Source: Candidatus Nomurabacteria bacterium
GTDB taxonomy: Bacteria > Patescibacteriota > Minisyncoccia > Phycocordibacterales > UBA918
Direction: 5' to 3'
Assembly: GCA_020632075.1 (NCBI GenBank)
Contig: JACKGH010000001.1
Coordinates: forward strand, 195,216-259,215
Length of the DNA: 64,000 nucleotides
Shown here: in pieces, positions 1 to 64,000 of the stretch
Layout: each line of letters begins with the position of its first letter
Position numbering within the stretch: the first letter of the stretch is position 1
Notes under the pieces: model-generated
What the model saw: only the letters and a program-made list of their open reading frames with translations
What the model was told of the DNA's origin: nothing
Database searches by the model: none
Translations under genes and position numbers: made by a program

Positions 1-1
1 T

Positions 2-1051
2 GAGCAGGTAATGGAACAGATCCAACAGATCACTGACCCTGAAGTGCTACAGGAGATCGTGAACGAAACTGTCAAGGCGATCCAAGGTATTACCGAAGAC
101 CTTACCATTGTTGGTCCGCCAACAGTTATTCCTGAAACTACCACAGCAATTGTGCGCTGGACCACGGATCGTGAAGCGTCCTCAGAGGTGCTTTTCTCAC
201 CAACAAAGGGCTTTGATGGGACAAATTATGCATACTCACAGAGGTCTACAGCTGGTAATACAACTGATCACGAAGTGCAGCTTATTGGTCTCGATCCGTT
301 TACCGAGTACAGCTTTAAGGTGCTTTCTACTGACACATACGGTATTGAGGGTGCTAGTCGCAACTTTACCTTTAAGACCAAGGCCACAGCTCCAGATATT
401 CGCAATCTTCGGGTGGTTAAGGTGGAAGAAAACTCTGCGACACTCGCGTGGGACACAAACGTTCCAGCAAAGGCTCTGGTAGAGTATCAAGATCAAACCA
501 CCGGTGAGCAGCAGTCTGTCGGTCGTCCGACCTTGGCTACGACTCACCAGATGCGCCTTTCTGATCTTACATTGGGCACTCGATACGTGGCCTTTGTAAC
601 TGCAGAAAACTCAGGTGGTGACCGCGTGCGTAGTCAGCCAATTCAGTTCATTACCGTCCGCGACGTGGTAGCTCCGATCATCACCAATGTAACAAACGAA
701 TCCACGCTCTTTCCGGGTGATGAATCACGAATTCAGACCATTGTTGAGTGGAACACAGACGAACCCTCGTACTGTCTAATGACATACAACGAAAGCGGTG
801 CATTGGCTGAAGAGGCAGTTACAATTGAAAAAGAGCAAATAGAGTACAAGACCAGCCATGTTGAAGTGGTAGTTGATTTTGCGCCAGCGACGGTGTATCA
901 GTTTTTCCTTGTGTGTGCAGATGAAGCTGGTAACGACATAAAGTCAGAAAATTATGTACTCTTCACACCGATCCAGGAGAAAAACATCATTGACTTGATC
1001 ATCGAGAACTTTGAATCAACCTTTGGTTGGGTAAAGAATATCGGCGCGTAG
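2..1051 (+). CDS. Secreted fibronectin-type-III-like repeat protein (5' partial; frame is open to the window edge)
   Basis: Repeated ~100-aa modules with the Fn3/purple-acid-phosphatase-N-like pattern (for example LAWDTNVPAKALVEYQ...YVAFVTAENSGG and IVEWNTDEPSYCLMTYN). No in-frame stop upstream of the first ATG. Confidence 0.6.
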   Translation, partial: EQVMEQIQQITDPEVLQEIVNETVKAIQGITEDLTIVGPPTVIPETTTAIVRWTTDREASSEVLFSPTKGFDGTNYAYSQRSTAGNTTDHEVQLIGLDPFTEYSFKVLSTDTYGIEGASRNFTFKTKATAPDIRNLRVVKVEENSATLAWDTNVPAKALVEYQDQTTGEQQSVGRPTLATTHQMRLSDLTLGTRYVAFVTAENSGGDRVRSQPIQFITVRDVVAPIITNVTNESTLFPGDESRIQTIVEWNTDEPSYCLMTYNESGALAEEAVTIEKEQIEYKTSHVEVVVDFAPATVYQFFLVCADEAGNDIKSENYVLFTPIQEKNIIDLIIENFESTFGWVKNIGA

Positions 1052-1106
1052 GCTAGTGTGGACGACTCGCTGGTAGAAGTCATACTAATGATGCGATAAT
1101 ACAAAC

Positions 1107-2429
1107 ATGGCAAAACCGCTCATTGTAGCTAGGGATCTTTCGATTATTTACAACAAGGGTAAGTCGAATGAATTTAAAGCCCTCCAGGGTGTGAACACTG
1201 ATATCTACGAAGGTGAGTACATTATTCTCTTCGGTCCGTCTGGTTGTGGGAAATCTACCCTCATGTATTCGATCCAAGGTTCTCTACCGCCGGGAGAAGG
1301 AACCTTGCTTATCAAGGGTGATGATGTGTACTCGTACCCGCCGGCCGAGCGTGTCTACTTCCAGCGTTACGTGATGGGTATTATTTTCCAGCAGTTCAAC
1401 CTCATCATGTCACTCTCAGTGCTCGACAATGTAGCGCTTCCAATGATCTTTTGTAATGAAGATAAGCAGACCCGTAACCGTCGCGCGCAATCACTCCTTG
1501 ATCGATTTGGCGTAGGTCACGTGTCACACAAGATCCCAGCAATGCTTTCTGGAGGTCAGCAACAGCGTGTGTCTGTGTCACGCTCCATGGTGAATGACCC
1601 GAAGATCCTTTTGGCCGACGAACCAACCGGTAACCTTGACTCCGTTTCGACACAGCAGGTAATGGACAAGATCGATGAGATCAACACGTTTGACCGCCGT
1701 ACCATTATCATGGTGTCCCACAACGCTGCTCACCTGAGCTATGCGCACCGGGTGTACTACCTCAAGGACGGACGTATTTTGCGCGAGGTGGTCAATCCAC
1801 AGCGTAAGCAGATAAAGCCTGTCCGAGAAGGGGAGACGATCGTGACTGAGCTTGAGCAGCTTGCACGTCTGTATCCGTATGACTCTGTAGACACTTGGCG
1901 AGTAAAAAGTATGGTCAATTACCTGACTCAGGACTACACATTTGATCAGTTGCAGCGTCTTGAACGAGCAACGAGTTTGTTTATTCAAGGCAAGATCGAT
2001 CGAGACTCATTCATCAAAGCACTGATACTTCCACTCGAGCGTGGTGGGGTAGAGGTGAGTGAGACAGAAGCACGCCGTATGGCAAGTGTCACTGAGCGCA
2101 TGCTCGATCAGGCGGCTGATATCAAGCGATATCGAGCTAGAAAGGATAATGACAATGTGTTCTTTAGTCAGCATAAGCTGGCTGAGCGTATGCGGGATCA
2201 TCTGATGCATGAATATCGGATTAAGCTTACCAAAGAGCAAAATAACAACATGACTGAACTGATCGCTGACCGCGTAACAGGGGTAACTGAAGCGGCAGAG
2301 ATGAACGAACGTATGACGAAGGGCATACGCTCTGGTGGTTTGGCTTTGAGTGAGAAGGAGGCAGACGACCTCTCGCGACATTTTGAAAAGATCGTTGCTC
2401 AAGGAGTAGACGTAAGTTACAAAAAATAG
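1107..2429 (+). CDS. ABC transporter ATP-binding protein, FtsE/MacB/LolD family, with ~215-aa C-terminal extension
   Basis: Walker A GPSGCGKST, Q-loop IFQQ, signature LSGGQQQRVSVSRS, Walker B ILLADEPTGNLD, H-loop VSHN. The C-terminal half is charged and coiled-coil-like and is not part of a canonical ABC domain. Confidence 0.85.
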   Translation: MAKPLIVARDLSIIYNKGKSNEFKALQGVNTDIYEGEYIILFGPSGCGKSTLMYSIQGSLPPGEGTLLIKGDDVYSYPPAERVYFQRYVMGIIFQQFNLIMSLSVLDNVALPMIFCNEDKQTRNRRAQSLLDRFGVGHVSHKIPAMLSGGQQQRVSVSRSMVNDPKILLADEPTGNLDSVSTQQVMDKIDEINTFDRRTIIMVSHNAAHLSYAHRVYYLKDGRILREVVNPQRKQIKPVREGETIVTELEQLARLYPYDSVDTWRVKSMVNYLTQDYTFDQLQRLERATSLFIQGKIDRDSFIKALILPLERGGVEVSETEARRMASVTERMLDQAADIKRYRARKDNDNVFFSQHKLAERMRDHLMHEYRIKLTKEQNNNMTELIADRVTGVTEAAEMNERMTKGIRSGGLALSEKEADDLSRHFEKIVAQGVDVSYKK

Positions 2430-2431
2430 AT

Positions 2432-3652
2432 ATGCGCGTCCAAGATCTAGCACAACTCTCAACTCGTATGTTCAAGACCAATCCACTCCGTACATGGTTG
2501 ACTATTCTTGGTATGGGTGTTGGGACAGGCGCGGTGGTGGTGTTGGTGGGGCTTGGATTTGGTCTCCAGAAGATCATTCTTGAGCAGATCGTGTTTGGTG
2601 ATTCTCTGCTTTCTCTCGGTGTCTCAGCAAGTGGTAGCGCGAAAGAGTTGCAGCTTACTCCAGAAACTGTTCAGGAGATCGAGGAAAATGAATTGGTGGT
2701 AGACGCTGCACCGCTCGCACGTTTTCCAGCTCTTGTCACGTATAAAGGATTAACAGGTAACGTTTTCATTCAAGGTGTTGAGCCACCATATTTGCGCTTT
2801 GCGGGTGTAACTGCTGAAGCTGGAGAAGCCTTTACTGATGAAGATGCGGGTGACACAAATACCATTATGCTTTCACCAGCCGTTTTGAAACTTTTCGGAG
2901 TTGCTGATGATGAGATGGATTCATTTATTGGTGAGAAAGTTTCATTCCGGCTTTTAGTACCTTCGGAGACCAACCCTGAAGATGTTAGCGAAATCGTGAT
3001 CGAGAAAGAGTACACTGTGCGCGGCATAACTAAAGAGCAGGGAGTACTCAATGTGATGATGATGCTTCCAGAGCTCAGAAACTACGTTGGTATCGATAAA
3101 TATGAACGCATTCAGGTTAACGTGATCGACAATGAAGCGCTACCAGTTGTTGAAAAATGGCTCGTAGAGGAGAAAAAGTTTAGAGTAACTGCTTTGTCTA
3201 AGACGGTTGAACAAGCCTCCAAGATCTTTCAAGGCATCCAGGCAGTACTAGCGGTCTTTGGTGGTATTGCGCTAGTTGTGTCGGCCATCGGCATGTTCAA
3301 CACTATGACAGTAACGCTTTTGGAGCGTACGAAAGAAATCGGTATTATGCGTACCATTGGAGCAGCGCCAAACGACGTAAAGTATCTGTTCGTTTCGGAA
3401 TCGATCGTAGTAGGTTTTCTGGGAGGAATAACGGGAATTTTAATGGGTGTGGTGCTTGGGTTCACAGTAAATGTGCTTCTTAACTGGCTAGCGAAGAGCC
3501 AGGGTGGTCAAGCTGTAAGCCTCTTCTCGTTCCCGTTCGATTTTTTGCTGTTCATTGCACTTTTCTCTGCTGCAGTAGGGTACTTGACCGGTATTTTCCC
3601 AGCTAGTCGCGCATCAAAGCTCAATCCGCTTGATGCGATTCGCTACGAGTAA
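2432..3652 (+). CDS. ABC transporter permease, FtsX/MacB family (TM1, large extracytoplasmic domain, three C-terminal TMs)
   Basis: One N-terminal TM, a ~220-aa ectodomain, and a C-terminal FtsX-like 3-TM bundle (GIMRTIGAAPNDVKYLFVSESIVVGFLGG). Sits immediately after the ATPase with a 2-nt gap. Confidence 0.8.
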   Translation: MRVQDLAQLSTRMFKTNPLRTWLTILGMGVGTGAVVVLVGLGFGLQKIILEQIVFGDSLLSLGVSASGSAKELQLTPETVQEIEENELVVDAAPLARFPALVTYKGLTGNVFIQGVEPPYLRFAGVTAEAGEAFTDEDAGDTNTIMLSPAVLKLFGVADDEMDSFIGEKVSFRLLVPSETNPEDVSEIVIEKEYTVRGITKEQGVLNVMMMLPELRNYVGIDKYERIQVNVIDNEALPVVEKWLVEEKKFRVTALSKTVEQASKIFQGIQAVLAVFGGIALVVSAIGMFNTMTVTLLERTKEIGIMRTIGAAPNDVKYLFVSESIVVGFLGGITGILMGVVLGFTVNVLLNWLAKSQGGQAVSLFSFPFDFLLFIALFSAAVGYLTGIFPASRASKLNPLDAIRYE

Positions 3653-3690
3653 AGTTATACACAGTTAGCGTAAAATGCTGTGTATAACTG
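3653..3690. repeat. 12-bp perfect inverted repeat hairpin (AGTTATACACAG / CTGTGTATAACT) downstream of the permease gene, without a U-tract
   Basis: Read directly from the sequence. No T-run follows, so its function as a terminator is uncertain. Confidence 0.4.
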
Positions 3691-3753
3691 ACTGATTCAG
3701 TAGACTGTTCTCGGTACAATATACACAAAGGTTTAGTTAGTTATTTAGTATGT

Positions 3754-5649
3754 ATGATGTATAAACACGAAGAGTTTCCGCGCTATGTCCGCACAGCAGG
3801 AAAAGTAACCATCCTGACAGCCACAGTCGGGTTGTTTGTCTTTTTCATGACCTGGATGTTTGACTTTGGTGCAGCGGAGCTAAGTAAAGTGCAGGCACAG
3901 GACTCTGCTACCACAACACTGACTGTGTTGAATACCCCGCCTGAATTCACGCTTAACGCGTACGAAGTAACTGACTCTTCAACCTCAACTCCAACTAACT
4001 CTGGTGATGTTATGCAATGGGCTGCTATCGGTACAGACAGTAACAGTGCTCCGTACTTCCTCCTCATCTGTAGCAATAACGCCTCGCCAACAGCCAACGC
4101 AGCGCTAGACTCATTTAGTCTTGGTACAGAACCACCAGAATGTGATGGTAGTGCCATACAGTGGGGTGTTTCTGCTGCGACAGTCAGTGGAGCAGTAGCT
4201 ACTGTGTCGACTACTACGGAAGAAGGTGGGCAGTTTGCTGAGAAGCAAGAGTGGTATGCCTGGGTATGTGACGATGATCCGACCAGTCCTCGCTGTAACA
4301 ACTACTCTGTAACCGGGCCAACTTCAACTGTTGCCTCATCATCGCCGTGGCACATGAACTATCGACCACAGCTCATTAATTTCTACAACGACGGTGGCGT
4401 CGATCCGCTTGCGACGCTTACTTTCTATTCAACATCGTCTGACCCTGACGTGGTGGACGATGATGTTAACGATGACTTCATCTACATTCTTGTTTGTTCA
4501 ACCAACTCAAACTACAGCAGTTCAACGAACACTTGTACTACAGAACTTGGTTCTAGTACCATTGGCGTCTATTCAAATGCCTCTACTTCAATCACTATTC
4601 CAGCACCGATGCAAGACCAGGGCTATGCTGCGTACGCGTACATCTTTGATGAGCATGGCCACACTGCAACTGGAAGTCCATTCTATGCGCCATACGTTGT
4701 TAATAACGTACCGCCGTATGTTGCTGGTGGAGACATAGATCTGTACGGTGACGCTGGCATTGGTTCAAACTTAGTACTCTCAGTGGAAGGAGGTGAAACT
4801 CCAAGTAGTACGATTGACTTTAAGGTTACTGACAATAACAGTTGTGAAAAGGCTGGCGGTGGTGACGAGATCGTTTCATTCGGTCTTTCAGTCTTCCGTT
4901 CAAGCATCGGCACTACAACCTGTGATGGTTCGGGGACAAATTATGACCCTAACAACTGTTACGATAGTGGTGTATCTTCTGCAGTCTGGGATCTTCAGTG
5001 TACCGCTACCACAACTTGCTCAGGGCCATCACAAGACAACATTGAATACACGTGTACCTTCCCGCTGTGGTTCGTGGCTGACCCTACTGATGCTGGCTCA
5101 GTACTTTTCTCAGCAGACAATTGGTCAGCCGGTGTCTACGGTGTAGATGATGACTTTGCTACCGGTACTATGGCAACCACCTCAAATGCAAAGGAACTCA
5201 ATGGTTATGCTGCTATTGATATTGCTGCTGCAGATATTGCCTACGGTCAGCTTGAACCAGGAAGTGATACAGGAACGCTCATTGCCACTTCAACACTGAT
5301 CAATGTTGGTAATACAGGACTCGACCAAGATATTGAAGGAGAGTCAATGTGTAATACTTTCTCACTCTCATCACTGTGTAAGGGTTCAGCTACTTCTACA
5401 ATCGATGCTAACAATCAATGGTTTGGAACATCAACTGCATTCTCATACGGTGTTGCTCCAGCACTTCAGCTATCATCGACAACAGTTCAGGAGATTGAGA
5501 CAAATGCATTCAAGAGTACGTCTACATCCAGCCCTGTTCAAAAGGACACTTACTGGGGTATTGGGGTCCCGTCAGGTATCACCTATGCAGGTTCGTATAC
5601 TGGACTCAACACCTTCTACGCGGTGGCGTCAGAAGACCTCTGGAACTAG
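3754..5649 (+). CDS. Thr/Ser-rich, Cys-rich secreted protein with N-terminal signal-anchor
   Basis: N-terminal hydrophobic segment, low-complexity T/S-rich composition, many Cys pairs. No recognised catalytic motif. Confidence 0.55.
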   Translation: MMYKHEEFPRYVRTAGKVTILTATVGLFVFFMTWMFDFGAAELSKVQAQDSATTTLTVLNTPPEFTLNAYEVTDSSTSTPTNSGDVMQWAAIGTDSNSAPYFLLICSNNASPTANAALDSFSLGTEPPECDGSAIQWGVSAATVSGAVATVSTTTEEGGQFAEKQEWYAWVCDDDPTSPRCNNYSVTGPTSTVASSSPWHMNYRPQLINFYNDGGVDPLATLTFYSTSSDPDVVDDDVNDDFIYILVCSTNSNYSSSTNTCTTELGSSTIGVYSNASTSITIPAPMQDQGYAAYAYIFDEHGHTATGSPFYAPYVVNNVPPYVAGGDIDLYGDAGIGSNLVLSVEGGETPSSTIDFKVTDNNSCEKAGGGDEIVSFGLSVFRSSIGTTTCDGSGTNYDPNNCYDSGVSSAVWDLQCTATTTCSGPSQDNIEYTCTFPLWFVADPTDAGSVLFSADNWSAGVYGVDDDFATGTMATTSNAKELNGYAAIDIAAADIAYGQLEPGSDTGTLIATSTLINVGNTGLDQDIEGESMCNTFSLSSLCKGSATSTIDANNQWFGTSTAFSYGVAPALQLSSTTVQEIETNAFKSTSTSSPVQKDTYWGIGVPSGITYAGSYTGLNTFYAVASEDLWN

Positions 5650-5664
5650 GTGACTCACATTTTG

Positions 5665-5703
5665 CAACAGCCGCTGTTATCCAACAGCGGCTGTTGCTTT
5701 TTG
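5665..5703 (+). terminator. Rho-independent terminator (AACAGCCGCTGTT / AACAGCGGCTGTT stem, then TTGCTTTTTG)
   Basis: GC-rich hairpin with a U-tract 15 nt after the stop codon. Confidence 0.7.
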
Positions 5704-5738
5704 CCCTTTAATTTCTGATAATAGGGAGGTATACATAC

Positions 5739-6692
5739 ATGAAAGTGCGCGCGACAAAGTTGCTATTTTTGGCTCTTTTTGTGCCTGTACTGTTTTTCAG
5801 TACAGGTGTTTCTGAAGTGCTAGCTGGATTCGGTATTACACCGCCGTATGTTCGTAATACTAGTTTGACTCGTAATTCCATTTATGAGCAACAGATTCTC
5901 TTGGTGCGCGGTGAAGCAAACGTTGCACATAATGCTGAAGTTTCAATTGATGCTCCTGAGATCCAAGACTGGATCGAGATTGTTGAAGGTGAAGTTATTC
6001 CAATGCCAAAGGGTGTGCAAAAAGTGCCAATGACTGTACGAATCAAAGTGCCGAGCGATGCTGAGTTCAAGGATTATGAGGGCGCTATCCGTATTCGTAC
6101 ACTTCCAGCTAGCGGTGAAGTCCCCTCTGGAGCAGTTAATATTTCACTCGGGGCACGTGTTGACATTGACCTCTCAGTTATCGATAGAGAAATCAAGGAG
6201 TTTAGAGTACGTAGAATTTCAGTACATGATTTGAACGAAGGTAAAAAAGTTGCTTGGTTGTTTTTTCCTGGAAAGATTCGCTTTGACATGATGATTGAAA
6301 ATACAGGAAATGTAGATGTCGCACCATCTCAAGTAGAGTTCAGGATATTTGATCGTGCAGGCAAGGTACTGCTCGAGGAAACTACTAACCTTGGTAAAAT
6401 AGTAAAAGTGGCACCATATGGTACTGAAACCGTTACAGCAGCTCTGCCAACTCGTTTGCCCGCTGGTGGATACATTGCTCGATATAAAATTTACAATGGT
6501 GAGGACGTAGTGCAAGAAGGAGATCTAACCTTGAATGTACTGCCTGCTGGAACATTGGACGTGGCAGGATTTGGCTTCATCGGGCTCTCACTCGCACACA
6601 AGGTCTCAATCTTGTTGCCGATCTTTGCAGTGATTATTGCTGGTCTCTACGTACTGCATGCACGCAGACGTAACAAAATGACCAGCATGTAG
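5739..6692 (+). CDS. DUF916/DUF3324-like cell-surface protein (signal peptide, two-domain ectodomain, C-terminal TM anchor with basic tail), CscA-like
   Basis: Signal peptide, then motif WIEIVEGEVIPMPKGVQKVPMTVRIKVPSDAEFKDYEGAIRI, then a second domain ENTGNVDVAPSQVEFRIFDRAGKVL, then a C-terminal TM followed by HARRRNK. Paralogous to the CDSs at 23000 and 23982. Confidence 0.6.
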   Translation: MKVRATKLLFLALFVPVLFFSTGVSEVLAGFGITPPYVRNTSLTRNSIYEQQILLVRGEANVAHNAEVSIDAPEIQDWIEIVEGEVIPMPKGVQKVPMTVRIKVPSDAEFKDYEGAIRIRTLPASGEVPSGAVNISLGARVDIDLSVIDREIKEFRVRRISVHDLNEGKKVAWLFFPGKIRFDMMIENTGNVDVAPSQVEFRIFDRAGKVLLEETTNLGKIVKVAPYGTETVTAALPTRLPAGGYIARYKIYNGEDVVQEGDLTLNVLPAGTLDVAGFGFIGLSLAHKVSILLPIFAVIIAGLYVLHARRRNKMTSM

Positions 6693-6693
6693 T

Positions 6694-7800
6694 ATGGCTG
6701 CACTTGTTCGTTATTGTATCGCTTTCATTCTCTTCGTACTTCCAGTTTCAGTCTGGGCTGGTAATCAGTATGCAACAACAACTCTCTCCTTGAGTATTTG
6801 TGGTAATGAACTTGTTGATGATGGGGAGGACTGTGATGTCATTGGTGAAATCGGTACCTATAGCCAAACCATTGCTGGTCGTCAGTGTACACCACAGTGT
6901 CTCTGGGGTCCGTACTGTGGAGACGGTATTCTGCAAACAGTACACGGTGAAGAGTGTGACGATGGTAATAATGATGACGGGGATTTCTGTTCAGCAGTAT
7001 GTCGCATTGAACCGGCAGGTTCTGGCGGCGGCGGTTCGTCTGGCGGTAATACCGGTGGCGGGGGAGGAAGAGATACAGAACTCGGCGACACTATCGTGAA
7101 TATTGTTGGGCGCGGATACCCATCTCGTACCATCAATTTTTTGCTAGACACAGAATCTGTCGGAACTGTGCAGTCAGATCGTGAGGGTAACTTTGAGTTT
7201 GCGACTGACGCTTCACCAGGCACTGCAACTCTTGGAATCTGGTCCACCGATAGTTCTGGGAGGCGTTCAATTACTCTAAACAATACCTTTGATATTACAC
7301 AAGGAGCAATCACTAACTTAAACGGAATCTTACTGCCACCAACCATTGCTGTGCAAAGTCAAAACATTGACCCTGGTGCGGTGATTACCGTATCAGGTCA
7401 GAGTGTTCCAAGTGCGCGAGTTGAGTTGCATGTAGACGATAGCGATCTTGTAGAAACCACCACCGCGGGTTCAAATGGAAACTGGACCATATCTCTAGAC
7501 ACCAGTCGGCTGAGCATAGCTGAGCACATACTTCGAGCCCGCACAGTAGTTGGTACTCCGCCACTTACTACAGAGAGTGCATTTAGTACCTCACTACAGT
7601 TGTTTGTTGGAGTTGATGGACAGATAAGTCAACCTTCAGACCTTAATCGCGACGGCCTCGTGAACTTGATCGACTTTTCTATTCTGATCTTCTGGTGGGG
7701 TACAAGTGGTGGCGATTCTGATCCTCCTGCTGATATTAATCAGAATGGACAAGTTAGCTTGGAAGACTTTTCTATTTTGCTATTTAACTGGACCGGATAA
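6694..7800 (+). CDS. Secreted protein with Cys-rich CxxDDGN repeats, Gly-rich linker, Ig-like region and C-terminal dockerin-like domain
   Basis: CGNELVDDGEDCD and CGDGILQTVHGEECDDGNNDDGDFCSAVC repeats. C-terminal pair DLNRDGLVNLIDFSIL and DINQNGQVSLEDFSIL matches the dockerin Ca-binding repeat pattern DxNxDGxVNxxDxxxL. Confidence 0.7.
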   Translation: MAALVRYCIAFILFVLPVSVWAGNQYATTTLSLSICGNELVDDGEDCDVIGEIGTYSQTIAGRQCTPQCLWGPYCGDGILQTVHGEECDDGNNDDGDFCSAVCRIEPAGSGGGGSSGGNTGGGGGRDTELGDTIVNIVGRGYPSRTINFLLDTESVGTVQSDREGNFEFATDASPGTATLGIWSTDSSGRRSITLNNTFDITQGAITNLNGILLPPTIAVQSQNIDPGAVITVSGQSVPSARVELHVDDSDLVETTTAGSNGNWTISLDTSRLSIAEHILRARTVVGTPPLTTESAFSTSLQLFVGVDGQISQPSDLNRDGLVNLIDFSILIFWWGTSGGDSDPPADINQNGQVSLEDFSILLFNWTG

Positions 7801-7801
7801 A

Positions 7802-7833
7802 ACACTGATGACCGTCAGTGTTTTACTTTATTT
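7802..7833 (+). terminator. Rho-independent terminator (ACACTGA / TCAGTGT, then TTTACTTTATTT)
   Basis: Hairpin plus T-rich tract directly after the stop codon. Confidence 0.65.
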
Positions 7834-7912
7834 GAGCAAAATTTGTGTATAAGTGACACATTCGAAAAGTGTGATGTCGTACAATTAGGTTGTATCTGCA
7901 AAGGAGGTGATC

Positions 7913-7951
7913 ATGTTTAGTATCACTGCACGCGTTTTTTTAAATGCGTGA
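7913..7951 (+). CDS. Candidate 12-aa leader peptide (MFSITARVFLNA) with perfect Shine-Dalgarno, followed by a CACGC/GCGTG hairpin containing a U-run
   Basis: AAAGGAGGTGATC sits 4 nt upstream of the ATG and is the strongest SD in the window. The ORF ends inside a small hairpin upstream of the WxL-like gene. Confidence 0.3.
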   Translation: MFSITARVFLNA

Positions 7952-8099
7952 GCACTTCAGCCGAGTGTCACTTTGCAGGTATGCTTACAGTGCATTATCA
8001 CAAGAAGCGGAGTGGAGACCACTTCTTGGTACGAGCGAAGCTCGTCTGTATAACCACACCACGGAATACAGGCTGTAAGACTAATACAACGTAGAGTAT

Positions 8100-9212
8100 A
8101 TGCACAGAGCGTCCAACACGTTCTCAGTGCTCCAAGCAACAGCAGCGATCGTAAGCTTCGCAGTGATCCTTTGGTCATTCGGCCTACCATCATTCCACTT
8201 TGCGGAAGCTGCAAATGTCACTTCGTACAGCGACACACTCTCGACCTCACAGCCGAGCGTTGCCGCAGATCACACTATTGTGTTTACAACCCCTTCAGGT
8301 GTTGCAAACAACAATACAATTACCATTGACCTTTCTTCCTTCAACGGAACAAGTTCTATTACAGCAACCGATATCGCTGTCTCAACAACTTCTGCCTTCA
8401 CCGTAGCCGCAACTTGTGGTGGTGGTGAGCAGATTGGAGCTGCATTCGGTACCAATGACAGTACACTCACACTGACATTGTGTGCTTCTGAAGGCTATAG
8501 TATTCCAGCTAATGGAACAACTACCATTGCAATCGGAGGTACAAATAAACTTGTAAACCCAACTGCTGGGTCATATCAGATCCCGCTTACTGCAGGAGCT
8601 TCTGACCTAGGAGAAACACGGGTTGCTATCGTTGATACAGTTACAGTTACTGCTTCGGTTGATACATACTTCCAGTTCTCAGTAGCTGGAGTAACATCCG
8701 GACAAACCGTAAATGGAACGACGACAGGTGGAGCAACAAGTGCAACTTTGATCCCATTTGGTGAACTGTCCGCTGGTTCAGCCAGTACAGCCGCCCAGGA
8801 TCTTACAGTTGTGACTAACGCTCGAAATGGTTTCACGGTGACAGTGACCTCAGACGGTCAGCTTGATTCTATTACTGGTGCTGACATCGATGGTTTCCGA
8901 AACGGGGGCTACGATGATACGCCACAGGCATGGGAAGCACCAAGTGTGACGATCGGTCAGGAAAATACGTATGGTCACTGGGGTATTACCTCAGACGATA
9001 CGGACATCTTTGCCGCAACTGAGACATACGTTTCAGCATCGACAACAGCAGTGCAGATCTTTACTCACGATAGTCCTGTAGATGGTGTTAATTTCCCATC
9101 AACTGGTACTAGTACGACGCGAGTAGGATACACCGTGCAGGTGAGTGCGTTGCAGGAAGCTGCAACGGACTATGAAGCTACGCTGACATACGTAGCAACA
9201 CCAGTATTCTAA
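8100..9212 (+). CDS. Secreted surface protein with divergent C-terminal WxL-like domain (aromatic positions F/Y instead of W), CscB-like
   Basis: N-terminal TM/signal, T/S-rich. The C-terminal ~190 aa align with the C-terminus of the giant protein at 15855: IPFGELSAGSASTAAQDLTVVTNARNGFTVTVTSDGQL against IGFGSVSIGTSQEAAQHLTINTNATEGYQLFLFVDQQL, and terminal ATLTYVATPVF against AAISYLVTPVF. Confidence 0.6.
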   Translation: MHRASNTFSVLQATAAIVSFAVILWSFGLPSFHFAEAANVTSYSDTLSTSQPSVAADHTIVFTTPSGVANNNTITIDLSSFNGTSSITATDIAVSTTSAFTVAATCGGGEQIGAAFGTNDSTLTLTLCASEGYSIPANGTTTIAIGGTNKLVNPTAGSYQIPLTAGASDLGETRVAIVDTVTVTASVDTYFQFSVAGVTSGQTVNGTTTGGATSATLIPFGELSAGSASTAAQDLTVVTNARNGFTVTVTSDGQLDSITGADIDGFRNGGYDDTPQAWEAPSVTIGQENTYGHWGITSDDTDIFAATETYVSASTTAVQIFTHDSPVDGVNFPSTGTSTTRVGYTVQVSALQEAATDYEATLTYVATPVF

Positions 9213-9243
9213 AGAATATTGGCTCTAAGCTTGGAGTTAAAAC

Positions 9244-9282
9244 GCAAAAAACCCTATCTCCCACCACGAGTGGGGTTTTTTG
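9244..9282 (+). terminator. Rho-independent terminator (CCCAC / GTGGG, then GTTTTTTG), with an A-run upstream
   Basis: AAAAAACCCTATCTCCCACCACGAGTGGGGTTTTTTG. Confidence 0.7.
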
Positions 9283-9436
9283 TTGCTTGAGCCAACGAGC
9301 GGAGCGACTATGGCGAAAGTACGCCAGTAATTTGCTTATTTCCTAAAGCAAATTATCGGCGTGTCAAATCTTCACGATTCGGAATCTGGCGGTAGCGAGC
9401 TGTGAACAAATGCTCTAAGAACAGGCATAAACTCCT

Positions 9437-9466
9437 TTGTGCACGTTGTGTACAGTCACTTAAAAT
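9437..9466 (+). promoter_or_regulatory. Putative sigma70-like promoter TTGTGC-N17-TTAAAAT upstream of the first cohesin-like gene
   Basis: Hexamer spacing read from the sequence. The likely ATG at ~9497 is preceded by AAGG. Confidence 0.3.
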
Positions 9467-9472
9467 CACTGC

Positions 9473-10570
9473 TTGCCATTGCTATACTTAAGGTACATGA
9501 AGAGAATGTCGGGACGTTTTAGCTGGTTATACTTCAGTTTACTTTTCCTTGCTGCGCCAAGTGTGTCCAGCGCCGCTTCACTATACATTGATCCTGCCAC
9601 TAGCGAACTCAATCGTGGGGACTCCGTCACCATGGCAGTGCGAGTCGATACTGACGAAAATGCTCGTGAGTGCGTCAATGCAGTTGATGCAGTCATCTCA
9701 TATTCTCAATCGATCGAACCAATTGATGTTTCGGTCGGTGACTCGATCTTTAGCATGTGGGTTGAAAGTCCAACCATCAACAGAGAGAGCCGCACCATCA
9801 CTTTTGCAGGCGGAATTCCAAATGGATACTGTGGTCGTGTTGTTGGAGACCCTCGCTTGACCAACGTTCTTGCTGAGATCGTATTTCGTTCTCCTGGTGT
9901 GCTTGTTGGTGGTGGTGATGTTGACCGCACAAAGGCAGAGGTGTTTTTTGAGGATGCTACGACTGCGTATCTAAACGATGGGTTTGGTACAAAGGCATCC
10001 CTTACTACTTATGGTGCAAAAATAGCTTTGAACGATCGTCTTGGCACTGAGCTCAAGAATGATTGGCGCACAGAGGTCGCTGCTGACAATATCCCTCCTG
10101 AGCCATTCACGATTGAATTGGTCACACCTGGTTCTGAGTCTCGAGGACAGTACTACATTGTATTCAACACAACTGACAAGCAGACAGGTATTGACCAGTA
10201 CCAGGTCATGGAAGAGCCGATCTCACAATTCAGATCCTTCCGTTGGGGCGCCTCTGATGCACCGTGGATTGAAGCACGTAGTCCATATGTACTTCAAGAC
10301 CAAAATCTCAATAGCATCATTCGCGTGAAAGCGATTGATAAGGCTGGTAATGAATACGTCGCTCATTTTATACCTGAAGACTCACTGCGAACGCTTTCTC
10401 AAGCGTCGATGATCATGGTTCTATTCATTATTCTCATCGTACTGCTTGTCCTAGCGATAGTGATCACTTTAATTCGTTACATAAAACGAAAACACCAGCA
10501 GCGCAAAGATTCTCTTCCAGAAGAGAACGAGGGTGATGCAGAAGAAGTAATCGAAACTGAACATGACTAA
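9473..10570 (+). CDS. Membrane-anchored surface protein with N-terminal cohesin-like domain (probable true start ATG ~9497, MKRMSGRF...)
   Basis: Signal peptide, then a cohesin-like beta-sandwich pattern (SLYIDPATSELNRGDSVTMAVRVDTD...SIFSMWVESPT...ITFAGGIPNGYCG). C-terminal TM followed by RYIKRKHQQRK tail. Paralogous to the N-terminal domains of the CDSs at 10563 and 13024. Confidence 0.6.
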   Translation: MPLLYLRYMKRMSGRFSWLYFSLLFLAAPSVSSAASLYIDPATSELNRGDSVTMAVRVDTDENARECVNAVDAVISYSQSIEPIDVSVGDSIFSMWVESPTINRESRTITFAGGIPNGYCGRVVGDPRLTNVLAEIVFRSPGVLVGGGDVDRTKAEVFFEDATTAYLNDGFGTKASLTTYGAKIALNDRLGTELKNDWRTEVAADNIPPEPFTIELVTPGSESRGQYYIVFNTTDKQTGIDQYQVMEEPISQFRSFRWGASDAPWIEARSPYVLQDQNLNSIIRVKAIDKAGNEYVAHFIPEDSLRTLSQASMIMVLFIILIVLLVLAIVITLIRYIKRKHQQRKDSLPEENEGDAEEVIETEHD

Positions 10571-12323
10571 GTATCACTGTACAATGCAGCATGTTGGCAA
10601 GTATCTCGTCGCACTGGCAGTGTCGTTAGTGCTTCATGCTGTATTTGTAGCGGTTGCTGACGCTGCAACTCTCTCACTCTCACCAGCGACTGGTGTCTAT
10701 GCGTCAGGCAACACGTTTACGGCGCGGGTAGTAGTGCAACCGCAAGGGAAGTCAGTCAATGCGGCAGAAGGGACTCTGGCCTTTAATCCAAACGAACTTG
10801 CAGTTGTCTCTGTGAATCGAACTGGCTCCATATTCAATCTTTGGGTCACTGAGCCTACTTTTTCAAACAGTGCTGGAACGATCTCCTTCAGCGGTGGTGT
10901 GCCATCAGGGTATAGTGGCAATTCAGGTACGGTGATGAACATCATATTTCGTGCAGTGGGTGCTGGTACAGCAAAAGTAAATTTCAAGAACGGTTCAGTG
11001 CTAGCCAATGACGGACGCGGGACGAATATTCTCACTTCCATGGGCGGTGGAACATACACCATTCAAGCAAAGAGTGAGGCTCCGATACCAGAAGTGATAG
11101 AGTATGTTGCTCCGGCAAACACTCCAGGTAAGCCAGTTATTTCATCGAAGACTCATCCTGACCCTGATGGCTGGTACGCAAACAATAAAGCTGAGCTGAC
11201 CTGGACACTGCCAAGTGGCATTACTGCGATCCGTACACTTCTCGACGATGTATCATCCAGTGTTCCCACAAAGGTCTATGACAATCCAGTTAGCTCAATT
11301 ACCTTGTCAGATCTTGATGAGGGAGTGCAGTACTTCCACTTACAATTCAAGAATGAAGATGGTTGGGGAGTGATCAATCACTACCGTTTGGCAGTTGATA
11401 CACGACCACCAACTTCGATCGTGATCAAACATCCAGAAGGAGCAAATCTTGCGAACCCGATCCAGACCCTAGTTGTAGAGGTGAAAGATGACCTCTCGCC
11501 TGTGAATCGTTTCATGATATCAGTAGACGGCGCTGACAAGTATGAGTACATCGACAAAACTGGCTCGAGCACCATTGAACTTCCTTCACTAGAACCGGGT
11601 CATCACACTATTGTTATAGAGGCATACGATGCAGCAGGCAACTTCATTGTCGGTACGCATGCCTTCATGCTTGAATCATTTGATCGACCGGAATTCACTG
11701 AGTATCCAACTGAGATCACTCCAGAGGTGATTCCAGTGATCAAGGGTCAGACACGTTCAAATGCCTCTGTGGAGGTTTCACTCAGCCGTGTTGGAAGTGA
11801 TGCGGTGCTGTATACCATATCAAGTGATGCGGCTGGTGAGTTTGTGTTCATACCAGAGGGCAGGTTTGAGACTGGTGTCTATGAGCTGACAGCAGTTGCT
11901 ACAGACGAGTTTGGCGCCAGGAGTGAAGTGTCTGATGCGATCAGGATCGCGGTGCAGCAGTCCGGATACCTTCGTATTGGTTCATTCTTAGTCAGTGTTC
12001 TTTCAGTGATCGTACCACTCATTGTACTGCTCTTTGCTCTCATTTTTGGTGTTTGGTATCTCTTCATGTATGCGCGGCGCTTCCGTCGTCGTGTGCGTGT
12101 TGAGTCGACTGAAGCAATGCAGATCCTTCGTCGCGAGTTTGGCGACCTGCAAATGACCTTACGTCAGCAAGAGTCAGCCCTGCAGCAGTCACGCAAGACC
12201 AAGAAGCTTACCAAGGCAGAGGCAGCAATGATCGAAGTGTTCGATAGGGCATTGCAGCAATCACAGATGAAGGTAGAGAAGGAGATCGAAGATGTTACAG
12301 ATTTAACCCGTAAACAAGAATAA
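10563..12323 (+). CDS. Membrane-anchored surface protein: cohesin-like N-terminal domain, Ig/Fn3-like repeats, C-terminal TM and cytoplasmic coiled-coil tail
   Basis: LSLSPATGVYASGNTFTARVVVQPQGKSVNAAEGTLAFNPNELAVVSV...ISFSGGVPSGYSG resembles type-I cohesin. The TM IGSFLVSVLSVIVPLIVLLFALIF is followed by an R-rich stop-transfer and a coiled coil. Confidence 0.6.
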   Translation: MTKYHCTMQHVGKYLVALAVSLVLHAVFVAVADAATLSLSPATGVYASGNTFTARVVVQPQGKSVNAAEGTLAFNPNELAVVSVNRTGSIFNLWVTEPTFSNSAGTISFSGGVPSGYSGNSGTVMNIIFRAVGAGTAKVNFKNGSVLANDGRGTNILTSMGGGTYTIQAKSEAPIPEVIEYVAPANTPGKPVISSKTHPDPDGWYANNKAELTWTLPSGITAIRTLLDDVSSSVPTKVYDNPVSSITLSDLDEGVQYFHLQFKNEDGWGVINHYRLAVDTRPPTSIVIKHPEGANLANPIQTLVVEVKDDLSPVNRFMISVDGADKYEYIDKTGSSTIELPSLEPGHHTIVIEAYDAAGNFIVGTHAFMLESFDRPEFTEYPTEITPEVIPVIKGQTRSNASVEVSLSRVGSDAVLYTISSDAAGEFVFIPEGRFETGVYELTAVATDEFGARSEVSDAIRIAVQQSGYLRIGSFLVSVLSVIVPLIVLLFALIFGVWYLFMYARRFRRRVRVESTEAMQILRREFGDLQMTLRQQESALQQSRKTKKLTKAEAAMIEVFDRALQQSQMKVEKEIEDVTDLTRKQE

Positions 12324-12327
12324 CCGT

Positions 12328-13014
12328 ATGCAAGAAAATCATAAGACAGGATGGATCACCAAGAAGAATATATTTGTAGCGCTCTTGGGAGCAGTACTGA
12401 CGTACATGCTCGTTACCTCAGTGGTAGATACTCGCATGCAGGCAGTTGAGCAAAACATCAGAGATCGACTTTCTGATCAAGAAGTACTGCTGGCTGCGAT
12501 CGCTGAGACAACCGCACGCAACGGTGCTGATGCGGTAACTGAGAGAGTGGTGCAGGACTGCTCACTTACTGAACGAAGTAGTTTTGACACTTTGCTTGGT
12601 CGTTTGGATAAAGGACTTTCATACAGTGAGCTCACTGAACTTGAACGGTTGTTTGGTCGGTGTGGTAGTTTCTACTCAGAACGAAAAGCAATGATGGTTT
12701 CTCGTCTGTCTCGCGAGACAGAGATCTATGAAAGTTACGTAGAGCAGCTAAGTACGGTCACTGGCGAAGATCATGCGGAAGAATTTCGTGTAGCTGAGTG
12801 GAAAGCCTTAGCTACAAATGAGCAAGAGCGCAGTGAGTTGCTTGCGTCTCTTGTTAACTTACAAGATCAGATCATTGCCACATTGCTCAATGGTGCTAGT
12901 GCAACATCGCCTGAAATGACACCAATCTTGTATGAGGTACGCGAAGCGCAAGACACCCTTATAGTTGTGACAAAGCAGATATCTGATCTCCGTACCAGCC
13001 TTGTTGCATTGTAG
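12328..13014 (+). CDS. Hypothetical N-terminally membrane-anchored protein
   Basis: One N-terminal TM. The soluble part is helical and coiled-coil-like. No recognisable family. Confidence 0.5.
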   Translation: MQENHKTGWITKKNIFVALLGAVLTYMLVTSVVDTRMQAVEQNIRDRLSDQEVLLAAIAETTARNGADAVTERVVQDCSLTERSSFDTLLGRLDKGLSYSELTELERLFGRCGSFYSERKAMMVSRLSRETEIYESYVEQLSTVTGEDHAEEFRVAEWKALATNEQERSELLASLVNLQDQIIATLLNGASATSPEMTPILYEVREAQDTLIVVTKQISDLRTSLVAL

Positions 13015-13023
13015 GTATGAATT

Positions 13024-13770
13024 ATGGATCGAATCTTTCAACTTCTAAAAAGAGCACTTACACTAAAGTCGAGAAGTCGGACAGTTCGTTTCATGTTTCC
13101 TGCAGTGATCTCGTTTGCAGCAGTGCTCGGCGCTGCTGTGATCACAGCTGATGACGTTTCGTATGTACGCCTTGAAAGCTCGTCTGCGACCGTTGAAGCA
13201 GGACAACCATTTTCAATTGCGGTGTATGCCTACGCACACGTTCCAGTAAATGCAGTCGATATCAAACTTAAGTTTGACGGCAATGCGGTCGAGGTTACTG
13301 GTGTCGATACAGGACAGTCTGTTATCACGATCTGGACAGAGGAACCTGTCATCGAAAAGAACAGCGTAACACTCCGTGGTGGTACGTATAGAAAGGGGTT
13401 TGTGTCTGAGCACTTGATCGCCACGATAAACCTGCGCTCACTGCAGACAGGACAAAAAAGTTTCTCTGTTTCCGATGTGGTACTGCTTGCTGGTGATGGA
13501 GCAGGTACTCCAGTAAGCATAGGTCAGACAACTGATTCATCAGTCAGCTTATTCGTCTACGATGAAAATACTAGTCCTGAGAGTATAGGTGTTAACGTCG
13601 AAGTTAGAATTCTTACCGACATTGACGGAAACGGAAAAGTTGACCTGCGAGATATTAGTGCCTTTATGTCCGCATGGCATGATAAAAAGGTGCTTTATGA
13701 CTTCAACGGCGATGGTAGAATGACGTTCAGAGATTTCTCGATCATTCTGGCTGATTTCTTCTTCAAATAG
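13024..13770 (+). CDS. Secreted protein combining an N-terminal cohesin-like domain with a C-terminal dockerin-like domain
   Basis: Cohesin-like VRLESSSATVEAGQPFSIAVYAYAHVPVNAVDIKLKFDGNAVEVTGVD...VITIWTEEPV. Dockerin pair DIDGNGKVDLRDISAFMSAW and DFNGDGRMTFRDFSIILADF. Confidence 0.65.
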   Translation: MDRIFQLLKRALTLKSRSRTVRFMFPAVISFAAVLGAAVITADDVSYVRLESSSATVEAGQPFSIAVYAYAHVPVNAVDIKLKFDGNAVEVTGVDTGQSVITIWTEEPVIEKNSVTLRGGTYRKGFVSEHLIATINLRSLQTGQKSFSVSDVVLLAGDGAGTPVSIGQTTDSSVSLFVYDENTSPESIGVNVEVRILTDIDGNGKVDLRDISAFMSAWHDKKVLYDFNGDGRMTFRDFSIILADFFFK

Positions 13771-13791
13771 GCCGCATATCTGTTGATAAGA

Positions 13792-13830
13792 ATACCAGCG
13801 TCTTACACGAGAGGCTGGTATTATTATAAT
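13792..13830 (+). terminator. Rho-independent terminator (ATACCAGC / GCTGGTAT, then TATTATTATAAT)
   Basis: Hairpin plus an AT/U-rich tract after the stop. Confidence 0.55.
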
Positions 13831-13853
13831 CAGCGAGGTTTTCTACCTGGCTG

Positions 13854-15818
13854 ATGTATAACGTAGAGCTTGAATTATGTGTAGAGCAAATGATTCAAGC
13901 GCCAAGACTGCTACCTAACGGTAAGCGACCAGTTTCGTACATATACGCTGTTGTTTTTAACAGTCGTTTTTCTGTGTTACTTGTTTTTATATTACTTGGA
14001 TCTTTCCTTCTACAACCAATTCATCAAGCATACGCGAATGAGGCAGCTGCAGAACAACAAGTTGAAGAGGTGGCGCCACAACTGCCAGCTGAGGTTGAAG
14101 AGCAACTTCCAGATGCAGGAGACCAAACCAGCGACGAGCCAGAAGTGCTCTCTGACTCTGCACCAAGCTCAGATACAAATGCTGAGAATAGTGACGGTAC
14201 CGACATAGTAATTGACGAAGCAACTGGAGAAGCTGAGGAGCAAGTGTCTACGAATGACACTACTGACGATGTTGCTGAAAGTGACACGGCGGAACCTGCT
14301 AACGTAGCCAAAAGTACTACGACAGACACTTCAACCCAAGATCCTATCGACACAGGAACGACGCCAACATCGACCAACACTGAAACAGAGATTGTTGACG
14401 ACCAGGCAAGCTCTACCGATGCTGAACAAACTGACACTAACGACCAAGGATCCACCTCGGGCGGGTCATCAGGAGGCAGCAGCAATACTGGAGGCACAAC
14501 AAATACAGCAAGCACCAGTACAGCGAGCTCAACTGAGACCACAACCGACAGCGCCAGTACTTCAACCGTGACAACAACGGCATCGAGCACTGATGATGGC
14601 ACGTCTGAGGAAGATCAAGCTAGTGATGAAATTCTGCCTGATACCACTGAAGATCCTTCAGAACCAGATGATCTTATCGACGCAGACACTATCGAGGATG
14701 GTGTTACTGGCCTTGTTGATAATGTAGTCAACGAAGTAGTGAATCTTACCCGACAGCTTGTGACGGAGGAAAACTACTACCAATTCAGTAAGCAGTCTTG
14801 TGTTGCTGTAGGTGATAGTACGTACCACTGTACAAGCAAGGAACAAACTGCGCTTGATCCTGATAGCGCGGTGTATGCAGAACAAGACGCTGACGGTGAT
14901 ATGGAGATCTACCTACGTACTTCAAAAGGTGACATCAAGCAGCTCACCGATAATGATTTTGATGATACATCACCAGATGTTGATCTCGCTACTATGCGCG
15001 TGGTATGGCAGCGTATCATTGATGGACGATACCAGATCATTTCGTACGACCTAGAGACACGTGAAGAAACTCAGCTGACATTCTCTCGCAACAACAGCAT
15101 GGAACCAAAAGTATCGAAGGAGGGCATTGTATGGCAAGCCTGGGATGGTACTGACTGGGAGATCATGTATTTTGACGGGAAATTCACTGATCAGATCACT
15201 CAGAATGACGGAATTCAGGATGTTACTCCAGTTATAGAAGATGGGTACATCCTATGGAGTGTACTTGGTGGTGAGAAGTCTGAGGCGAGAGTGTACTCAC
15301 TAGAAAGCGGCGAACGAATGACGATCTCTGGTCACGAAGGTGGTACGGTTGCAAATCCTCGCTTTGTGCTTGTGTACGACACTAAGTTTGAGAACGGTGA
15401 CGTGGTCACGGTTGGTTTCGACCCGGTAACTGGTTTGGCACAACCTGTCTCTGCCAAACCTGCAGAGTTGCCATTTGATATTCCAGAACCTGATCCAGTG
15501 GGGGAGATCCGTGCTTTGATCCAGAATAAGTCTACCCAGAAAGATAAAGACGTAGTGACCGTGCCAGTGGCTGACAATGATGTGGATCTTGACCTTGCAA
15601 GTAGCACGGCGACTTCTTCAGGAGCCCTTGTGATTGACACACAGCCGGACCTAGATCCAGATCTGGCAAGTACGACACTGCCAGAAATTCCAGAATTTGA
15701 ACTCACAGAGTATGACCTAGTGATCACCAAGAATGCAAGTTCAACTAACTCGATACTAAATACTGGATATGAGCTCGGCACCACTTCGATTAAGATCAGC
15801 ACTAGTACACAGGAATAA
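13854..15818 (+). CDS. Secreted protein: signal-anchor, ~230-aa highly acidic D/E/T/S-rich disordered region, PD40 (TolB-like) beta-propeller repeats
   Basis: Repeats of the type DGDMEIYLRTSKGDIKQLTDNDFDDTSPDV, GRYQIISYDLETREETQLTF and DWEIMYFDGKFTDQITQNDGIQDVTPVI match WD40-like/PD40 blades. Confidence 0.6.
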   Translation: MYNVELELCVEQMIQAPRLLPNGKRPVSYIYAVVFNSRFSVLLVFILLGSFLLQPIHQAYANEAAAEQQVEEVAPQLPAEVEEQLPDAGDQTSDEPEVLSDSAPSSDTNAENSDGTDIVIDEATGEAEEQVSTNDTTDDVAESDTAEPANVAKSTTTDTSTQDPIDTGTTPTSTNTETEIVDDQASSTDAEQTDTNDQGSTSGGSSGGSSNTGGTTNTASTSTASSTETTTDSASTSTVTTTASSTDDGTSEEDQASDEILPDTTEDPSEPDDLIDADTIEDGVTGLVDNVVNEVVNLTRQLVTEENYYQFSKQSCVAVGDSTYHCTSKEQTALDPDSAVYAEQDADGDMEIYLRTSKGDIKQLTDNDFDDTSPDVDLATMRVVWQRIIDGRYQIISYDLETREETQLTFSRNNSMEPKVSKEGIVWQAWDGTDWEIMYFDGKFTDQITQNDGIQDVTPVIEDGYILWSVLGGEKSEARVYSLESGERMTISGHEGGTVANPRFVLVYDTKFENGDVVTVGFDPVTGLAQPVSAKPAELPFDIPEPDPVGEIRALIQNKSTQKDKDVVTVPVADNDVDLDLASSTATSSGALVIDTQPDLDPDLASTTLPEIPEFELTEYDLVITKNASSTNSILNTGYELGTTSIKISTSTQE

Positions 15819-15854
15819 CCTAGTAATGACTGTCTCATAAAGTAAAATATACTT

Positions 15855-18800
15855 ATGCTTCAGTGGGAAACCTTGAGGGTTTATTTTGTGAACCAAAAAA
15901 GTAGATTTGGTCTGTATAGAAGAGCGGCCTCTTTTCTTTTAGTACTGCTCGTGTTTTTTTCTAATGTTACTAGCCCGCTTCTTCAGCTGCTACCGGGCAT
16001 TATCCGTGACCATGCGCCGATTGGACCCAGCACCGCATTTGCAGCTACAGGAGACTTCGCCACTTTCCGCGAAAGTACCGCTGGTGACACAATTTCACAA
16101 GGCGGACCCCCAGTTGCTATCAAATGGGATACTACGATTAGCTCTAATGCTAACCTTGGTCTACAAGCGAATACTTCGGATATAGATCTAGCAGATGGTG
16201 GCAAATACTTTGTTACCTACAGTGCATGGGCTTATGAAGGCACCGCTGGTGGTACTAATCGACGTACAGTAGATACATATCTTACACTCAATAACGTTCC
16301 GCTTGCATACGGTCGCGGTTCTGGCTACATCCGGGACAATGAGGGTGATACAAGCGCGTATGCGAACGGAGGCGCTATTATTAGTGCTGCTGCCGGAGAT
16401 GACCTCGAAGCCTACATTAAGCGAAATGATGGTAATGCAACCGCTGGCACTCAGTTGCAACCTGGTGTAAATGGCATATCGGTGCTTAAACTTCCTGAAT
16501 CTGCTGATTATTTGCGTGCGCGAATTGCAGCCACGAGCTCAAGTATCAGTGCTAACACCAGCTTTACCGATGTCGTGTGGGATACTGCTGATGAGGTCGA
16601 TACAGGCTCATTTGCTTTTACGCCGTCGTCTGGAAACATCACTATGAAAGGTGCAGCAGGTACTAACTTTATGATCACTGCTAATGTTGGTCTCTACGTA
16701 TCGGGCGGAGGAACCACTCGTCAAAATTATGAAATGCGACTGACACTTGACGGAGTTGAAGTGCCTGGTAGTCGCGTGACCACATACCTGCGCGGTTCAG
16801 ACAATACCTGGTATGGGACGCTCGCATACATGGGAATCATCAGCAAGACTTCAGCCTCGGATCAGACCCTCAATATTGAGATCAGGCGTGAATCCACTGG
16901 TGGCGCGACCACAGTGATACAGGGCGACAAAGCAGGTCTTGCGATCATGGCCTTGCCAGACATTGCTGAAGTGGTACGTCTTACTGATAACTCGGGTACT
17001 CAACAGCCAGCCCTAACTTCAAAGCCTCTTTATTTTGACACGAATGATGAGGTTGATGCTTCGGCTTTTGGACACAGCACTTCAGCCAACCAAGACAGAG
17101 TTACTATAAGTGCTGCTGGAGACTATCTTTTCTTTGCAACTGCCTACTCAACTACATCAAATTCTGATAATAATCGAGAACCTTTCAGAATAGACTGGAA
17201 TAAAACAGGCTCGCAGCAAAATTACGGTGGTTTTGGGGCGTTTAACCGCAGCAACAGTACCTTTAGTGGCGGTGCTTCTGGTGCCATATTGCTGAATGGA
17301 CTTGGTACGTCTGACTACGTACACCTCAAATATATAGATGAGACAACAAGTGCACCAGAAAACGGTACTTTTAATGCTGGGAGGGTAGCGCTCCAAGGTA
17401 TCGCACTCAATGATAACTTTTTTGGTCTAGACGTTGAGGTTAGCGCTAGCGGGACACAGACATCAGCTGTCGACATCCCAACCAGCAATACCTACGTCGG
17501 TGGACAATTTGTAGTCACGGAAAATTCTGGATCACGCAATGTCACGAATGTCACTATCACTGAGTCAGGTACCGTTGATGGGGCAAATGGTCTTGATAAC
17601 ATCAAACTGTACTATGACCTCGATACTTCGAGTCCGTATGACTGTGCTAGTGAATCCTACGGCGGAGGAGAGTCGCAGTTTGGTAGTACTGATACAAACG
17701 GCTTCTCGGGCGCAGACGGCAGTTCTAGCTTTTCTGATTCTGTAGCGATTACAACCACTAAAGCACTGTGTCTCTATCCTGTCATGGACATTGTTGCTGC
17801 CGCAACTGATGGTGATACTATAGAACTCTCAATCGATAATCCTACTACTGATGTAGTAGTAACTGGTGGTGCCTCAATCGGCCCCGCAACAACACAGGCG
17901 ATTAGTGGAGCGACGACTCTCCGGAGTGCTGATCTGACGCAGACACACTACCACTGGCGTAACGATGATGGCGACGAGACAGATACAGTTGCAAATGCCA
18001 CACCGACAGTCAAGAACACCACTTCAAGCGGTTTTGGCGCCAGTACTGCTGGTAATGACCCTGTGCTCACTGTTCCGGCAAACGCTGTAGAGGGTGATTA
18101 TATGGTTGTTATTTTTACCACCGATGATAACAACCCAACACAAACCCCGACACCCCCGAGTAGTGAAACCTGGACACTCCAAGAGTCTGGATTGATGCCA
18201 GTTGACGGTACAGCTGCCGTCTCACCTCCGGCCGCTTGGATCTATACGAAGTTTGTTTCAGCTGATGATGAGGCCAATGCGGGGACCAAGACCTATACCT
18301 GGCAAGACAGTGCTGGCAGCGAGGAACAGGCTGCGCAACTGATTTTGCTCAATAATGTGAAAGGCTGGGGTGAATTTAACACTAATCTACTCACTGGTAA
18401 TCAAACCAGCATCAATGCTCCAAGCGTGACCACCACTGAAACAAATGAGATCGTATTTCACGCTGCATTTAAAGATAACAATGCGACTTTTACAGCACTT
18501 CCGACAGGTTCTACAGTCGTGAACAGCGGTTGGGGTCCAGCTAGTGACGCTGGTGCAGCACTTGGAATCGTATATGCAGTATACCCAACAGTAGGAGCAA
18601 CCGGCGCTAAGACATTTAGTTTAGCTAGCAATGAAGCAAATGGTTTCACTTTTTCATTGCAGCCGACCAATGCAGGGGGAGCAACGTCCATCGAAGGTGC
18701 AGAGGACACTCCAGCTATTGGATTCGCTAACGGCACAGTGAGAAGGCTCCGCTTTGAGGTTTCTGCCGAAGGATCCACGTCATCACTTCCAACCGTGTTT

Positions 18801-21800
18801 CAGCTTGAGTACGCAACTAAAACTGCAGCGTGTAACGTACTTTCAGAGTGGGTTGATGTTGGAGTGTCCGACGGTGGAGATTGGGATGTCGTTGATTCTA
18901 CACATGTCACCAACGGCGCGAACACAACCAACATCACCTCAGCCGCTTACGGTGCTCTAACTGACGAAAACAGTAGTTTCCTCTCGTCAAATGGCGGTGT
19001 ACGAGACACTTCCTCACAAACAGGTTCGCTTATCCTCTCGAGTACGCAGTTTGTTGAGCTGGAGTTTGCGATCGAGCCGACCAGTGGCGCACCACAAGGT
19101 AACACCTACTGTTTTAGGTTGAGTGATGATGGAACACCACTACCCCGATATGACGTGTATGCAGAAGGAACCATTTCGGCTGATGTCGATGTGAGTGCAA
19201 GCGGAACACAAGCTACGAGTGTGAGTTTTAACTCGGCTAATAATTACCTTGGTGGGGTCTTTGTTATTGAACGACCAGGAACAAATCGAACAGTTACAGA
19301 CATCACCATCACTGAATCAGGAACAGTTGATGGCCAGGAGGGACTTGATAACATTGAACTTTGGTACGACCTTGATACTACAGCGCCGTATGACTGTACC
19401 GGAGAGTCTTACGGTGGGGGAGAAACACAATTTGGATCGACTGACACGAATGGATTCTCTGGTTCGGACGGAACATCTCAATTTACTTCTGCTGGGGTAA
19501 ATATAAACGAAACAACCAGTATGTGTGTGTATGTGGTATACGACACCACTGCCAGTTCATCAAACGGAGAAACTATCGATATCAAGATTGCTAGTCCATC
19601 TTCTGATGTTGTGGTGACAGGTTCATCAGTTGGCCCAAGCACAGCAGTCTCTCCGACCGGTAGTACTACTATCGCCGGGCCAATACTGACACAGATGCAC
19701 TACCACTGGCGGAATGATGACGGTACTGAATCTGGGGCAACCTCAGTCAGCGGTGGGGTGGAAGATACACCGATCAGTGCAGTGCCTAAAGAGTCGATCA
19801 GACGTTTGCGACTTGAAGTGTCAAACGAAGGGACTGTTAATGCCTTGGCGACCAACTTTCGCTTGGAGTATGGTACGAAAATCACAACATGCGATGCTGT
19901 CGTGACCTGGACAGATGTTGGGGAAGTCGCTGGAGCCTGGGACATGGCCTTAAGTTCAAATATTGCTGATGGCGACACAAGCGATATTGCGCTTGGCGCT
20001 AATGGTGCGCTGACCAATGAGAATACGACTTTCGATGGAGTGGGGGCGTTGCGTGAATCTACCTCTGAGTCTGGTGCGATCACATTGACCACAACTGAAT
20101 TCACTGAACTCGAGTATTCTATCGAAGCAACGGTTGATTCAGGGTATGATACGACCTACTGTTTTAGGGTCACTGATTCTGGTACTGAGCTGCAAGGGTA
20201 TGATGTGTACGCAGAACTGACTACACGCGAGAAGCAGGATTTTTACATTCAACGGGGAGTCACTTTTGTTTCTGGCACAAGCACCACTTTAGTAGCTGGG
20301 ACTGATTACATTGCACCTTCTGCAGCAGATGCAGCATTCATCAGAATTACAAACACACAGCTTACTGGTGCGGGCCGTAGCGCCGGAAACGCGACCCAAA
20401 ATGCTGATGATGTTACAGCGTATATTGAAAACCCAGACAATATTTTAAACAACATTGTTATTGCTCGTCCTACTGGTGCTTCTGATGACACGCGTGTGGC
20501 CTGGGAAATCATCGAGTATATTGGCATTGCTGGTGGCGATAATGAAATGATCGTGCGTGATCATGGTGTTGTTTCATTGGGTACTACAGATCTGACTGCT
20601 ACTGGGGCAACTGTTTCAGGAGTTTCAAACGACAGTGATATTGTCGTGTTTGTCACTGGTCAGCTCAATACGGATACGGGCACTAATTACAGTACGGGGT
20701 TGTACACTTCTGAATGGTCTAGTTCTACTGATGAACCTGTCTTCACTCGTGGTGTTAGTGGTGACACAGGTGAGGTTAGTTATGCGGTTGTTGAATTCAC
20801 TGGTGATAACTGGAAAGTGCAGCGAATTGAACATAATTACGCGGCTGGTGGTGTAACTGAGGTCGAGTCTGTGTCAGCAGTAAACAGTCTTTCACGAGCG
20901 TTCGTCCATGCGCAAAAACGCACCTCTGAACACGGGCTCGATGAAACAGGTCATGAAGTATGGCTTTCTAGTATTGGATACCTTTCCTTTGCACTAGAAT
21001 CTGGCGTAACCAGTCCTACTAATCACTATAGTGTTGCTTGGGTAATTGAAAATACCCAAAGCAGTAATGGTGCGATGAGTGTTCAGAGATCGAATGGAGT
21101 TCTGGCACGAAATACACCTTGTGGTGGAGTAGAGCCGTGTACCGAAGTTGTTTCGATCACGGCCGTCAATGAGTCTAATGCTTCACCGTGGGTGACCAAC
21201 AGGAGTTCGGGATCAGGTACGTTGTTTCCTCGTCCAATTGTCGGAGTGCGACTGGTTAACTCGGGAACAGAGATCGAGTACTGGCGTTCCGACACTGGAC
21301 AGCCGCAAACGTACCGTACCGAGATTGTCACATGGCCAGTAGCTGAAACTGCGGTGCGACAAAATTACTATCGATTTTATGTTGATAACGACAGTCTCAC
21401 ACCAACTGATGCCTGGCCTGTGGGTGCTGAAGATCTGGGTGAGAATACCACCTTGACTGCTGCAGATGATCCGCTTGGTGAAGGAGAACGTGTGCGCATC
21501 CGAATGTCTCTAAGAATCAGTAATGCTACCCTACCGGAATTAACCAAAACTTTTAAATTACAGTATGGGCTTCAGGAAACAACCTGCTCAGCAATTAGCG
21601 CCTGGACTGATGTAGGTACGCCAGGAAGCGGAACGATCTGGCGTGGTTACAATGGAACAGAAGTTGACGGCACAGCTATTGCGACCAGCACACCTGCAGC
21701 TGGCACACTACTTCTTACTCCGTCTGATGTAGCTGGTACCTATGAGGAGCAAAATGATTCTGCAGTTAATCCTTACAAAGTGGATATTGGGGAGGATGTT

Positions 21801-22994
21801 GAGTACGACTGGGTAGTGCAGCACAACGGTGCAGCACAACGATCAGACTATTGTTTTAGAGTTGTGAATAGTGATGACAGTGAAATCGCTGGATACATCA
21901 ATTACCCAGTGATTCGCACAACAGGCTACACACCAATTGTAGCGAACTGGCGATGGTACGATGACGAAATCAATGTGACACCGTCTAGTCCACTCGATCA
22001 AGAGAATATTGCACCCACAGATATCGCAAATCAAAACACAATAAAACTGAGAGTCACTGCAGCAGAAGTTGAAAATGCAATTGGTACCAACGTCAAGTTT
22101 GCATTGCAGTACTCAGAGTACGCCGATTTCTCTGACGGCGGAACCTTCCTTACAAGCACAAGTTCCTGCGTTGAGAACTCAATCTGGTGTTACGCAGATG
22201 GAGCAGGTGTTGATGGTGATCTTGTTACAAACGCAACTCTGAGTGATGCTGACAGTTGTGTTGGTGGTGTTGGTAGCGGGTGTGGAACCCATAACGAAGC
22301 TGCAACGACTACTAGTACATTCACTCATGGAGCAAGTGCTAATGCTGAGTTTGAGTTCACGCTCAAAAACGCGGGTGCTCGGGTCAATGCAGTGTACTAC
22401 TTTAGATTATACGATGTTTCATTCGACCAGCCTCTTGTCGCTAGTTCATCATATCCATCACTCGTAGTTGAGGGCCCGACACTTGTCTCCACACTTTCGG
22501 GTGTAGATGCTGGAACCGCAATTGCTGGTATTGTGACAGATGCGACCACCACTGCGACAGCTATTGGTTTCGGGAGTGTGTCTATAGGCACTTCACAAGA
22601 GGCAGCTCAACACCTCACCATCAACACAAACGCTACAGAAGGCTACCAGCTCTTTCTCTTTGTTGATCAACAGCTTGAAAATGCATACGGTGACGAGATC
22701 AAACCTATCACAGGCACAAACGCAGCACCGGTAAGCTGGGCAACTGGATGTGTGGCAACAGCAGTTAGTTGCTTTGGCTACCATACAACTGATGCGGTCC
22801 TAGAAAATGCATCTGCCCGATTCGCACCGATCGATTCATACGCGGCGCTCAGTACCGGTGCGGCAGAAATTATGTACAGTTCTATCCCAAGCGACGACAC
22901 TCATAGTATTGTGTATAGAATGTTTGTTTCTCAATACCAACCAGCTGGTGATTACGAAGCTGCTATTAGTTACTTGGTGACTCCTGTTTTTTAG
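15855..22994 (+). CDS. Giant (2379 aa) secreted surface protein with internal repeat modules and a C-terminal divergent WxL-like domain, CscC-like
   Basis: Signal-anchor. Two ~180-aa A modules (DVEVSASGTQ...HYHWRNDDGDETD and DVDVSASGTQ...HYHWRNDDGTESG). Four ~150-aa B modules (RRLRFEVS...FQLEYATKTAACN...WVDVG...YCFRLSDDG and variants). The C-terminal 190 aa are homologous to the C-terminus of the 8100 protein, ending ISYLVTPVF. Confidence 0.8.
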   Translation: MLQWETLRVYFVNQKSRFGLYRRAASFLLVLLVFFSNVTSPLLQLLPGIIRDHAPIGPSTAFAATGDFATFRESTAGDTISQGGPPVAIKWDTTISSNANLGLQANTSDIDLADGGKYFVTYSAWAYEGTAGGTNRRTVDTYLTLNNVPLAYGRGSGYIRDNEGDTSAYANGGAIISAAAGDDLEAYIKRNDGNATAGTQLQPGVNGISVLKLPESADYLRARIAATSSSISANTSFTDVVWDTADEVDTGSFAFTPSSGNITMKGAAGTNFMITANVGLYVSGGGTTRQNYEMRLTLDGVEVPGSRVTTYLRGSDNTWYGTLAYMGIISKTSASDQTLNIEIRRESTGGATTVIQGDKAGLAIMALPDIAEVVRLTDNSGTQQPALTSKPLYFDTNDEVDASAFGHSTSANQDRVTISAAGDYLFFATAYSTTSNSDNNREPFRIDWNKTGSQQNYGGFGAFNRSNSTFSGGASGAILLNGLGTSDYVHLKYIDETTSAPENGTFNAGRVALQGIALNDNFFGLDVEVSASGTQTSAVDIPTSNTYVGGQFVVTENSGSRNVTNVTITESGTVDGANGLDNIKLYYDLDTSSPYDCASESYGGGESQFGSTDTNGFSGADGSSSFSDSVAITTTKALCLYPVMDIVAAATDGDTIELSIDNPTTDVVVTGGASIGPATTQAISGATTLRSADLTQTHYHWRNDDGDETDTVANATPTVKNTTSSGFGASTAGNDPVLTVPANAVEGDYMVVIFTTDDNNPTQTPTPPSSETWTLQESGLMPVDGTAAVSPPAAWIYTKFVSADDEANAGTKTYTWQDSAGSEEQAAQLILLNNVKGWGEFNTNLLTGNQTSINAPSVTTTETNEIVFHAAFKDNNATFTALPTGSTVVNSGWGPASDAGAALGIVYAVYPTVGATGAKTFSLASNEANGFTFSLQPTNAGGATSIEGAEDTPAIGFANGTVRRLRFEVSAEGSTSSLPTVFQLEYATKTAACNVLSEWVDVGVSDGGDWDVVDSTHVTNGANTTNITSAAYGALTDENSSFLSSNGGVRDTSSQTGSLILSSTQFVELEFAIEPTSGAPQGNTYCFRLSDDGTPLPRYDVYAEGTISADVDVSASGTQATSVSFNSANNYLGGVFVIERPGTNRTVTDITITESGTVDGQEGLDNIELWYDLDTTAPYDCTGESYGGGETQFGSTDTNGFSGSDGTSQFTSAGVNINETTSMCVYVVYDTTASSSNGETIDIKIASPSSDVVVTGSSVGPSTAVSPTGSTTIAGPILTQMHYHWRNDDGTESGATSVSGGVEDTPISAVPKESIRRLRLEVSNEGTVNALATNFRLEYGTKITTCDAVVTWTDVGEVAGAWDMALSSNIADGDTSDIALGANGALTNENTTFDGVGALRESTSESGAITLTTTEFTELEYSIEATVDSGYDTTYCFRVTDSGTELQGYDVYAELTTREKQDFYIQRGVTFVSGTSTTLVAGTDYIAPSAADAAFIRITNTQLTGAGRSAGNATQNADDVTAYIENPDNILNNIVIARPTGASDDTRVAWEIIEYIGIAGGDNEMIVRDHGVVSLGTTDLTATGATVSGVSNDSDIVVFVTGQLNTDTGTNYSTGLYTSEWSSSTDEPVFTRGVSGDTGEVSYAVVEFTGDNWKVQRIEHNYAAGGVTEVESVSAVNSLSRAFVHAQKRTSEHGLDETGHEVWLSSIGYLSFALESGVTSPTNHYSVAWVIENTQSSNGAMSVQRSNGVLARNTPCGGVEPCTEVVSITAVNESNASPWVTNRSSGSGTLFPRPIVGVRLVNSGTEIEYWRSDTGQPQTYRTEIVTWPVAETAVRQNYYRFYVDNDSLTPTDAWPVGAEDLGENTTLTAADDPLGEGERVRIRMSLRISNATLPELTKTFKLQYGLQETTCSAISAWTDVGTPGSGTIWRGYNGTEVDGTAIATSTPAAGTLLLTPSDVAGTYEEQNDSAVNPYKVDIGEDVEYDWVVQHNGAAQRSDYCFRVVNSDDSEIAGYINYPVIRTTGYTPIVANWRWYDDEINVTPSSPLDQENIAPTDIANQNTIKLRVTAAEVENAIGTNVKFALQYSEYADFSDGGTFLTSTSSCVENSIWCYADGAGVDGDLVTNATLSDADSCVGGVGSGCGTHNEAATTTSTFTHGASANAEFEFTLKNAGARVNAVYYFRLYDVSFDQPLVASSSYPSLVVEGPTLVSTLSGVDAGTAIAGIVTDATTTATAIGFGSVSIGTSQEAAQHLTINTNATEGYQLFLFVDQQLENAYGDEIKPITGTNAAPVSWATGCVATAVSCFGYHTTDAVLENASARFAPIDSYAALSTGAAEIMYSSIPSDDTHSIVYRMFVSQYQPAGDYEAAISYLVTPVF

Positions 22995-22999
22995 GTGGT

Positions 23000-24019
23000 A
23001 TGATAGAGAACATGAAAAACTTCTTGTTTACAGCGCTCTTGTTTGCACTTATGCTGCCAGCTTCATCTGTGTTTGCAGGAGAATACACGGTCCGGCCATT
23101 TTTACTCGATCACACGGCAGTGCCGCGCGACGTGATCACTGATACCGTACTGCTCACCAATGATAGTCCGATCCGGAAATATGTCATTTTCGCAACAGTA
23201 AATGAGATCTCCGTTGACAAAGAAGGCGAGATAAAGGAGTTCGTCTCGCCAGTCATGACTGATCGTTCAGTCACACTTCCGAGTTGGATCGAGGTAAAAC
23301 GCAGTCGTATCGAGATACCGCCAGGGGAACAGATCGAAGTGCCCGTCACTTTCAGGATCAGCCCAAATGCTGAGCCAGGAACATACCATGCATTCATTGG
23401 ATTTGTTCCAGCTCCAAATCGACCGACTGCCGAACGAATCGCCATGGACGGTGAAGCAGACGGAGTAGTGGTCAAGATAACCATCTCTGATCAGCGGGAG
23501 GAAAGTATGCGTATCAGCAGCTTTGAGGTGGATCGGTTTGTTACTGGCGAAAATAATCGATCGATCGATATCACGCTTGAAAACAAAGGGGATATCGCCT
23601 CAGCACCAACAGGGGAGATCATCTTTTACGACTCACGCGGCGTTGAGATCACTTCAGTTGAGGTGAACCAGGACGGAGGCACTGTTGTTGAGCCGGGTGG
23701 CACAGCAACCATTCATAGTCAAGTGCCACTTGGAGAGGGACTTGGTCGTTTCAAAGCGAACCTCACACTCGACTACGGAGAAAAGCAAACAGCTTCACTG
23801 CATGACAGCACCATATTTTACATAGTGCCACTACACCTCCTCATTATTGGACTGATCTTTGTTATCTTTGGTTCATTGCTAGTAACCTTCCTCTTCAAGC
23901 GCACTTTCATGAGTGAGGAGTTCCACGACGGGACAGATGAGGTTACAATGTATATCAAAGAAGGCCACGACGCTGATCCACATGAACATGATATCGACCT
24001 TAGTAAGCCAAAAGAATAA
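23000..24019 (+). CDS. DUF916/DUF3324-like cell-surface protein with C-terminal TM anchor (CscA-like paralog)
   Basis: Signal peptide, then WIEVKRSRIEIPPGEQIEVPVTFRISPNAEPGTYHAFIGF and LENKGDIASAPTGEIIFYDSRGVEI, then a C-terminal TM followed by FKRTF. Confidence 0.6.
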   Translation: MIENMKNFLFTALLFALMLPASSVFAGEYTVRPFLLDHTAVPRDVITDTVLLTNDSPIRKYVIFATVNEISVDKEGEIKEFVSPVMTDRSVTLPSWIEVKRSRIEIPPGEQIEVPVTFRISPNAEPGTYHAFIGFVPAPNRPTAERIAMDGEADGVVVKITISDQREESMRISSFEVDRFVTGENNRSIDITLENKGDIASAPTGEIIFYDSRGVEITSVEVNQDGGTVVEPGGTATIHSQVPLGEGLGRFKANLTLDYGEKQTASLHDSTIFYIVPLHLLIIGLIFVIFGSLLVTFLFKRTFMSEEFHDGTDEVTMYIKEGHDADPHEHDIDLSKPKE

Positions 24020-25628
24020 ACGAGGCCTTTTCACTCTTTTTGCCAGCTTCTTCTTATTGGCAGTATTTGGAGTGCCGTCAGCTAGCGCACAAGAAACCGT
24101 ATCGCTCAGTGTCTCTCCGACCATATTTGATATGTCTGCGAATCCTAGCCAGGATTGGCAGAGTAGTATTCGAGTGATCAATTCAAACCCGCAAGAGCTG
24201 CAAGTGTACTTAGATGTTGTGAACTTTGCACCAAGAGGGGAACAGGGCAATGCGCAGTTCTTACCTGTGCTCGATGGAGAAGCACAAGGAAATACGATCG
24301 CCGAATGGATCGAACTCAGCGAAACGGAGCTACTCATCCCACCCGAACAGACAGTCCAGGTGCCGTTTACAGTGCATGTTCCAGAAGACGCTGAGCCAGG
24401 TGGTCATTTTGCTGCCATTCTCGTCGGTACCAAGCCACCCAAAGGCGATAACCGAAGTAATAAAGTAGAAACTTCGCAGATCATCACCTCTCTCATGTTG
24501 CTACGAGTGAGCGGGGACGTTGAAGAAAGTGGAATCATTAGATCATTCCGCCCGACGGAATACCTATTTGATAAGCCGCAGGTTGAGTTTGAGTTGCGAT
24601 TCCAGAACACAGGCAATGTTCACTTGCTGCCCCAGGGTGAGATCCGTATTACGAATATGTGGGGACAAGAGCGCGGAGTAATACCGATCAACCGCGAAAC
24701 CCTTTTTGGAAATGTGTTGCCAGACAGTGTCAGAAAGTTTGATTTTACCTGGACTGGACAGTGGTCGATCGGAGATATTGGTCGCTATTCAGCGGTCGCA
24801 ACGCTTGCGTACGGACAAGAGGGAAGAAAGTTTGCTTCAGCAGAAACTAATTTTTGGGTAGTACCTCTAAAGGCGCTCATGATCGTATTACTCATTGTGA
24901 CGGCGTTTATTGTGATTGTTACCTGGTCCATCAAAGCATACGTGCGCAAAATGCTCTCAATGGCAGGCGTCGCTCCAGAAGGAAGGGTCCGGAGGATACA
25001 AGGTTCACCGCGAAAAGTATCAGTCGTAGCGCCGATCGAGGCGGGCATCCTAGACCTAAGCGATCGCCTAAAGACTTCGGATAGCCTTTCCGATAAACTA
25101 ACATCAGTGCGCGAATTTGTACGAGTAAACCGAACATTCTTTGTTGCAGGTACACTCATGGTAATTGGAGTGGTTCTTATTGTATGGTTCGTGCTACTTG
25201 CCTCAACCCAGGAGCGGTCGTATGAAGTGACCATAGGTACTGGTGAGCATCCAGTCACAATTACTTCTGAGGACGTAGAATATGAAGCGTTGCGCGATAG
25301 TGCCCCCGCACCACTCGGAAACGCTACTACGACAAGTGATTCGCTGCCAACCCTCCGGATAGTCAACCAAAGTAGCATTCCTGGTCTCGCCGCATCACTT
25401 CGAGTCGAGCTAGAGGCTGCGGGATACACAATCGCTGATCTCAGTACTGACCTGAATGCCGACAAAAACAACACTGTCATTGTGTATGCTCCTGAATACG
25501 CAGAGGAAGCACTTGCGCTCAGCCAGCTTATCAATGGCGCGCTCCTCTCGGCTTTTGCTGAGGCATCAGATGCAGACGTCCCAATCACGGTCTATGTCGG
25601 ACGAGATTTCGAAAATGAGGTACAATAG
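23982..25628 (+). CDS. DUF916/DUF3324-like ectodomain, TM, cytoplasmic linker, second TM, C-terminal LytR_C domain. The start is chosen at the internal ATG (MNMISTLV...); the ORF-track start 23913 overlaps the upstream gene
   Basis: Signal peptide RGLFTLFASFFLLAVFGVPSASAQE. Motifs WIELSETELLIPPEQTVQVPFTVHVPEDAEPGGHFAAILVG and FQNTGNVHLLPQGEIRITNMWGQ. C-terminal TLRIVNQSSIPGLAASLRVELEAAGYTIADLSTD...TVIVYAPEYAEEALALSQLING...ITVYVGRDF matches the LytR_C (LCP-associated) domain pattern. Confidence 0.6.
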   Translation: MNMISTLVSQKNKRGLFTLFASFFLLAVFGVPSASAQETVSLSVSPTIFDMSANPSQDWQSSIRVINSNPQELQVYLDVVNFAPRGEQGNAQFLPVLDGEAQGNTIAEWIELSETELLIPPEQTVQVPFTVHVPEDAEPGGHFAAILVGTKPPKGDNRSNKVETSQIITSLMLLRVSGDVEESGIIRSFRPTEYLFDKPQVEFELRFQNTGNVHLLPQGEIRITNMWGQERGVIPINRETLFGNVLPDSVRKFDFTWTGQWSIGDIGRYSAVATLAYGQEGRKFASAETNFWVVPLKALMIVLLIVTAFIVIVTWSIKAYVRKMLSMAGVAPEGRVRRIQGSPRKVSVVAPIEAGILDLSDRLKTSDSLSDKLTSVREFVRVNRTFFVAGTLMVIGVVLIVWFVLLASTQERSYEVTIGTGEHPVTITSEDVEYEALRDSAPAPLGNATTTSDSLPTLRIVNQSSIPGLAASLRVELEAAGYTIADLSTDLNADKNNTVIVYAPEYAEEALALSQLINGALLSAFAEASDADVPITVYVGRDFENEVQ

Positions 25629-25661
25629 AGATAGCTTATTACTCGTAATCATTTAAAAAAT

Positions 25662-26144
25662 ATGAGTCAAAAATCTATCGTTCTCATTGTGACACTCTTT
25701 GTGCTTATTGTTGTAGGTATGTTCATCTTTGCAAATCTCAAAAAGGGGGAACTCCAACAACCACTAGACACACCAACAGTCACTGAAGAACCAGCATCAG
25801 TACCATATCCTGATATCACTCGGATCGATGCGAAGCATTATTTCATTGATGGAGTACACACCCTAGTGGGAGAGATTGTTTTCCCGACACCATGTGATCT
25901 GCTTGAGACATCTGCCATGGTCATGGAATCATACCCAGAGCAAGTAGATGTTGACTTTGACGTTATTAACAATGCTGACACCTGCGCGCAAGTACTGACG
26001 CCACAGCGATTCAAGGTTTCGTTTACCGCTTCTGATGCAGCTGAGATCAGCGCACACTTTATGGATCGCCACATTGAACTCAATCTGATCCCAGCAGCAG
26101 AAGGTGAAAACCCAGACGAGTTTGAATTGTTTATTAAGGGCTAA
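25662..26144 (+). CDS. Hypothetical N-terminally anchored secreted protein
   Basis: N-terminal TM. No family recognised. Confidence 0.5.
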   Translation: MSQKSIVLIVTLFVLIVVGMFIFANLKKGELQQPLDTPTVTEEPASVPYPDITRIDAKHYFIDGVHTLVGEIVFPTPCDLLETSAMVMESYPEQVDVDFDVINNADTCAQVLTPQRFKVSFTASDAAEISAHFMDRHIELNLIPAAEGENPDEFELFIKG

Positions 26145-26149
26145 TTTTT

Positions 26150-26698
26150 ATGAAAAAGGACGGGATTGTAACACTAGCAATAATGCTTATCGTTGTCTTA
26201 CTTTTAGCCAGCGCTGTTTGGTACGTCAGTAGTAAAAATAAAACGAGTAAAACAATCCCCACCCCAGCTGAACGATCGCTTTCATCTGCTGGTTATGCTC
26301 CATACACTGATCTAGACGGCAATCAAGTTCTTCTTACTGATTTCTTGGGTCGTACTTTGGTAGTGACTGTTTGGGCAAGCTGGTGTCCTGAATGTCGCAC
26401 TGACCTCACTTTATTTAACAGGATCTCACAAAATTATGATCTTGAAGAGGTAGTCTTTCTGGCAATTAATAGAGCTGAGCCCAAAGCAACAGCGCGTGCG
26501 TTTCTTGATACATTTAAACTGGCAGGGGATGTTATCTATATTTTAGACCCTGATGACCACTTCTACCATTCAACTGATTCATTCTCTATGCCAGAAACAA
26601 TCATTTTCAGCCCTAATGGAAATGAGGTGTATAGAAAAAGAGGTCGAATTAATGCTTCTGAACTGCAAGGAAAATTGCAAGAAAACACTGGAAATTAA
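26150..26698 (+). CDS. TlpA/ResA-like membrane-anchored thiol-disulfide oxidoreductase (thioredoxin fold)
   Basis: N-terminal TM. CxxC active site in VVTVWASWCPECRTDL. Confidence 0.7.
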   Translation: MKKDGIVTLAIMLIVVLLLASAVWYVSSKNKTSKTIPTPAERSLSSAGYAPYTDLDGNQVLLTDFLGRTLVVTVWASWCPECRTDLTLFNRISQNYDLEEVVFLAINRAEPKATARAFLDTFKLAGDVIYILDPDDHFYHSTDSFSMPETIIFSPNGNEVYRKRGRINASELQGKLQENTGN

Positions 26699-26789
26699 GG
26701 TCTTTACAGAATCAATTTTCTAGTTTATTATTTAAGAAGTAGAGATCGACTGCCTTTGCGACCCATCCATATGTAGTGGAGCCTCGTCG

Positions 26790-26981
26790 ATGAGGTTTCG
26801 GTTCGCAACACAGAACGATATGTTCAAAGCAATTGGTCTCTTGATCCTCTTATGGGGATTATCGCAGTTCTTCGGATCTGCATTTGCAGCTTTAGACAGC
26901 GCTGCTCGTGAATCGTTCAAAACGATCGAGATGGCAGCGATAGTGTCACAACAACAGCTACAAACACAGCTCCAGAATTAA
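26790..26981 (+). CDS. Small hypothetical protein (63 aa) with one hydrophobic segment
   Basis: The ORF ends 5 nt before a strong terminator. There is no other coding explanation for the 290-nt gap. Confidence 0.3.
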   Translation: MRFRFATQNDMFKAIGLLILLWGLSQFFGSAFAALDSAARESFKTIEMAAIVSQQQLQTQLQN

Positions 26982-26985
26982 CCGA

Positions 26986-27017
26986 AAAGCCGGCTTCTAC
27001 CCAGATGCCGGCTTTTT
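26986..27017 (+). terminator. Rho-independent terminator (GCCGGC...GCCGGC, then TTTTT)
   Basis: AAAGCCGGCTTCTACCCAGATGCCGGCTTTTT. Confidence 0.75.
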
Positions 27018-27049
27018 AAATTTCAAAACTAATAGGGTATACTAGAAGC

Positions 27050-28114
27050 ATGAAATTAAGTCGTGTCGTAGAGTATGCGTTCTTTTTTGGTTTGCTTGGT
27101 CTAGCTGGCTACATGGTGTGGCTTATCATGGCGCCGTTTGTGAGTGCGCTAGCATTAGCAGCCATTATCGTCACTATTTGTCACCCGTTGTACACACGCA
27201 TCAGACAAATTGTCCCGAGGAAAAACAAATCTCTAGCCGCCTTCGCATCGACAATGATCGTCCTGATCGCGGTGATCATTCCTGTAACCATTGTATCCTC
27301 GCTGGTCGTAAAAGAGATTGTCTCTTTTTATCAAGAACTTGAAACTGGTGGTCACTCCTTCCAAAACTCGATTGCTACTCTTGAGAGTTCGATTCAGACT
27401 TTTGCTCCTGGTTTCCAGATCGATCTGACCGAACAGATCAAGGTAACTGCACAATGGCTCACTGGTAATCTAGGCGCTATCTTTGCAAGCACACTTTCTA
27501 CCATCTTTGTTTTCTTCATTGCCATGATCGGATCATTCTACTTTTTCCGTGATGGAAAAGAGTTTTTGCAGTTAGTGATCAAGGCCAGTCCACTACCAGA
27601 CCATGAAGACCAGATCATTTTTGACCGCATGGGACGAGCTGTTCGCGCTGTTGCCACTGGCACACTGCTCGTTGCTTTGATACAAGGAACACTTGTTGCT
27701 GTCGGCTTCTCGATCGTTGGTCTTGGTGAACGTGCCATCTTATGGGGGTCGATCGCATCACTAGGAGCTCTGGTCCCGGGAGTTGGCACAACCATCGTGA
27801 CCGCACCTGCTATCATTTATCTGTTCTTTACAGGCCATCTTGTGAGTGGCGTTATCTTGCTCATTTGGTCTATGTTGATCGTAGGATTGGTAGACAACTT
27901 AATCGGCCCATATTTGATCAGTCGAGGTAATAACTTGCATCCATTCATCATTCTCATTTCTGTACTTGGGGGTATCTCACTCTTTGGTCCGGTTGGTTTC
28001 GTTATCGGTCCAGTGGTGGTAACTCTCTTTTTGGTGCTTCTTGAGATATATAATCAGTATATAGTTCAGGAGAAAAAAATAACTGAAGAAGGACTTAAAG
28101 AAGATTTAGTATGA
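27050..28114 (+). CDS. AI-2E family transporter (PerM/UPF0118)
   Basis: Eight predicted TMs. The YFFRDGKEF motif and overall layout are typical of the AI-2E/YhhT family. Confidence 0.7.
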   Translation: MKLSRVVEYAFFFGLLGLAGYMVWLIMAPFVSALALAAIIVTICHPLYTRIRQIVPRKNKSLAAFASTMIVLIAVIIPVTIVSSLVVKEIVSFYQELETGGHSFQNSIATLESSIQTFAPGFQIDLTEQIKVTAQWLTGNLGAIFASTLSTIFVFFIAMIGSFYFFRDGKEFLQLVIKASPLPDHEDQIIFDRMGRAVRAVATGTLLVALIQGTLVAVGFSIVGLGERAILWGSIASLGALVPGVGTTIVTAPAIIYLFFTGHLVSGVILLIWSMLIVGLVDNLIGPYLISRGNNLHPFIILISVLGGISLFGPVGFVIGPVVVTLFLVLLEIYNQYIVQEKKITEEGLKEDLV

Positions 28115-28536
28115 TCGGAAGGGAACAGATCGAAGCTATTTTAAAGATCAACGGTATTGAACCAACAGCACCAGATGAACAGATCAGGTCTGTACTTTTG
28201 AGTGCACGGTACACAAAGGATGAAGTTGACACAGCTATGATGGTCCTTCGTGAAAACACCAAGACCAACAAGACTCGTGTCGATGGTCTACACAAGATAT
28301 TTCGCACAGACGAAGCGCTTAGACCCACTGAGATCTCTCAATTACTTGGAATTGATGTAGAGATACAGGATGAGATAGATATTCGAACTCGCACCAGAAA
28401 GCTCAGTGGCCTACAAATACTCACTGTTGGCATCCTTTCTATTCTACTTGCGGCTGGTGGCGTCCTGTATTACATGAACCTGCATCACATCGGTCTTTTT
28501 CACCCCAGCAATCAACTAACACTCTTTAAGAAATAG
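28111..28536 (+). CDS. Hypothetical protein with C-terminal TM
   Basis: Overlaps the upstream gene by 4 nt (ATGA). C-terminal hydrophobic helix. Confidence 0.5.
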   Translation: MIGREQIEAILKINGIEPTAPDEQIRSVLLSARYTKDEVDTAMMVLRENTKTNKTRVDGLHKIFRTDEALRPTEISQLLGIDVEIQDEIDIRTRTRKLSGLQILTVGILSILLAAGGVLYYMNLHHIGLFHPSNQLTLFKK

Positions 28537-28539
28537 GTA

Positions 28540-29679
28540 ATGACCGTTCGCGCATTCTTTTGTGGAATTCTTTCAAGCATACTGCTGGTCCAACTATTGT
28601 CGATCGAGATCATTCCGATCGTGCCAAGCACACTACACGGAGCAATCGGAGAGCGTCTAGCAGAACTTGAAGACGCAATACGACCCTCCTTTCAACCGGC
28701 ACGTTTTGTCGCTGCTAATGATACTAATGCTGATGCGCTCATTTTTGTGGGAGATGTCCTGCTTGCGCGTAATGTTGAATTCTTGATGGAAAGGAATGGT
28801 GCAGATTATCCATTCTCAGGCATACATTTCAGTGATTATGCTGTCAGTCCAATGGTTGTTGGTAATTTCGAGTCAGCTATTCCGATGGTACACAAACCAA
28901 CTGAAATGCTCATGCTGAACTTTTCGGTTGATCCACAGTATCTCACAGTCGCGAGCAAAGCTGGATTTACCCATTTTTCAGTTGCTAACAATCACAGTTT
29001 TGACTTCGGCCTACACGATTTTGAAAATACTGTGTCGCAATTGGAGCAAGCACAACTTACTGCTTTTGGCCATCCGCGAGAGTTCACTGAACGATCAGTG
29101 ACTTTCGTAACAATTGACAATACTACTGTTGCGCTCATTGCGCTCCATGCACTAGAGCGAAAACCGACTCAGGCAGAGCTGACAGCTATTTTTAATTACG
29201 CAAATACGCAAAGTGAGTATCAGTTTGTCTATGTTCACTGGGGAACCGAGTACAAAGAAACTAGTGATACGACGCAGCAAGCACTCGCTAAAGAGCTAGT
29301 CGAAGCTGGTGCAGATATGATTGTTGGACACCACCCACACGTTGTCCAGGAGATCGAACTCATCGACGCCGTGCCGGTATTCTATTCGCTTGGCAACTAC
29401 ATCTTTGATCAGTACGCTGATAAGGAGACTGTAGAAGGGCTCATGCTGCATGTAACACTAGAAGACACGCCCACTGTTTCACTTCTTCCTGTTACGAGTG
29501 AGACCACATTTTCACAACCGCACGGGATGAAGCAAGAAGATCATCAAGAATTTTTAGAAGAACTAGCCAAGAAGAGTACACCAGAGCTCTCTACGTATAT
29601 ACAGTCTGGTGTGCTACCGTTGAAGATCTCGGTTGCATCTTCATCAAAAATGGCTATGATTGAACGTGTAAATTCGTAA
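28540..29679 (+). CDS. CapA/PgsA-family metallophosphatase-like protein (poly-gamma-glutamate capsule biosynthesis family)
   Basis: FVGDVLLARNVE, SVANNHSFDFG, YVHWGTEY, MIVGHHPHVVQ and YSLGNYIFDQ match CapA family motifs. Confidence 0.75.
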   Translation: MTVRAFFCGILSSILLVQLLSIEIIPIVPSTLHGAIGERLAELEDAIRPSFQPARFVAANDTNADALIFVGDVLLARNVEFLMERNGADYPFSGIHFSDYAVSPMVVGNFESAIPMVHKPTEMLMLNFSVDPQYLTVASKAGFTHFSVANNHSFDFGLHDFENTVSQLEQAQLTAFGHPREFTERSVTFVTIDNTTVALIALHALERKPTQAELTAIFNYANTQSEYQFVYVHWGTEYKETSDTTQQALAKELVEAGADMIVGHHPHVVQEIELIDAVPVFYSLGNYIFDQYADKETVEGLMLHVTLEDTPTVSLLPVTSETTFSQPHGMKQEDHQEFLEELAKKSTPELSTYIQSGVLPLKISVASSSKMAMIERVNS

Positions 29680-29681
29680 GT

Positions 29682-30233
29682 ATGTTTAATAAATTTGAAC
29701 TCATTGGAGCTGGTGTAAGTGTTTTCTTTATGGCTCTCGGTCTCTATCTGTTTCAGGCAGAGTCACTTCTTTTCAGCTCAGGTCCGGTTGGAGCACAATC
29801 CGCTCAGGCGATCGATGCACAGCCAGGCATCGTGGTGGTAGAGGCGTCTGACAATGTTGAGCAGGCACGAACGAACGCTTTTCTACAAGCAGCAAATGAT
29901 CAAGGTAAACTAGCAAGTATGGTAATTGACGATGTAAAATTTGGAACAGGCGATGCAGTACAAGAGGGGGATGTGGTTGCAGTGCACTACATTGGAACAC
30001 TCCAAAGCGGACAAGAATTTGATAACTCGCACAAGCGAGGAGCACCATTTGAATTCAAAGTTGGTGGCGGTCAAGTAATCGAAGGTTGGGATAAAGGACT
30101 AGTCGGCATGAAAGTAGGCGGACAGCGAATTCTCGTTATTCCACCAGCGATGGCCTATGGTGACTCTGGAGTTGGCCCGATCCCTGGTGGAGCAACGTTA
30201 GTCTTCTCGATTGAGCTAATGGAAATCAAGTAA
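29682..30233 (+). CDS. FKBP-type peptidyl-prolyl cis-trans isomerase, membrane-anchored
   Basis: GDVVAVHYIGTLQSGQEFDNS...GGGQVIEGWDKGLVGMKVGGQRILVIPPAMAYG is the canonical FKBP domain. N-terminal TM. Confidence 0.85.
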   Translation: MFNKFELIGAGVSVFFMALGLYLFQAESLLFSSGPVGAQSAQAIDAQPGIVVVEASDNVEQARTNAFLQAANDQGKLASMVIDDVKFGTGDAVQEGDVVAVHYIGTLQSGQEFDNSHKRGAPFEFKVGGGQVIEGWDKGLVGMKVGGQRILVIPPAMAYGDSGVGPIPGGATLVFSIELMEIK

Positions 30234-30244
30234 AAATACTATCC

Positions 30245-30384
30245 TAGCGTGTCGTTCAGTCCTTCTGACGAGACTCTGGAGCCGAAGTGCTTGGTCTTTC
30301 GTCAGAAAGTCTTCGGCGAAGCGTCAATACCGGCCCGCAGAAGGCCGGTATGGTCGTCAGAAGAACTGAGCGACTAAGCGACCT
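30245..30384 (+). promoter_or_regulatory. Highly structured leader upstream of tgt with competing helices (candidate attenuator/riboswitch-like element)
   Basis: Segment a (..CCTTCTGACGA) can pair either with segment b (TTTCGTCAGAAAG, itself inside a nested hairpin CCGAAG..CTTCGG) or with segment a' (TCGTCAGAAGAACTGAGCGAC). An ACCGGCC/GGCCGGT hairpin lies between them. Confidence 0.4.
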
Positions 30385-31584
30385 ATGAGTAATCCGATCA
30401 CATTTGAAATTGAAAAACGTATTCCGGGCACGCTAGGGCGTGCTGGCGTAATTCATACACCACACGGGGACATCCAAACCCCAGCTTTTGTGGTAGTCGG
30501 CACAAAGGGTACGGTGAAAAGCATCAAACCAGAAGACGTGCGCGACTACGTAGGCAATCAAGTTGCCCTAGCCAATACATACCATCTCTTTCTGCAGCCG
30601 GGTGATGATGTGGTCAAGGAAGCGGGTGGACTCCATAAGTTTGCCAACTGGAACATGCCAACCATCACTGACAGTGGTGGGTTTCAGGTCTTTTCACTCG
30701 GCGCGGCCTTTGGAAAGGGTGTAACTAAATTCGCCAAAGGAGAAGTGTCTGAAAATCCTGAAAAGTCTGAGCTGAATGTCTACTCTAAGAAAATGGCAGA
30801 AGACCATGGCAAGCTCTGTGTGATCGATGAAGAAGGGGTGACCTTTACTTCACACCACGACGGCTCTATGCATCGCTTCACCGCTGAGCGCTCGATCGAC
30901 ATTCAGCATAATATCGGTGCCGATATCATCATTGCGTTTGATGAGTGCACCAGCCCAACGGCTGATAAGGACTATCAGCGCGAAGCGATGGATCGTACAC
31001 ACCGCTGGGCTAAGCGCAGTATTTTGGCGCACATGCGCAACCATGACGCGCTTAAGAAGCAAGGTCTCTACGGCGTCGTGCAAGGCGGGCGTCATCTCGA
31101 CCTCCGTGCCGAAAGCGCCAAAATACTTGGCGCTATGGATTTTGCTGGCTTTGGAATTGGCGGTAGCTTCACTAAGGAAGATTTGGGTGAGGCTGTACAG
31201 GTAGTAAATGAGATCTTGCCGGAAGACAAGCCACGACATCTCCTTGGCATTGGCGAGCCAGAAGATATCACTGAGGGCGTAAAACTTGGCTGTGATACGT
31301 TTGACTGTGTCGCACCAACCCGCATTGCTCGCACCGGCACCATCTACGAGCGCACTAATGAAGGACATAAGCGTACAAACCTTTTAAATAGTAAATATCA
31401 ACGCGACTTCAGCAAGCCGGATGAATCGTGTGACTGTTATGTGTGCCAGAACTACACCAAAGCCTACCTCGCACACCTCTTTCGCAGCCAAGAAATGCTG
31501 GGGCCACACCTCGCCAGCCTCCACAATCTCTATTACATAGTGAATTTTACAAAGCGTTTACGTGAGGAGATCATGCGCATGTAG
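30385..31584 (+). CDS. tgt: Queuine tRNA-ribosyltransferase (tRNA-guanine transglycosylase)
   Basis: Full-length TGT: TIM-barrel motifs, LGIGEPEDI, and the zinc site CDCYVCQNY...H. Confidence 0.9.
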   Translation: MSNPITFEIEKRIPGTLGRAGVIHTPHGDIQTPAFVVVGTKGTVKSIKPEDVRDYVGNQVALANTYHLFLQPGDDVVKEAGGLHKFANWNMPTITDSGGFQVFSLGAAFGKGVTKFAKGEVSENPEKSELNVYSKKMAEDHGKLCVIDEEGVTFTSHHDGSMHRFTAERSIDIQHNIGADIIIAFDECTSPTADKDYQREAMDRTHRWAKRSILAHMRNHDALKKQGLYGVVQGGRHLDLRAESAKILGAMDFAGFGIGGSFTKEDLGEAVQVVNEILPEDKPRHLLGIGEPEDITEGVKLGCDTFDCVAPTRIARTGTIYERTNEGHKRTNLLNSKYQRDFSKPDESCDCYVCQNYTKAYLAHLFRSQEMLGPHLASLHNLYYIVNFTKRLREEIMRM

Positions 31585-31654
31585 GATTGCGTTTTTGTGA
31601 ATTTGTGGCACTATCACGGTAGTTTTAACCAAGTAATGCGAGGAGGTACTCGTC

Positions 31655-32320
31655 ATGCTTCCTCATATTTGGGAGCTCATTGAAAGTCACACTGACAAGC
31701 GATCTGTCATGCGGGCAGTAGCACAAGTGTGGGATAAAGGTTCGGCTGAATACGCTGATATCCAGGAAGCGTACTGTGATGCTTTTCGGGGGCATCGAGA
31801 TCAGACACGCGATAGCGGTGAGCGCTACTTCAGACATGTGCTTGGAGTCGTGATCATCATTTTGTGCTGGCTCAAGATCCACGATGCTGATCTTATCATC
31901 GCAGCCTTTTTGCACGATCTGGTCGAAGACAAGCCACACCTGTGGACGCTTCGCAAGATCGAAGCTAAGTATGGCAAACGTGTCGCGAATCTCGTGCGTG
32001 CAGTGACCAAGCCAGAGTACTCACGCTACGGCGGCAAGACAGAACGGCACGCAGTTGCCACTGCTAACAAGGTGCGGATGGGGGGCAGGATTGCCATTAT
32101 CCTCAAGTTGGCAGACAGGCTGCACAACATGCTCACCCTCTGGGGCACACCACGGAAGAAGCAAAGCAAGATACGGGAGACTACCATCTACTACTTGCCC
32201 ATGGCGCATCAAGTTAAGCTGCTCTGGCGTGAGCTACACCTAGCGATCGCCGAGCAGATCAAGTCCGACCACATGTATGACAACGAAGACAGTGAAGTGG
32301 GTCACGACTTACTAGCCTAA
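31655..32320 (+). CDS. Stand-alone HD-domain (p)ppGpp hydrolase-like protein (RelA/SpoT hydrolase domain only)
   Basis: RHVLGVVIIL...AAFLHDLVEDK...YGKRVANLVRAVTK...KLADRLHNMLTL matches the SpoT/RelA HD hydrolase motifs. There is no synthetase domain. Confidence 0.7.
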   Translation: MLPHIWELIESHTDKRSVMRAVAQVWDKGSAEYADIQEAYCDAFRGHRDQTRDSGERYFRHVLGVVIIILCWLKIHDADLIIAAFLHDLVEDKPHLWTLRKIEAKYGKRVANLVRAVTKPEYSRYGGKTERHAVATANKVRMGGRIAIILKLADRLHNMLTLWGTPRKKQSKIRETTIYYLPMAHQVKLLWRELHLAIAEQIKSDHMYDNEDSEVGHDLLA

Positions 32321-32355
32321 ACCGGGAGTATGGACACTCCCGGTTTTTTTATTTT
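32321..32355 (+). terminator. Rho-independent terminator (ACCGGGAG / CTCCCGGT, then TTTTTTTATTTT)
   Basis: Strong hairpin and a long U-tract immediately after the stop. Confidence 0.85.
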
Positions 32356-32544
32356 CTAAGTGCTATACTTTTAATATGACTTGGTACAAAGTATCATTAT
32401 TCGGATGGCTCTTCGCGCTACTGCATGTAGCATTAAGTTCGCTCATTGTGTATGGCCGTGTCACATACGATGTCGGGGAACCAGCGTACTATCTATATCG
32501 CGCTGCGTTTGGTATCCATATCTTTTTACTCTGTCTTTTTGTGT

Positions 32545-33087
32545 ATGCACGCTATAAGAAAGAACGCATTTTTGCAAAAAAATAACAATCGTGGCTACAC
32601 GATCATTGAGCTGCTGATCGTCATCAGTATCATTGCTATTCTTGCGAGCATTATTCTTCCCAAGCTAGGGGAAGCACGAGAATCAGCGCGTCTTGCTAGA
32701 GCGACACAAGAGCTAAGCTCAATTCACAAATCACTAGTGCAGTACCGTTCAAAATATGGTGAGTATCCAGCTGATACCAACCGTAATATCCCCCCTGGTC
32801 TAGAAGAGTTCCTCGGCCCTGGTATCTGGCCCGACGCAGCGTGGCCTGGCAGTGTGTTTGACTGGGACAATTGGGAAGACCCAGATGATCCATCAAAGCG
32901 GATCATGCAGGTCAGTATTCGTTTTTGCCCGATCGGACAACCTGCACAATGTAAGTTCCCAGACGCAGATTGGGCTGCTAGTTTTGATATCAATAGTGCA
33001 GTCTACTACTGTGTGGAAGGCGCTTGTCGTTCGCATCTTTCGAAGCCAATCAACCACCCAGGATACTGCGTAAACTGCCAGAATTAG
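32545..33087 (+). CDS. Type IV pilin-like protein (prepilin leader MHAIRKNAFLQKNNNRG, then YTIIELLIVISIIAILA), Cys-rich C-terminal domain
   Basis: Class III signal: basic leader ending in Gly, then Y-T-I-I-E-L-L-I-V with Glu at +5 and a hydrophobic helix. The start is chosen at the in-frame ATG 17 codons upstream of the cleavage Gly. The ORF-track start 32446 gives an implausible 50-aa leader. Confidence 0.65.
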   Translation: MHAIRKNAFLQKNNNRGYTIIELLIVISIIAILASIILPKLGEARESARLARATQELSSIHKSLVQYRSKYGEYPADTNRNIPPGLEEFLGPGIWPDAAWPGSVFDWDNWEDPDDPSKRIMQVSIRFCPIGQPAQCKFPDADWAASFDINSAVYYCVEGACRSHLSKPINHPGYCVNCQN

Positions 33088-33127
33088 CGCTGTTTCCACA
33101 TTTACTCATTCACGCTATAGTAGCAAG

Positions 33128-35152
33128 GTGAAATTTGAGATCGCAACCGACAAGCAACCAGCCGGAGATCAACCGAAGGCGATCGAGGCGCTGGTACAGG
33201 GGATCAAAGCTGGTAATCGACACCAGACGCTTTTGGGAGTGACTGGCTCCGGTAAGACCTTTACCGCCGCAAACGTGATCCAGCAGATCCAGAAGCCAAC
33301 CCTAGTGATCGCACACAACAAAACACTCGCAGCACAGCTGGCACAAGAGTACAAAGATTTTTTTCCAAACAATGCCGTACACTACTTCGTGTCGTACTAC
33401 GATTACTACCAACCAGAGGCATACATGCCGACCAGTGATACCTATATCGAGAAGGAAGCGCAGATCAACGAAGAGATCGATCGACTTCGTCACGCCAGTA
33501 CTCAAGCTCTTCTGACCCGAGAAGACGTGATCATTGTGGCGTCTGTCTCGTGCATCTACGGCCTGGGCTCTCCGGCAGAATATGAAAAGAAGCATTTGCG
33601 CATTGAACGTGGTTTCGAGACCACTCGCACTGACATGCTCCGAGTCCTGGTAGACATGTACTTCGAGCGCACCAATGCTGACCTCACTCCAGGACATTTT
33701 CGAGCAGTAGGGAACACAGTAGAGATCATGCCGACCAACGAGCGAGTTATTTATCGACTTGGCTTTTCTGGCAACAAGGTATCGAATATTACAAAAATTG
33801 ACGGCGTTTCACGTTCGATCATCGATGAACCTGAGGTATTCTTCCTTTTTCCAGCCAAGCACTTCGTTACTCCAGAGGACGAACGAAAGGTCGCTATGGC
33901 TGACATCAAGCTTGAGCTTGATGAACAACTCAAATATTTCAAGAAGGAAGGGAAGATCCTTGAAGCTGAGCGTCTCAAACGACGAACCGAGCACGATCTC
34001 GCGCTGATTCGAGAGGTTGGGTACTGTAATGGTATCGAAAACTACTCGCGCCACTTCGACCGTCGTAAGGCCGGCGAAGCGCCATACACACTCCTTTCAT
34101 ACTTCCCACACAAGGAAGACGGTACGCCAGATTTCTTAACCATTATCGACGAATCACACGTGACGATTCCACAACTCAATGGTATGTACGCCGGCGACCA
34201 GTCACGCAAGAAGACATTGGTTGAATTTGGTTTCCGTCTCCCGAGCGCGGTCGACAACCGACCGCTCAAGTTCGCGGAGTTCGAAGAACGTGTCGGGCAA
34301 CAAATCTACACTACCGCAACACCTGGCAAGTTTGAGCTGGCAGCACTTGAAAAAGAGGGTCTGAAGCCAATTGAGCAGATCATCCGCCCGACCGGACTGG
34401 TAGACCCCGAGATCGATGTGCGCGGGATCGTCGAGGAAGGTGAGTATCCAGGCCAAGTGAAGGACTTCATTGATGAGTCGGTAAAAGTGATCGGCAGGGG
34501 AGCGCGCGTGCTCGTAACCACACTCACGAAGCAAATGGCTGAAGACTTGGCAGAGTTTCTTGAAGAAAAGAACATCAAGACCAAGTATATTCATAGTGAT
34601 GTGGAGACCATCGAACGGATTGAGATCTTGACCGACTTTCGAAAAGGGACCTTTGACTGCTTGGTCGGTGTGAACCTCCTGCGCGAGGGGCTCGACCTAC
34701 CTGAAGTAGAGCTGGTTGCGATTCTCGATGCTGACAAAGCTGGGTTTCTCCGCAGCGAAACAGCCCTCATTCAGACCATTGGTCGTGCTGCTCGAAATGT
34801 AAACGGTCGGGTGATCCTCTACGCGGACGAGATAACTGATTCACTTGAATATGCGATCAGTGAGACAACACGTCGTCGTGAAATGCAGCTGACATACAAC
34901 AAGGAACACGGGATCACACCAAAGACTATCGCTAAAGAGATCAAGTCGATTGCTGATCAACTCCGCACTGATCACGACGAGACGGTAGACACATTACTCA
35001 AGGTAGACATGGAGCTCTTTAGGAAAAACCCTAAGAAAGTCCTGAAAGAAAAGCGCCGACAGATGGAGGAAGCCGTAGCCATTTTAGACTTTGAAACAGC
35101 TGCCATCATTCGTGATGAGATCAAATACCTGGAAGAGCAGAATGCCAAGTAG
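33128..35152 (+). CDS. uvrB: Excinuclease ABC subunit B
   Basis: Helicase motifs GVTGSGKT and DESH, a beta-hairpin region, and a C-terminal UVR coiled coil. GTG start per the ORF track. Confidence 0.95.
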   Translation: MKFEIATDKQPAGDQPKAIEALVQGIKAGNRHQTLLGVTGSGKTFTAANVIQQIQKPTLVIAHNKTLAAQLAQEYKDFFPNNAVHYFVSYYDYYQPEAYMPTSDTYIEKEAQINEEIDRLRHASTQALLTREDVIIVASVSCIYGLGSPAEYEKKHLRIERGFETTRTDMLRVLVDMYFERTNADLTPGHFRAVGNTVEIMPTNERVIYRLGFSGNKVSNITKIDGVSRSIIDEPEVFFLFPAKHFVTPEDERKVAMADIKLELDEQLKYFKKEGKILEAERLKRRTEHDLALIREVGYCNGIENYSRHFDRRKAGEAPYTLLSYFPHKEDGTPDFLTIIDESHVTIPQLNGMYAGDQSRKKTLVEFGFRLPSAVDNRPLKFAEFEERVGQQIYTTATPGKFELAALEKEGLKPIEQIIRPTGLVDPEIDVRGIVEEGEYPGQVKDFIDESVKVIGRGARVLVTTLTKQMAEDLAEFLEEKNIKTKYIHSDVETIERIEILTDFRKGTFDCLVGVNLLREGLDLPEVELVAILDADKAGFLRSETALIQTIGRAARNVNGRVILYADEITDSLEYAISETTRRREMQLTYNKEHGITPKTIAKEIKSIADQLRTDHDETVDTLLKVDMELFRKNPKKVLKEKRRQMEEAVAILDFETAAIIRDEIKYLEEQNAK

Positions 35153-35203
35153 TCTGTGAGTTACTAGCATGTAACGCCAAGGTTAGGTGCTATTATTTCA
35201 TAT

Positions 35204-36013
35204 ATGTCAGTACTCAGTAACAAGCGCGTCCTTGTTGTGGACAGCGAAAGTGCGCAGTTAAGCGAAGTTGCTTCAATGCTCACTTCAGAAGGAGTGGAGG
35301 TGGAATCACTTCCTTGCAGCGAGGTTACCCCGGAGAAGGTTGCCGAGCTGGACATTGATCTGGTCCTACTAAATCACCTCCATGAAGGAGTCGCCTGCAA
35401 CGACACTTTGGCTCTCCTCCGGAGCGTTGGTGTCACGGCTGTTATGCCGATCCTTGTGCAAGTTGATGATACGACAGAATCTATTCAAACCGCTCTCTCA
35501 AGCGGCGCAGCAGACTACACCACTCCAGACGAACCAGCAGCTTCAGTTATTCAGAAAATGCGTGCTATTTTTGACCAAGGAGACACCTTTGCTGGCAGTT
35601 CCGATATTGATATCACCCCAACTGAAACGACTGTTACAAAAACCGGTATCAGGGTGTATGTGGTTGAAGACGACCCACTACTACGAAATCTTCTCTCTGT
35701 GCGGATGGAGAAATCATCGTTCCCGTATGAATTCAGTGTGGATGGCTCTGGCGCGCTTGAGGCAATGCACCAATTTAAGCCTGACATCATCATTCTTGAC
35801 CTTATGCTCCCAGGCAAAAGCGGATTCGAAGTCCTGCAGGAAGTCAAGGCTGACGAAATGCTTAAAGACGTGCCTGTGATCGTCTTTTCAAACAAGGATG
35901 GTCAGGAAGATCGTGCTCGAGCTAAACAACTCGGAGCTGCTGGTTTCTACGTGAAAGCCATGACCGATCTCTCAGAACTCATTGATAAAATAGCTGCACA
36001 TGCAAAGGCATAA
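35204..36013 (+). CDS. Dual receiver-domain response regulator without output domain (N-terminal degenerate REC, C-terminal canonical REC)
   Basis: C-terminal REC has VEDDP...DLMLPG...K. N-terminal REC-like fold has the phospho-acceptor region replaced (DLVLLNH). Confidence 0.7.
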   Translation: MSVLSNKRVLVVDSESAQLSEVASMLTSEGVEVESLPCSEVTPEKVAELDIDLVLLNHLHEGVACNDTLALLRSVGVTAVMPILVQVDDTTESIQTALSSGAADYTTPDEPAASVIQKMRAIFDQGDTFAGSSDIDITPTETTVTKTGIRVYVVEDDPLLRNLLSVRMEKSSFPYEFSVDGSGALEAMHQFKPDIIILDLMLPGKSGFEVLQEVKADEMLKDVPVIVFSNKDGQEDRARAKQLGAAGFYVKAMTDLSELIDKIAAHAKA

Positions 36014-36027
36014 AAATACATATACCC

Positions 36028-38571
36028 ATGCCGTCACCAAAGCAGACAAAAACAGTAAAAAAAACTACTCAAGCTGTAAAGAAAACAGCTAAAAAGTCTG
36101 CTCGCAAGTCAGTGCGAAAAGCAGCTCCAAAGAAAGCGGTTGCTAAAAAAACTGCTGTCAAAAAGGTTGCGTCAAAAAAGAAGAGTGTCCCGCAGCCTAA
36201 GCCTGAAGCAACTGCTAGCGATGCGGTCACATTACCATCAGCTGTGCCTCCAGCAGTGCTTTCAAAAAGCAACAGTATTAGAGAATTCGATCGGGACTTT
36301 CGACATGCTATGTATCTCATAGCTTATGTGAGCTCATTTTGTTTTATGCTTGTTGGCTCAACTATGCTTGCTTCTGGCGTTTTATCAACACACAACCTAG
36401 CACTTAAAGCAGAGACGATCAGCATCAGCACCACAACAGACGGAACGCTCAGTGAACCAACAAATCTTATACCACCACCGCACTTCGACCTCATGTCGCC
36501 GGTGCCAACCGCTGTCGACGAGCCATTCACCATAAAATTCTTGTTGCGTAGCACAGAAAATGTACGAGCATATTTAGTTTCTGCTCCTTTGGATTTCAGA
36601 CATGAACTACCACTCAATGGAGTTACCACAGACACCTATAGCGTACTCATCCCATACGTAGAGCTTGAAAGAGGCTTTTACCGTGTTGTCGTGACCGGTA
36701 AGGCTCTCATTGATAATGAACTAGTCACTTTCGACACTCCAGTATTTGAAGTCGTGATTCCTGAGCCGACACCAGTTGAAGAAGTTGACAATTCTGGCAC
36801 AGGCAATGCTGCAGACGGCACAAGCTCCACTGATGTTTCCACCGACGGCACGGACGCTGACGCTGTTGTACCAGACGTGACTGGCGCGACAGACACTACA
36901 CTCGATGACACTCCGACCACTGATGCTGTTGATACTGTGCAAACCACAGATGACAACGCAACTGGATTGGTAGTAGTTGAAGATGAAGAACCAGCAGACG
37001 AACCAGAACCAGCAAAGCTTGACCTCAGAAAGAATTTCAGTGAGCCAGCTTCAGGCTTTGTGACATTAACTATTGACGCGCCTCTCGATCTCCGTTCCGT
37101 TGAGATATATGCTCGCAACCTCAAGTCAACTGAACGAACATTTGTTTCACTAGCATTCAAATCTACCAGTGGCTGGAAAGTGGTTTTTAATACAAAGAAC
37201 TTTGCTAATGGTGAGTACGAGCTACACGCTGTCACACAAGCTGATGGAGTAAAGATCCTCTCGAACCCCGTTAAGGTAAAAATATACAACGCGCCAACGA
37301 CCGTAACCAACACAGTAACTGAACCAGTGCTTGATGCTGCACTCAAAACAAACGGCACAGAACCAACTTCTGAACCATTTCCTGTTTCTGTCACTGAACC
37401 AAAACTAATCGAAGAACCAAAGGTTCGTGAGTTTATTACTGTTGAAACAGAATCTGAGGACTCAGCGAAAAAAGCAGAGAAACTTTCGACAGAAACATTA
37501 CAACCTCGCACAACAACAAACCCACTAACGCAGGTCGAACGTGACGCGGACACACTCCTGCGAACAAACTCTACCGACCTCAATACATTACTGAAGAACT
37601 ATGCTTCAGCTAAGCAATCAGGTGACCAGATCTTGATCGACGCGGCAAAGAAAGCATTGGCAGAAAAGCGTGAATCACTAATCCAAAACACCGTAGCGTC
37701 TGAGGAGGGAGCTTCTCTTGTGTCGGAACTGAGTGTAAAAGTAACAGAGCGCATCGAAGACCTCCAAAACCGTATCGATACCTTCGAACAACTTAGAAAG
37801 GATCGTTCAGCGGGAGAAACTGCCACTGACAGCGATGGTGATGGTATATCAGATATCGACGAACGTACGCTATACGGCACTGACCCAAATACTAACGACA
37901 GCGATGGTGATGGTATTGCTGACGGTATTGAGATCATGCGTGGATACAACCCAAAGGATGCATCTGCCGAAGCGATCATCGAATTTGAGTCACCAAAAGA
38001 AACGATTGGCGTCGAACGTGAAGAAGAGCTCATCGTGAAGGAAGTTGCGCCTGTTGTAGCAGTGGAAAACAACAACACTGACCGACGGGTACAAACTGAG
38101 ATTCGAGGACAAGCTTTACCAAACAGCATCGTCACTCTATACATCTTTAGCGCTCCGACTGTGGTCACGGTGCGTACTGATGCAGACGGAGCGTTTGTCT
38201 ACACCTTTGACAAGGAGCTTGAGGACGGTGAGCATGATGTGTACGTAGCGGTTACAGACAACGCCGGTGCCATCGTGGCGCAAAGTAAGCCATTTAGGTT
38301 TGTGAAGGAAGCTCAAGCGTTCACACCAGTAGACGCAGCTGAAGCTGGTGTCGTAACCGTTGATTCTGTTACGACCCCAAGCACAAAGCCGTACAATGCC
38401 GTAGTTGGTATGGGCATTCTAGCCTTTGGTATTATCCTACTCATGCTCGGCATCAGCCTTCGAACCAAAGACGAGACAGATACCCCCGACTCATCAGACA
38501 CTAACGATAGTGAGCCTGTCGTCACCGAAGCTCCCGTACTGATTGCACGCAAAGCTGATCAGCCAGCATGA
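36028..38571 (+). CDS. Two-TM envelope protein with histone-H1-like Lys/Ala-rich N-terminus, T/D-rich ectodomain, coiled coil, TSP3-like Ca-binding Asp repeats, Ig-like domain, and C-terminal TM with acidic tail
   Basis: KKTTQAVKKTAKKSARKSVRKAAPKKAVAKKTAVKKVASKKKS, then a TM, then DSDGDGISDIDERTLYGTDPNTNDSDGDGIADGIEI (thrombospondin type-3-like), then the TM AVVGMGILAFGIILLMLGISL. Confidence 0.6.
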   Translation: MPSPKQTKTVKKTTQAVKKTAKKSARKSVRKAAPKKAVAKKTAVKKVASKKKSVPQPKPEATASDAVTLPSAVPPAVLSKSNSIREFDRDFRHAMYLIAYVSSFCFMLVGSTMLASGVLSTHNLALKAETISISTTTDGTLSEPTNLIPPPHFDLMSPVPTAVDEPFTIKFLLRSTENVRAYLVSAPLDFRHELPLNGVTTDTYSVLIPYVELERGFYRVVVTGKALIDNELVTFDTPVFEVVIPEPTPVEEVDNSGTGNAADGTSSTDVSTDGTDADAVVPDVTGATDTTLDDTPTTDAVDTVQTTDDNATGLVVVEDEEPADEPEPAKLDLRKNFSEPASGFVTLTIDAPLDLRSVEIYARNLKSTERTFVSLAFKSTSGWKVVFNTKNFANGEYELHAVTQADGVKILSNPVKVKIYNAPTTVTNTVTEPVLDAALKTNGTEPTSEPFPVSVTEPKLIEEPKVREFITVETESEDSAKKAEKLSTETLQPRTTTNPLTQVERDADTLLRTNSTDLNTLLKNYASAKQSGDQILIDAAKKALAEKRESLIQNTVASEEGASLVSELSVKVTERIEDLQNRIDTFEQLRKDRSAGETATDSDGDGISDIDERTLYGTDPNTNDSDGDGIADGIEIMRGYNPKDASAEAIIEFESPKETIGVEREEELIVKEVAPVVAVENNNTDRRVQTEIRGQALPNSIVTLYIFSAPTVVTVRTDADGAFVYTFDKELEDGEHDVYVAVTDNAGAIVAQSKPFRFVKEAQAFTPVDAAEAGVVTVDSVTTPSTKPYNAVVGMGILAFGIILLMLGISLRTKDETDTPDSSDTNDSEPVVTEAPVLIARKADQPA

Positions 38572-39908
38572 TCTCAGAAACACTCACTGTCCTTGAACGA
38601 GGACTGAAGATCATGAAGTCAAACTCACGAATGGTGCTCGTTGCCATTTTAGTATTCGTGTTTCCACTGATCTTCGTATGGGTGACACAAAATTTCTTCG
38701 CAACAGCATACGACAACATCGACACCGCTGAAAAGAAGCGAGTTGCGATGCTGCACGACACTATTGCTGCAGTCTTGCAGACACCAGGATACCAGGATGA
38801 GCTTTTAAGCAATCTCATCAATTACTACGGTGCAGAAAATCCAGATATTACTAAGGTTAGAATCCTTAAAGTCACTGAGAGTGGTTTACTTATCACACAC
38901 GCACTACGTGAAGACCTGATCAATAGTTACGATGAGTCCACCGCTACATTTGAAACGCTTCCGGGTGCAGTTAAAAGTGGCCCCGTTATTGTGCCACTGC
39001 AAATTGACGGTGTTCGTGTCTGGCAAGTCTTCAGGCAAGTGCAGACCGATACAGTCGATTACTATGTCTTTTCAGAACATAGCTTCAGCATGATCGATGC
39101 GGTAATGGCTGCTCGACGACAAGAATCCTACTATGGACTTACCGCAATATTCTTATTTTTGATCGCGCTCGCATATTGGATCAACCGCCAAACGCACTGG
39201 AGCGTTGAACACAGCAAACTACAGACTCAACTACGAGACCGAGACCTCTTCTCCAACATGATCGCACATGAGTTCCGCGCACCGCTCACTGCCATTAAGG
39301 GCTATGCGAGTTTCTTGCAAGAATCTGAGTCAATTGAGGCAACAGACAAACGCTATGTGAGTAACATTCGAACTTCAGCTGAACGATTAGTAGCACTCGT
39401 TAATGACTTCCTTGAAGTGGCTCGTCTGCAATCTGGAAAAATGGATCTACAAATGGAGACGATCGACGTCAGAAAGGTAGTGATCGCAGTGGCAGAAGAC
39501 TTGAAGCCAACAGCTACAGAAAAGGGATTATCTCTAACGTACAAGCCAGGAACTAAGCCACTCCCAGTCTCTACGGACAAGAATCGACTCACTCAAGTTC
39601 TGATCAACATCGTAAATAACGCTATCAAGTACACAAATGAAGGATCAGTTGAATTAAGCGTCCAAGAAGAAAGAGAGCGAGTGATCATACGTGTCATGGA
39701 CACCGGTATGGGCATCAGTGCAGAAGACCAGAAAAAGCTGTTTGCTCCATTCGAACGAGTCGGAAATGTCGAACAAACTGCCACAACGGGAACTGGTCTT
39801 GGTATGTACATTACAAAAAAGCTTATTGAGCTTTTGGGTGGCACTATCGGTGTCGAGTCTATCAAGGGAGTCGGTTCACATATCGTACTGTCCTTGCCGC
39901 TAGAGTAA
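38568..39908 (+). CDS. Sensor histidine kinase (2 TM, periplasmic sensor, HisKA + HATPase_c)
   Basis: H-box [17 protein letters not shown]-box [11 protein letters not shown]-boxes DTGMGIS and [10 protein letters not shown]. Overlaps the upstream gene by 4 nt. Confidence 0.85.
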
Positions 39909-39971
39909 TTGCACCTAAGTCCAGTATCTGTATAATGACCAATACCAACCTTCGCCCACACGCGGAGGCCT

Positions 39972-42629
39972 ATGTATATGCCTACACCAAAGAAAAAACC
40001 ACAGACTAAGACCAAATGGGAGGAAGGAAACAGCGTCGATGGCGGGAAGATCATTGTACGTGGCGCGCGCACCCACAACCTCAAGAACATTGATGTCGAG
40101 ATGCCACGTGGCAAAATGATCGCTATCACCGGCCCCTCTGGTTCCGGTAAGTCATCGCTTGCATTTGATACTATTTTTGCCGAAGGACAGCGCCGGTATG
40201 TCGAGTCACTTTCGCCGTATGCACGACAGTTTCTTAACAAAATGCAGAAGCCTGATGTTGATGAGATCTCTGGTCTCTCACCAGCTATTTCAATCGACCA
40301 AAAATCTGCCTCACGCAACCCACGATCAACTGTCGCAACTATCACTGAGATCTACGACTATCTTCGTATCGTCTATGCGCGCATTGGACAACCATACTGT
40401 ATCGACGTCGATGTACCGATCCAAAAGCTCTCACAAGACGAGATCCTCGGCATTGTACTTAAGTCTATCGAAGACAGGGAAGTGAAGGCAGCAACCAAGA
40501 AGCAGTCAGAAAAAGTCCTCGGTATCGAGGTTTCAAAAGGCCGTGTCTCGATCTTTGCGCCGGTGGTGGTTGGTCGAAAGGGTGAATACTACCAGATGCT
40601 CTACGATCTGCTCGGCAAGGGATATGAAACAGTGAAAATCGATGGGGAAGTGAAGCAGCTCCGCGAGAAGATCGTACTCACCAAAACCAAACGACACGAC
40701 ATCGATGTCCTGATCGACGAGATCTATGTCAGTGAATTCACCGACGATCCAAAAGGCTCACGAGAGCGCCTCTCAGAGGCCGTAGAATTGGCTCTGATGG
40801 AAGCAAATGGCATGGTCAAGATCGAAAGTCCAGACGGCTCAGAACGCACACTTTCAGCCAAGTTCACCTGTCCGGTAGACGGATCATCCTTCCCAGAAGT
40901 AGAGCCACGTCTCTTTTCATTCAACTCACCATACGGAGCATGTCCCGAATGTAACGGTCTCGGGGTGGTTGGCATTTTCCAGTCAGACGAATGTCCGGTG
41001 TGTAACGGTGCCCGTCTCCGTAAGGAAGCACTTCGCGTGTACCTTGGTGGCGATGACAAGAAAGATCTCGGAGTGAACATCGTAGACTTCACCAAACTTA
41101 CAGTAAGTGAAGCAGCGAACTTCGTTGCAAATCTCAAGCTCAGCAAGAAGCAAGAGGAAATTGCCTGGCCAGCACTACGTGAGGTGATCGAGCGACTGGA
41201 CTTCATGAAGGATGTAGGTATCGAGTACCTCACGCTTGATCGCCGCGCGAATACACTTTCAGGTGGCGAAGCACAGCGTATCCGACTCGCCTCGCAGCTT
41301 GGTTCTGGGCTTGTAGGCGCACTCTACGTACTCGACGAACCATCGATTGGACTTCACCAGCGTGATAACGACAAGCTGATCAAAACGCTTCAGGAACTAC
41401 GCGATCTCGGCAATACCATCGTGGTAGTAGAACACGATGAGGACACGATCTATGCTTCAGATTATCTGGTGGATATCGGCCCGGGTGCTGGTGTGCACGG
41501 CGGTAGTGTGATCGTCGCTGATCATCTCGATAAGCTGCTGAGTGCAAAAACGAATCAATCAAAGTCGATCACGCTCGACTACCTTCGCGGTGATAAAAAG
41601 ATCGAAGTTCCTGAACGGCGTACGAGTGAAAAGGGAAAGATTCAGATCAAAGGCGGAAAAGCCTTCAACATTAAGAACATGAATGTCGACGTGCCACTCG
41701 GTCGTTTTGTGTGTATCACTGGGGTGTCGGGTTCTGGAAAGTCGACTTTCATGTACGAAATTCTTGACCGCAATCTCAAGGCTCGGCTCGAGAAGCGCTA
41801 CCGCACCGCCAAGACCTTCAACTGCTCATCGATCACTGGCACTGAGTACCTTGGTCGTTCGATCTTGATCGACCAATCTCCAATCGGTCGCACGCCACGC
41901 TCAAACCCAGCTACGTACACTGGGGCTTTTACACATATCCGTGATCTCTTTGCTGCCACCAGTGAAGCTCGAGCGCGCGGTTGGAAACCGGGACGTTTTA
42001 GCTTCAACGTAAAAGGAGGACGTTGTGAAGCCTGTCAGGGCAATGGAGTAATTGCAGTTGAAATGCACTTCTTGCCAACCGTGTATGTAACTTGTGATGT
42101 CTGTGATGGTACGCGCTTCACCAAGGAAACCCTCGAGGTGTACTACAAGGGTAAAAATATTCACGACGTGCTCCACATGACCATTGAGGATGCGCATGAG
42201 TTCTATATTGACGTGCCTGCGATTCAGGAGCGTTTGAAATCACTACTCGATGTTGGCCTTGGGTACTTAGAGCTTGGTCAAAGTGCTACAACACTCTCGG
42301 GCGGGGAAGCGCAACGCGTAAAAATCGCCTCTGAGCTTTATCGGCCACATACGCAAAAAAGTATCTACTTACTCGACGAACCAACTGTGGGTCTGCACTA
42401 CGAGGACGTCAAAAAGCTTATCGAGATTCTCCAACAGCTGGTAAACCACGGCAATACCGTGGTAGTGATCGAACACAACCTCGACTTTATTAAGAGCGCT
42501 GACTACATCATTGATATCGGTCCTGAAGGCGGTGCTGGCGGCGGTCAAATCGTCGCAAAAGGCACACCAGAAGAAGTGGCTGAAAACGAGAAGTCACACA
42601 CAGGACGATACTTAAAGAAGATATTGTAA
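39972..42629 (+). CDS. uvrA: Excinuclease ABC subunit A
   Basis: Two ABC modules ([22 protein letters not shown]), zinc-finger Cys clusters, two LSGGEAQR signatures. Confidence 0.95.
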
Positions 42630-42630
42630 A

Positions 42631-42663
42631 AAGAAAAAAGCGGCCACAGTTGTGGCCGCTTTG
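42631..42663. terminator. Bidirectional rho-independent terminator (GCGGCCAC / GTGGCCGC flanked by an A-run and a T-run) between convergent uvrA and a minus-strand gene
   Basis: AAGAAAAAAGCGGCCACAGTTGTGGCCGCTTTG. Confidence 0.75.
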
Positions 42664-42676
42664 AATATGCGGGACA

Positions 42677-43045
42677 TCACGCCAAGCTTGCTCGTTCACC
42701 GAGAGAACCGGGAGCAGCATTTTCTTGCTCGAGTTCGACGATCACTTGCTGGATCAACCGCAAAGCCTCCTTTGCAACCAGCAACTCGTCCCAGCGCGGA
42801 TCATTCGATCCGATTGGAGGCTGAGTCACTGTCAACCCATAAGGATTGCCCGGGGTCGGTAGCGACACACCACTGTCTTTAGGGTATTCACCGTAGAAGA
42901 AGTGGAAGACATGCATCCAGAAACCATGCTCATGAACGTTTTTCTTGTTCATAAGTTGACGGTTTTGAAGCAAGAACTCTCGCAGCTGTTTCTTGGTTTC
43001 GTCCTGCAATTTTCTCTTTTTCTCCTTTGCTATCCTCGTAGTCAT
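42677..43045 (-). CDS. Hypothetical protein (122 aa)
   Basis: Only sizeable ORF in this interval. Reads toward the bidirectional terminator. No family recognised. Confidence 0.45.
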   Translation of the reverse strand: MTTRIAKEKKRKLQDETKKQLREFLLQNRQLMNKKNVHEHGFWMHVFHFFYGEYPKDSGVSLPTPGNPYGLTVTQPPIGSNDPRWDELLVAKEALRLIQQVIVELEQENAAPGSLGERASLA

Positions 43046-43144
43046 CGTGCACCTCCGTAACTACGCTGCAGATTCAATTTTGAGTAACTGTTCTAGACTT
43101 TAATTGTAGCAGCTTCTGCAAAAAATTATGGCAGTTATGCACCT

Positions 43145-44407
43145 GTGATGACATCTGCTATAGTCATTTCTATGAATAAGGAAAGCCTGCAAAAGAAAAA
43201 ACTGCCAGATACGCCAGGTGTGTACTTCTTTCTAGGCGCCCGAAAAAAGATTCTCTACATAGGCAAGGCAACCTCACTACGCAATCGAGTACGCAGCTAC
43301 TTTACTGACGATATCAAGGAAAAACGCTCTGAACTGATTGAGAAAATGGTAGCCGAAGCCAAGACGGTTGAATGGACAGAAACGGACAGCGTGCTCGAAG
43401 CACTTATTCTCGAGACCAACCTCATCCGTACCCACAAACCGCACTACAATACCCGAAGCAAGGATGATAAAAGCTACAACCATCTTGTGATCACCAACGA
43501 GGAGTGGCCGCGTGTGCTGGTGGTGCGAGGTAAAGACCTGACAGAATCCTTTACTGAGAAAGAGATAAAGTATGAGTTCGGGCCATTTCCGAGCGGGATG
43601 TTATTTCGCGAAGCACTCAAGATCGTACGTCGACTGTTTAAATTTTACGATACTAAAGCACCCGTCGGAAAAGAGAAGACAAAGCTAGCGAAAGGACGGA
43701 TCGACTTCAACCGACAGATCGGACTCTATCCTGACCAACAATCTAAAACTGAGTACCGCAAGACGATCCGCCACATCAAACTCTTTTTTCAAGGAAAGAA
43801 GCAGCTAGTCATCAAAGAACTCGAGAAAGAGATGATGCAGCTTGCAAAAGCTGAGAGGTTCGAGAAAGCTCAAGTGATCAAGGGTCGTATTTTTGCGCTG
43901 CAGCACATTCAAGATATTGCCCTCATCAAAGATGACTCTCGTGTCTACCGCGACGAAAAACGCATCAGGATCGAAGCCTATGACATTGCACATTTACAGG
44001 GGACAGATATGGTGGGGGTGATGACCGTGGTGGAAGGCGGCGAGCCAGCCAAGAGTGAGTATCGGCAATTTAAGATCAGGACGCTCGACGACGCGAACGA
44101 TCCAGCAGCACTCAGTGAAGTGCTGGCTCGCCGCCTCAAGCACCCCGAATGGCCATTTCCACAACTGATCGTGGTCGACGGCTCAACGGCGCAGAAAAAT
44201 GCAGCAGAACGCACCTTGAAAGCCACTGGCTTTCATATTCCAGTAGTGGCGGTCGTCAAAGACGACCGCCACAAACCGATCCGCCTAATCGGCCAGAAGA
44301 GCCTCCTAGAGCTTCACCAGCAATCCATCCTCCTAGCCAATGCAGAATCACACCGTTTTGCAGTGAACTTCCATCGTGCTAGGCGCAGTAAAAAACTTCG
44401 CTCGTAA
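43145..44407 (+). CDS. uvrC: Excinuclease ABC subunit C, short form lacking C-terminal HhH domains
   Basis: GIY-YIG (GVYFFLGARKKILYIGKATSLRNRV), UVR domain (AERFEKAQVIKGRIFAL), RNaseH-like endonuclease region (IEAYDIAHLQGTDMVGVMTVV...YRQFKIR). Ends at 420 aa. Confidence 0.8.
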   Translation: MMTSAIVISMNKESLQKKKLPDTPGVYFFLGARKKILYIGKATSLRNRVRSYFTDDIKEKRSELIEKMVAEAKTVEWTETDSVLEALILETNLIRTHKPHYNTRSKDDKSYNHLVITNEEWPRVLVVRGKDLTESFTEKEIKYEFGPFPSGMLFREALKIVRRLFKFYDTKAPVGKEKTKLAKGRIDFNRQIGLYPDQQSKTEYRKTIRHIKLFFQGKKQLVIKELEKEMMQLAKAERFEKAQVIKGRIFALQHIQDIALIKDDSRVYRDEKRIRIEAYDIAHLQGTDMVGVMTVVEGGEPAKSEYRQFKIRTLDDANDPAALSEVLARRLKHPEWPFPQLIVVDGSTAQKNAAERTLKATGFHIPVVAVVKDDRHKPIRLIGQKSLLELHQQSILLANAESHRFAVNFHRARRSKKLRS

Positions 44408-44443
44408 CCAATCTGCTATACTGTCGGTTCTAATGCAGTAACT

Positions 44444-45343
44444 ATGAGTACAAAAGACATGACAATCGGATTTATCGGGCAAGGCTGGATCGGTAAGCAT
44501 TATGCGGACGACTTTGAGCGACGCGGCTACAAGACCGTACGCTATGCCCTAGAAGAACCATACCGCGAAAATAAAGATAAGATCGCAAGCTGTGAAGTGA
44601 CACTCATTGCAGTACCAACCCCAACCACTCCAGACGGTTTTGACGATTCGATCCTCCGTGATTCACTAAGCAACATTGGCAAAGGCAAGACGGCAGTCAT
44701 CAAATCAACCACTTTACCGGGTGTAGTTGAAGAGCTCCAAGACGCCTTCCCAGACATCATTGTGCTCCACAGCCCAGAATTCCTTGCCGAGAAGACTGCG
44801 GCCTACGATGCCTCAAACCCAAATCGTAACATCGTCGGCATTCCAAAGGACACTCCTGAACACAAGCGAGCTGCTCAGACTGTACTGGAAGTACTTCCAA
44901 ATGCACCATACGAGACCATCATGACCTCTCGCGAGTCCGAACTCGTAAAGTACGCTGGTAACTGTTTCTTGTATACAAAGGTGATCTTCATGAACACGCT
45001 ATATGATGCAGTCACCAAAGCTGGTGGAGACTTTGAAGTGGTTCGGCGTGCCCTTATTCACGATCCGCGCGTAGGAGAAAGTCATACTAAGCCGATCCAC
45101 ACGAGCGGTCACATTAACCAAGCAGACGAAGTACAACGTGGCGCAGGCGGCCATTGTTTCATCAAGGATTTTGAGGCCTTTCGCCGTTTCTACGAAACAA
45201 TTGCTGGTGATGAAGCTGGACACGCAATGCTTACCAAAATGGCTGAGTACAACAATGCACTTCTGCGAAAGTCACAAAAGGACCTCGATCTTCTCGAGGG
45301 TGTCTATGGGAGTGGAGTGCTTGATCACGAGCACAAGCTCTAG
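44444..45343 (+). CDS. Short NAD-binding nucleotide-sugar dehydrogenase-like protein (UDP-glucose/GDP-mannose dehydrogenase family-like)
   Basis: Rossmann motif IGFIGQGWIG. LHSPEFLAEKTA resembles the UDPGDH central NPEFLREG motif. Too short for a canonical UDPGDH. Confidence 0.5.
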   Translation: MSTKDMTIGFIGQGWIGKHYADDFERRGYKTVRYALEEPYRENKDKIASCEVTLIAVPTPTTPDGFDDSILRDSLSNIGKGKTAVIKSTTLPGVVEELQDAFPDIIVLHSPEFLAEKTAAYDASNPNRNIVGIPKDTPEHKRAAQTVLEVLPNAPYETIMTSRESELVKYAGNCFLYTKVIFMNTLYDAVTKAGGDFEVVRRALIHDPRVGESHTKPIHTSGHINQADEVQRGAGGHCFIKDFEAFRRFYETIAGDEAGHAMLTKMAEYNNALLRKSQKDLDLLEGVYGSGVLDHEHKL

Positions 45344-45364
45344 TGCTATACTTTACATATAGTT

Positions 45365-46327
45365 ATGAAAAGAGTTGCAGTACTTCGAGGCGGCCCGAGT
45401 GAAGAATATGCTGTCTCAATGGAAACAGGAAAGGGGGTTTTAAATGCGCTTCGCGGCCTCCAATATCCAACGAGAGATATAGTTATCACAAGGCAAGGTG
45501 AATGGCTGTACGACGGTATTGTACGCACCCCACAACAGCTCCTTGAGGGTATTGATGTCGTTTTTATTGCGCTACATGGACACTACGGAGAAGATGGGCA
45601 AGTGCAGCGTATTTTAGAGCGAAACAATATTCCATTCACCGGCAGCCGCTCTCTACCTTCAGCGATCGCATTCAACAAAGAACTCACCAAGCGAACCCTA
45701 CAGTCGCACGGTATCGCCATGCCAAGACATCGTCGCTTTGGGCGTGAAGAGGTAGACAATATTGCAGAAGCGGTTCCACAGATCGTCAGCGACATTGGAA
45801 AAGAGCTTTTTGTAAAGCCTATCGCAAGCGGATCCTCTGTTGGCGCTTACTATGTACCTAATCAGGAACGCCTTCATACAGTCCTTGAAGAACTCTTACA
45901 ACAACACGAGCAGGTTCTTATTGAAGAATTTATTCGTGGTCGAGAGGCGACAGTCGGTGTGCTTAACGATTTTCGTAATGAGTCTCTCTACATACTTCCA
46001 GTTGTGGAGATCGTTCCGCCAAACGGTAAACCGCTCTTTTCTTACGATGATAAATACAATGGACAAACTGAAGAGATAGTCCCAGGCAGATTCACCTACC
46101 ACGAGAAATCAAAGCTCGGCGAGATAGCTGCACTGGTGCACGATGTGATCGAGTGTCAAAACTACTCACGAAGTGACTTCATCGTACGCAACGGCGAAGT
46201 CTACTTCCTTGAGGTAAATACGCTTCCAGGACTCACATCTGAATCACTATTCCCAAAGGCAGCTGCTGCCATTGGTCTTGAGTACCCTCAGCTGATCCAG
46301 CATCTGGTCGAAACTGCACAAGTGTAG
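45365..46327 (+). CDS. ddl: D-alanine--D-alanine ligase
   Basis: N-terminal VAVLRGGPSEEYAVS, ATP-grasp motifs, C-terminal EVNTLPGLT. Confidence 0.85.
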   Translation: MKRVAVLRGGPSEEYAVSMETGKGVLNALRGLQYPTRDIVITRQGEWLYDGIVRTPQQLLEGIDVVFIALHGHYGEDGQVQRILERNNIPFTGSRSLPSAIAFNKELTKRTLQSHGIAMPRHRRFGREEVDNIAEAVPQIVSDIGKELFVKPIASGSSVGAYYVPNQERLHTVLEELLQQHEQVLIEEFIRGREATVGVLNDFRNESLYILPVVEIVPPNGKPLFSYDDKYNGQTEEIVPGRFTYHEKSKLGEIAALVHDVIECQNYSRSDFIVRNGEVYFLEVNTLPGLTSESLFPKAAAAIGLEYPQLIQHLVETAQV

Positions 46328-46336
46328 TAAAACGCC

Positions 46337-46365
46337 TTGACTTACAGAGGAGGGGACAGTAATAT
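46337..46365 (+). promoter_or_regulatory. Near-consensus sigma70 promoter TTGACT-N17-TAATAT
   Basis: Exact hexamers and spacing, read from the sequence 10 nt after the ddl stop. Drives the ~180-nt region leading to tRNA-Ala(TGC). Confidence 0.45.
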
Positions 46366-46473
46366 AGTGCGCACTTGAGGAGGTAGTGGCCAGTAAGCAA
46401 AGCTTTCTGCCCCTGCGTTCACAGGTATCATGCTCAGATGTGTACGCAAGCAAAGCTTGCTAAAACAAATTCT

Positions 46474-46511
46474 GGTGCAAAAATTAAATGCGAGCATTGA
46501 ATTTTTGCACC
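46474..46511 (+). promoter_or_regulatory. Perfect 12-bp inverted repeat GGTGCAAAAATT-N14-AATTTTTGCACC, followed by TTTGTTTTT, ~40 nt upstream of tRNA-Ala
   Basis: Read directly from the sequence. Could be an operator or an RNA hairpin/terminator. Confidence 0.45.
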
Positions 46512-46548
46512 ATAATTTGTTTTTCATCTAAGCATTCCCAATTCACTT

Positions 46549-46622
46549 GGGCCAGTAGCTCAGTTGGCTAGAGCGCCTCATTTGCACTGAGGAGGCCGGG
46601 GGTTCGAGTCCTCTCTGGTCCA
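46549..46622 (+). tRNA. tRNA-Ala (anticodon TGC)
   Basis: Cloverleaf: acceptor GGGCCAG/CTGGTCC with a G3:U70 pair, D-stem GCTC/GAGC, anticodon stem CCTCA/TGAGG, loop TTTGCAC, T-loop TTCGAGT (T-stem has two G:U pairs), discriminator A. CCA is not encoded. Confidence 0.8.
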
Positions 46623-46634
46623 CATATTCGAAAA

Positions 46635-46664
46635 CTGTCACAGCTTGTCTGTGGCAGTTTTTGG
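46635..46664 (+). terminator. Rho-independent terminator after tRNA-Ala (CTGTCACAG / CTGTGGCAG, then TTTTTGG)
   Basis: Hairpin plus U-tract 13 nt after the tRNA 3' end. Confidence 0.7.
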
Positions 46665-46751
46665 ATATGTGCTAGAGGACTCGAAAAGGTTAGTCAGATA
46701 TTTTGGAGCTTGCGAACAAAATATCGACAACCTGCACAGATTCTGTAAGAA

Positions 46752-46772
46752 TCGAGTCCTCTCTGGTCCACA
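46752..46772 (+). repeat. Exact 21-nt direct repeat of the tRNA-Ala(TGC) 3' end (TCGAGTCCTCTCTGGTCCACA). An inverted partial copy GAGGACTCGAA lies at ~46672-46682
   Basis: Sequence identity to 46604-46624, read directly. Confidence 0.8.
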
Positions 46773-46923
46773 GTTAAGTAAAGCTTTACACCTCGAAAAA
46801 GTTTTTATAAGATATCAGGAGCGTCGGTCTTTGAACGTCAGACGTGAAGAGGTGCCAGAATTTACGAATTCTGGCTGTCCGCGGGGCCACCATTTAATGT
46901 GGCCCCGTTTCAATTTTAAAATT

Positions 46924-47199
46924 ATGACAAAAGAACAGCTAGACGCAGCTAACCCCGAAGAGGTACTACTCGTAGACATTAGAGAAAGCGAGGAACTTCT
47001 CATGCAGCCGCCGTTATCTGGCGCAGTACATATTCCGATGGGTAATATTATCCGAGAAGCAGAAGATGGAAATCTGCCGAAAGATAAAACTATTGTGACC
47101 ATCTGTCGCAGCGGAGGACGTTGCCAAGTCACCAATGAAGCACTCAGCAAGCTTGGCTATAAGACAGACCTGCTTGAAGGTGGCATGATGAGTATATAA
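46924..47199 (+). CDS. Single-domain rhodanese-like sulfurtransferase (91 aa)
   Basis: EVLLVDIRESEE...TIVTICRSGGRCQ has the active-site Cys loop. The start is chosen at MTKEQLDAAN because the upstream part of the track ORF (from 46645) runs through the tRNA terminator and the repeat. Confidence 0.7.
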   Translation: MTKEQLDAANPEEVLLVDIRESEELLMQPPLSGAVHIPMGNIIREAEDGNLPKDKTIVTICRSGGRCQVTNEALSKLGYKTDLLEGGMMSI

Positions 47200-47220
47200 A
47201 AAGCCCGGCAAGCCGGGCAG
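47198..47220 (-). terminator. Minus-strand rho-independent terminator (GCCCGGC / GCCGGGC with a T-run on the minus strand)
   Basis: The plus strand shows AAAAAGCCCGGCAAGCCGGGC, so the U-tract is only on the minus-strand transcript. Confidence 0.55.
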
Positions 47221-47236
47221 AGATGGGTGACACAAC

Positions 47237-47452
47237 CTATTGATAATCGCGATCGTAATCACGAGGTCTGGCTGCATCCAGCGAATCAAACTCACGATGA
47301 TCATCGACCATCTTGGATGTCTTATCTTCAAAGAACAGGATCACCCCGCTACCAGGCTGCGCTCTCACTACCCGTACACGTTGTGTCTCACCATCAAAAT
47401 CGTCCTCCAGTCGTTTCATCAACCTCTCCCCAATGCAATATGATGCACGCAT
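47237..47452 (-). CDS. Possible small hypothetical protein (71 aa; internal Met of the track ORF 47237..47650)
   Basis: The longer ORF would run antisense through tRNA-Ala(GGC). The shortened version ends before the tRNA and has a downstream minus-strand terminator. Confidence 0.25.
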   Translation of the reverse strand: MRASYCIGERLMKRLEDDFDGETQRVRVVRAQPGSGVILFFEDKTSKMVDDHREFDSLDAARPRDYDRDYQ

Positions 47453-47526
47453 ACTGTACCACAGCTCAAAGCCAAAGAAACGCTTGGAATCACAGTTTTC
47501 ATCTGATAGAATCTCGTGGCAACAAC

Positions 47527-47599
47527 GGGCCATTAGCTCATCCGGTAGAGCGCATCCATGGCATGGATGAGGCGAGCGGTTCGAGTCCGCTATGGTCCA
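47527..47599 (+). tRNA. tRNA-Ala (anticodon GGC)
   Basis: Acceptor GGGCCAT/ATGGTCC with G3:U70, D-stem GCTC/GAGC, anticodon stem CATCC/GGATG, loop ATGGCAT, perfect T-arm AGCGG-TTCGAGT-CCGCT, discriminator A, then CC. Confidence 0.85.
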
Positions 47600-47606
47600 C
47601 CGATAG

Positions 47607-47638
47607 AAAAAGCCGGCTTGTGGCCGGCTTTTGTGTTT
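47607..47638 (+). terminator. Rho-independent terminator (AGCCGGC ttgtg GCCGGCT, then TTTGTGTTT)
   Basis: Directly follows tRNA-Ala(GGC). Confidence 0.75.
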
Positions 47639-47832
47639 GCTGAGGATCACCCAGACTATTTATTTTCTGCATGGAAATGCATCAGTATCCGATATGTAGC
47701 GATTGGGCAGGGCTTATGGTGGCCTGTGGTCCATTCAAAGCAGAGGCGGTGAGCATGCTCGTTTCTACATTGCAGTGTATTCCTCATGAGAATCACTTGC
47801 CGAAGACTGGTAAGGAACTGAGTAAATAAAAA

Positions 47833-47860
47833 TTCCGGCTTGTGGCCGGTTCTTGTTTTC
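47833..47860 (+). terminator. Second copy of the CCGGCTTGTGGCCGG hairpin with T-rich tail (TTCTTGTTTTC)
   Basis: Same stem-loop sequence as at 47611-47629. Lies 190 nt downstream in a gene-free interval. Confidence 0.5.
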
Positions 47861-48012
47861 ATCTACTTTTGACGTAAGTGCAACAAACCGGCCTAGGTGA
47901 TTCCTAGGACGAACAGCACGACAATGTTTTTGCGAACTGCTTGTTGCATATCCTGATTATATGAAAAGCCTGCCACCTGACAAGTGACAGACCTGTGCAT
48001 AAGTGTTCTAGA

Positions 48013-48708
48013 CTAGCCGATAAGCTCTTTGAGTTTGGTGTACGTATCGAGATGATCTTCAACTGACACTGTCTCGATCACTCCGATCACAGCTTCATCA
48101 TTCCCACCAGGATACAAGCCATCGCCATAGTAGACACAGTCATTTTTATCCCAGCCCTTTAGATCTATCAACTTCTGTACATTCGTCCCCTTATGCCGAT
48201 CTTTGTGAATGTAGTCAAAACTGGTTGAACCGCCGATCTTTACCACAAGATCGTTTGATTCAAATGGTACTTTTTCAATGAGTGCATCGCGCTTCTTTCG
48301 GTCAGGATCATATGTCATCTTGACCTCAACTGGCGCTGTGTTACCAATCGGACTGAAGGTGATCTGGGCCCCACGATCCTCGATCGGATCCCATTCGAGA
48401 TTAAGATCGTGGTCGAGAATATTCACAATAGCATCAATATGCGCCATGATCTCAGCTCGATGTGATTCATCAAGTGGTACATTCCACAATTCCGCACCGT
48501 CTACATCAACTGCATGATTTCCGTTCTGACCAAGCACTACCGCATGCAGGTTATTACTTTGCCACTTGATCTTTTCTACATCTTGACCAGAGACAATCAC
48601 AATATCCTGTGGAAGGGAAGAAAGAAGCTCGAACATCTCAGGCAAGATCGGTTGACGAGCCGGTGCAATGGTCTTATCCATATCAAAGAAAAGGTGTTTG
48701 TATTTCAT
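48013..48708 (-). CDS. HAD-superfamily hydrolase, subfamily IIB-like (sugar-phosphate phosphatase / phosphomannomutase-like)
   Basis: Motif I FFDMDKTI, motif III K...GGSTSFDY, motif IV YYGDGLYPGGND. The start is chosen at MKYKHLFFDMDKT; the track ORF extends to 48750. Confidence 0.7.
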   Translation of the reverse strand: MKYKHLFFDMDKTIAPARQPILPEMFELLSSLPQDIVIVSGQDVEKIKWQSNNLHAVVLGQNGNHAVDVDGAELWNVPLDESHRAEIMAHIDAIVNILDHDLNLEWDPIEDRGAQITFSPIGNTAPVEVKMTYDPDRKKRDALIEKVPFESNDLVVKIGGSTSFDYIHKDRHKGTNVQKLIDLKGWDKNDCVYYGDGLYPGGNDEAVIGVIETVSVEDHLDTYTKLKELIG

Positions 48709-48793
48709 GATGTGAACAGCATAAAGCTTTTTTGAAGACTGTAAATTCACACACGGGCATAACTGTGACCAAGTGCTCTGCTAGAATAGGCTT

Positions 48794-49333
48794 ATGACCT
48801 TTTTCCTGGTATTCGTCTCGATCCTGCAGTCGATCGGAATCTCGCTCGGAGTTGGCGCATCGACCTTAGCGATCGCCAACTTCTTTGCAGCGATCGCTGA
48901 TGGCGAGATCGACGACACAGAACGCCGCATGATGGGTATCGTGTACATTGTGCTTCGCGTTGCCATGGTGACTATTCTCGTGACCACGATCTTTTTACTT
49001 GCGAGTGAATACAGCGTGACCGGCCTACTCAACATGAGCGCATTCTCATACGCAGCACTACTCACCATCTTTGTACTGTTCACCAACGCCATGCTCATGA
49101 CCGCACACCTCATACCAAGCACTTTCGGTCCGGCTATTCAGGCAGGCAACTGGTACACCCTAGGTATACTCTCTGCACTTCAGTCAATCGGTTTGACGGA
49201 CTTCACGTTAACCCACTTCTTAATGGGATACGTCACCTGGCTGATTCTGGCGATCGGCATCGTCAATGGCATGATGGCACTCATGAAAGGCATTTGGGCA
49301 AAGCGAAAAAGCGAAGCGGAGGCGCCGCACTAA
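48794..49333 (+). CDS. Hypothetical integral membrane protein (5-6 TM)
   Basis: Hydrophobicity pattern. No family recognised. Confidence 0.55.
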   Translation: MTFFLVFVSILQSIGISLGVGASTLAIANFFAAIADGEIDDTERRMMGIVYIVLRVAMVTILVTTIFLLASEYSVTGLLNMSAFSYAALLTIFVLFTNAMLMTAHLIPSTFGPAIQAGNWYTLGILSALQSIGLTDFTLTHFLMGYVTWLILAIGIVNGMMALMKGIWAKRKSEAEAPH

Positions 49334-49369
49334 AAAACACCTCGGATGAGGTGTTTTTTAGTGCGGCGC
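49322..49369. terminator. Long perfect palindrome / bidirectional terminator (GCGCCGCACTAAAAAACACCTC ggat GAGGTGTTTTTTAGTGCGGCGC) between convergent genes
   Basis: 22-bp arms read directly. A-run and T-run flank the inner ACACCTC/GAGGTGT stem. Confidence 0.8.
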
Positions 49370-49371
49370 TG

Positions 49372-52300
49372 TTAACCTCGAACCTCACCCGGTCGATTGA
49401 GATACGTGATCGGAATCAGCACGAGAGTAATGATCACTGAGAACACAAGTCCGAACATTACAGCGTAGGCAAGCGGTGACCAAATGTCGCCAGCGTATGT
49501 AAGCGGAACCATACCAATGACCGTCGTAACAGTCGTGAGTAAGATCGGGCGCAAACGACTGGTCGCAGCATCAAGCACCACCTCTTCCAAGTCCTTGCTT
49601 GGATCTTCTCGGCGAATATTGTTCATCATGTCGATCAGCAAGATCGAGTTGTTTACCACGATACCAGAGAGCGCAATGAAGCCCATGAGAGAAGGGAAGG
49701 AGAGAGTATTGCCGGTGATCGCAAGACCAAACATGATCCCAATGAGCGAGTACGGCAAGATCGAAAGCACGTAACGCATATGGAGGTACGAGTTGAACTG
49801 GAGCACCAAGACTCCAACCATAAGCATTACACCCACAATAAGCGCCAGGAACATTTCCATGAATGCCTTGTTTGATTCTTCTGTCTCGCCACCGCCGCTA
49901 CTAAGAGTTACCGCATCTGGAATATCAAGCTGTGACCTGATCTCTTCAAGCGCGGTCGCTTGCGCTTCGCGTGCGTTACCACCTTCAGCAATGTCGGCAG
50001 TGACACTCACCACTCGCTTACCATCTTCATGAGAAATGACTGAGCTTGATTCACGAAGTGAAACCGACACCAAGCTCGAAAGCGGAATTGGTCCACTTTG
50101 ACTTGGGATCGTGATGTCTCGAAGCGCATCGATCGTGGTTACGTTCACTGAGTCTGTTCGAGCACTTGGATCATTGTTTACATTGAGCTTCACGACCACA
50201 TTAATATCTTCATCAAGTGTCGTGAGTGATGTCGCTTCAGTACCATAGAGTGCAGTTCGCGCTACCTGTGAGACCAAGAATGGACTCACGCCAGACGCAG
50301 CCGCCTTATCACGATCGAGCTCAAGCACAAACTCAGTACTGTTGTTATTGGTGCTTGTCTCAACATTCACCACACCAGGCTGTGTACGCATGATCTCAGC
50401 TGATTCATTCGCAAGCTGCATGATCTCACTGAGGTCATCACCGAGGAATTTCACCACAATCGCCGCACCAGTTGGCGGACCATCACTTGGCTGACTCACA
50501 TTCACCTTAATATCGTTCAAGACAGCCATCTTTTCGCGAAGATCCGAAACGATCTCGCTACTGGTTCGCTCACGATCGAGATCAAGATTAGCAAAGATGT
50601 TAGCAAACTTTTCACCCGTACCTCCATTTCCGAACTGACTTCCACTTCCGACGGTCACCGTGAACGAATCGATCTCATCCTCAGCATAGAGGATCTCCTC
50701 AACTCGACGAATTGAGATATCGGTCACCTCCTTGGTCGTTCCTTCTGGCTCTTCTACTTCCACAATAATGTAGTCAACGTCACTTTGATCAAAGAAGATC
50801 ACTCGCACCAGACTCGCCTGCGGCAAGATAGCGTTTGACACCACCACAGCAAGAACGATCGAGAGCGCTACCTGCGGCAGCCACATAAGCTTTCGCTTCC
50901 AGTTACTGATCGGGCGTGCAAGTTGCTTGTCCTTCGAACGTTTAGTAACCACATACACAAGCGGTCCAGCGATGAAGCCAGCAAACACATTGATCGGCAA
51001 AAAGATCGAGAAGACCAACAAGGCAAAGATAAGTGAGAGAAAATGATTCTGACGCGCCTTGCTATCAAGATAGTACTTGAGCTTCTCGTGATACCACGCT
51101 TCAAGCTTCTTGGCGTACGCAAGCTGCTTCACCTCAAATTCACTCGTGCTTCGTCGATGCAAAAAGGTTGAAGCAAGCAGTGGCACGATCGCAAGAGCGA
51201 CAAAGAGTGACGCGAACAGCAAGAAGACAAGCGTAAACGGAATACTTGCAATGAATTGCCCGGTCACACCAGACACAATGAAGAGCCCTACGAACATCGA
51301 TACGGTCGTTAGAGTTCCTGAGATAAGCGGCGCACGGAAGTCACGGATAGCACTGATCGCTGCCTCATTCTTATCGATAGTTGGATTATCCTTCATGCGG
51401 CGGTTGATACCTTCTACCATCACGATAGCGGAGTCCACCAAGATACCGATACCAAGAATGAGCGAGAAGAGACTCAAGAAGTTGATCGTATTGCCTGAGA
51501 AGTAGAGACCAATGAATCCAAAGAGGAATGACAGCGGAATGGCTGTCCCAGCCAAAAGTCCTTCCCGCCAACCGATCGCCGCCATGAGAAGCAGAACCAC
51601 CAGGATCACTGTCTGCAAGCCAGACATTGTGAGACGGAGCAAGTCTTTATTGATCATGTCACCTGAGTCGAGCACGACTACAGTTGTGACATCGGCTAAG
51701 AGTTCACCTGGCGCTTTGAGTTCCTCCATACGCTCATTTACGGCCTTCGTAATAGTAGTGATGTCACCACCAACTTGCTTGTACACATTGAAAGTGATCG
51801 AACTTTCAGAAGGTGCTCCAGCTACACTAAGACGAGACAAGGAAGACGCTGGAGCCAAACCATCTTCTACCACCGCAATGTCGCGCACATACACCGGCTG
51901 ACCACCACGACTCGTCACCGGCACATTCTGAATATCACTCGTATCGACAATATCGCCTTCAAACGCAACGTTGTATGACACGCCATTGTTTACGATCTGA
52001 CCGATCGGGAAGGTAAGATTCGCTGAGCGAAGCGCATTGGTAACATCAGTCAAACCGAGGTCATAGCGCACCAATGCTTCTTGATTTACGATCACGGTCA
52101 CTTCGCGCTTTCGGACACCACTCACATCCACTTTCTGCACACCCGTCACTGCTTCGATCTCACGCTCAACATCATCTGCGAGCGAGGTCAGTTCAAAATC
52201 AGGCAAGTCAGCCGAGACTGATAGTGTCAAGATCGGCTGATCCACAAAGTTCACTTCAGATACATATGGATCTTCGGCATCGTCTGGAAGATCTGGCTTG

Positions 52301-52638
52301 ATCGTGTCCACTTCATCTTTCAGGTCGAGAATCGACGCATCAAGATCAGCGTCCTCATCAAACTCCACTACGATCGTCGAGACTGATTCTCGCGACGTCG
52401 AGGTGATCTTCTTCACATTTTCAAGACCACGCAGTCCACGCTCGATCTCGTTGGTCACGAGCGATTCAACGTCAGCCGCTGGAGCACCCGGCAGTACCGT
52501 ACTTACGATACCAACCGGAATCACCACCTCAGGTGCGGATTCGCGTGAAATGGTCGTAATGCTGAACACACCAACACCAATGAGCGCCACCAAAAATAGG
52601 TACGCAAATCGGTTGTTTTTAATAAAGAATTCCCACAT
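49372..52638 (-). CDS. RND-family efflux transporter permease (AcrB/HAE-type, 12 TM, two large periplasmic loops)
   Basis: N-terminal MWEFFIKNNRFAYLFLVALIGVGVFSITTISRESAPEV, 1088 aa, canonical RND topology. Confidence 0.9.
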   Translation of the reverse strand: MWEFFIKNNRFAYLFLVALIGVGVFSITTISRESAPEVVIPVGIVSTVLPGAPAADVESLVTNEIERGLRGLENVKKITSTSRESVSTIVVEFDEDADLDASILDLKDEVDTIKPDLPDDAEDPYVSEVNFVDQPILTLSVSADLPDFELTSLADDVEREIEAVTGVQKVDVSGVRKREVTVIVNQEALVRYDLGLTDVTNALRSANLTFPIGQIVNNGVSYNVAFEGDIVDTSDIQNVPVTSRGGQPVYVRDIAVVEDGLAPASSLSRLSVAGAPSESSITFNVYKQVGGDITTITKAVNERMEELKAPGELLADVTTVVVLDSGDMINKDLLRLTMSGLQTVILVVLLLMAAIGWREGLLAGTAIPLSFLFGFIGLYFSGNTINFLSLFSLILGIGILVDSAIVMVEGINRRMKDNPTIDKNEAAISAIRDFRAPLISGTLTTVSMFVGLFIVSGVTGQFIASIPFTLVFLLFASLFVALAIVPLLASTFLHRRSTSEFEVKQLAYAKKLEAWYHEKLKYYLDSKARQNHFLSLIFALLVFSIFLPINVFAGFIAGPLVYVVTKRSKDKQLARPISNWKRKLMWLPQVALSIVLAVVVSNAILPQASLVRVIFFDQSDVDYIIVEVEEPEGTTKEVTDISIRRVEEILYAEDEIDSFTVTVGSGSQFGNGGTGEKFANIFANLDLDRERTSSEIVSDLREKMAVLNDIKVNVSQPSDGPPTGAAIVVKFLGDDLSEIMQLANESAEIMRTQPGVVNVETSTNNNSTEFVLELDRDKAAASGVSPFLVSQVARTALYGTEATSLTTLDEDINVVVKLNVNNDPSARTDSVNVTTIDALRDITIPSQSGPIPLSSLVSVSLRESSSVISHEDGKRVVSVTADIAEGGNAREAQATALEEIRSQLDIPDAVTLSSGGGETEESNKAFMEMFLALIVGVMLMVGVLVLQFNSYLHMRYVLSILPYSLIGIMFGLAITGNTLSFPSLMGFIALSGIVVNNSILLIDMMNNIRREDPSKDLEEVVLDAATSRLRPILLTTVTTVIGMVPLTYAGDIWSPLAYAVMFGLVFSVIITLVLIPITYLNRPGEVRG

Positions 52639-52641
52639 AGG

Positions 52642-54183
52642 CTATTCGGTTACCGAAACAGATTCACCAGCAATCAGTCCACGAGCATCAATCACAAACG
52701 AGTCAGTAGCACTGAGGCCTTCAACGATCTCAACCGAGCCGCCGAGAATATCTCCGAGCACGACTGCGTGCTGTTCTAGCTTTCCATCAGTCACACTGAA
52801 GACAAAGCCGTTCTCTCGCTCAAACTTCACTGCAGTAAGTGGCACTCGAACAGTGGTTTGTTTTGATTCGCCATTGAATTCCTTTGTCACCCGAACCGTG
52901 TCACCGTTTGAAATATCAGCACCTTCTGTCGCAATGCGCACTTCTGTCTTCCGCGTAGCACTATTTACTGCTGGCGCGATCTCAGAAATACGGCCTTCGT
53001 AGAGACCTTCCACTGTCACTACATCGCCAACTTGCAAAAGGTCACGTTCGATATCGCTCACATAGGTAACGATCTCAAGCGCACCGTTATTAGCAACCAC
53101 CGCCACCTCATCAAACCCGCCGATGAAATCACCCGGGCGGACCGAGAGGGAATTGACGGTTCCGCTGACTGGTGTACGAAGAATGGTCTTCGCTAGATTT
53201 GCTTGCGCTGCCCGAAGCGCACCAAGCGCTTGCTTGACCTGTGCATCAGCAGCTGAGGTCTCGCCCCCACTTGCAGCCAGTTCGGCGCGTCGTACTGCAT
53301 CAGCAGCACTCGCAAGACCAGCTTCTACGCCATCAATACTCGACTGTACAGCGATCAGATTTGAGCGCAGATTAGTAAAACTAGCAGTGAAAGACTGTAA
53401 TTCGCTGTCAGAGTACCGCGAGCTGTTGTCCTGAGTAGCGAAGACAGTTAGAAACGTATCGATCAAATTAATTGTTCGTTGTACAGATTCTTTAGCATAC
53501 GCAAGTTCTGTATTGAGATCAGAATCAGTTGAAATGGTATTGGCTTTCGTTTGCCAAGTCGCAAGCAAGGTCTGGTATGCGACACGCTCATTGTTGAGCT
53601 GACTGGTGAAACCTCGACCATCAATACGAAGGCCGGGCACACGAGCATCTGGGTCAGCGAAGAAAGTATCGATAGAATTTCGGACGATGCCATTGGTGGT
53701 GTTGTATGCCGACTTGAACGTTGAGACAGCGTTGCTTTTTGCATTCTTGAGTGCTGTCGCTGCTTCGTCGACACCAACATTTGTCTGAGCTGCTGCAGCA
53801 ACTGCTGCATCGTATACACCTTCTGCCTGTAACACAGAAGCGCGCTCAGACGCATTCTCAAGTGTCACCAAAATCGTTCCAGCTGCTACCTGCTGTCCAA
53901 GTGCAACTGGTACACTCGTAACCCGACCTGCACGTTCTGCAGTTACCTTCGCTTCAGTAAACGCACGAACAGTACCAATGACCGATAAAGTCTGACCACC
54001 AGCATACTCTGTAGCAGTAGTGAGACTTACCACTGGTAACTGAGGTTCTTGATCACTGGCTACTTCTGCGTTTCGGCTTTGCAAAACAAGACCAAAAACA
54101 ACAATAACCAGCACTACTAAAGCGCCCCGAACTGATTTGCGACCAAGCCACGGCCGAAGCTTCTGTGTGATATTCATAAACAT
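52642..54183 (-). CDS. Efflux RND periplasmic adaptor (membrane fusion protein, HlyD-like) with extended coiled-coil hairpin
   Basis: N-terminal TM, lipoyl-like half-domain (SVIGTVRAFTEAKVTAERAGRVTSVPVALGQQVAAGTILVTLE), long alpha-helical hairpin, beta-barrel C-terminus. Sits immediately upstream of and co-oriented with the RND gene. Confidence 0.8.
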   Translation of the reverse strand: MFMNITQKLRPWLGRKSVRGALVVLVIVVFGLVLQSRNAEVASDQEPQLPVVSLTTATEYAGGQTLSVIGTVRAFTEAKVTAERAGRVTSVPVALGQQVAAGTILVTLENASERASVLQAEGVYDAAVAAAAQTNVGVDEAATALKNAKSNAVSTFKSAYNTTNGIVRNSIDTFFADPDARVPGLRIDGRGFTSQLNNERVAYQTLLATWQTKANTISTDSDLNTELAYAKESVQRTINLIDTFLTVFATQDNSSRYSDSELQSFTASFTNLRSNLIAVQSSIDGVEAGLASAADAVRRAELAASGGETSAADAQVKQALGALRAAQANLAKTILRTPVSGTVNSLSVRPGDFIGGFDEVAVVANNGALEIVTYVSDIERDLLQVGDVVTVEGLYEGRISEIAPAVNSATRKTEVRIATEGADISNGDTVRVTKEFNGESKQTTVRVPLTAVKFERENGFVFSVTDGKLEQHAVVLGDILGGSVEIVEGLSATDSFVIDARGLIAGESVSVTE

Positions 54184-54253
54184 TTACAAATGATTCTGTA
54201 TTAATGTGCGAAAAGTACCATTAAATTGGTACCTTGTCTATACTTCTGACGCC

Positions 54254-54284
54254 TGTCTACCTAGTACGTGTTTTGTGGTACAAT
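54254..54284 (+). promoter_or_regulatory. Putative promoter with extended -10 (TGgTACAAT) about 10 nt upstream of ATG 54294, implying a near-leaderless transcript
   Basis: TGGTACAAT read from the sequence. The -35 is weak (TGTCTA, 19-nt spacing). Confidence 0.3.
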
Positions 54285-54293
54285 CTTGCCCAT

Positions 54294-54608
54294 ATGTTTG
54301 GAAAATTTAAACAGTATGCGATGAAGAAGGTGCTTCAGTCGCAAATGAAAAATGTGCCGGCAGACCAGCAGCAGATGATCATGGAAATGCTGGAGAAGGA
54401 CCCGGCACTCTTTGAAAAGATCGCCAAGGAACTGCAGGCGGAAATGAAGGTAAATGGCAACAACCAGATGGCGGCAGCAGCTAAGGTGCTACCAAAGTAC
54501 CAAGCTGAGATCATGGCGGTCATGAGCCCTGAAATGAAGCAAAAGCTTATGCAAATGCAGATGGGCACCCAGGGACAATTCAACCCGAACGGGAGCATTC
54601 GACAGTAG
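54294..54608 (+). CDS. Small Met/Gln-rich hypothetical protein (104 aa from MFGKFKQY)
   Basis: The ORF is followed by a strong terminator. Composition is M/Q/K-rich and helical. No family recognised. Confidence 0.5.
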   Translation: MFGKFKQYAMKKVLQSQMKNVPADQQQMIMEMLEKDPALFEKIAKELQAEMKVNGNNQMAAAAKVLPKYQAEIMAVMSPEMKQKLMQMQMGTQGQFNPNGSIRQ

Positions 54609-54616
54609 AAAGAAAC

Positions 54617-54648
54617 AAAAGCCGGGCGCTTCGCGCCCGGCTTTTGTG
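54617..54648 (+). terminator. Rho-independent terminator (GCCGGGCGC ttc GCGCCCGGC, then TTTTG)
   Basis: AAAAGCCGGGCGCTTCGCGCCCGGCTTTTGTG. Confidence 0.8.
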
Positions 54649-54661
54649 CTACCATAATCAA

Positions 54662-54907
54662 ATGAACTGGAAAAACATACTTTTAGGTGTCATTTGGAGT
54701 GTCTTGCTCATTGCCATTCTCTTTTTTGGATACATCGTTAGTACAATTCAAGGAAATGCCGAAGCAATGAATGTTTTCTCTCATTTTGGTGTGTTTGTAC
54801 CACTGATTATTGGACTAATCATCCTCGGCATCATTATAGCAATCATCATAACCGTCTCTGTGAGCACCAGCAAGAAAGTAGATTCGCTCACTGACACAGA
54901 GTTGTAA
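54662..54907 (+). CDS. Small two-TM membrane protein (~81 aa from MNWKNILLG)
   Basis: Two hydrophobic helices. Short ORF, weak evidence. Confidence 0.35.
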   Translation: MNWKNILLGVIWSVLLIAILFFGYIVSTIQGNAEAMNVFSHFGVFVPLIIGLIILGIIIAIIITVSVSTSKKVDSLTDTEL

Positions 54908-54954
54908 ACAGGGCGCTCGCTCCGCTCGCGCCCATAGCGTTACAATACTTACAT

Positions 54955-55536
54955 ATGCAACCAAAGAACATTGTGATCATTTGCGGTAATCCAGACGCAG
55001 ACAGTTTCACTGGTGCCATTCTCGATCAGTACCAAACTGCCGCCACTGAAGCTGGCCATGCAGTCCATCGCATCAATCTAGGCGAGCTTCACTTCGATCC
55101 GATCCTGCACCGTGGCTACAAGGAGATACAGGCTTTGGAGCCCGATCTTGAAATGGTCCAGAATGCCATCCGCGAAGCAGACCATGTGGTAATCGGCTAC
55201 CCGAACTGGTGGTGCACCATGCCAGCCTTGCTCAAGGGCCTTTTTGACCGCATCTGGCTCCCAGGCTTTGCGTTCAATTTCAATAAAGAGACCAAGAAGC
55301 TTGATAAGCATTTAGCAGGGAAGACAGGTCGTGTGTTCATCATTTCTGGTACCCACAGTCCATTTAAGACCTGGTGGCAGTTTGGTGACTACACCAACGA
55401 GATCCAGTACGGCATCCTCGAATTTGCCGGTATAAAGACCGATGTTTCTGCCTATGGACCAGCCGAAAAAGTAACCGATACAGTGCGAGAAAAGTGGATG
55501 AAAGAGGTTGCTACACTCGGTCAAAAAGGGAAGTAG
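54955..55536 (+). CDS. Flavodoxin-like fold NAD(P)H-dependent oxidoreductase (NAD(P)H dehydrogenase (quinone)/KefF family)
   Basis: NIVIICGNPDADSFTGAI...ADHVVIGYPNWWCTMPALLKGLFDRIWLPGFAF matches the Flavodoxin_2 family. Confidence 0.75.
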   Translation: MQPKNIVIICGNPDADSFTGAILDQYQTAATEAGHAVHRINLGELHFDPILHRGYKEIQALEPDLEMVQNAIREADHVVIGYPNWWCTMPALLKGLFDRIWLPGFAFNFNKETKKLDKHLAGKTGRVFIISGTHSPFKTWWQFGDYTNEIQYGILEFAGIKTDVSAYGPAEKVTDTVREKWMKEVATLGQKGK

Positions 55537-55629
55537 GAACATTGACTTTTACCTTATTTTGTGCAATAATATAAAAAGGCGGATATATTAAGTATCCACA
55601 GCAAACTGACAATCAAAGGAGGGTTCATC

Positions 55630-56010
55630 ATGAACACCTACTCAATCCTGCGCGCCGCAGTTATCGGCGCAATTGCACTTCTGACCGGGTGTACTATCTA
55701 CACCCGGGACGACGGTTACTATAGCGGTGGGGGTTCTGACTACTGGGACTCGTACGACCGCTATCGCCAGTACGAGTACGATAGGAAGTATCCAATCTCG
55801 GGCAGTCACGCGCGCGATCTCGAGGCATCGATCGACAAGATGGGGCGCGTTCGTGACAAATCCATGCACGAAAAACCGAAATATGGCGCATGGGAAAAAC
55901 GCACGTTTAGCACCGATGGCAACATCGGATATGACGTGAACGGTGGCGAACGGGGCGGTGTTGACGTCCGCTGGAATACCCAGGGCTACATCCCCAACGA
56001 CCATCCTTAA
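55630..56010 (+). CDS. Small lipoprotein (lipobox LTGC), Tyr/Asp/Arg-rich
   Basis: Signal peptide ending LLTGC. GC content noticeably higher than surrounding genes. Confidence 0.55.
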   Translation: MNTYSILRAAVIGAIALLTGCTIYTRDDGYYSGGGSDYWDSYDRYRQYEYDRKYPISGSHARDLEASIDKMGRVRDKSMHEKPKYGAWEKRTFSTDGNIGYDVNGGERGGVDVRWNTQGYIPNDHP

Positions 56011-56036
56011 ACGATCTACCCAAGCAGGAGTTTCAC

Positions 56037-56330
56037 ATGACCATACGTTTTGTGACACTCCTCTTGGTAGGAGTGTGCACGCTATGTGGCGGCTGCGCGA
56101 TGCAGACTAGAACCGGAGTCTATGGCCACGGCTTTCTCTACGACGCATTCGCCGAACCTTTGGCCGAAGGCCTGGATGCAAAGAACCGAATGCTTATCGA
56201 GCCCTTCATGGGACCCGGAGACAGGTTCGAGACTCAAGGTCATGGCCACATCGACTACGGTGGTGGTGACAACCACATCATCATCGATCGAAACTACGAA
56301 GTCGGCACGAGATACCTCGTGCCACGATAA
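56037..56330 (+). CDS. Small secreted/lipoprotein-like protein (97 aa)
   Basis: Signal peptide with Cys cluster TLCGGCA. GC-rich. Confidence 0.45.
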   Translation: MTIRFVTLLLVGVCTLCGGCAMQTRTGVYGHGFLYDAFAEPLAEGLDAKNRMLIEPFMGPGDRFETQGHGHIDYGGGDNHIIIDRNYEVGTRYLVPR

Positions 56331-56440
56331 CCTCCTTTAGTTGTCTCCCCATGGGCGTCGCCTGCGCAAGCTGCGACGCCCTTTCTTATGCCCTCACACC
56401 ACCAAAATACCCGACACAAGATTGTGTCGGGTATGAGCTT

Positions 56441-57055
56441 TCAGCGCAAAACAGGTACCAGGATCCTGTCAGCATTTTCTACTTGTACTTCGTACCAGAA
56501 GATGTGACGACTATCGTCGCGGAAGCGTCGTGAAGAAGCGTCGGACAAGCTACCAACAATTCCAGATGGACGACCAGGAATGGCTGGGTAACGCACCTGT
56601 CCACGGCTAGACTTGCGCGCAAGCCAGACGATCACTGAGAATAGTTTACCCAGCAATTTTTCACGATCGTACTTGGTGCGGTTATCAACGCAGTAAAAAT
56701 GCACCTTGCAAACCCTCTCGTCGTCCATCGATATCATACTTGCAGCAAGCGGCGCATTGCCACAATTTTCATCAAGCAGGTAGATTGCGGTATACCGATC
56801 TCGTGGCTGGTCATACGTATCCTCAGCCGTCTCTGTGTCTTTGGTGGTAAGCGCCATTTTGTTATGACGAACCGCACGTGCCAACTCACCAACTTCAGTG
56901 AGCGTCAACTCACCCCAGAGTGAAGGAGCCCTTGAAAAGCCGAGCAACTCTTGAACCGAGCAAGCGAAGCATCCTTGCAAAGCATAGCGACCAATGGATA
57001 CATCATCAACAAATGTCTTCCAGACGAGCGTCGTACGAACTACTCTGATACTCAT
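56441..57055 (-). CDS. Hypothetical protein (204 aa)
   Basis: Long ORF with no recognised motifs. GC-rich. Confidence 0.45.
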   Translation of the reverse strand: MSIRVVRTTLVWKTFVDDVSIGRYALQGCFACSVQELLGFSRAPSLWGELTLTEVGELARAVRHNKMALTTKDTETAEDTYDQPRDRYTAIYLLDENCGNAPLAASMISMDDERVCKVHFYCVDNRTKYDREKLLGKLFSVIVWLARKSSRGQVRYPAIPGRPSGIVGSLSDASSRRFRDDSRHIFWYEVQVENADRILVPVLR

Positions 57056-57153
57056 GTATGACCTCCCCAGATCAAGTTTTCTATGTGCAAACTTATTGCA
57101 CTATACCGTTATCTATAAAATATTTGCAAGCGGTACGTGGTACTATGTAGCGT

Positions 57154-57993
57154 ATGCAAAGATCATTTCTTCGTGAGACCGCTGGCGTAGTGATGCGCGC
57201 GGTTGTCGTAGTGCTCACGATCGTCATTGTCGTATTTGCTATTTCTTCGCTATTTGAATCAGAACTCGGCATCAGTGATGGCAACTGTAACATTGCCGTA
57301 CTGCCCATAGAGGGAGCAATTCTCCCATATCATGGAATCGGAGATTTCGAACTCATCACCACACCAGAATCAGTCGAATCATATCTACGCGCCGTTGAAG
57401 ACGACCCAGATATTCTAGGAATACTCGTCGAGATCAACTCACCTGGTGGCACACCGGTAGCGTCAGCACGGATCGCGGAACGCTTCCGCTCAACCAACTT
57501 ACCAGTAGTTGGACTAGTGGGAGACATGGCAGCGTCAGGTGGATACATGATCGCAGCAGCGACAGACTACCTCATCGCATCACCAATGTCTGATGTAGGA
57601 AGTATCGGCGTAAACATGTCGTATGTTGAAGAGTCAGCAAAGAACGAAGAGGAAGGGTTGACCTATGTACAGCTCACTACAGGAAAATTCAAAGATACTG
57701 GTTCACCAAATCGACCGATCACTGACGAAGAACGTGAACTGCTGCTCGCTGACCTACAGATCATTCACGATGAATTTGTCGGCATGGTAGCAACCTACCG
57801 CGACTTAGACCGTATGGACGTAGAGGCCATCGCTGACGGTTCTTCTATGCCTGGTGCAAGAGCGATCAGTGCTGGACTGATTGACGCACTTGGCGGAAGA
57901 ACCGAAGCACAGGAAGCGTTTGCAAACATTCTTGAGATCGATCCTGCTTATGTACAGTTCTGCGAATACGATCAGTGGGTACTGCCATTCTAA
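57154..57993 (+). CDS. sppA: Signal peptide peptidase SppA (S49 family, 36K type)
   Basis: N-terminal TM. GILVEINSPGGTPVASARIAERF...VVGLVGDMAASGGYMIAAATDYLIASP contains the Ser-Lys dyad region. Confidence 0.8.
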   Translation: MQRSFLRETAGVVMRAVVVVLTIVIVVFAISSLFESELGISDGNCNIAVLPIEGAILPYHGIGDFELITTPESVESYLRAVEDDPDILGILVEINSPGGTPVASARIAERFRSTNLPVVGLVGDMAASGGYMIAAATDYLIASPMSDVGSIGVNMSYVEESAKNEEEGLTYVQLTTGKFKDTGSPNRPITDEERELLLADLQIIHDEFVGMVATYRDLDRMDVEAIADGSSMPGARAISAGLIDALGGRTEAQEAFANILEIDPAYVQFCEYDQWVLPF

Positions 57994-58124
57994 GTGAAAT
58001 TGACATTTTTATAGCAAGCGCTAGTATGACATAGCGTGCGAGAGGGGAGGCACGATCACCTCCTCACTGCTTGCTCTGCAGCACTGGTGCTCGTCCAAAC
58101 ACGGGACCCCTCTCGCACGCCCAA

Positions 58125-58151
58125 GGCCCGCCAACTCTACGGGCCTTTTCT
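58125..58151 (+). terminator. Plus-strand rho-independent terminator (GGCCCG / CGGGCC, then TTTTCT)
   Basis: Follows sppA. Half of a convergent pair with the next feature. Confidence 0.6.
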
Positions 58152-58152
58152 A

Positions 58153-58188
58153 ATGAAAAACCCCGTCGCAAAGGATTGCGCGACGGGG
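58153..58188 (-). terminator. Minus-strand rho-independent terminator (CCCCGTCGC / GCGACGGGG with a T-run on the minus strand)
   Basis: Perfect 9-bp GC stem. The plus strand shows AAAAA before the stem. Confidence 0.7.
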
Positions 58189-58213
58189 TGTGCCACAAAC
58201 GGCTAGCTTCTGC

Positions 58214-58411
58214 TTATACCCTTACAGGCATAGCATACTTCCGACATTCGAAACTCCATGGGAGTTCCACGCACCGTTCTGGTGCCCCCTGTTGCAGGGA
58301 ACCGTCCTGGTAGTATGTCGGCTCAGCCGGCCGTTGTGGTTCTAAGGACGCGCAGCCCGTGGCTATTGTTGCCACTGTAACTAGCGCTAGCATCGTACTT
58401 AACTTGCCCAT
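58214..58411 (-). CDS. Small lipoprotein (~65 aa, MGKLSTMLALVTVATIATGC...)
   Basis: Signal peptide with lipobox IATGC. The start is chosen at the internal Met. The upstream part of the track ORF has no signal-peptide logic. Confidence 0.5.
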   Translation of the reverse strand: MGKLSTMLALVTVATIATGCASLEPQRPAEPTYYQDGSLQQGAPERCVELPWSFECRKYAMPVRV

Positions 58412-58688
58412 TTTTATACCTCCGATGATATGAGGGCTAAGGCCCGCAATATCGCGGGCACCTATAATAAAACACGAAAATAATGTTATGGCAATAGTGT
58501 AGTTACTTGACAAATTTAACGCCTCTGCTAGACTATTGACAGCATTGTACTTAAGACTATTTTTCCTTTTTTTGGAAACGGCGGCTTTCGTTTCGGTTTA
58601 ATCCGATGAACCAAACGAAAGACGCCTTTTCTTTTTGTACAAAAACTCATTCGCTATTTTTAAACTTTTCTGCTATTTTATCCGCACT

Positions 58689-59789
58689 ATGTCACTATCT
58701 GTAGGAATTGTCGGGCTCCCAAACGTTGGGAAATCAACCCTTTTTAATGCCCTTACCAAAAACTCAGTCGAGATGGCTAACTATCCGTTTTGTACGATCG
58801 ACCCATCAGTGGGTGTTGTTGCCGTACCTGACAACCGCCTCGAGACACTCTCAAAGATCTCTGGCTCTGCAGATATCTTGCCGGCAGTGGTGGAGTTTGT
58901 GGATATTGCTGGTCTTGTAAAGGGAGCTTCAGCTGGTGAAGGGCTTGGCAACAAGTTCCTCGCAAACATTCGTGAGACCAACATGATTGCCGAAGTGGTG
59001 CGCATCTTTGAAGACAGTGACATTCACCATGTATCTGGGGGAGTCGATCCACTTGGCGACATCGAAACTATCAACCTCGAACTCATCATGGCTGACGCTG
59101 AAACAGTGAGCAAGCGACTGAATAACCTGGAGCGAGATGTGAAGCGCGGCGACAAAGCAGCTGTGGCAGAGAAAGCAGTACTCGACAAACTACTCCCACA
59201 CCTTGAAGCTGGCCATCTCGCCAACGCACTCGGCATGACTGACGACGAACTGAAGCTGGTGAAGGGCTTGCACTTACTCACCATGAAGCCATTCTTGTAC
59301 GTCTGTAACAAGAAGCAAGACGCTTTCAACCTAGACGAACATAATGACGATCGCTGGCAAGAACTGTTGCAATTCTTTGCGGACACTGGCTCTGAGTACG
59401 TAGTAGTAGATGCTGGCATGGAACACGAACTCAAAGATCTCTCAGACGATGAGAAGAACGAGTTTCGTCGTGAGTATGGTGCACAAGACAGTGGAGTAGA
59501 ATCGCTTATCCGCGCTGCATACCACCGCCTTGGACTGATGAGTTATTTCACTACTGGCGAAAAGGAGACACGTGCGTGGACTGTACCAATCGGCTCAACT
59601 GGGCCAGAGGCGGGTGCAGCCATCCACACAGACTTCCAAGATAAATATATTCGTGCGCAGGTGGTTGCTTTTGAAGACTTAGTTGCAGCTGGCAGTAAAG
59701 CAGCCGCTCGCGACCAAGGCAAACTTCGCACTGAGGGAAAGGACTACATTGTCCAAGATGGAGACGTGATCGAATTCATGCACTCGTAA
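58689..59789 (+). CDS. ychF: Redox-regulated ribosome-binding ATPase YchF (Obg-like ATPase)
   Basis: G1 GIVGLPNVGKSTLFNALT, G3 DIAGLV, the YchF-specific helical insertion, and a TGS domain at the C-terminus. The start is at MSLSVGIVG. Confidence 0.9.
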   Translation: MSLSVGIVGLPNVGKSTLFNALTKNSVEMANYPFCTIDPSVGVVAVPDNRLETLSKISGSADILPAVVEFVDIAGLVKGASAGEGLGNKFLANIRETNMIAEVVRIFEDSDIHHVSGGVDPLGDIETINLELIMADAETVSKRLNNLERDVKRGDKAAVAEKAVLDKLLPHLEAGHLANALGMTDDELKLVKGLHLLTMKPFLYVCNKKQDAFNLDEHNDDRWQELLQFFADTGSEYVVVDAGMEHELKDLSDDEKNEFRREYGAQDSGVESLIRAAYHRLGLMSYFTTGEKETRAWTVPIGSTGPEAGAAIHTDFQDKYIRAQVVAFEDLVAAGSKAAARDQGKLRTEGKDYIVQDGDVIEFMHS

Positions 59790-60010
59790 TGTACATTCGC
59801 GTACGAGTAAAAGCAGGAGCAAGAAAGGAGTCAGTCTCGCGCGTCAGTGAGACTGAATTTCATATGAGTGTCCGCGAACCCGCTGAACGGAATATGGCGA
59901 ATAAGCGAGTGCGGGAGCTTTTGGCGGGCGCCGTAGGCGCCCGCCCGGAAGACGTGAAGATCATCACCGGCCACCACTCACCAACAAAGATATTTGATGT
60001 GCCAGAATAG
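59789..60010 (+). CDS. DUF167 (YggU-family) small protein
   Basis: MYIRVRVKAGARKE...HMSVREPAERNMANKRVRELLAGAVGARPEDVKIITGHHSPTKIF matches the YggU/DUF167 pattern. Confidence 0.65.
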   Translation: MYIRVRVKAGARKESVSRVSETEFHMSVREPAERNMANKRVRELLAGAVGARPEDVKIITGHHSPTKIFDVPE

Positions 60011-60037
60011 AAAACTCCCCGGTTTTAGCGGGGAGTT
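60011..60037. terminator. Hairpin CTCCCCG / CGGGGAG between convergent genes, with a T-run mainly on the minus-strand transcript
   Basis: GAAAACTCCCCGGTTTTAGCGGGGAGTTG. Confidence 0.55.
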
Positions 60038-60050
60038 GAATTGGTCATCC

Positions 60051-60743
60051 TTAGCGACCATTTTTCTTACGGAACCAAGTACGACGCAATTCTTGGATCA
60101 TTGAAGACGAGACACCGTACTCGTTAAGGAGCCAGTCTGGGTCTTCGGCCGGAAGTAAGAACACTTCACACACAGCGTCGTCGGGGACGTGCTCGAAGCC
60201 CTCAGTGGTCTTTTGTACGCGACCAAACAACGTGTGCACCGAGTACAGAGGTCCGGCTGTAAGCCACGACTCATCGTGTGTCCGAGTCGCCGGCATGAAG
60301 ACTTCACCACTGCGATACTCTGACCACTGGAAATGACCAGGCTCGACTGGCAGCCGCATTGAGATGCTGTCGATGTCGAACTCCGCTAAGTCCTTGCGCA
60401 AGGTGGCAAGCTGCACCATACGCAGCATGCCAAAACCTTCTTCATCGTAGTAACCAGCCTTTTTGACAACCAATATCTCACGGCCCGGAAACCTCATTCC
60501 AAGAGAGTGAATAACCCGATAGTTGAACTCCAGCACTTGTTCATCGAAAATGCCATCACAAGCCACCAGACAAAAGTCTTTGACCGGATCGCCAGTTGAC
60601 CAACCATCGATAAGGTCGAGTACAGTATCTTGACCAAGCTCATCGAGCTGATCGTTCATACGTCTGACTTTGCGGGAAAGACCCATAATACGACGCATTC
60701 TTGCCGGAAGGTACTGTTCTGCAGTGCGTTGGTTTACTTTCAT
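60051..60743 (-). CDS. Hypothetical protein (230 aa)
   Basis: Long ORF with a terminator downstream. No family recognised. Confidence 0.5.
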   Translation of the reverse strand: MKVNQRTAEQYLPARMRRIMGLSRKVRRMNDQLDELGQDTVLDLIDGWSTGDPVKDFCLVACDGIFDEQVLEFNYRVIHSLGMRFPGREILVVKKAGYYDEEGFGMLRMVQLATLRKDLAEFDIDSISMRLPVEPGHFQWSEYRSGEVFMPATRTHDESWLTAGPLYSVHTLFGRVQKTTEGFEHVPDDAVCEVFLLPAEDPDWLLNEYGVSSSMIQELRRTWFRKKNGR

Positions 60744-60865
60744 CCTACACCTCGCAAATTGACTATGTGTAACTATATGGACTTGTGCTGAGGAGTCAAG
60801 AGTGGGGTGAAGAAAAACGGCGGGCCCACTTCGTGGGCCCGCCGTTTTTCTTTCTGTCGCAACCT

Positions 60866-61135
60866 CTAACTCAACTCAGTTGGGGGATTCGCGCGCTGCA
60901 CAGGACTCACGATATTCGGATCCCATTTCGCATCGATCTCACCATTCTTATCTTCAAATTCCTTCACCTGATGCTCCAGATATTGCTGTAATCGCTTTGC
61001 ATGCTGTGGCGTAAGTGTGTAAATCGTACCCTGGCTACCGGAGGTAAGACCAACCACAAAATATTCAGGAGTGTATGCAACACTCACGCTTTCACAAAAT
61101 AACTTCGGCGCTTTCTTTAGATCTTCTTGTTTCAT
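60866..61135 (-). CDS. DUF3467-family small protein
   Basis: SVSVAYTPEYFVVGLTSGSQGTIYTLTPQHAKRLQQYLEHQVKEFEDKNGEI matches the DUF3467 pattern (xSPxEFVxDF...TPQHAKRLL...). The start is chosen at the internal Met (MKQEDLKK). Track coordinates are used. Confidence 0.6.
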   Translation of the reverse strand: MKQEDLKKAPKLFCESVSVAYTPEYFVVGLTSGSQGTIYTLTPQHAKRLQQYLEHQVKEFEDKNGEIDAKWDPNIVSPVQRANPPTELS

Positions 61136-61240
61136 ACCGACCAGTATAGCGCTTGAAACGAAATACACAAAAGCTTGCATTACTACTAGTAGAGGAGCAC
61201 AATGCATATAACAACTTACTAGGCCTAAATCTATTTATTT

Positions 61241-62206
61241 ATGAAATTTCGTACGTTTGTAGCGCCAGCATTCGTCTTGATGCTCGCGTTTACAATGACT
61301 TTTGCCGCAACCACACCTGCATACGCAGACTGTAGTGAAAACGGCTATTATCACTCACAAGGCAAGTGCAACAATTCATATAAGGACCGAGGCCGAGATG
61401 ATGATCGCGAGTATGCGTATCAGTACACAAACCGATTCTATGGTCTCCAGGACCAGAATTTGCTCAGTTTGATCTCGTACTTGCAGGAACTTATCCGTCA
61501 GCTTGAGTCTCAGGTAGGCGAAAATAGTAATGTACAAGTAACTACCCGAAGCGCAGTCGATGTAGATGAAGACACTGCAACCCTACGCGGTCATGTCTAC
61601 CTTGGCAACGCTGACGAGGCGGAAGTGTACTTCAAGTACGGCACCTCACGAACTGATCTAGATGAAGAAACAGATCATCAGACCATCGACGAAAACGACA
61701 GCACCTACTTCGAGGAGGATATCGATGATCTCGATGACAATACACTCTACTACTTCCGCGCCGTAGCTGAAGACGAAGATGGGGACGAGGACTATGGGGT
61801 CATCTATTCATTCCGCACTGATGACTCAAATAGCAATCTCGACGAACCAACCCTCAATACTCACAACGCTGAAGATGTAACTGACGACAGTGCAGAATTA
61901 CATGGTGTCGTTGATATGAATGACTTTAACAATGGTCGTGTGTTCTTTGTCTATGGTGAAGACGAGAATGCGATCGAAGACGTTGTTGACGATTTCAACT
62001 CATACAGTGCTATTGATGAGGATGGTGACAACCTGCAGAAAGTCTTGGTCGATAGCGACTTAGACACCAGCGCAACCTACCAGAAAGACGTGACGGGACT
62101 CGACGACAACACCGACATCTACTACAGCATCTGTGTTGAGTACGATGATGCAGACGATGATGCCGTACTTGCCTGTGGTGATATTGAGATGTTCACGACT
62201 GATTAA
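61241..62206 (+). CDS. Secreted, extremely acidic (Asp/Glu-rich) repeat protein
   Basis: Signal peptide ending AYA. Two ~90-aa internal repeats containing YYF.AVAEDEDGDEDYGVIYSF and IYYSICVEYDDADDD. Confidence 0.6.
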   Translation: MKFRTFVAPAFVLMLAFTMTFAATTPAYADCSENGYYHSQGKCNNSYKDRGRDDDREYAYQYTNRFYGLQDQNLLSLISYLQELIRQLESQVGENSNVQVTTRSAVDVDEDTATLRGHVYLGNADEAEVYFKYGTSRTDLDEETDHQTIDENDSTYFEEDIDDLDDNTLYYFRAVAEDEDGDEDYGVIYSFRTDDSNSNLDEPTLNTHNAEDVTDDSAELHGVVDMNDFNNGRVFFVYGEDENAIEDVVDDFNSYSAIDEDGDNLQKVLVDSDLDTSATYQKDVTGLDDNTDIYYSICVEYDDADDDAVLACGDIEMFTTD

Positions 62207-62212
62207 TACAGT

Positions 62213-62245
62213 GGCCGGCGCCTTCGGCGCCGGCCAGATATTCCA
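62213..62245 (+). terminator. GC-rich hairpin terminator (GGCCGGCGCC ttcg GCGCCGGCC), weak U-tract
   Basis: Read from the sequence. The same stem sequence recurs at 63212. Confidence 0.5.
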
Positions 62246-62281
62246 CAAACACCAACGCATTACTAAGTTAGAATACACAAT

Positions 62282-63202
62282 ATGGAAAATCACACAGCAA
62301 AACACTTCGTGCTCCAGCTTGGCTCGCTGGCAAGCCTATACTTATCGCTCAGCTTCTTACTCGTACTCTTATTTGGACTGATCAACATCCTGTATCCAGA
62401 TGCTGCAGATACCATCTGGGAGATCGAAAACGCAAACGGCATGGTACGTGTCGGTTTTGCGATGACCATTGTATTCTTTCCGACCTATCTGATCCTGACC
62501 CGCATTGTAAACAAAACCCGTCGCAAGGAACCAGACGGTAAGTACCTCGGACTAACCAAGTGGCTGATCTATCTCTCACTGCTCGTAGGCGGAGCAGTCC
62601 TACTTGGAGACCTAGTTTCGGTCATCATCAAGTATCTAGAGGGTGAGGTTACGGAACGCTTCCTGATGAAAGCCTTTTCGGTCTTAGTAGTGGTCGGTGC
62701 TGCTTTCAACTACTACATGCTTGACGCGCGCGGTCATTGGCTGAAAAAAGAAAAGAAATCGATCGAGTACGGAATAGTAACAAGCATCGCGGTAGTAATC
62801 CTACTCGTAACTGGAATTCTCTCGATTGACTCACCAACCAAGTTCCGCGAATACCGACTCGATCAGACACAGATCAGTGACCTACAAAATATCCAATGGC
62901 AGATCCAAGATTATCTTGCGATCAATAATGAACTCCCGACTGACCTAGAAACTATAGCGACCATCAAACTACCAACCGCACCTGAAGACAGACAGCCGTA
63001 CGAGTACCATCTGACCGAAAATGGATTCGAGCTATGCGCTGAATTTGCTGGAGAATCAAGACCAGAAGACATGATGTATGCTCGCACAGTTATGCCGGTA
63101 GGTCAGACGGGGTACATCATAAACCCAGACAACTGGGAACACCCGGAAGGAGAATACTGCTTCGAGCGGGTAGTACAACTTGAGACAAAAGAAGGGGAGT
63201 AG
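62282..63202 (+). CDS. Hypothetical integral membrane protein (5 TM) with C-terminal soluble domain
   Basis: Hydrophobicity pattern. No family recognised. Confidence 0.55.
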   Translation: MENHTAKHFVLQLGSLASLYLSLSFLLVLLFGLINILYPDAADTIWEIENANGMVRVGFAMTIVFFPTYLILTRIVNKTRRKEPDGKYLGLTKWLIYLSLLVGGAVLLGDLVSVIIKYLEGEVTERFLMKAFSVLVVVGAAFNYYMLDARGHWLKKEKKSIEYGIVTSIAVVILLVTGILSIDSPTKFREYRLDQTQISDLQNIQWQIQDYLAINNELPTDLETIATIKLPTAPEDRQPYEYHLTENGFELCAEFAGESRPEDMMYARTVMPVGQTGYIINPDNWEHPEGEYCFERVVQLETKEGE

Positions 63203-63211
63203 AGGAATAGT

Positions 63212-63245
63212 AAAGGCCGGCGCCAAAGGCGCCGGCCTTTACTAT
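63212..63245 (+). terminator. Rho-independent terminator (AAAGGCCGGCGCC aaa GGCGCCGGCCTTT)
   Basis: Perfect 13-bp palindrome arms with flanking A and T runs. Confidence 0.75.
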
Positions 63246-63294
63246 TCACCACCACACGCTATAGTACGAATCGGACTACACGAGGTGTACAGCC

Positions 63295-63585
63295 ATGAGT
63301 AAGACAGACTTTGGCATTCTTGGTGCCGCGATCATAACCGCCCTTACTTCAACCTGCGCCATCTACTTTCTGATCTTTGCACCACAGATCGATTTTGAGA
63401 CACTCGGCCTCAGTCGCTTCACGGCATGCAGCCTCACGTTTGTGTCCCTGCTTGCCATTTCGTACGGCATCATCAGTGGCCGACTACAAGCCAACAAGTC
63501 AGACCAAAACCCTCTCACCCAAGCAGCAAATACTGCGACACTACTGTTTCTCACAGTGGTTGCGGTTGGACTGCTTCAACAGTAG
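63295..63585 (+). CDS. Small three-TM membrane protein
   Basis: Three hydrophobic helices. Confidence 0.45.
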   Translation: MSKTDFGILGAAIITALTSTCAIYFLIFAPQIDFETLGLSRFTACSLTFVSLLAISYGIISGRLQANKSDQNPLTQAANTATLLFLTVVAVGLLQQ

Positions 63586-63594
63586 GAGCATTGA

Positions 63595-63723
63595 ATGAAA
63601 GACAGTAAACCAACAGCAAAGCGAAGGGTTGGTGAAGTGCTGGCTGAATCACGCATCTTCAGTTGGAGCGTAATCGCTTCACTTCTACTGCTTTTGCTTT
63701 CAATCGTGATGGAACACACTTAA
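63595..63723 (+). CDS. Small membrane peptide (42 aa, MKDSKPTAKRRVGEVLAESRIFSWSVIASLLLLLLSIVMEHT), not in the ORF track
   Basis: AGGAGCA Shine-Dalgarno 5 nt upstream of the ATG. One TM. A terminator follows immediately. Confidence 0.4.
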   Translation: MKDSKPTAKRRVGEVLAESRIFSWSVIASLLLLLLSIVMEHT

Positions 63724-63732
63724 AATGTGTGA

Positions 63733-63758
63733 GACCGGCTCATTGAGCCGGTTTTTTG
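63733..63758 (+). terminator. Rho-independent terminator (GACCGGCTC att GAGCCGGT, then TTTTTTG)
   Basis: Read from the sequence. Confidence 0.8.
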
Positions 63759-63804
63759 ACAACACGCCTCCGACTATAGTAACTTTATAAAAATTCACAA
63801 AATT

Positions 63805-64000
63805 ATGAGCTATATTACTGATGCACTGAGCTGGCTAGAAACGAATTCTGACACACTAATGGTTGTTGCAACATACGGACTTCTAGCAGTAGCAGTCTTG
63901 GCCTTGAGGCAGATATCTGAGGCACGTCGAACGCGGACAAATCAAGCCAAGAGAGATTCTATGGAGTATGCCGACAGGATCATCAGCTACCATCTCAACA
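63805..64000 (+). CDS. Hypothetical protein, 3' partial (continues past the window end)
   Basis: ATG at 63805 with an N-terminal TM (MSYITDALSWLETNSDTLMVVATYGLLAVAVLAL). Confidence 0.4.
   Translation, partial: MSYITDALSWLETNSDTLMVVATYGLLAVAVLALRQISEARRTRTNQAKRDSMEYADRIISYHLN

Follow-up and report, generated by a model that had tools for sequence, protein, structure and literature searches.

The open reading frame at 36028..38571 (forward strand) of the window, which is the whole 64,000-nucleotide (64-kb) stretch of DNA analyzed here, encodes an 847-aa bitopic envelope protein. A Lys-rich N-terminal tail, a first transmembrane segment (TM1), an acidic ectodomain of ~670 residues, a second transmembrane segment (TM2) and an acidic C-terminal tail follow one another, and the ectodomain starts with two Ig-like domains on disordered acidic linkers, one of which is D/T-rich, before a helical region, two TSP3 loops and a third Ig-like domain. 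The features of the gene and its neighbors are listed below with the evidence for each.

33128..35152, forward strand: uvrB, upstream flank (translation; clade-specific synteny only)
35204..36013, forward strand: 269-aa protein of pI 4.4 with a pseudo-receiver and a receiver but without an output domain (Pfam Response_reg, two stretches)
36028..38571, forward strand: whole gene of the 847-aa bitopic envelope protein (open reading frame)
36028..36222, forward strand: disordered polycationic tail, predicted cytoplasmic, aa 1-65 (20 Lys in the first 60 aa, pLDDT <50)
36226..36267, forward strand: juxtamembrane motif, predicted cytoplasmic, aa 67-80 (consensus V-x-L-P-x-N-M-S-x-R-x-x-E-K)
36307..36390, forward strand: TM1, aa 94-121, motif IAYVSxxCFxLVG (hydropathy, helix 75-121)
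36475..36762, forward strand: Ig-like beta-sandwich 1, aa 150-245 (AlphaFold strands, pLDDT 82-96)
36772..36999, forward strand: acidic D/T-rich disordered linker, aa 249-324 (composition, pLDDT <50)
37015..37287, forward strand: Ig-like beta-sandwich 2, aa 330-420 (AlphaFold, pLDDT >90)
37441..37806, forward strand: helical region, aa 472-593, motif LLxRYAxAxQSGD (AlphaFold helices, pLDDT ~90)
37828..37947, forward strand: two TSP3-type loops, predicted to bind Ca, aa 601-640 (Pfam TSP3_bac, E 4.4e-8)
38032..38328, forward strand: Ig-like domain 3 (Big_13), aa 669-767, C-terminal PFxFVKEAQA (Pfam Big_13, E 1.7e-8)
38386..38463, forward strand: TM2, aa 787-812, motif GxGILALGxILLMLG followed by Arg (hydropathy, helix 787-810)
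38464..38568, forward strand: C-tail, predicted cytoplasmic, aa 813-847, acidic, unconserved (net -6)
38568..39908, forward strand: sensor histidine kinase (HK), 446 aa, TM, ~140-aa outside loop, TM, HisKA, HATPase_c (Pfam)
39972..42629, forward strand: uvrA, downstream flank (clade-specific synteny only)

Architecture and family of the envelope protein

Hydropathy analysis located hydrophobic segments at about 94-119 and about 787-812, and AlphaFold modelled helices at both (75-121 and 787-810), with pLDDT >90 for the domain models and a disordered tail. The N-terminus is predicted to be cytoplasmic, with TM1 leading outward, an acidic stretch of ~670 residues outside, TM2 leading back and the C-terminus again cytoplasmic, because the positive-inside rule, the extracellular-type domains and the signal peptides of distant relatives all point this way. 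This is the topology that an earlier note had proposed from the letters of the DNA. Its acidic C-terminal tail (residues 813-847), its T/D-rich region (residues 260-320 by composition) and its DxDxDGxxDxxE repeats were likewise recovered, whereas two of its readings needed revision: the helices taken for a coiled coil are present but were modelled by AlphaFold as four or five helices across 472-593, and the single Ig-like domain is present but as one of three beta-sandwiches. The acidity of the C-tail is unconserved across the family (net charge -13 to +5, length 9-72 aa).

Two matches to TSP3_bac (PF18884) at 601-640 (33.3 bits against a Pfam cut-off of 25) correspond to the repeats DSDGDGISDIDE and DSDGDGIADGIE, in which D601, D603, D605, E612, D624, D626, D628, D632 and E635 are invariant in 147 sequences. 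From these invariant Asp/Glu positions, the loops are predicted to bind Ca2+, which may be purely structural there. Similar repeats occur in the extracytoplasmic surface proteins that carry PF18884, such as Myxococcus CglD and MtsD, with the same DxDxDGxxDxxE loops; here, in contrast, only two repeats are present, the NCBIfam matches are at repeat level only (22 bits against model cut-offs of 400-800) and the remaining architecture is unrelated.

The Big_13 match (PF19077) at 682-753 (35.3 bits against a Pfam cut-off of 27) lies in an all-beta region (669-767, pLDDT ~90 in AlphaFold) about 25-35 residues above TM2. Conservation in the family peaks in this third Ig-like domain, where identity to consensus is 0.77-0.83, and its FVKxAxA motif is retained even by distant relatives. 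A second protein with a Big_13 domain and a TM segment, without a kinase, is encoded at 10563-12323 of the window. Foldseek matches of beta-sandwich 1 were to tandem Ig-like domains only, and beta-sandwich 2 gave a weak SpaA/prealbumin-like match (Pfam, E 0.025), with W383, P393, G395 and Y397 conserved. The helices of the helical region (472-488, 499-513, 515-531, 534-556 and 562-593 in AlphaFold) include the invariant A528 and are kept by distant HK-linked relatives, whose tblastn matches start at residues 495-601. The linker 249-324 is unconserved across the family and the N-terminal Ig-like modules are variable or lost, whereas the membrane-proximal core is retained: the helical region, the two TSP3 loops, Big_13 and the C-terminal TM are common to all HK-linked relatives. 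When PDB sequences were searched with the family profile, no match at E<0.1 was obtained.

The word-indexed homolog search returned 3 relatives only, whereas the exhaustive profile search revealed a large family, with 1923 profile matches at E<=1e-30, the top ~150 of which align end to end, and at least 150 full-length cluster representatives at E<1e-125. This family is unannotated and almost confined to Patescibacteria. Neither Pfam nor NCBIfam has a model for it and members are annotated "hypothetical protein"; the NCBI copy of the 847-aa protein is a "hypothetical protein, partial" of Ca. Kaiserbacteria. Literature searches for the family in Patescibacteria found nothing specific.

Conserved pairing with a sensor kinase

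The kinase gene, with HisKA (6e-17) and HATPase_c (3e-27) domains in Pfam, starts at 38568 and overlaps the stop codon of the envelope protein gene by 4 nt (ATGA), as the earlier note had observed. An orthologous HK adjoins the gene, with a gap of at most 11 nt or a 4-nt overlap, both in the window and in 26 of the 29 related loci, where it lies directly downstream in 24 and directly upstream in 2, and the HKs of these loci share the same architecture (445-460 aa). In L017 uvrA directly follows the gene and there is no HK, and in L023 no HK was found within 1 kb downstream. The gene pair is thus kept across divergent Patescibacteria, in agreement with the signalling module suggested earlier; of the proposed order REC-REC, H1-like protein and HK, the protein-HK part held, whereas REC-REC is present in some loci only.

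The flanking genes vary. Upstream uvrB was found in L001, L002, L004-L010 and L029, and it is replaced by a transketolase subunit in the distant loci L013, L019, L022 and L025. Because the pairing persists despite different flanking genes, the conserved unit is the protein-HK pair and not the uvrB/uvrA context. A link to nucleotide excision repair (uvrB-module-uvrA-uvrC) was considered and rejected, since distant members lie beside the transketolase subunit, indicating clade synteny.

The upstream 269-aa protein consists of two receiver-like halves, as shown by Pfam and alignment to CheY, and carries no output domain, as described before. In the first half (REC1), Asn takes the place of the phospho-acceptor Asp (D57 of CheY) and the conserved Lys (K109) is missing, both in the window and in L001, L004 and L006, which makes REC1 a pseudo-receiver. 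REC2 is canonical (EDD, the Asp of "IIILDLMLPG", Ser and Lys). The HK and REC2 together thus provide the parts that define a two-component system, namely a HisKA plus HATPase_c kinase and a receiver with Asp, Thr/Ser and Lys. The 269-aa protein is encoded by the sole REC gene of the window. A REC gene is found at the equivalent position in L001, L004, L005, L006, L008, L009, L012 and L029, and is absent from that position in L002, L007, L010 and all distant loci. In tail-bearing Parcubacteria, the pI 4.4 pseudo-REC/REC protein was the only regulator near the two-component system, with no DNA-binding regulator there.

YycH/YycI with WalK, LiaF with LiaS and LpqB with MtrB are accessory membrane proteins encoded together with their kinases. 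Like them, the 847-aa protein lies in the same operon as a sensor kinase, is membrane-anchored and has its bulk outside the cytoplasm; by analogy, modulation of the kinase through extracytoplasmic or TM contacts would be expected (for accessory membrane proteins of two-component systems, see also PMC3262814). It differs from them in its two TM anchors, TSP3 loops, Ig-like domains and ~100-aa polycationic tail, in a family restricted to Patescibacteria and in a kinase interaction that is putative. No match to YycH, YycI, LiaF or LpqB was obtained with Pfam at E<=1 or NCBIfam at E<=0.01. Kinase accessory proteins are therefore a known kind of system, whereas this Patescibacteria family and its tail are new.

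A polycationic tail confined to one clade

The first 60 residues contain 20 Lys, with a pI of 11.6 and a net charge of +21, set against -61 for the ectodomain. Family-wide, the tail is composed of K 26%, T 13%, A 11%, S 10%, V 9%, P 7% and 0.4% aromatic residues (T+S+V 32%), with K/(K+R) of 0.84, and it is conserved by composition, not by sequence. Of 139 close representatives, 130 carry the tail, with a median net charge of +20, so that the earlier concern that homologs might lack it does not hold for the close clade. Among 316 non-overlapping ORFs of at least 100 aa from the window and the 29 related loci, 15 reached a net charge of at least +13 per 40 aa, and 14 of these 15 were members of the tail-bearing family; the basic tail is specific to its family among neighboring ORFs. 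Distant HK-linked relatives have no tail and begin with signal-peptide-like N-termini. Because of this, the tail is a clade-specific add-on and not the core of the module.

The AKK/KKxA repeat that had been read into the tail was not upheld, and the likeness to histone H1 and AlgP noted there does not extend to homology. No Pfam match was found in residues 1-93 even at E<=1, Hc1 and Linker_histone (the globular winged-helix domain of H1/H5) included, and the tail is disordered throughout. No KPAA units are visible in the protein sequence, pentamer repeats of the Hc2 type are likewise absent, and the search for tandem DNA repeats in 35900-38700 found none in the tail and two trivial 2-copy matches elsewhere, which rules out a recent repeat expansion as its origin. 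The likeness to H1 is one of composition only, and homology is not assessable for low-complexity sequence.

Any +20 peptide binds DNA in vitro, and nucleic-acid binding by the tail is plausible from charge and composition only. In AlgP and PhaF, DNA binding by Lys-rich disordered tails links other structures to the nucleoid, and tails of the AlgP/PhaF/H1 type tether cellular structures to nucleoid or polyphosphate (PMC9239181). The tail resembles these and the H1 C-terminal domain as a disordered, Lys-rich, low-complexity polycation. AlgP and PhaF, however, are soluble, with regular KPAA repeats and ~40-50% Ala, whereas the present tail has no periodic unit, is N-terminal and membrane-tethered, and shows no detectable homology. 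Another parallel is Rv3852 of Mycobacterium tuberculosis, in which H1-like KAAK/PAAK repeats are joined to a TM helix and which binds DNA while membrane-anchored (PMC8233713); both have a Lys/Ala-rich, H1-like cytoplasmic segment next to a TM helix. Rv3852 is small, has a C-terminal TM, true tetrapeptide repeats and neither ectodomain nor kinase link, and DNA binding is demonstrated for it, whereas for the 847-aa protein it is inferred.

Between the tail and TM1, P70 is invariant and K80 is at least 90% conserved in 78 sequences, and this juxtamembrane motif runs into the confident helix that begins at residue 75. Within the membrane, F106 and G110 of TM1 are at least 90% conserved (78 sequences) and G801 and L804 of TM2 are invariant (147 sequences). 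The TM2 motif was considered as a sign of kinase contact and rejected: its conservation is limited to the tail-bearing clade, alongside the TM1 motif, which therefore argues for TM1-TM2 packing. These co-conserved small-residue motifs suggest that the two segments pack against each other.

A candidate kinase partner and its alternatives

The reading we favor, to which we give about an even chance, is that the 847-aa protein is a dedicated extracytoplasmic partner, a co-sensor or scaffold, of the downstream HK, with a tail that is probably polyanion-binding. Protein and HK would be made together via translational coupling. The membrane-proximal core would touch the ~140-aa outside loop of the HK and relay a signal to its autokinase/phosphatase balance; candidate signals are the state of Ca2+ or divalent cations in the envelope, or load or contact experienced by the long ectodomain. 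Where the pseudo-REC/REC protein exists, the HK would phosphorylate its canonical REC2. The tail would have been added in one large clade, where other clades have an ordinary signal peptide, and would be dispensable for the core kinase-linked function. At the inner membrane face of a very small cell it would most likely bind polyanions electrostatically, with nucleoid DNA as the first candidate, then RNA, then anionic lipids, and such binding would anchor or cluster the sensor complex.

It is possible, though on the unlikely side, that the tail has no nucleic-acid role. It would instead be topogenic or balance charge, forcing TM1 to insert N-in ahead of the very acidic ectodomain, or it would bind anionic lipids and direct the complex to anionic-lipid regions. 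The opposite charges of ectodomain and tail are consistent with this, as is the placement of the tail exactly at the signal-anchor n-region, and the short basic n-regions of distant relatives make it resemble an expanded n-region. However, a charge of +20 over ~80-100 residues far exceeds what topology needs (distant relatives carry +2 to +5), and a specific function is suggested by the conservation of tail length and by the presence of a separate juxtamembrane motif. Lipid-binding polybasic segments usually contain aromatic or hydrophobic residues, and aromatic residues are almost absent here.

Gene adjacency alone cannot tell a partner from a co-regulated cargo, and the protein could stand on its own at the surface of an episymbiotic cell, as a Ca-dependent adhesin or an envelope strut. 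Its tie to the two-component system would then be no more than co-transcription or regulation, with no direct part in sensing. Adhesins typically carry Ig-like tandems, TSP3 repeats and long acidic linkers. The top matches in Foldseek were SiiE, which is a Ca-binding adhesin, titin-like Ig tandems and PorU, and both the repeat-level matches to CglD and MtsD and the kinase-less second Big_13 protein of the window fit this picture. We consider it unlikely in view of the coupling to one orthologous HK, which is extremely tight and keeps its orientation despite differing flanks, and of the pattern of conservation, in which the N-terminal Ig-like modules vary or are lost and the core near the kinase is kept.

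That the primary function is to tether nucleoid or nucleic acids to the envelope via the H1-like tail, with the ectodomain as anchor or sensor, a view that goes back to the earlier note, is rather improbable. Tail composition is kept throughout the close relatives and resembles the H1 C-terminal domain (K/A/P/S/T-rich, disordered, almost without aromatic and acidic residues), and Rv3852 provides a precedent for a membrane-anchored H1-like DNA binder. Nevertheless, HK-linked relatives in other Parcubacteria have no tail, so that tethering is not the core role of the family; H1, Hc1 or AlgP homology and a repeat unit were not found, and the uvr neighborhood reflects clade synteny with no functional link.

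Residue 128 bears on whether TM1 could instead act as a signal sequence that is cleaved off, its basic n-region being abnormally long; this would leave a mature type I protein anchored by TM2 only and a separate ~128-aa membrane peptide, or a degraded one. In an otherwise variable, disordered linker, 8-15 residues past the hydrophobic core of TM1, this position is always small (A in 68, G in 6 and S in 4 of 78 sequences), followed by Q/E and then L/V/I/T. Processing at this position could separate tail and ectodomain, and the signal peptides of distant relatives are normal and end in AxA-like sequences. Q, N and H at -3 are disfavored for signal peptidase I, and one of them occupies -3 in ~51 of the 78 sequences (the residue there is mostly Q, N or L), so that a canonical signal peptidase I site was rejected; a rhomboid-type motif was also rejected, as P4 is not hydrophobic. 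With a hydrophobic segment of ~25 residues, the length of a TM anchor, and with motifs in TM1 and TM2 that suggest packing, cleavage of TM1 is very doubtful. Least probable of all, a long shot, is that the tail is itself the output of the two-component system, with phosphorylation-dependent binding of the acidic REC protein (or the kinase) to the tail or juxtamembrane motif competing with nucleoid DNA; if true, envelope Ca2+ or contact signals would act directly on how the nucleoid is attached to the membrane, and no sequence-specific transcription factor would be needed.

Patescibacteria/CPR live as episymbionts with tiny genomes and few regulators, and to our knowledge almost none of their signalling has been characterized. 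The 847-aa protein, a putative kinase partner, and its HK form a pair conserved across lineages of the tiny, uncultured Parcubacteria, and the invariant, predicted Ca-binding loops and the long ectodomain make the protein a concrete candidate for envelope, divalent-cation or host-contact sensing. The tail-bearing and tail-less clades offer a natural comparison, which could reveal the role of a membrane-tethered H1-like polycation in a bacterium.

Domain architecture and membrane topology

The open reading frame at 36028-38571 on the forward strand is real and its translation gives a product of 847 aa. As an earlier note on this DNA had claimed, the N-terminus is Lys-rich and strongly basic, with 20 Lys in residues 1-60 (pI 11.6, net +21). 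Hydropathy analysis placed hydrophobic segments at ~94-119 and ~787-812, bounding an acidic region of ~670 residues (net -61) in which residues 260-320 are rich in D and T. Pfam matches over the curated cut-offs identify the protein as a bona fide carrier of TSP3_bac (two repeats, 601-640, E 4e-8) and Big_13 (one Ig-like domain, 682-753, E 1.7e-8). The two TM segments, T/D-rich region and Ca-binding repeats of the note were thus all recovered, while its single Ig-like domain was extended to three in an AlphaFold model built from an alignment of 78 sequences (mean pLDDT 73.8; domain cores >90).

Regions of the AlphaFold model (residues)
1-65, disordered tail (pLDDT <50)
75-121, helix from the juxtamembrane motif into TM1
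150-245, Ig-like domain 1
249-324, disordered acidic linker
330-420, Ig-like domain 2
425-461, linker
472-593, helices
600-640, TSP3 loops
669-767, Ig-like domain 3 (Big_13)
787-810, TM2

Foldseek matches in the PDB were all to tandem Ig-like proteins of a generic kind (SiiE, which is a Ca-binding adhesin, titin, PorU and Fabs), and PDB sequences, NCBIfam and Pfam offered no explanation for the rest of the protein outside the known domains. The identical NCBI protein, from a Candidatus Kaiserbacteria MAG, is a 687-aa 'hypothetical protein, partial', so annotated only because contig JAGQMK010000006.1 (GCA_020428695.1) ends inside the gene at residue 687 (window 38087/38088); the window runs on past this point, still collinear with homologs.

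Several points agreed with the proposed topology of a cytoplasmic tail, external ectodomain, second TM and internal C-tail. The 96-residue N-terminal segment with 26 K+R is not plausibly exportable, and a conserved Arg comes after TM2. TSP3 and Big_13 domains are of extracytoplasmic type, and tail-less relatives have signal peptides ahead of the same domains. We therefore infer an N-in/ectodomain out/C-in arrangement. Small-residue motifs in TM1 and TM2 were conserved in the tail-bearing clade only, so the two helices probably pack against each other. Position 128 (A128; window 36409-36411) lies in the disordered linker, 8-15 residues past TM1. All 78 tail-bearing homologs have a small residue here (A, G or S), then Q/E, then L/V/I/T. 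The position may mark a processing site, but the residue at -3 is mostly Q, N or L, an unusual choice for signal peptidase I.

Family extent and the polycationic tail

A word-indexed search gave only two true relatives; an exhaustive search with a profile made from these two raised the number to 1923 (E<=1e-30). The ~150 best-scoring cluster representatives (E<1e-125) were ~750-1000 aa long, three giant proteins of TSP3 repeats excepted, and matched end to end or across the conserved C-terminal half. The TSP3 pair's nine Ca-ligand Asp/Glu, several Big_13 residues, and G801 and L804 in TM2 were invariant in a 147-sequence alignment. Conservation peaked at TSP3-Big_13-'PFxFVKEAQA' (0.7-0.83 identity to consensus) and was lowest in the linkers and C-tail; the acidic C-tail of the note holds for this protein itself. 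Among species-representative genomes, all 27 convincing loci (L003-L029) were from Patescibacteria (Kaiser-, Nomura-, Lloyd- and Moranii-bacteria, Minisyncoccales and 'Parcubacteria'), a single bin labelled Acidimicrobiales being, in our view, probably a mis-binned contig; matches outside Patescibacteria covered the TSP3 repeat only. The family is unannotated and widespread in Parcubacteria.

A tail of at least 40 aa and net charge of at least +9 preceded the conserved juxtamembrane motif in 130 of the 139 representatives covering TM1 (median +20, maximum +36), most exceptions having a short basic tail or, probably, a miscalled start site. Family-wide, the tail consisted of K 26%, T 13%, A 11%, S 10%, V 9% and P 7%, with 5% acidic and 0.4% aromatic residues and a K/(K+R) of 0.84. 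Identity to consensus revealed no sequence conservation within it across the family, and no tandem repeat was found at the DNA level. The motif that follows, V-x-L-P-x-N-M-S-x-R-x-x-E-K with invariant P70, continues into a confident helix leading to TM1 (IAYVSxxCFxLVG). Close homologs thus keep the basic tail, but the distant relatives L013-L028 lack any tail, have ordinary signal-peptide-like N-termini and retain the helical region, TSP3 pair, Big_13 and C-terminal TM, indicating that the tail is specific to a clade, extends a signal sequence or anchor, and is strongly kept where it occurs. Of 316 non-overlapping ORFs (at least 100 aa; window plus 29 related loci), 15 contain a segment of 40 aa with a net charge of at least +13, 14 of them from this family; the basic stretch therefore does not reflect a general compositional bias of the genome.

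A second window protein (10563-12323, forward strand) has Big_13 followed by a TM helix, with 25% identity to the 847-aa protein over the 119 aa spanning both, and no kinase gene lies nearby. A Big_13 domain positioned directly above a TM anchor may be a surface-protein module that recurs in Parcubacteria. The window also holds a 2379-aa ORF (15855-22994, forward strand) without Pfam matches at E<=1e-4, and an AcrB-type RND transporter (1087 aa) with an HlyD-like membrane-fusion protein (49372-54183, reverse strand), in a bacterium whose group is usually considered to be without an outer membrane.

Gene context

Genes of the locus (window positions)
33128-35152, forward, uvrB
35204-36013, forward, 269-aa REC1-REC2 protein
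36028-38571, forward, 847-aa envelope protein
38568-39908, forward, sensor histidine kinase, 446 aa
39972-42629, forward, uvrA

The HisKA/HATPase_c kinase gene overlaps the stop of the envelope gene by 4 nt (ATGA), as the note had seen. An orthologous kinase lay directly 3' in 24 of the 29 loci (4-nt overlap or gap <=11 nt) and directly 5' in two more (L026, L028). The exceptions were L017, with uvrA directly after the envelope gene, and L023; L027 was too short for judging. These kinases (445-460 aa) share the plan TM/~140-aa loop/TM/HisKA/HATPase_c. Of the proposed gene order, the protein-kinase pair was thus kept in 26/29 loci, but a REC gene was upstream in only 8 (single REC in L008 and L009), was absent upstream in L002, L007 and L010, and was not found within 7 kb in any of the distant loci. 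In the window the REC gene lies 14 nt 5' of the envelope gene; its product has two receiver-like halves, and Pfam detected no output domain in it, as proposed. Alignment to CheY refined this picture: REC1 has Asn at the D57 position and is missing the K109 equivalent, also in L001, L004 and L006, and REC2 is canonical. Within the uvrB...uvrA interval of some relatives lie an extra short kinase (~275 aa) and a REC or REC-REC gene (L005 9940-11444; L009 9612-11280; L029 3798-5493); the first receiver of the L009 and L005 paralogs retains its Asp.

The uvr neighbourhood was rejected as a functional link. The uvrB...uvrA(-uvrC) frame was limited to the closer, tail-bearing clade and four distant loci have a transketolase C-terminal subunit upstream instead, and we take the uvr context to be inherited synteny. 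In L019, a Lloydbacteria genome, two family-related genes (1297-4482, 5585-7753) lie on either side of the transketolase subunit, and the kinase adjoins only the second. No terminator-like site was found on the forward strand across 32346-42637, which hints at co-transcription. A gene for a prepilin N-methylation motif protein (32446-33087, forward strand) lies directly 5' of uvrB, with no such site in between. A perfect 11-bp-stem GC-rich hairpin with T-runs (42637-42662), right behind the uvrA stop, is probably a bidirectional terminator ending the uvrB-to-uvrA transcription unit.

Possible role of the protein-kinase pair

Given the tightly coupled, conserved gene pair and the conserved membrane-proximal ectodomain core, the protein would serve the kinase as an extracytoplasmic co-sensor or scaffold that reports either the state of Ca2+/divalent cations or a load or contact experienced by its long ectodomain; the kinase would signal to REC2 where the REC protein is present. 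This working mode would resemble that of the two-component accessory membrane proteins YycH/YycI, LiaF and LpqB, with which Pfam and NCBIfam revealed no homology.

The tail probably binds polyanions on the cytoplasmic side of the membrane. It does not belong to the H1, Hc1 or AlgP families, which it resembles in composition only, without globular domain, repeats or profile match. The K/A/P/S/T/V, almost aromatic-free composition suits H1-like nucleic-acid-binding tails better than polybasic-aromatic lipid binders, which makes nucleoid DNA the first-choice candidate ligand; this is the weakest step of the proposal. Such tails tether structures to DNA in AlgP and PhaF (PMC9239181), and Rv3852 is a membrane-anchored precedent (PMC8233713); Ala/Lys-rich extensions also occur on the Parcubacteria ribosomal protein uS19 (PMC9297842). 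The observation in the earlier note was confirmed with refinements and its interpretation supported in part, the DNA tether being a tentative element of it.

The findings do not conflict with current understanding. The family, of putative kinase accessory/co-sensor proteins, has an unusual conserved polycationic tail; its tail-bearing and tail-less clades provide a natural comparison, and the module with its kinase is a concrete, testable entry into CPR signalling.
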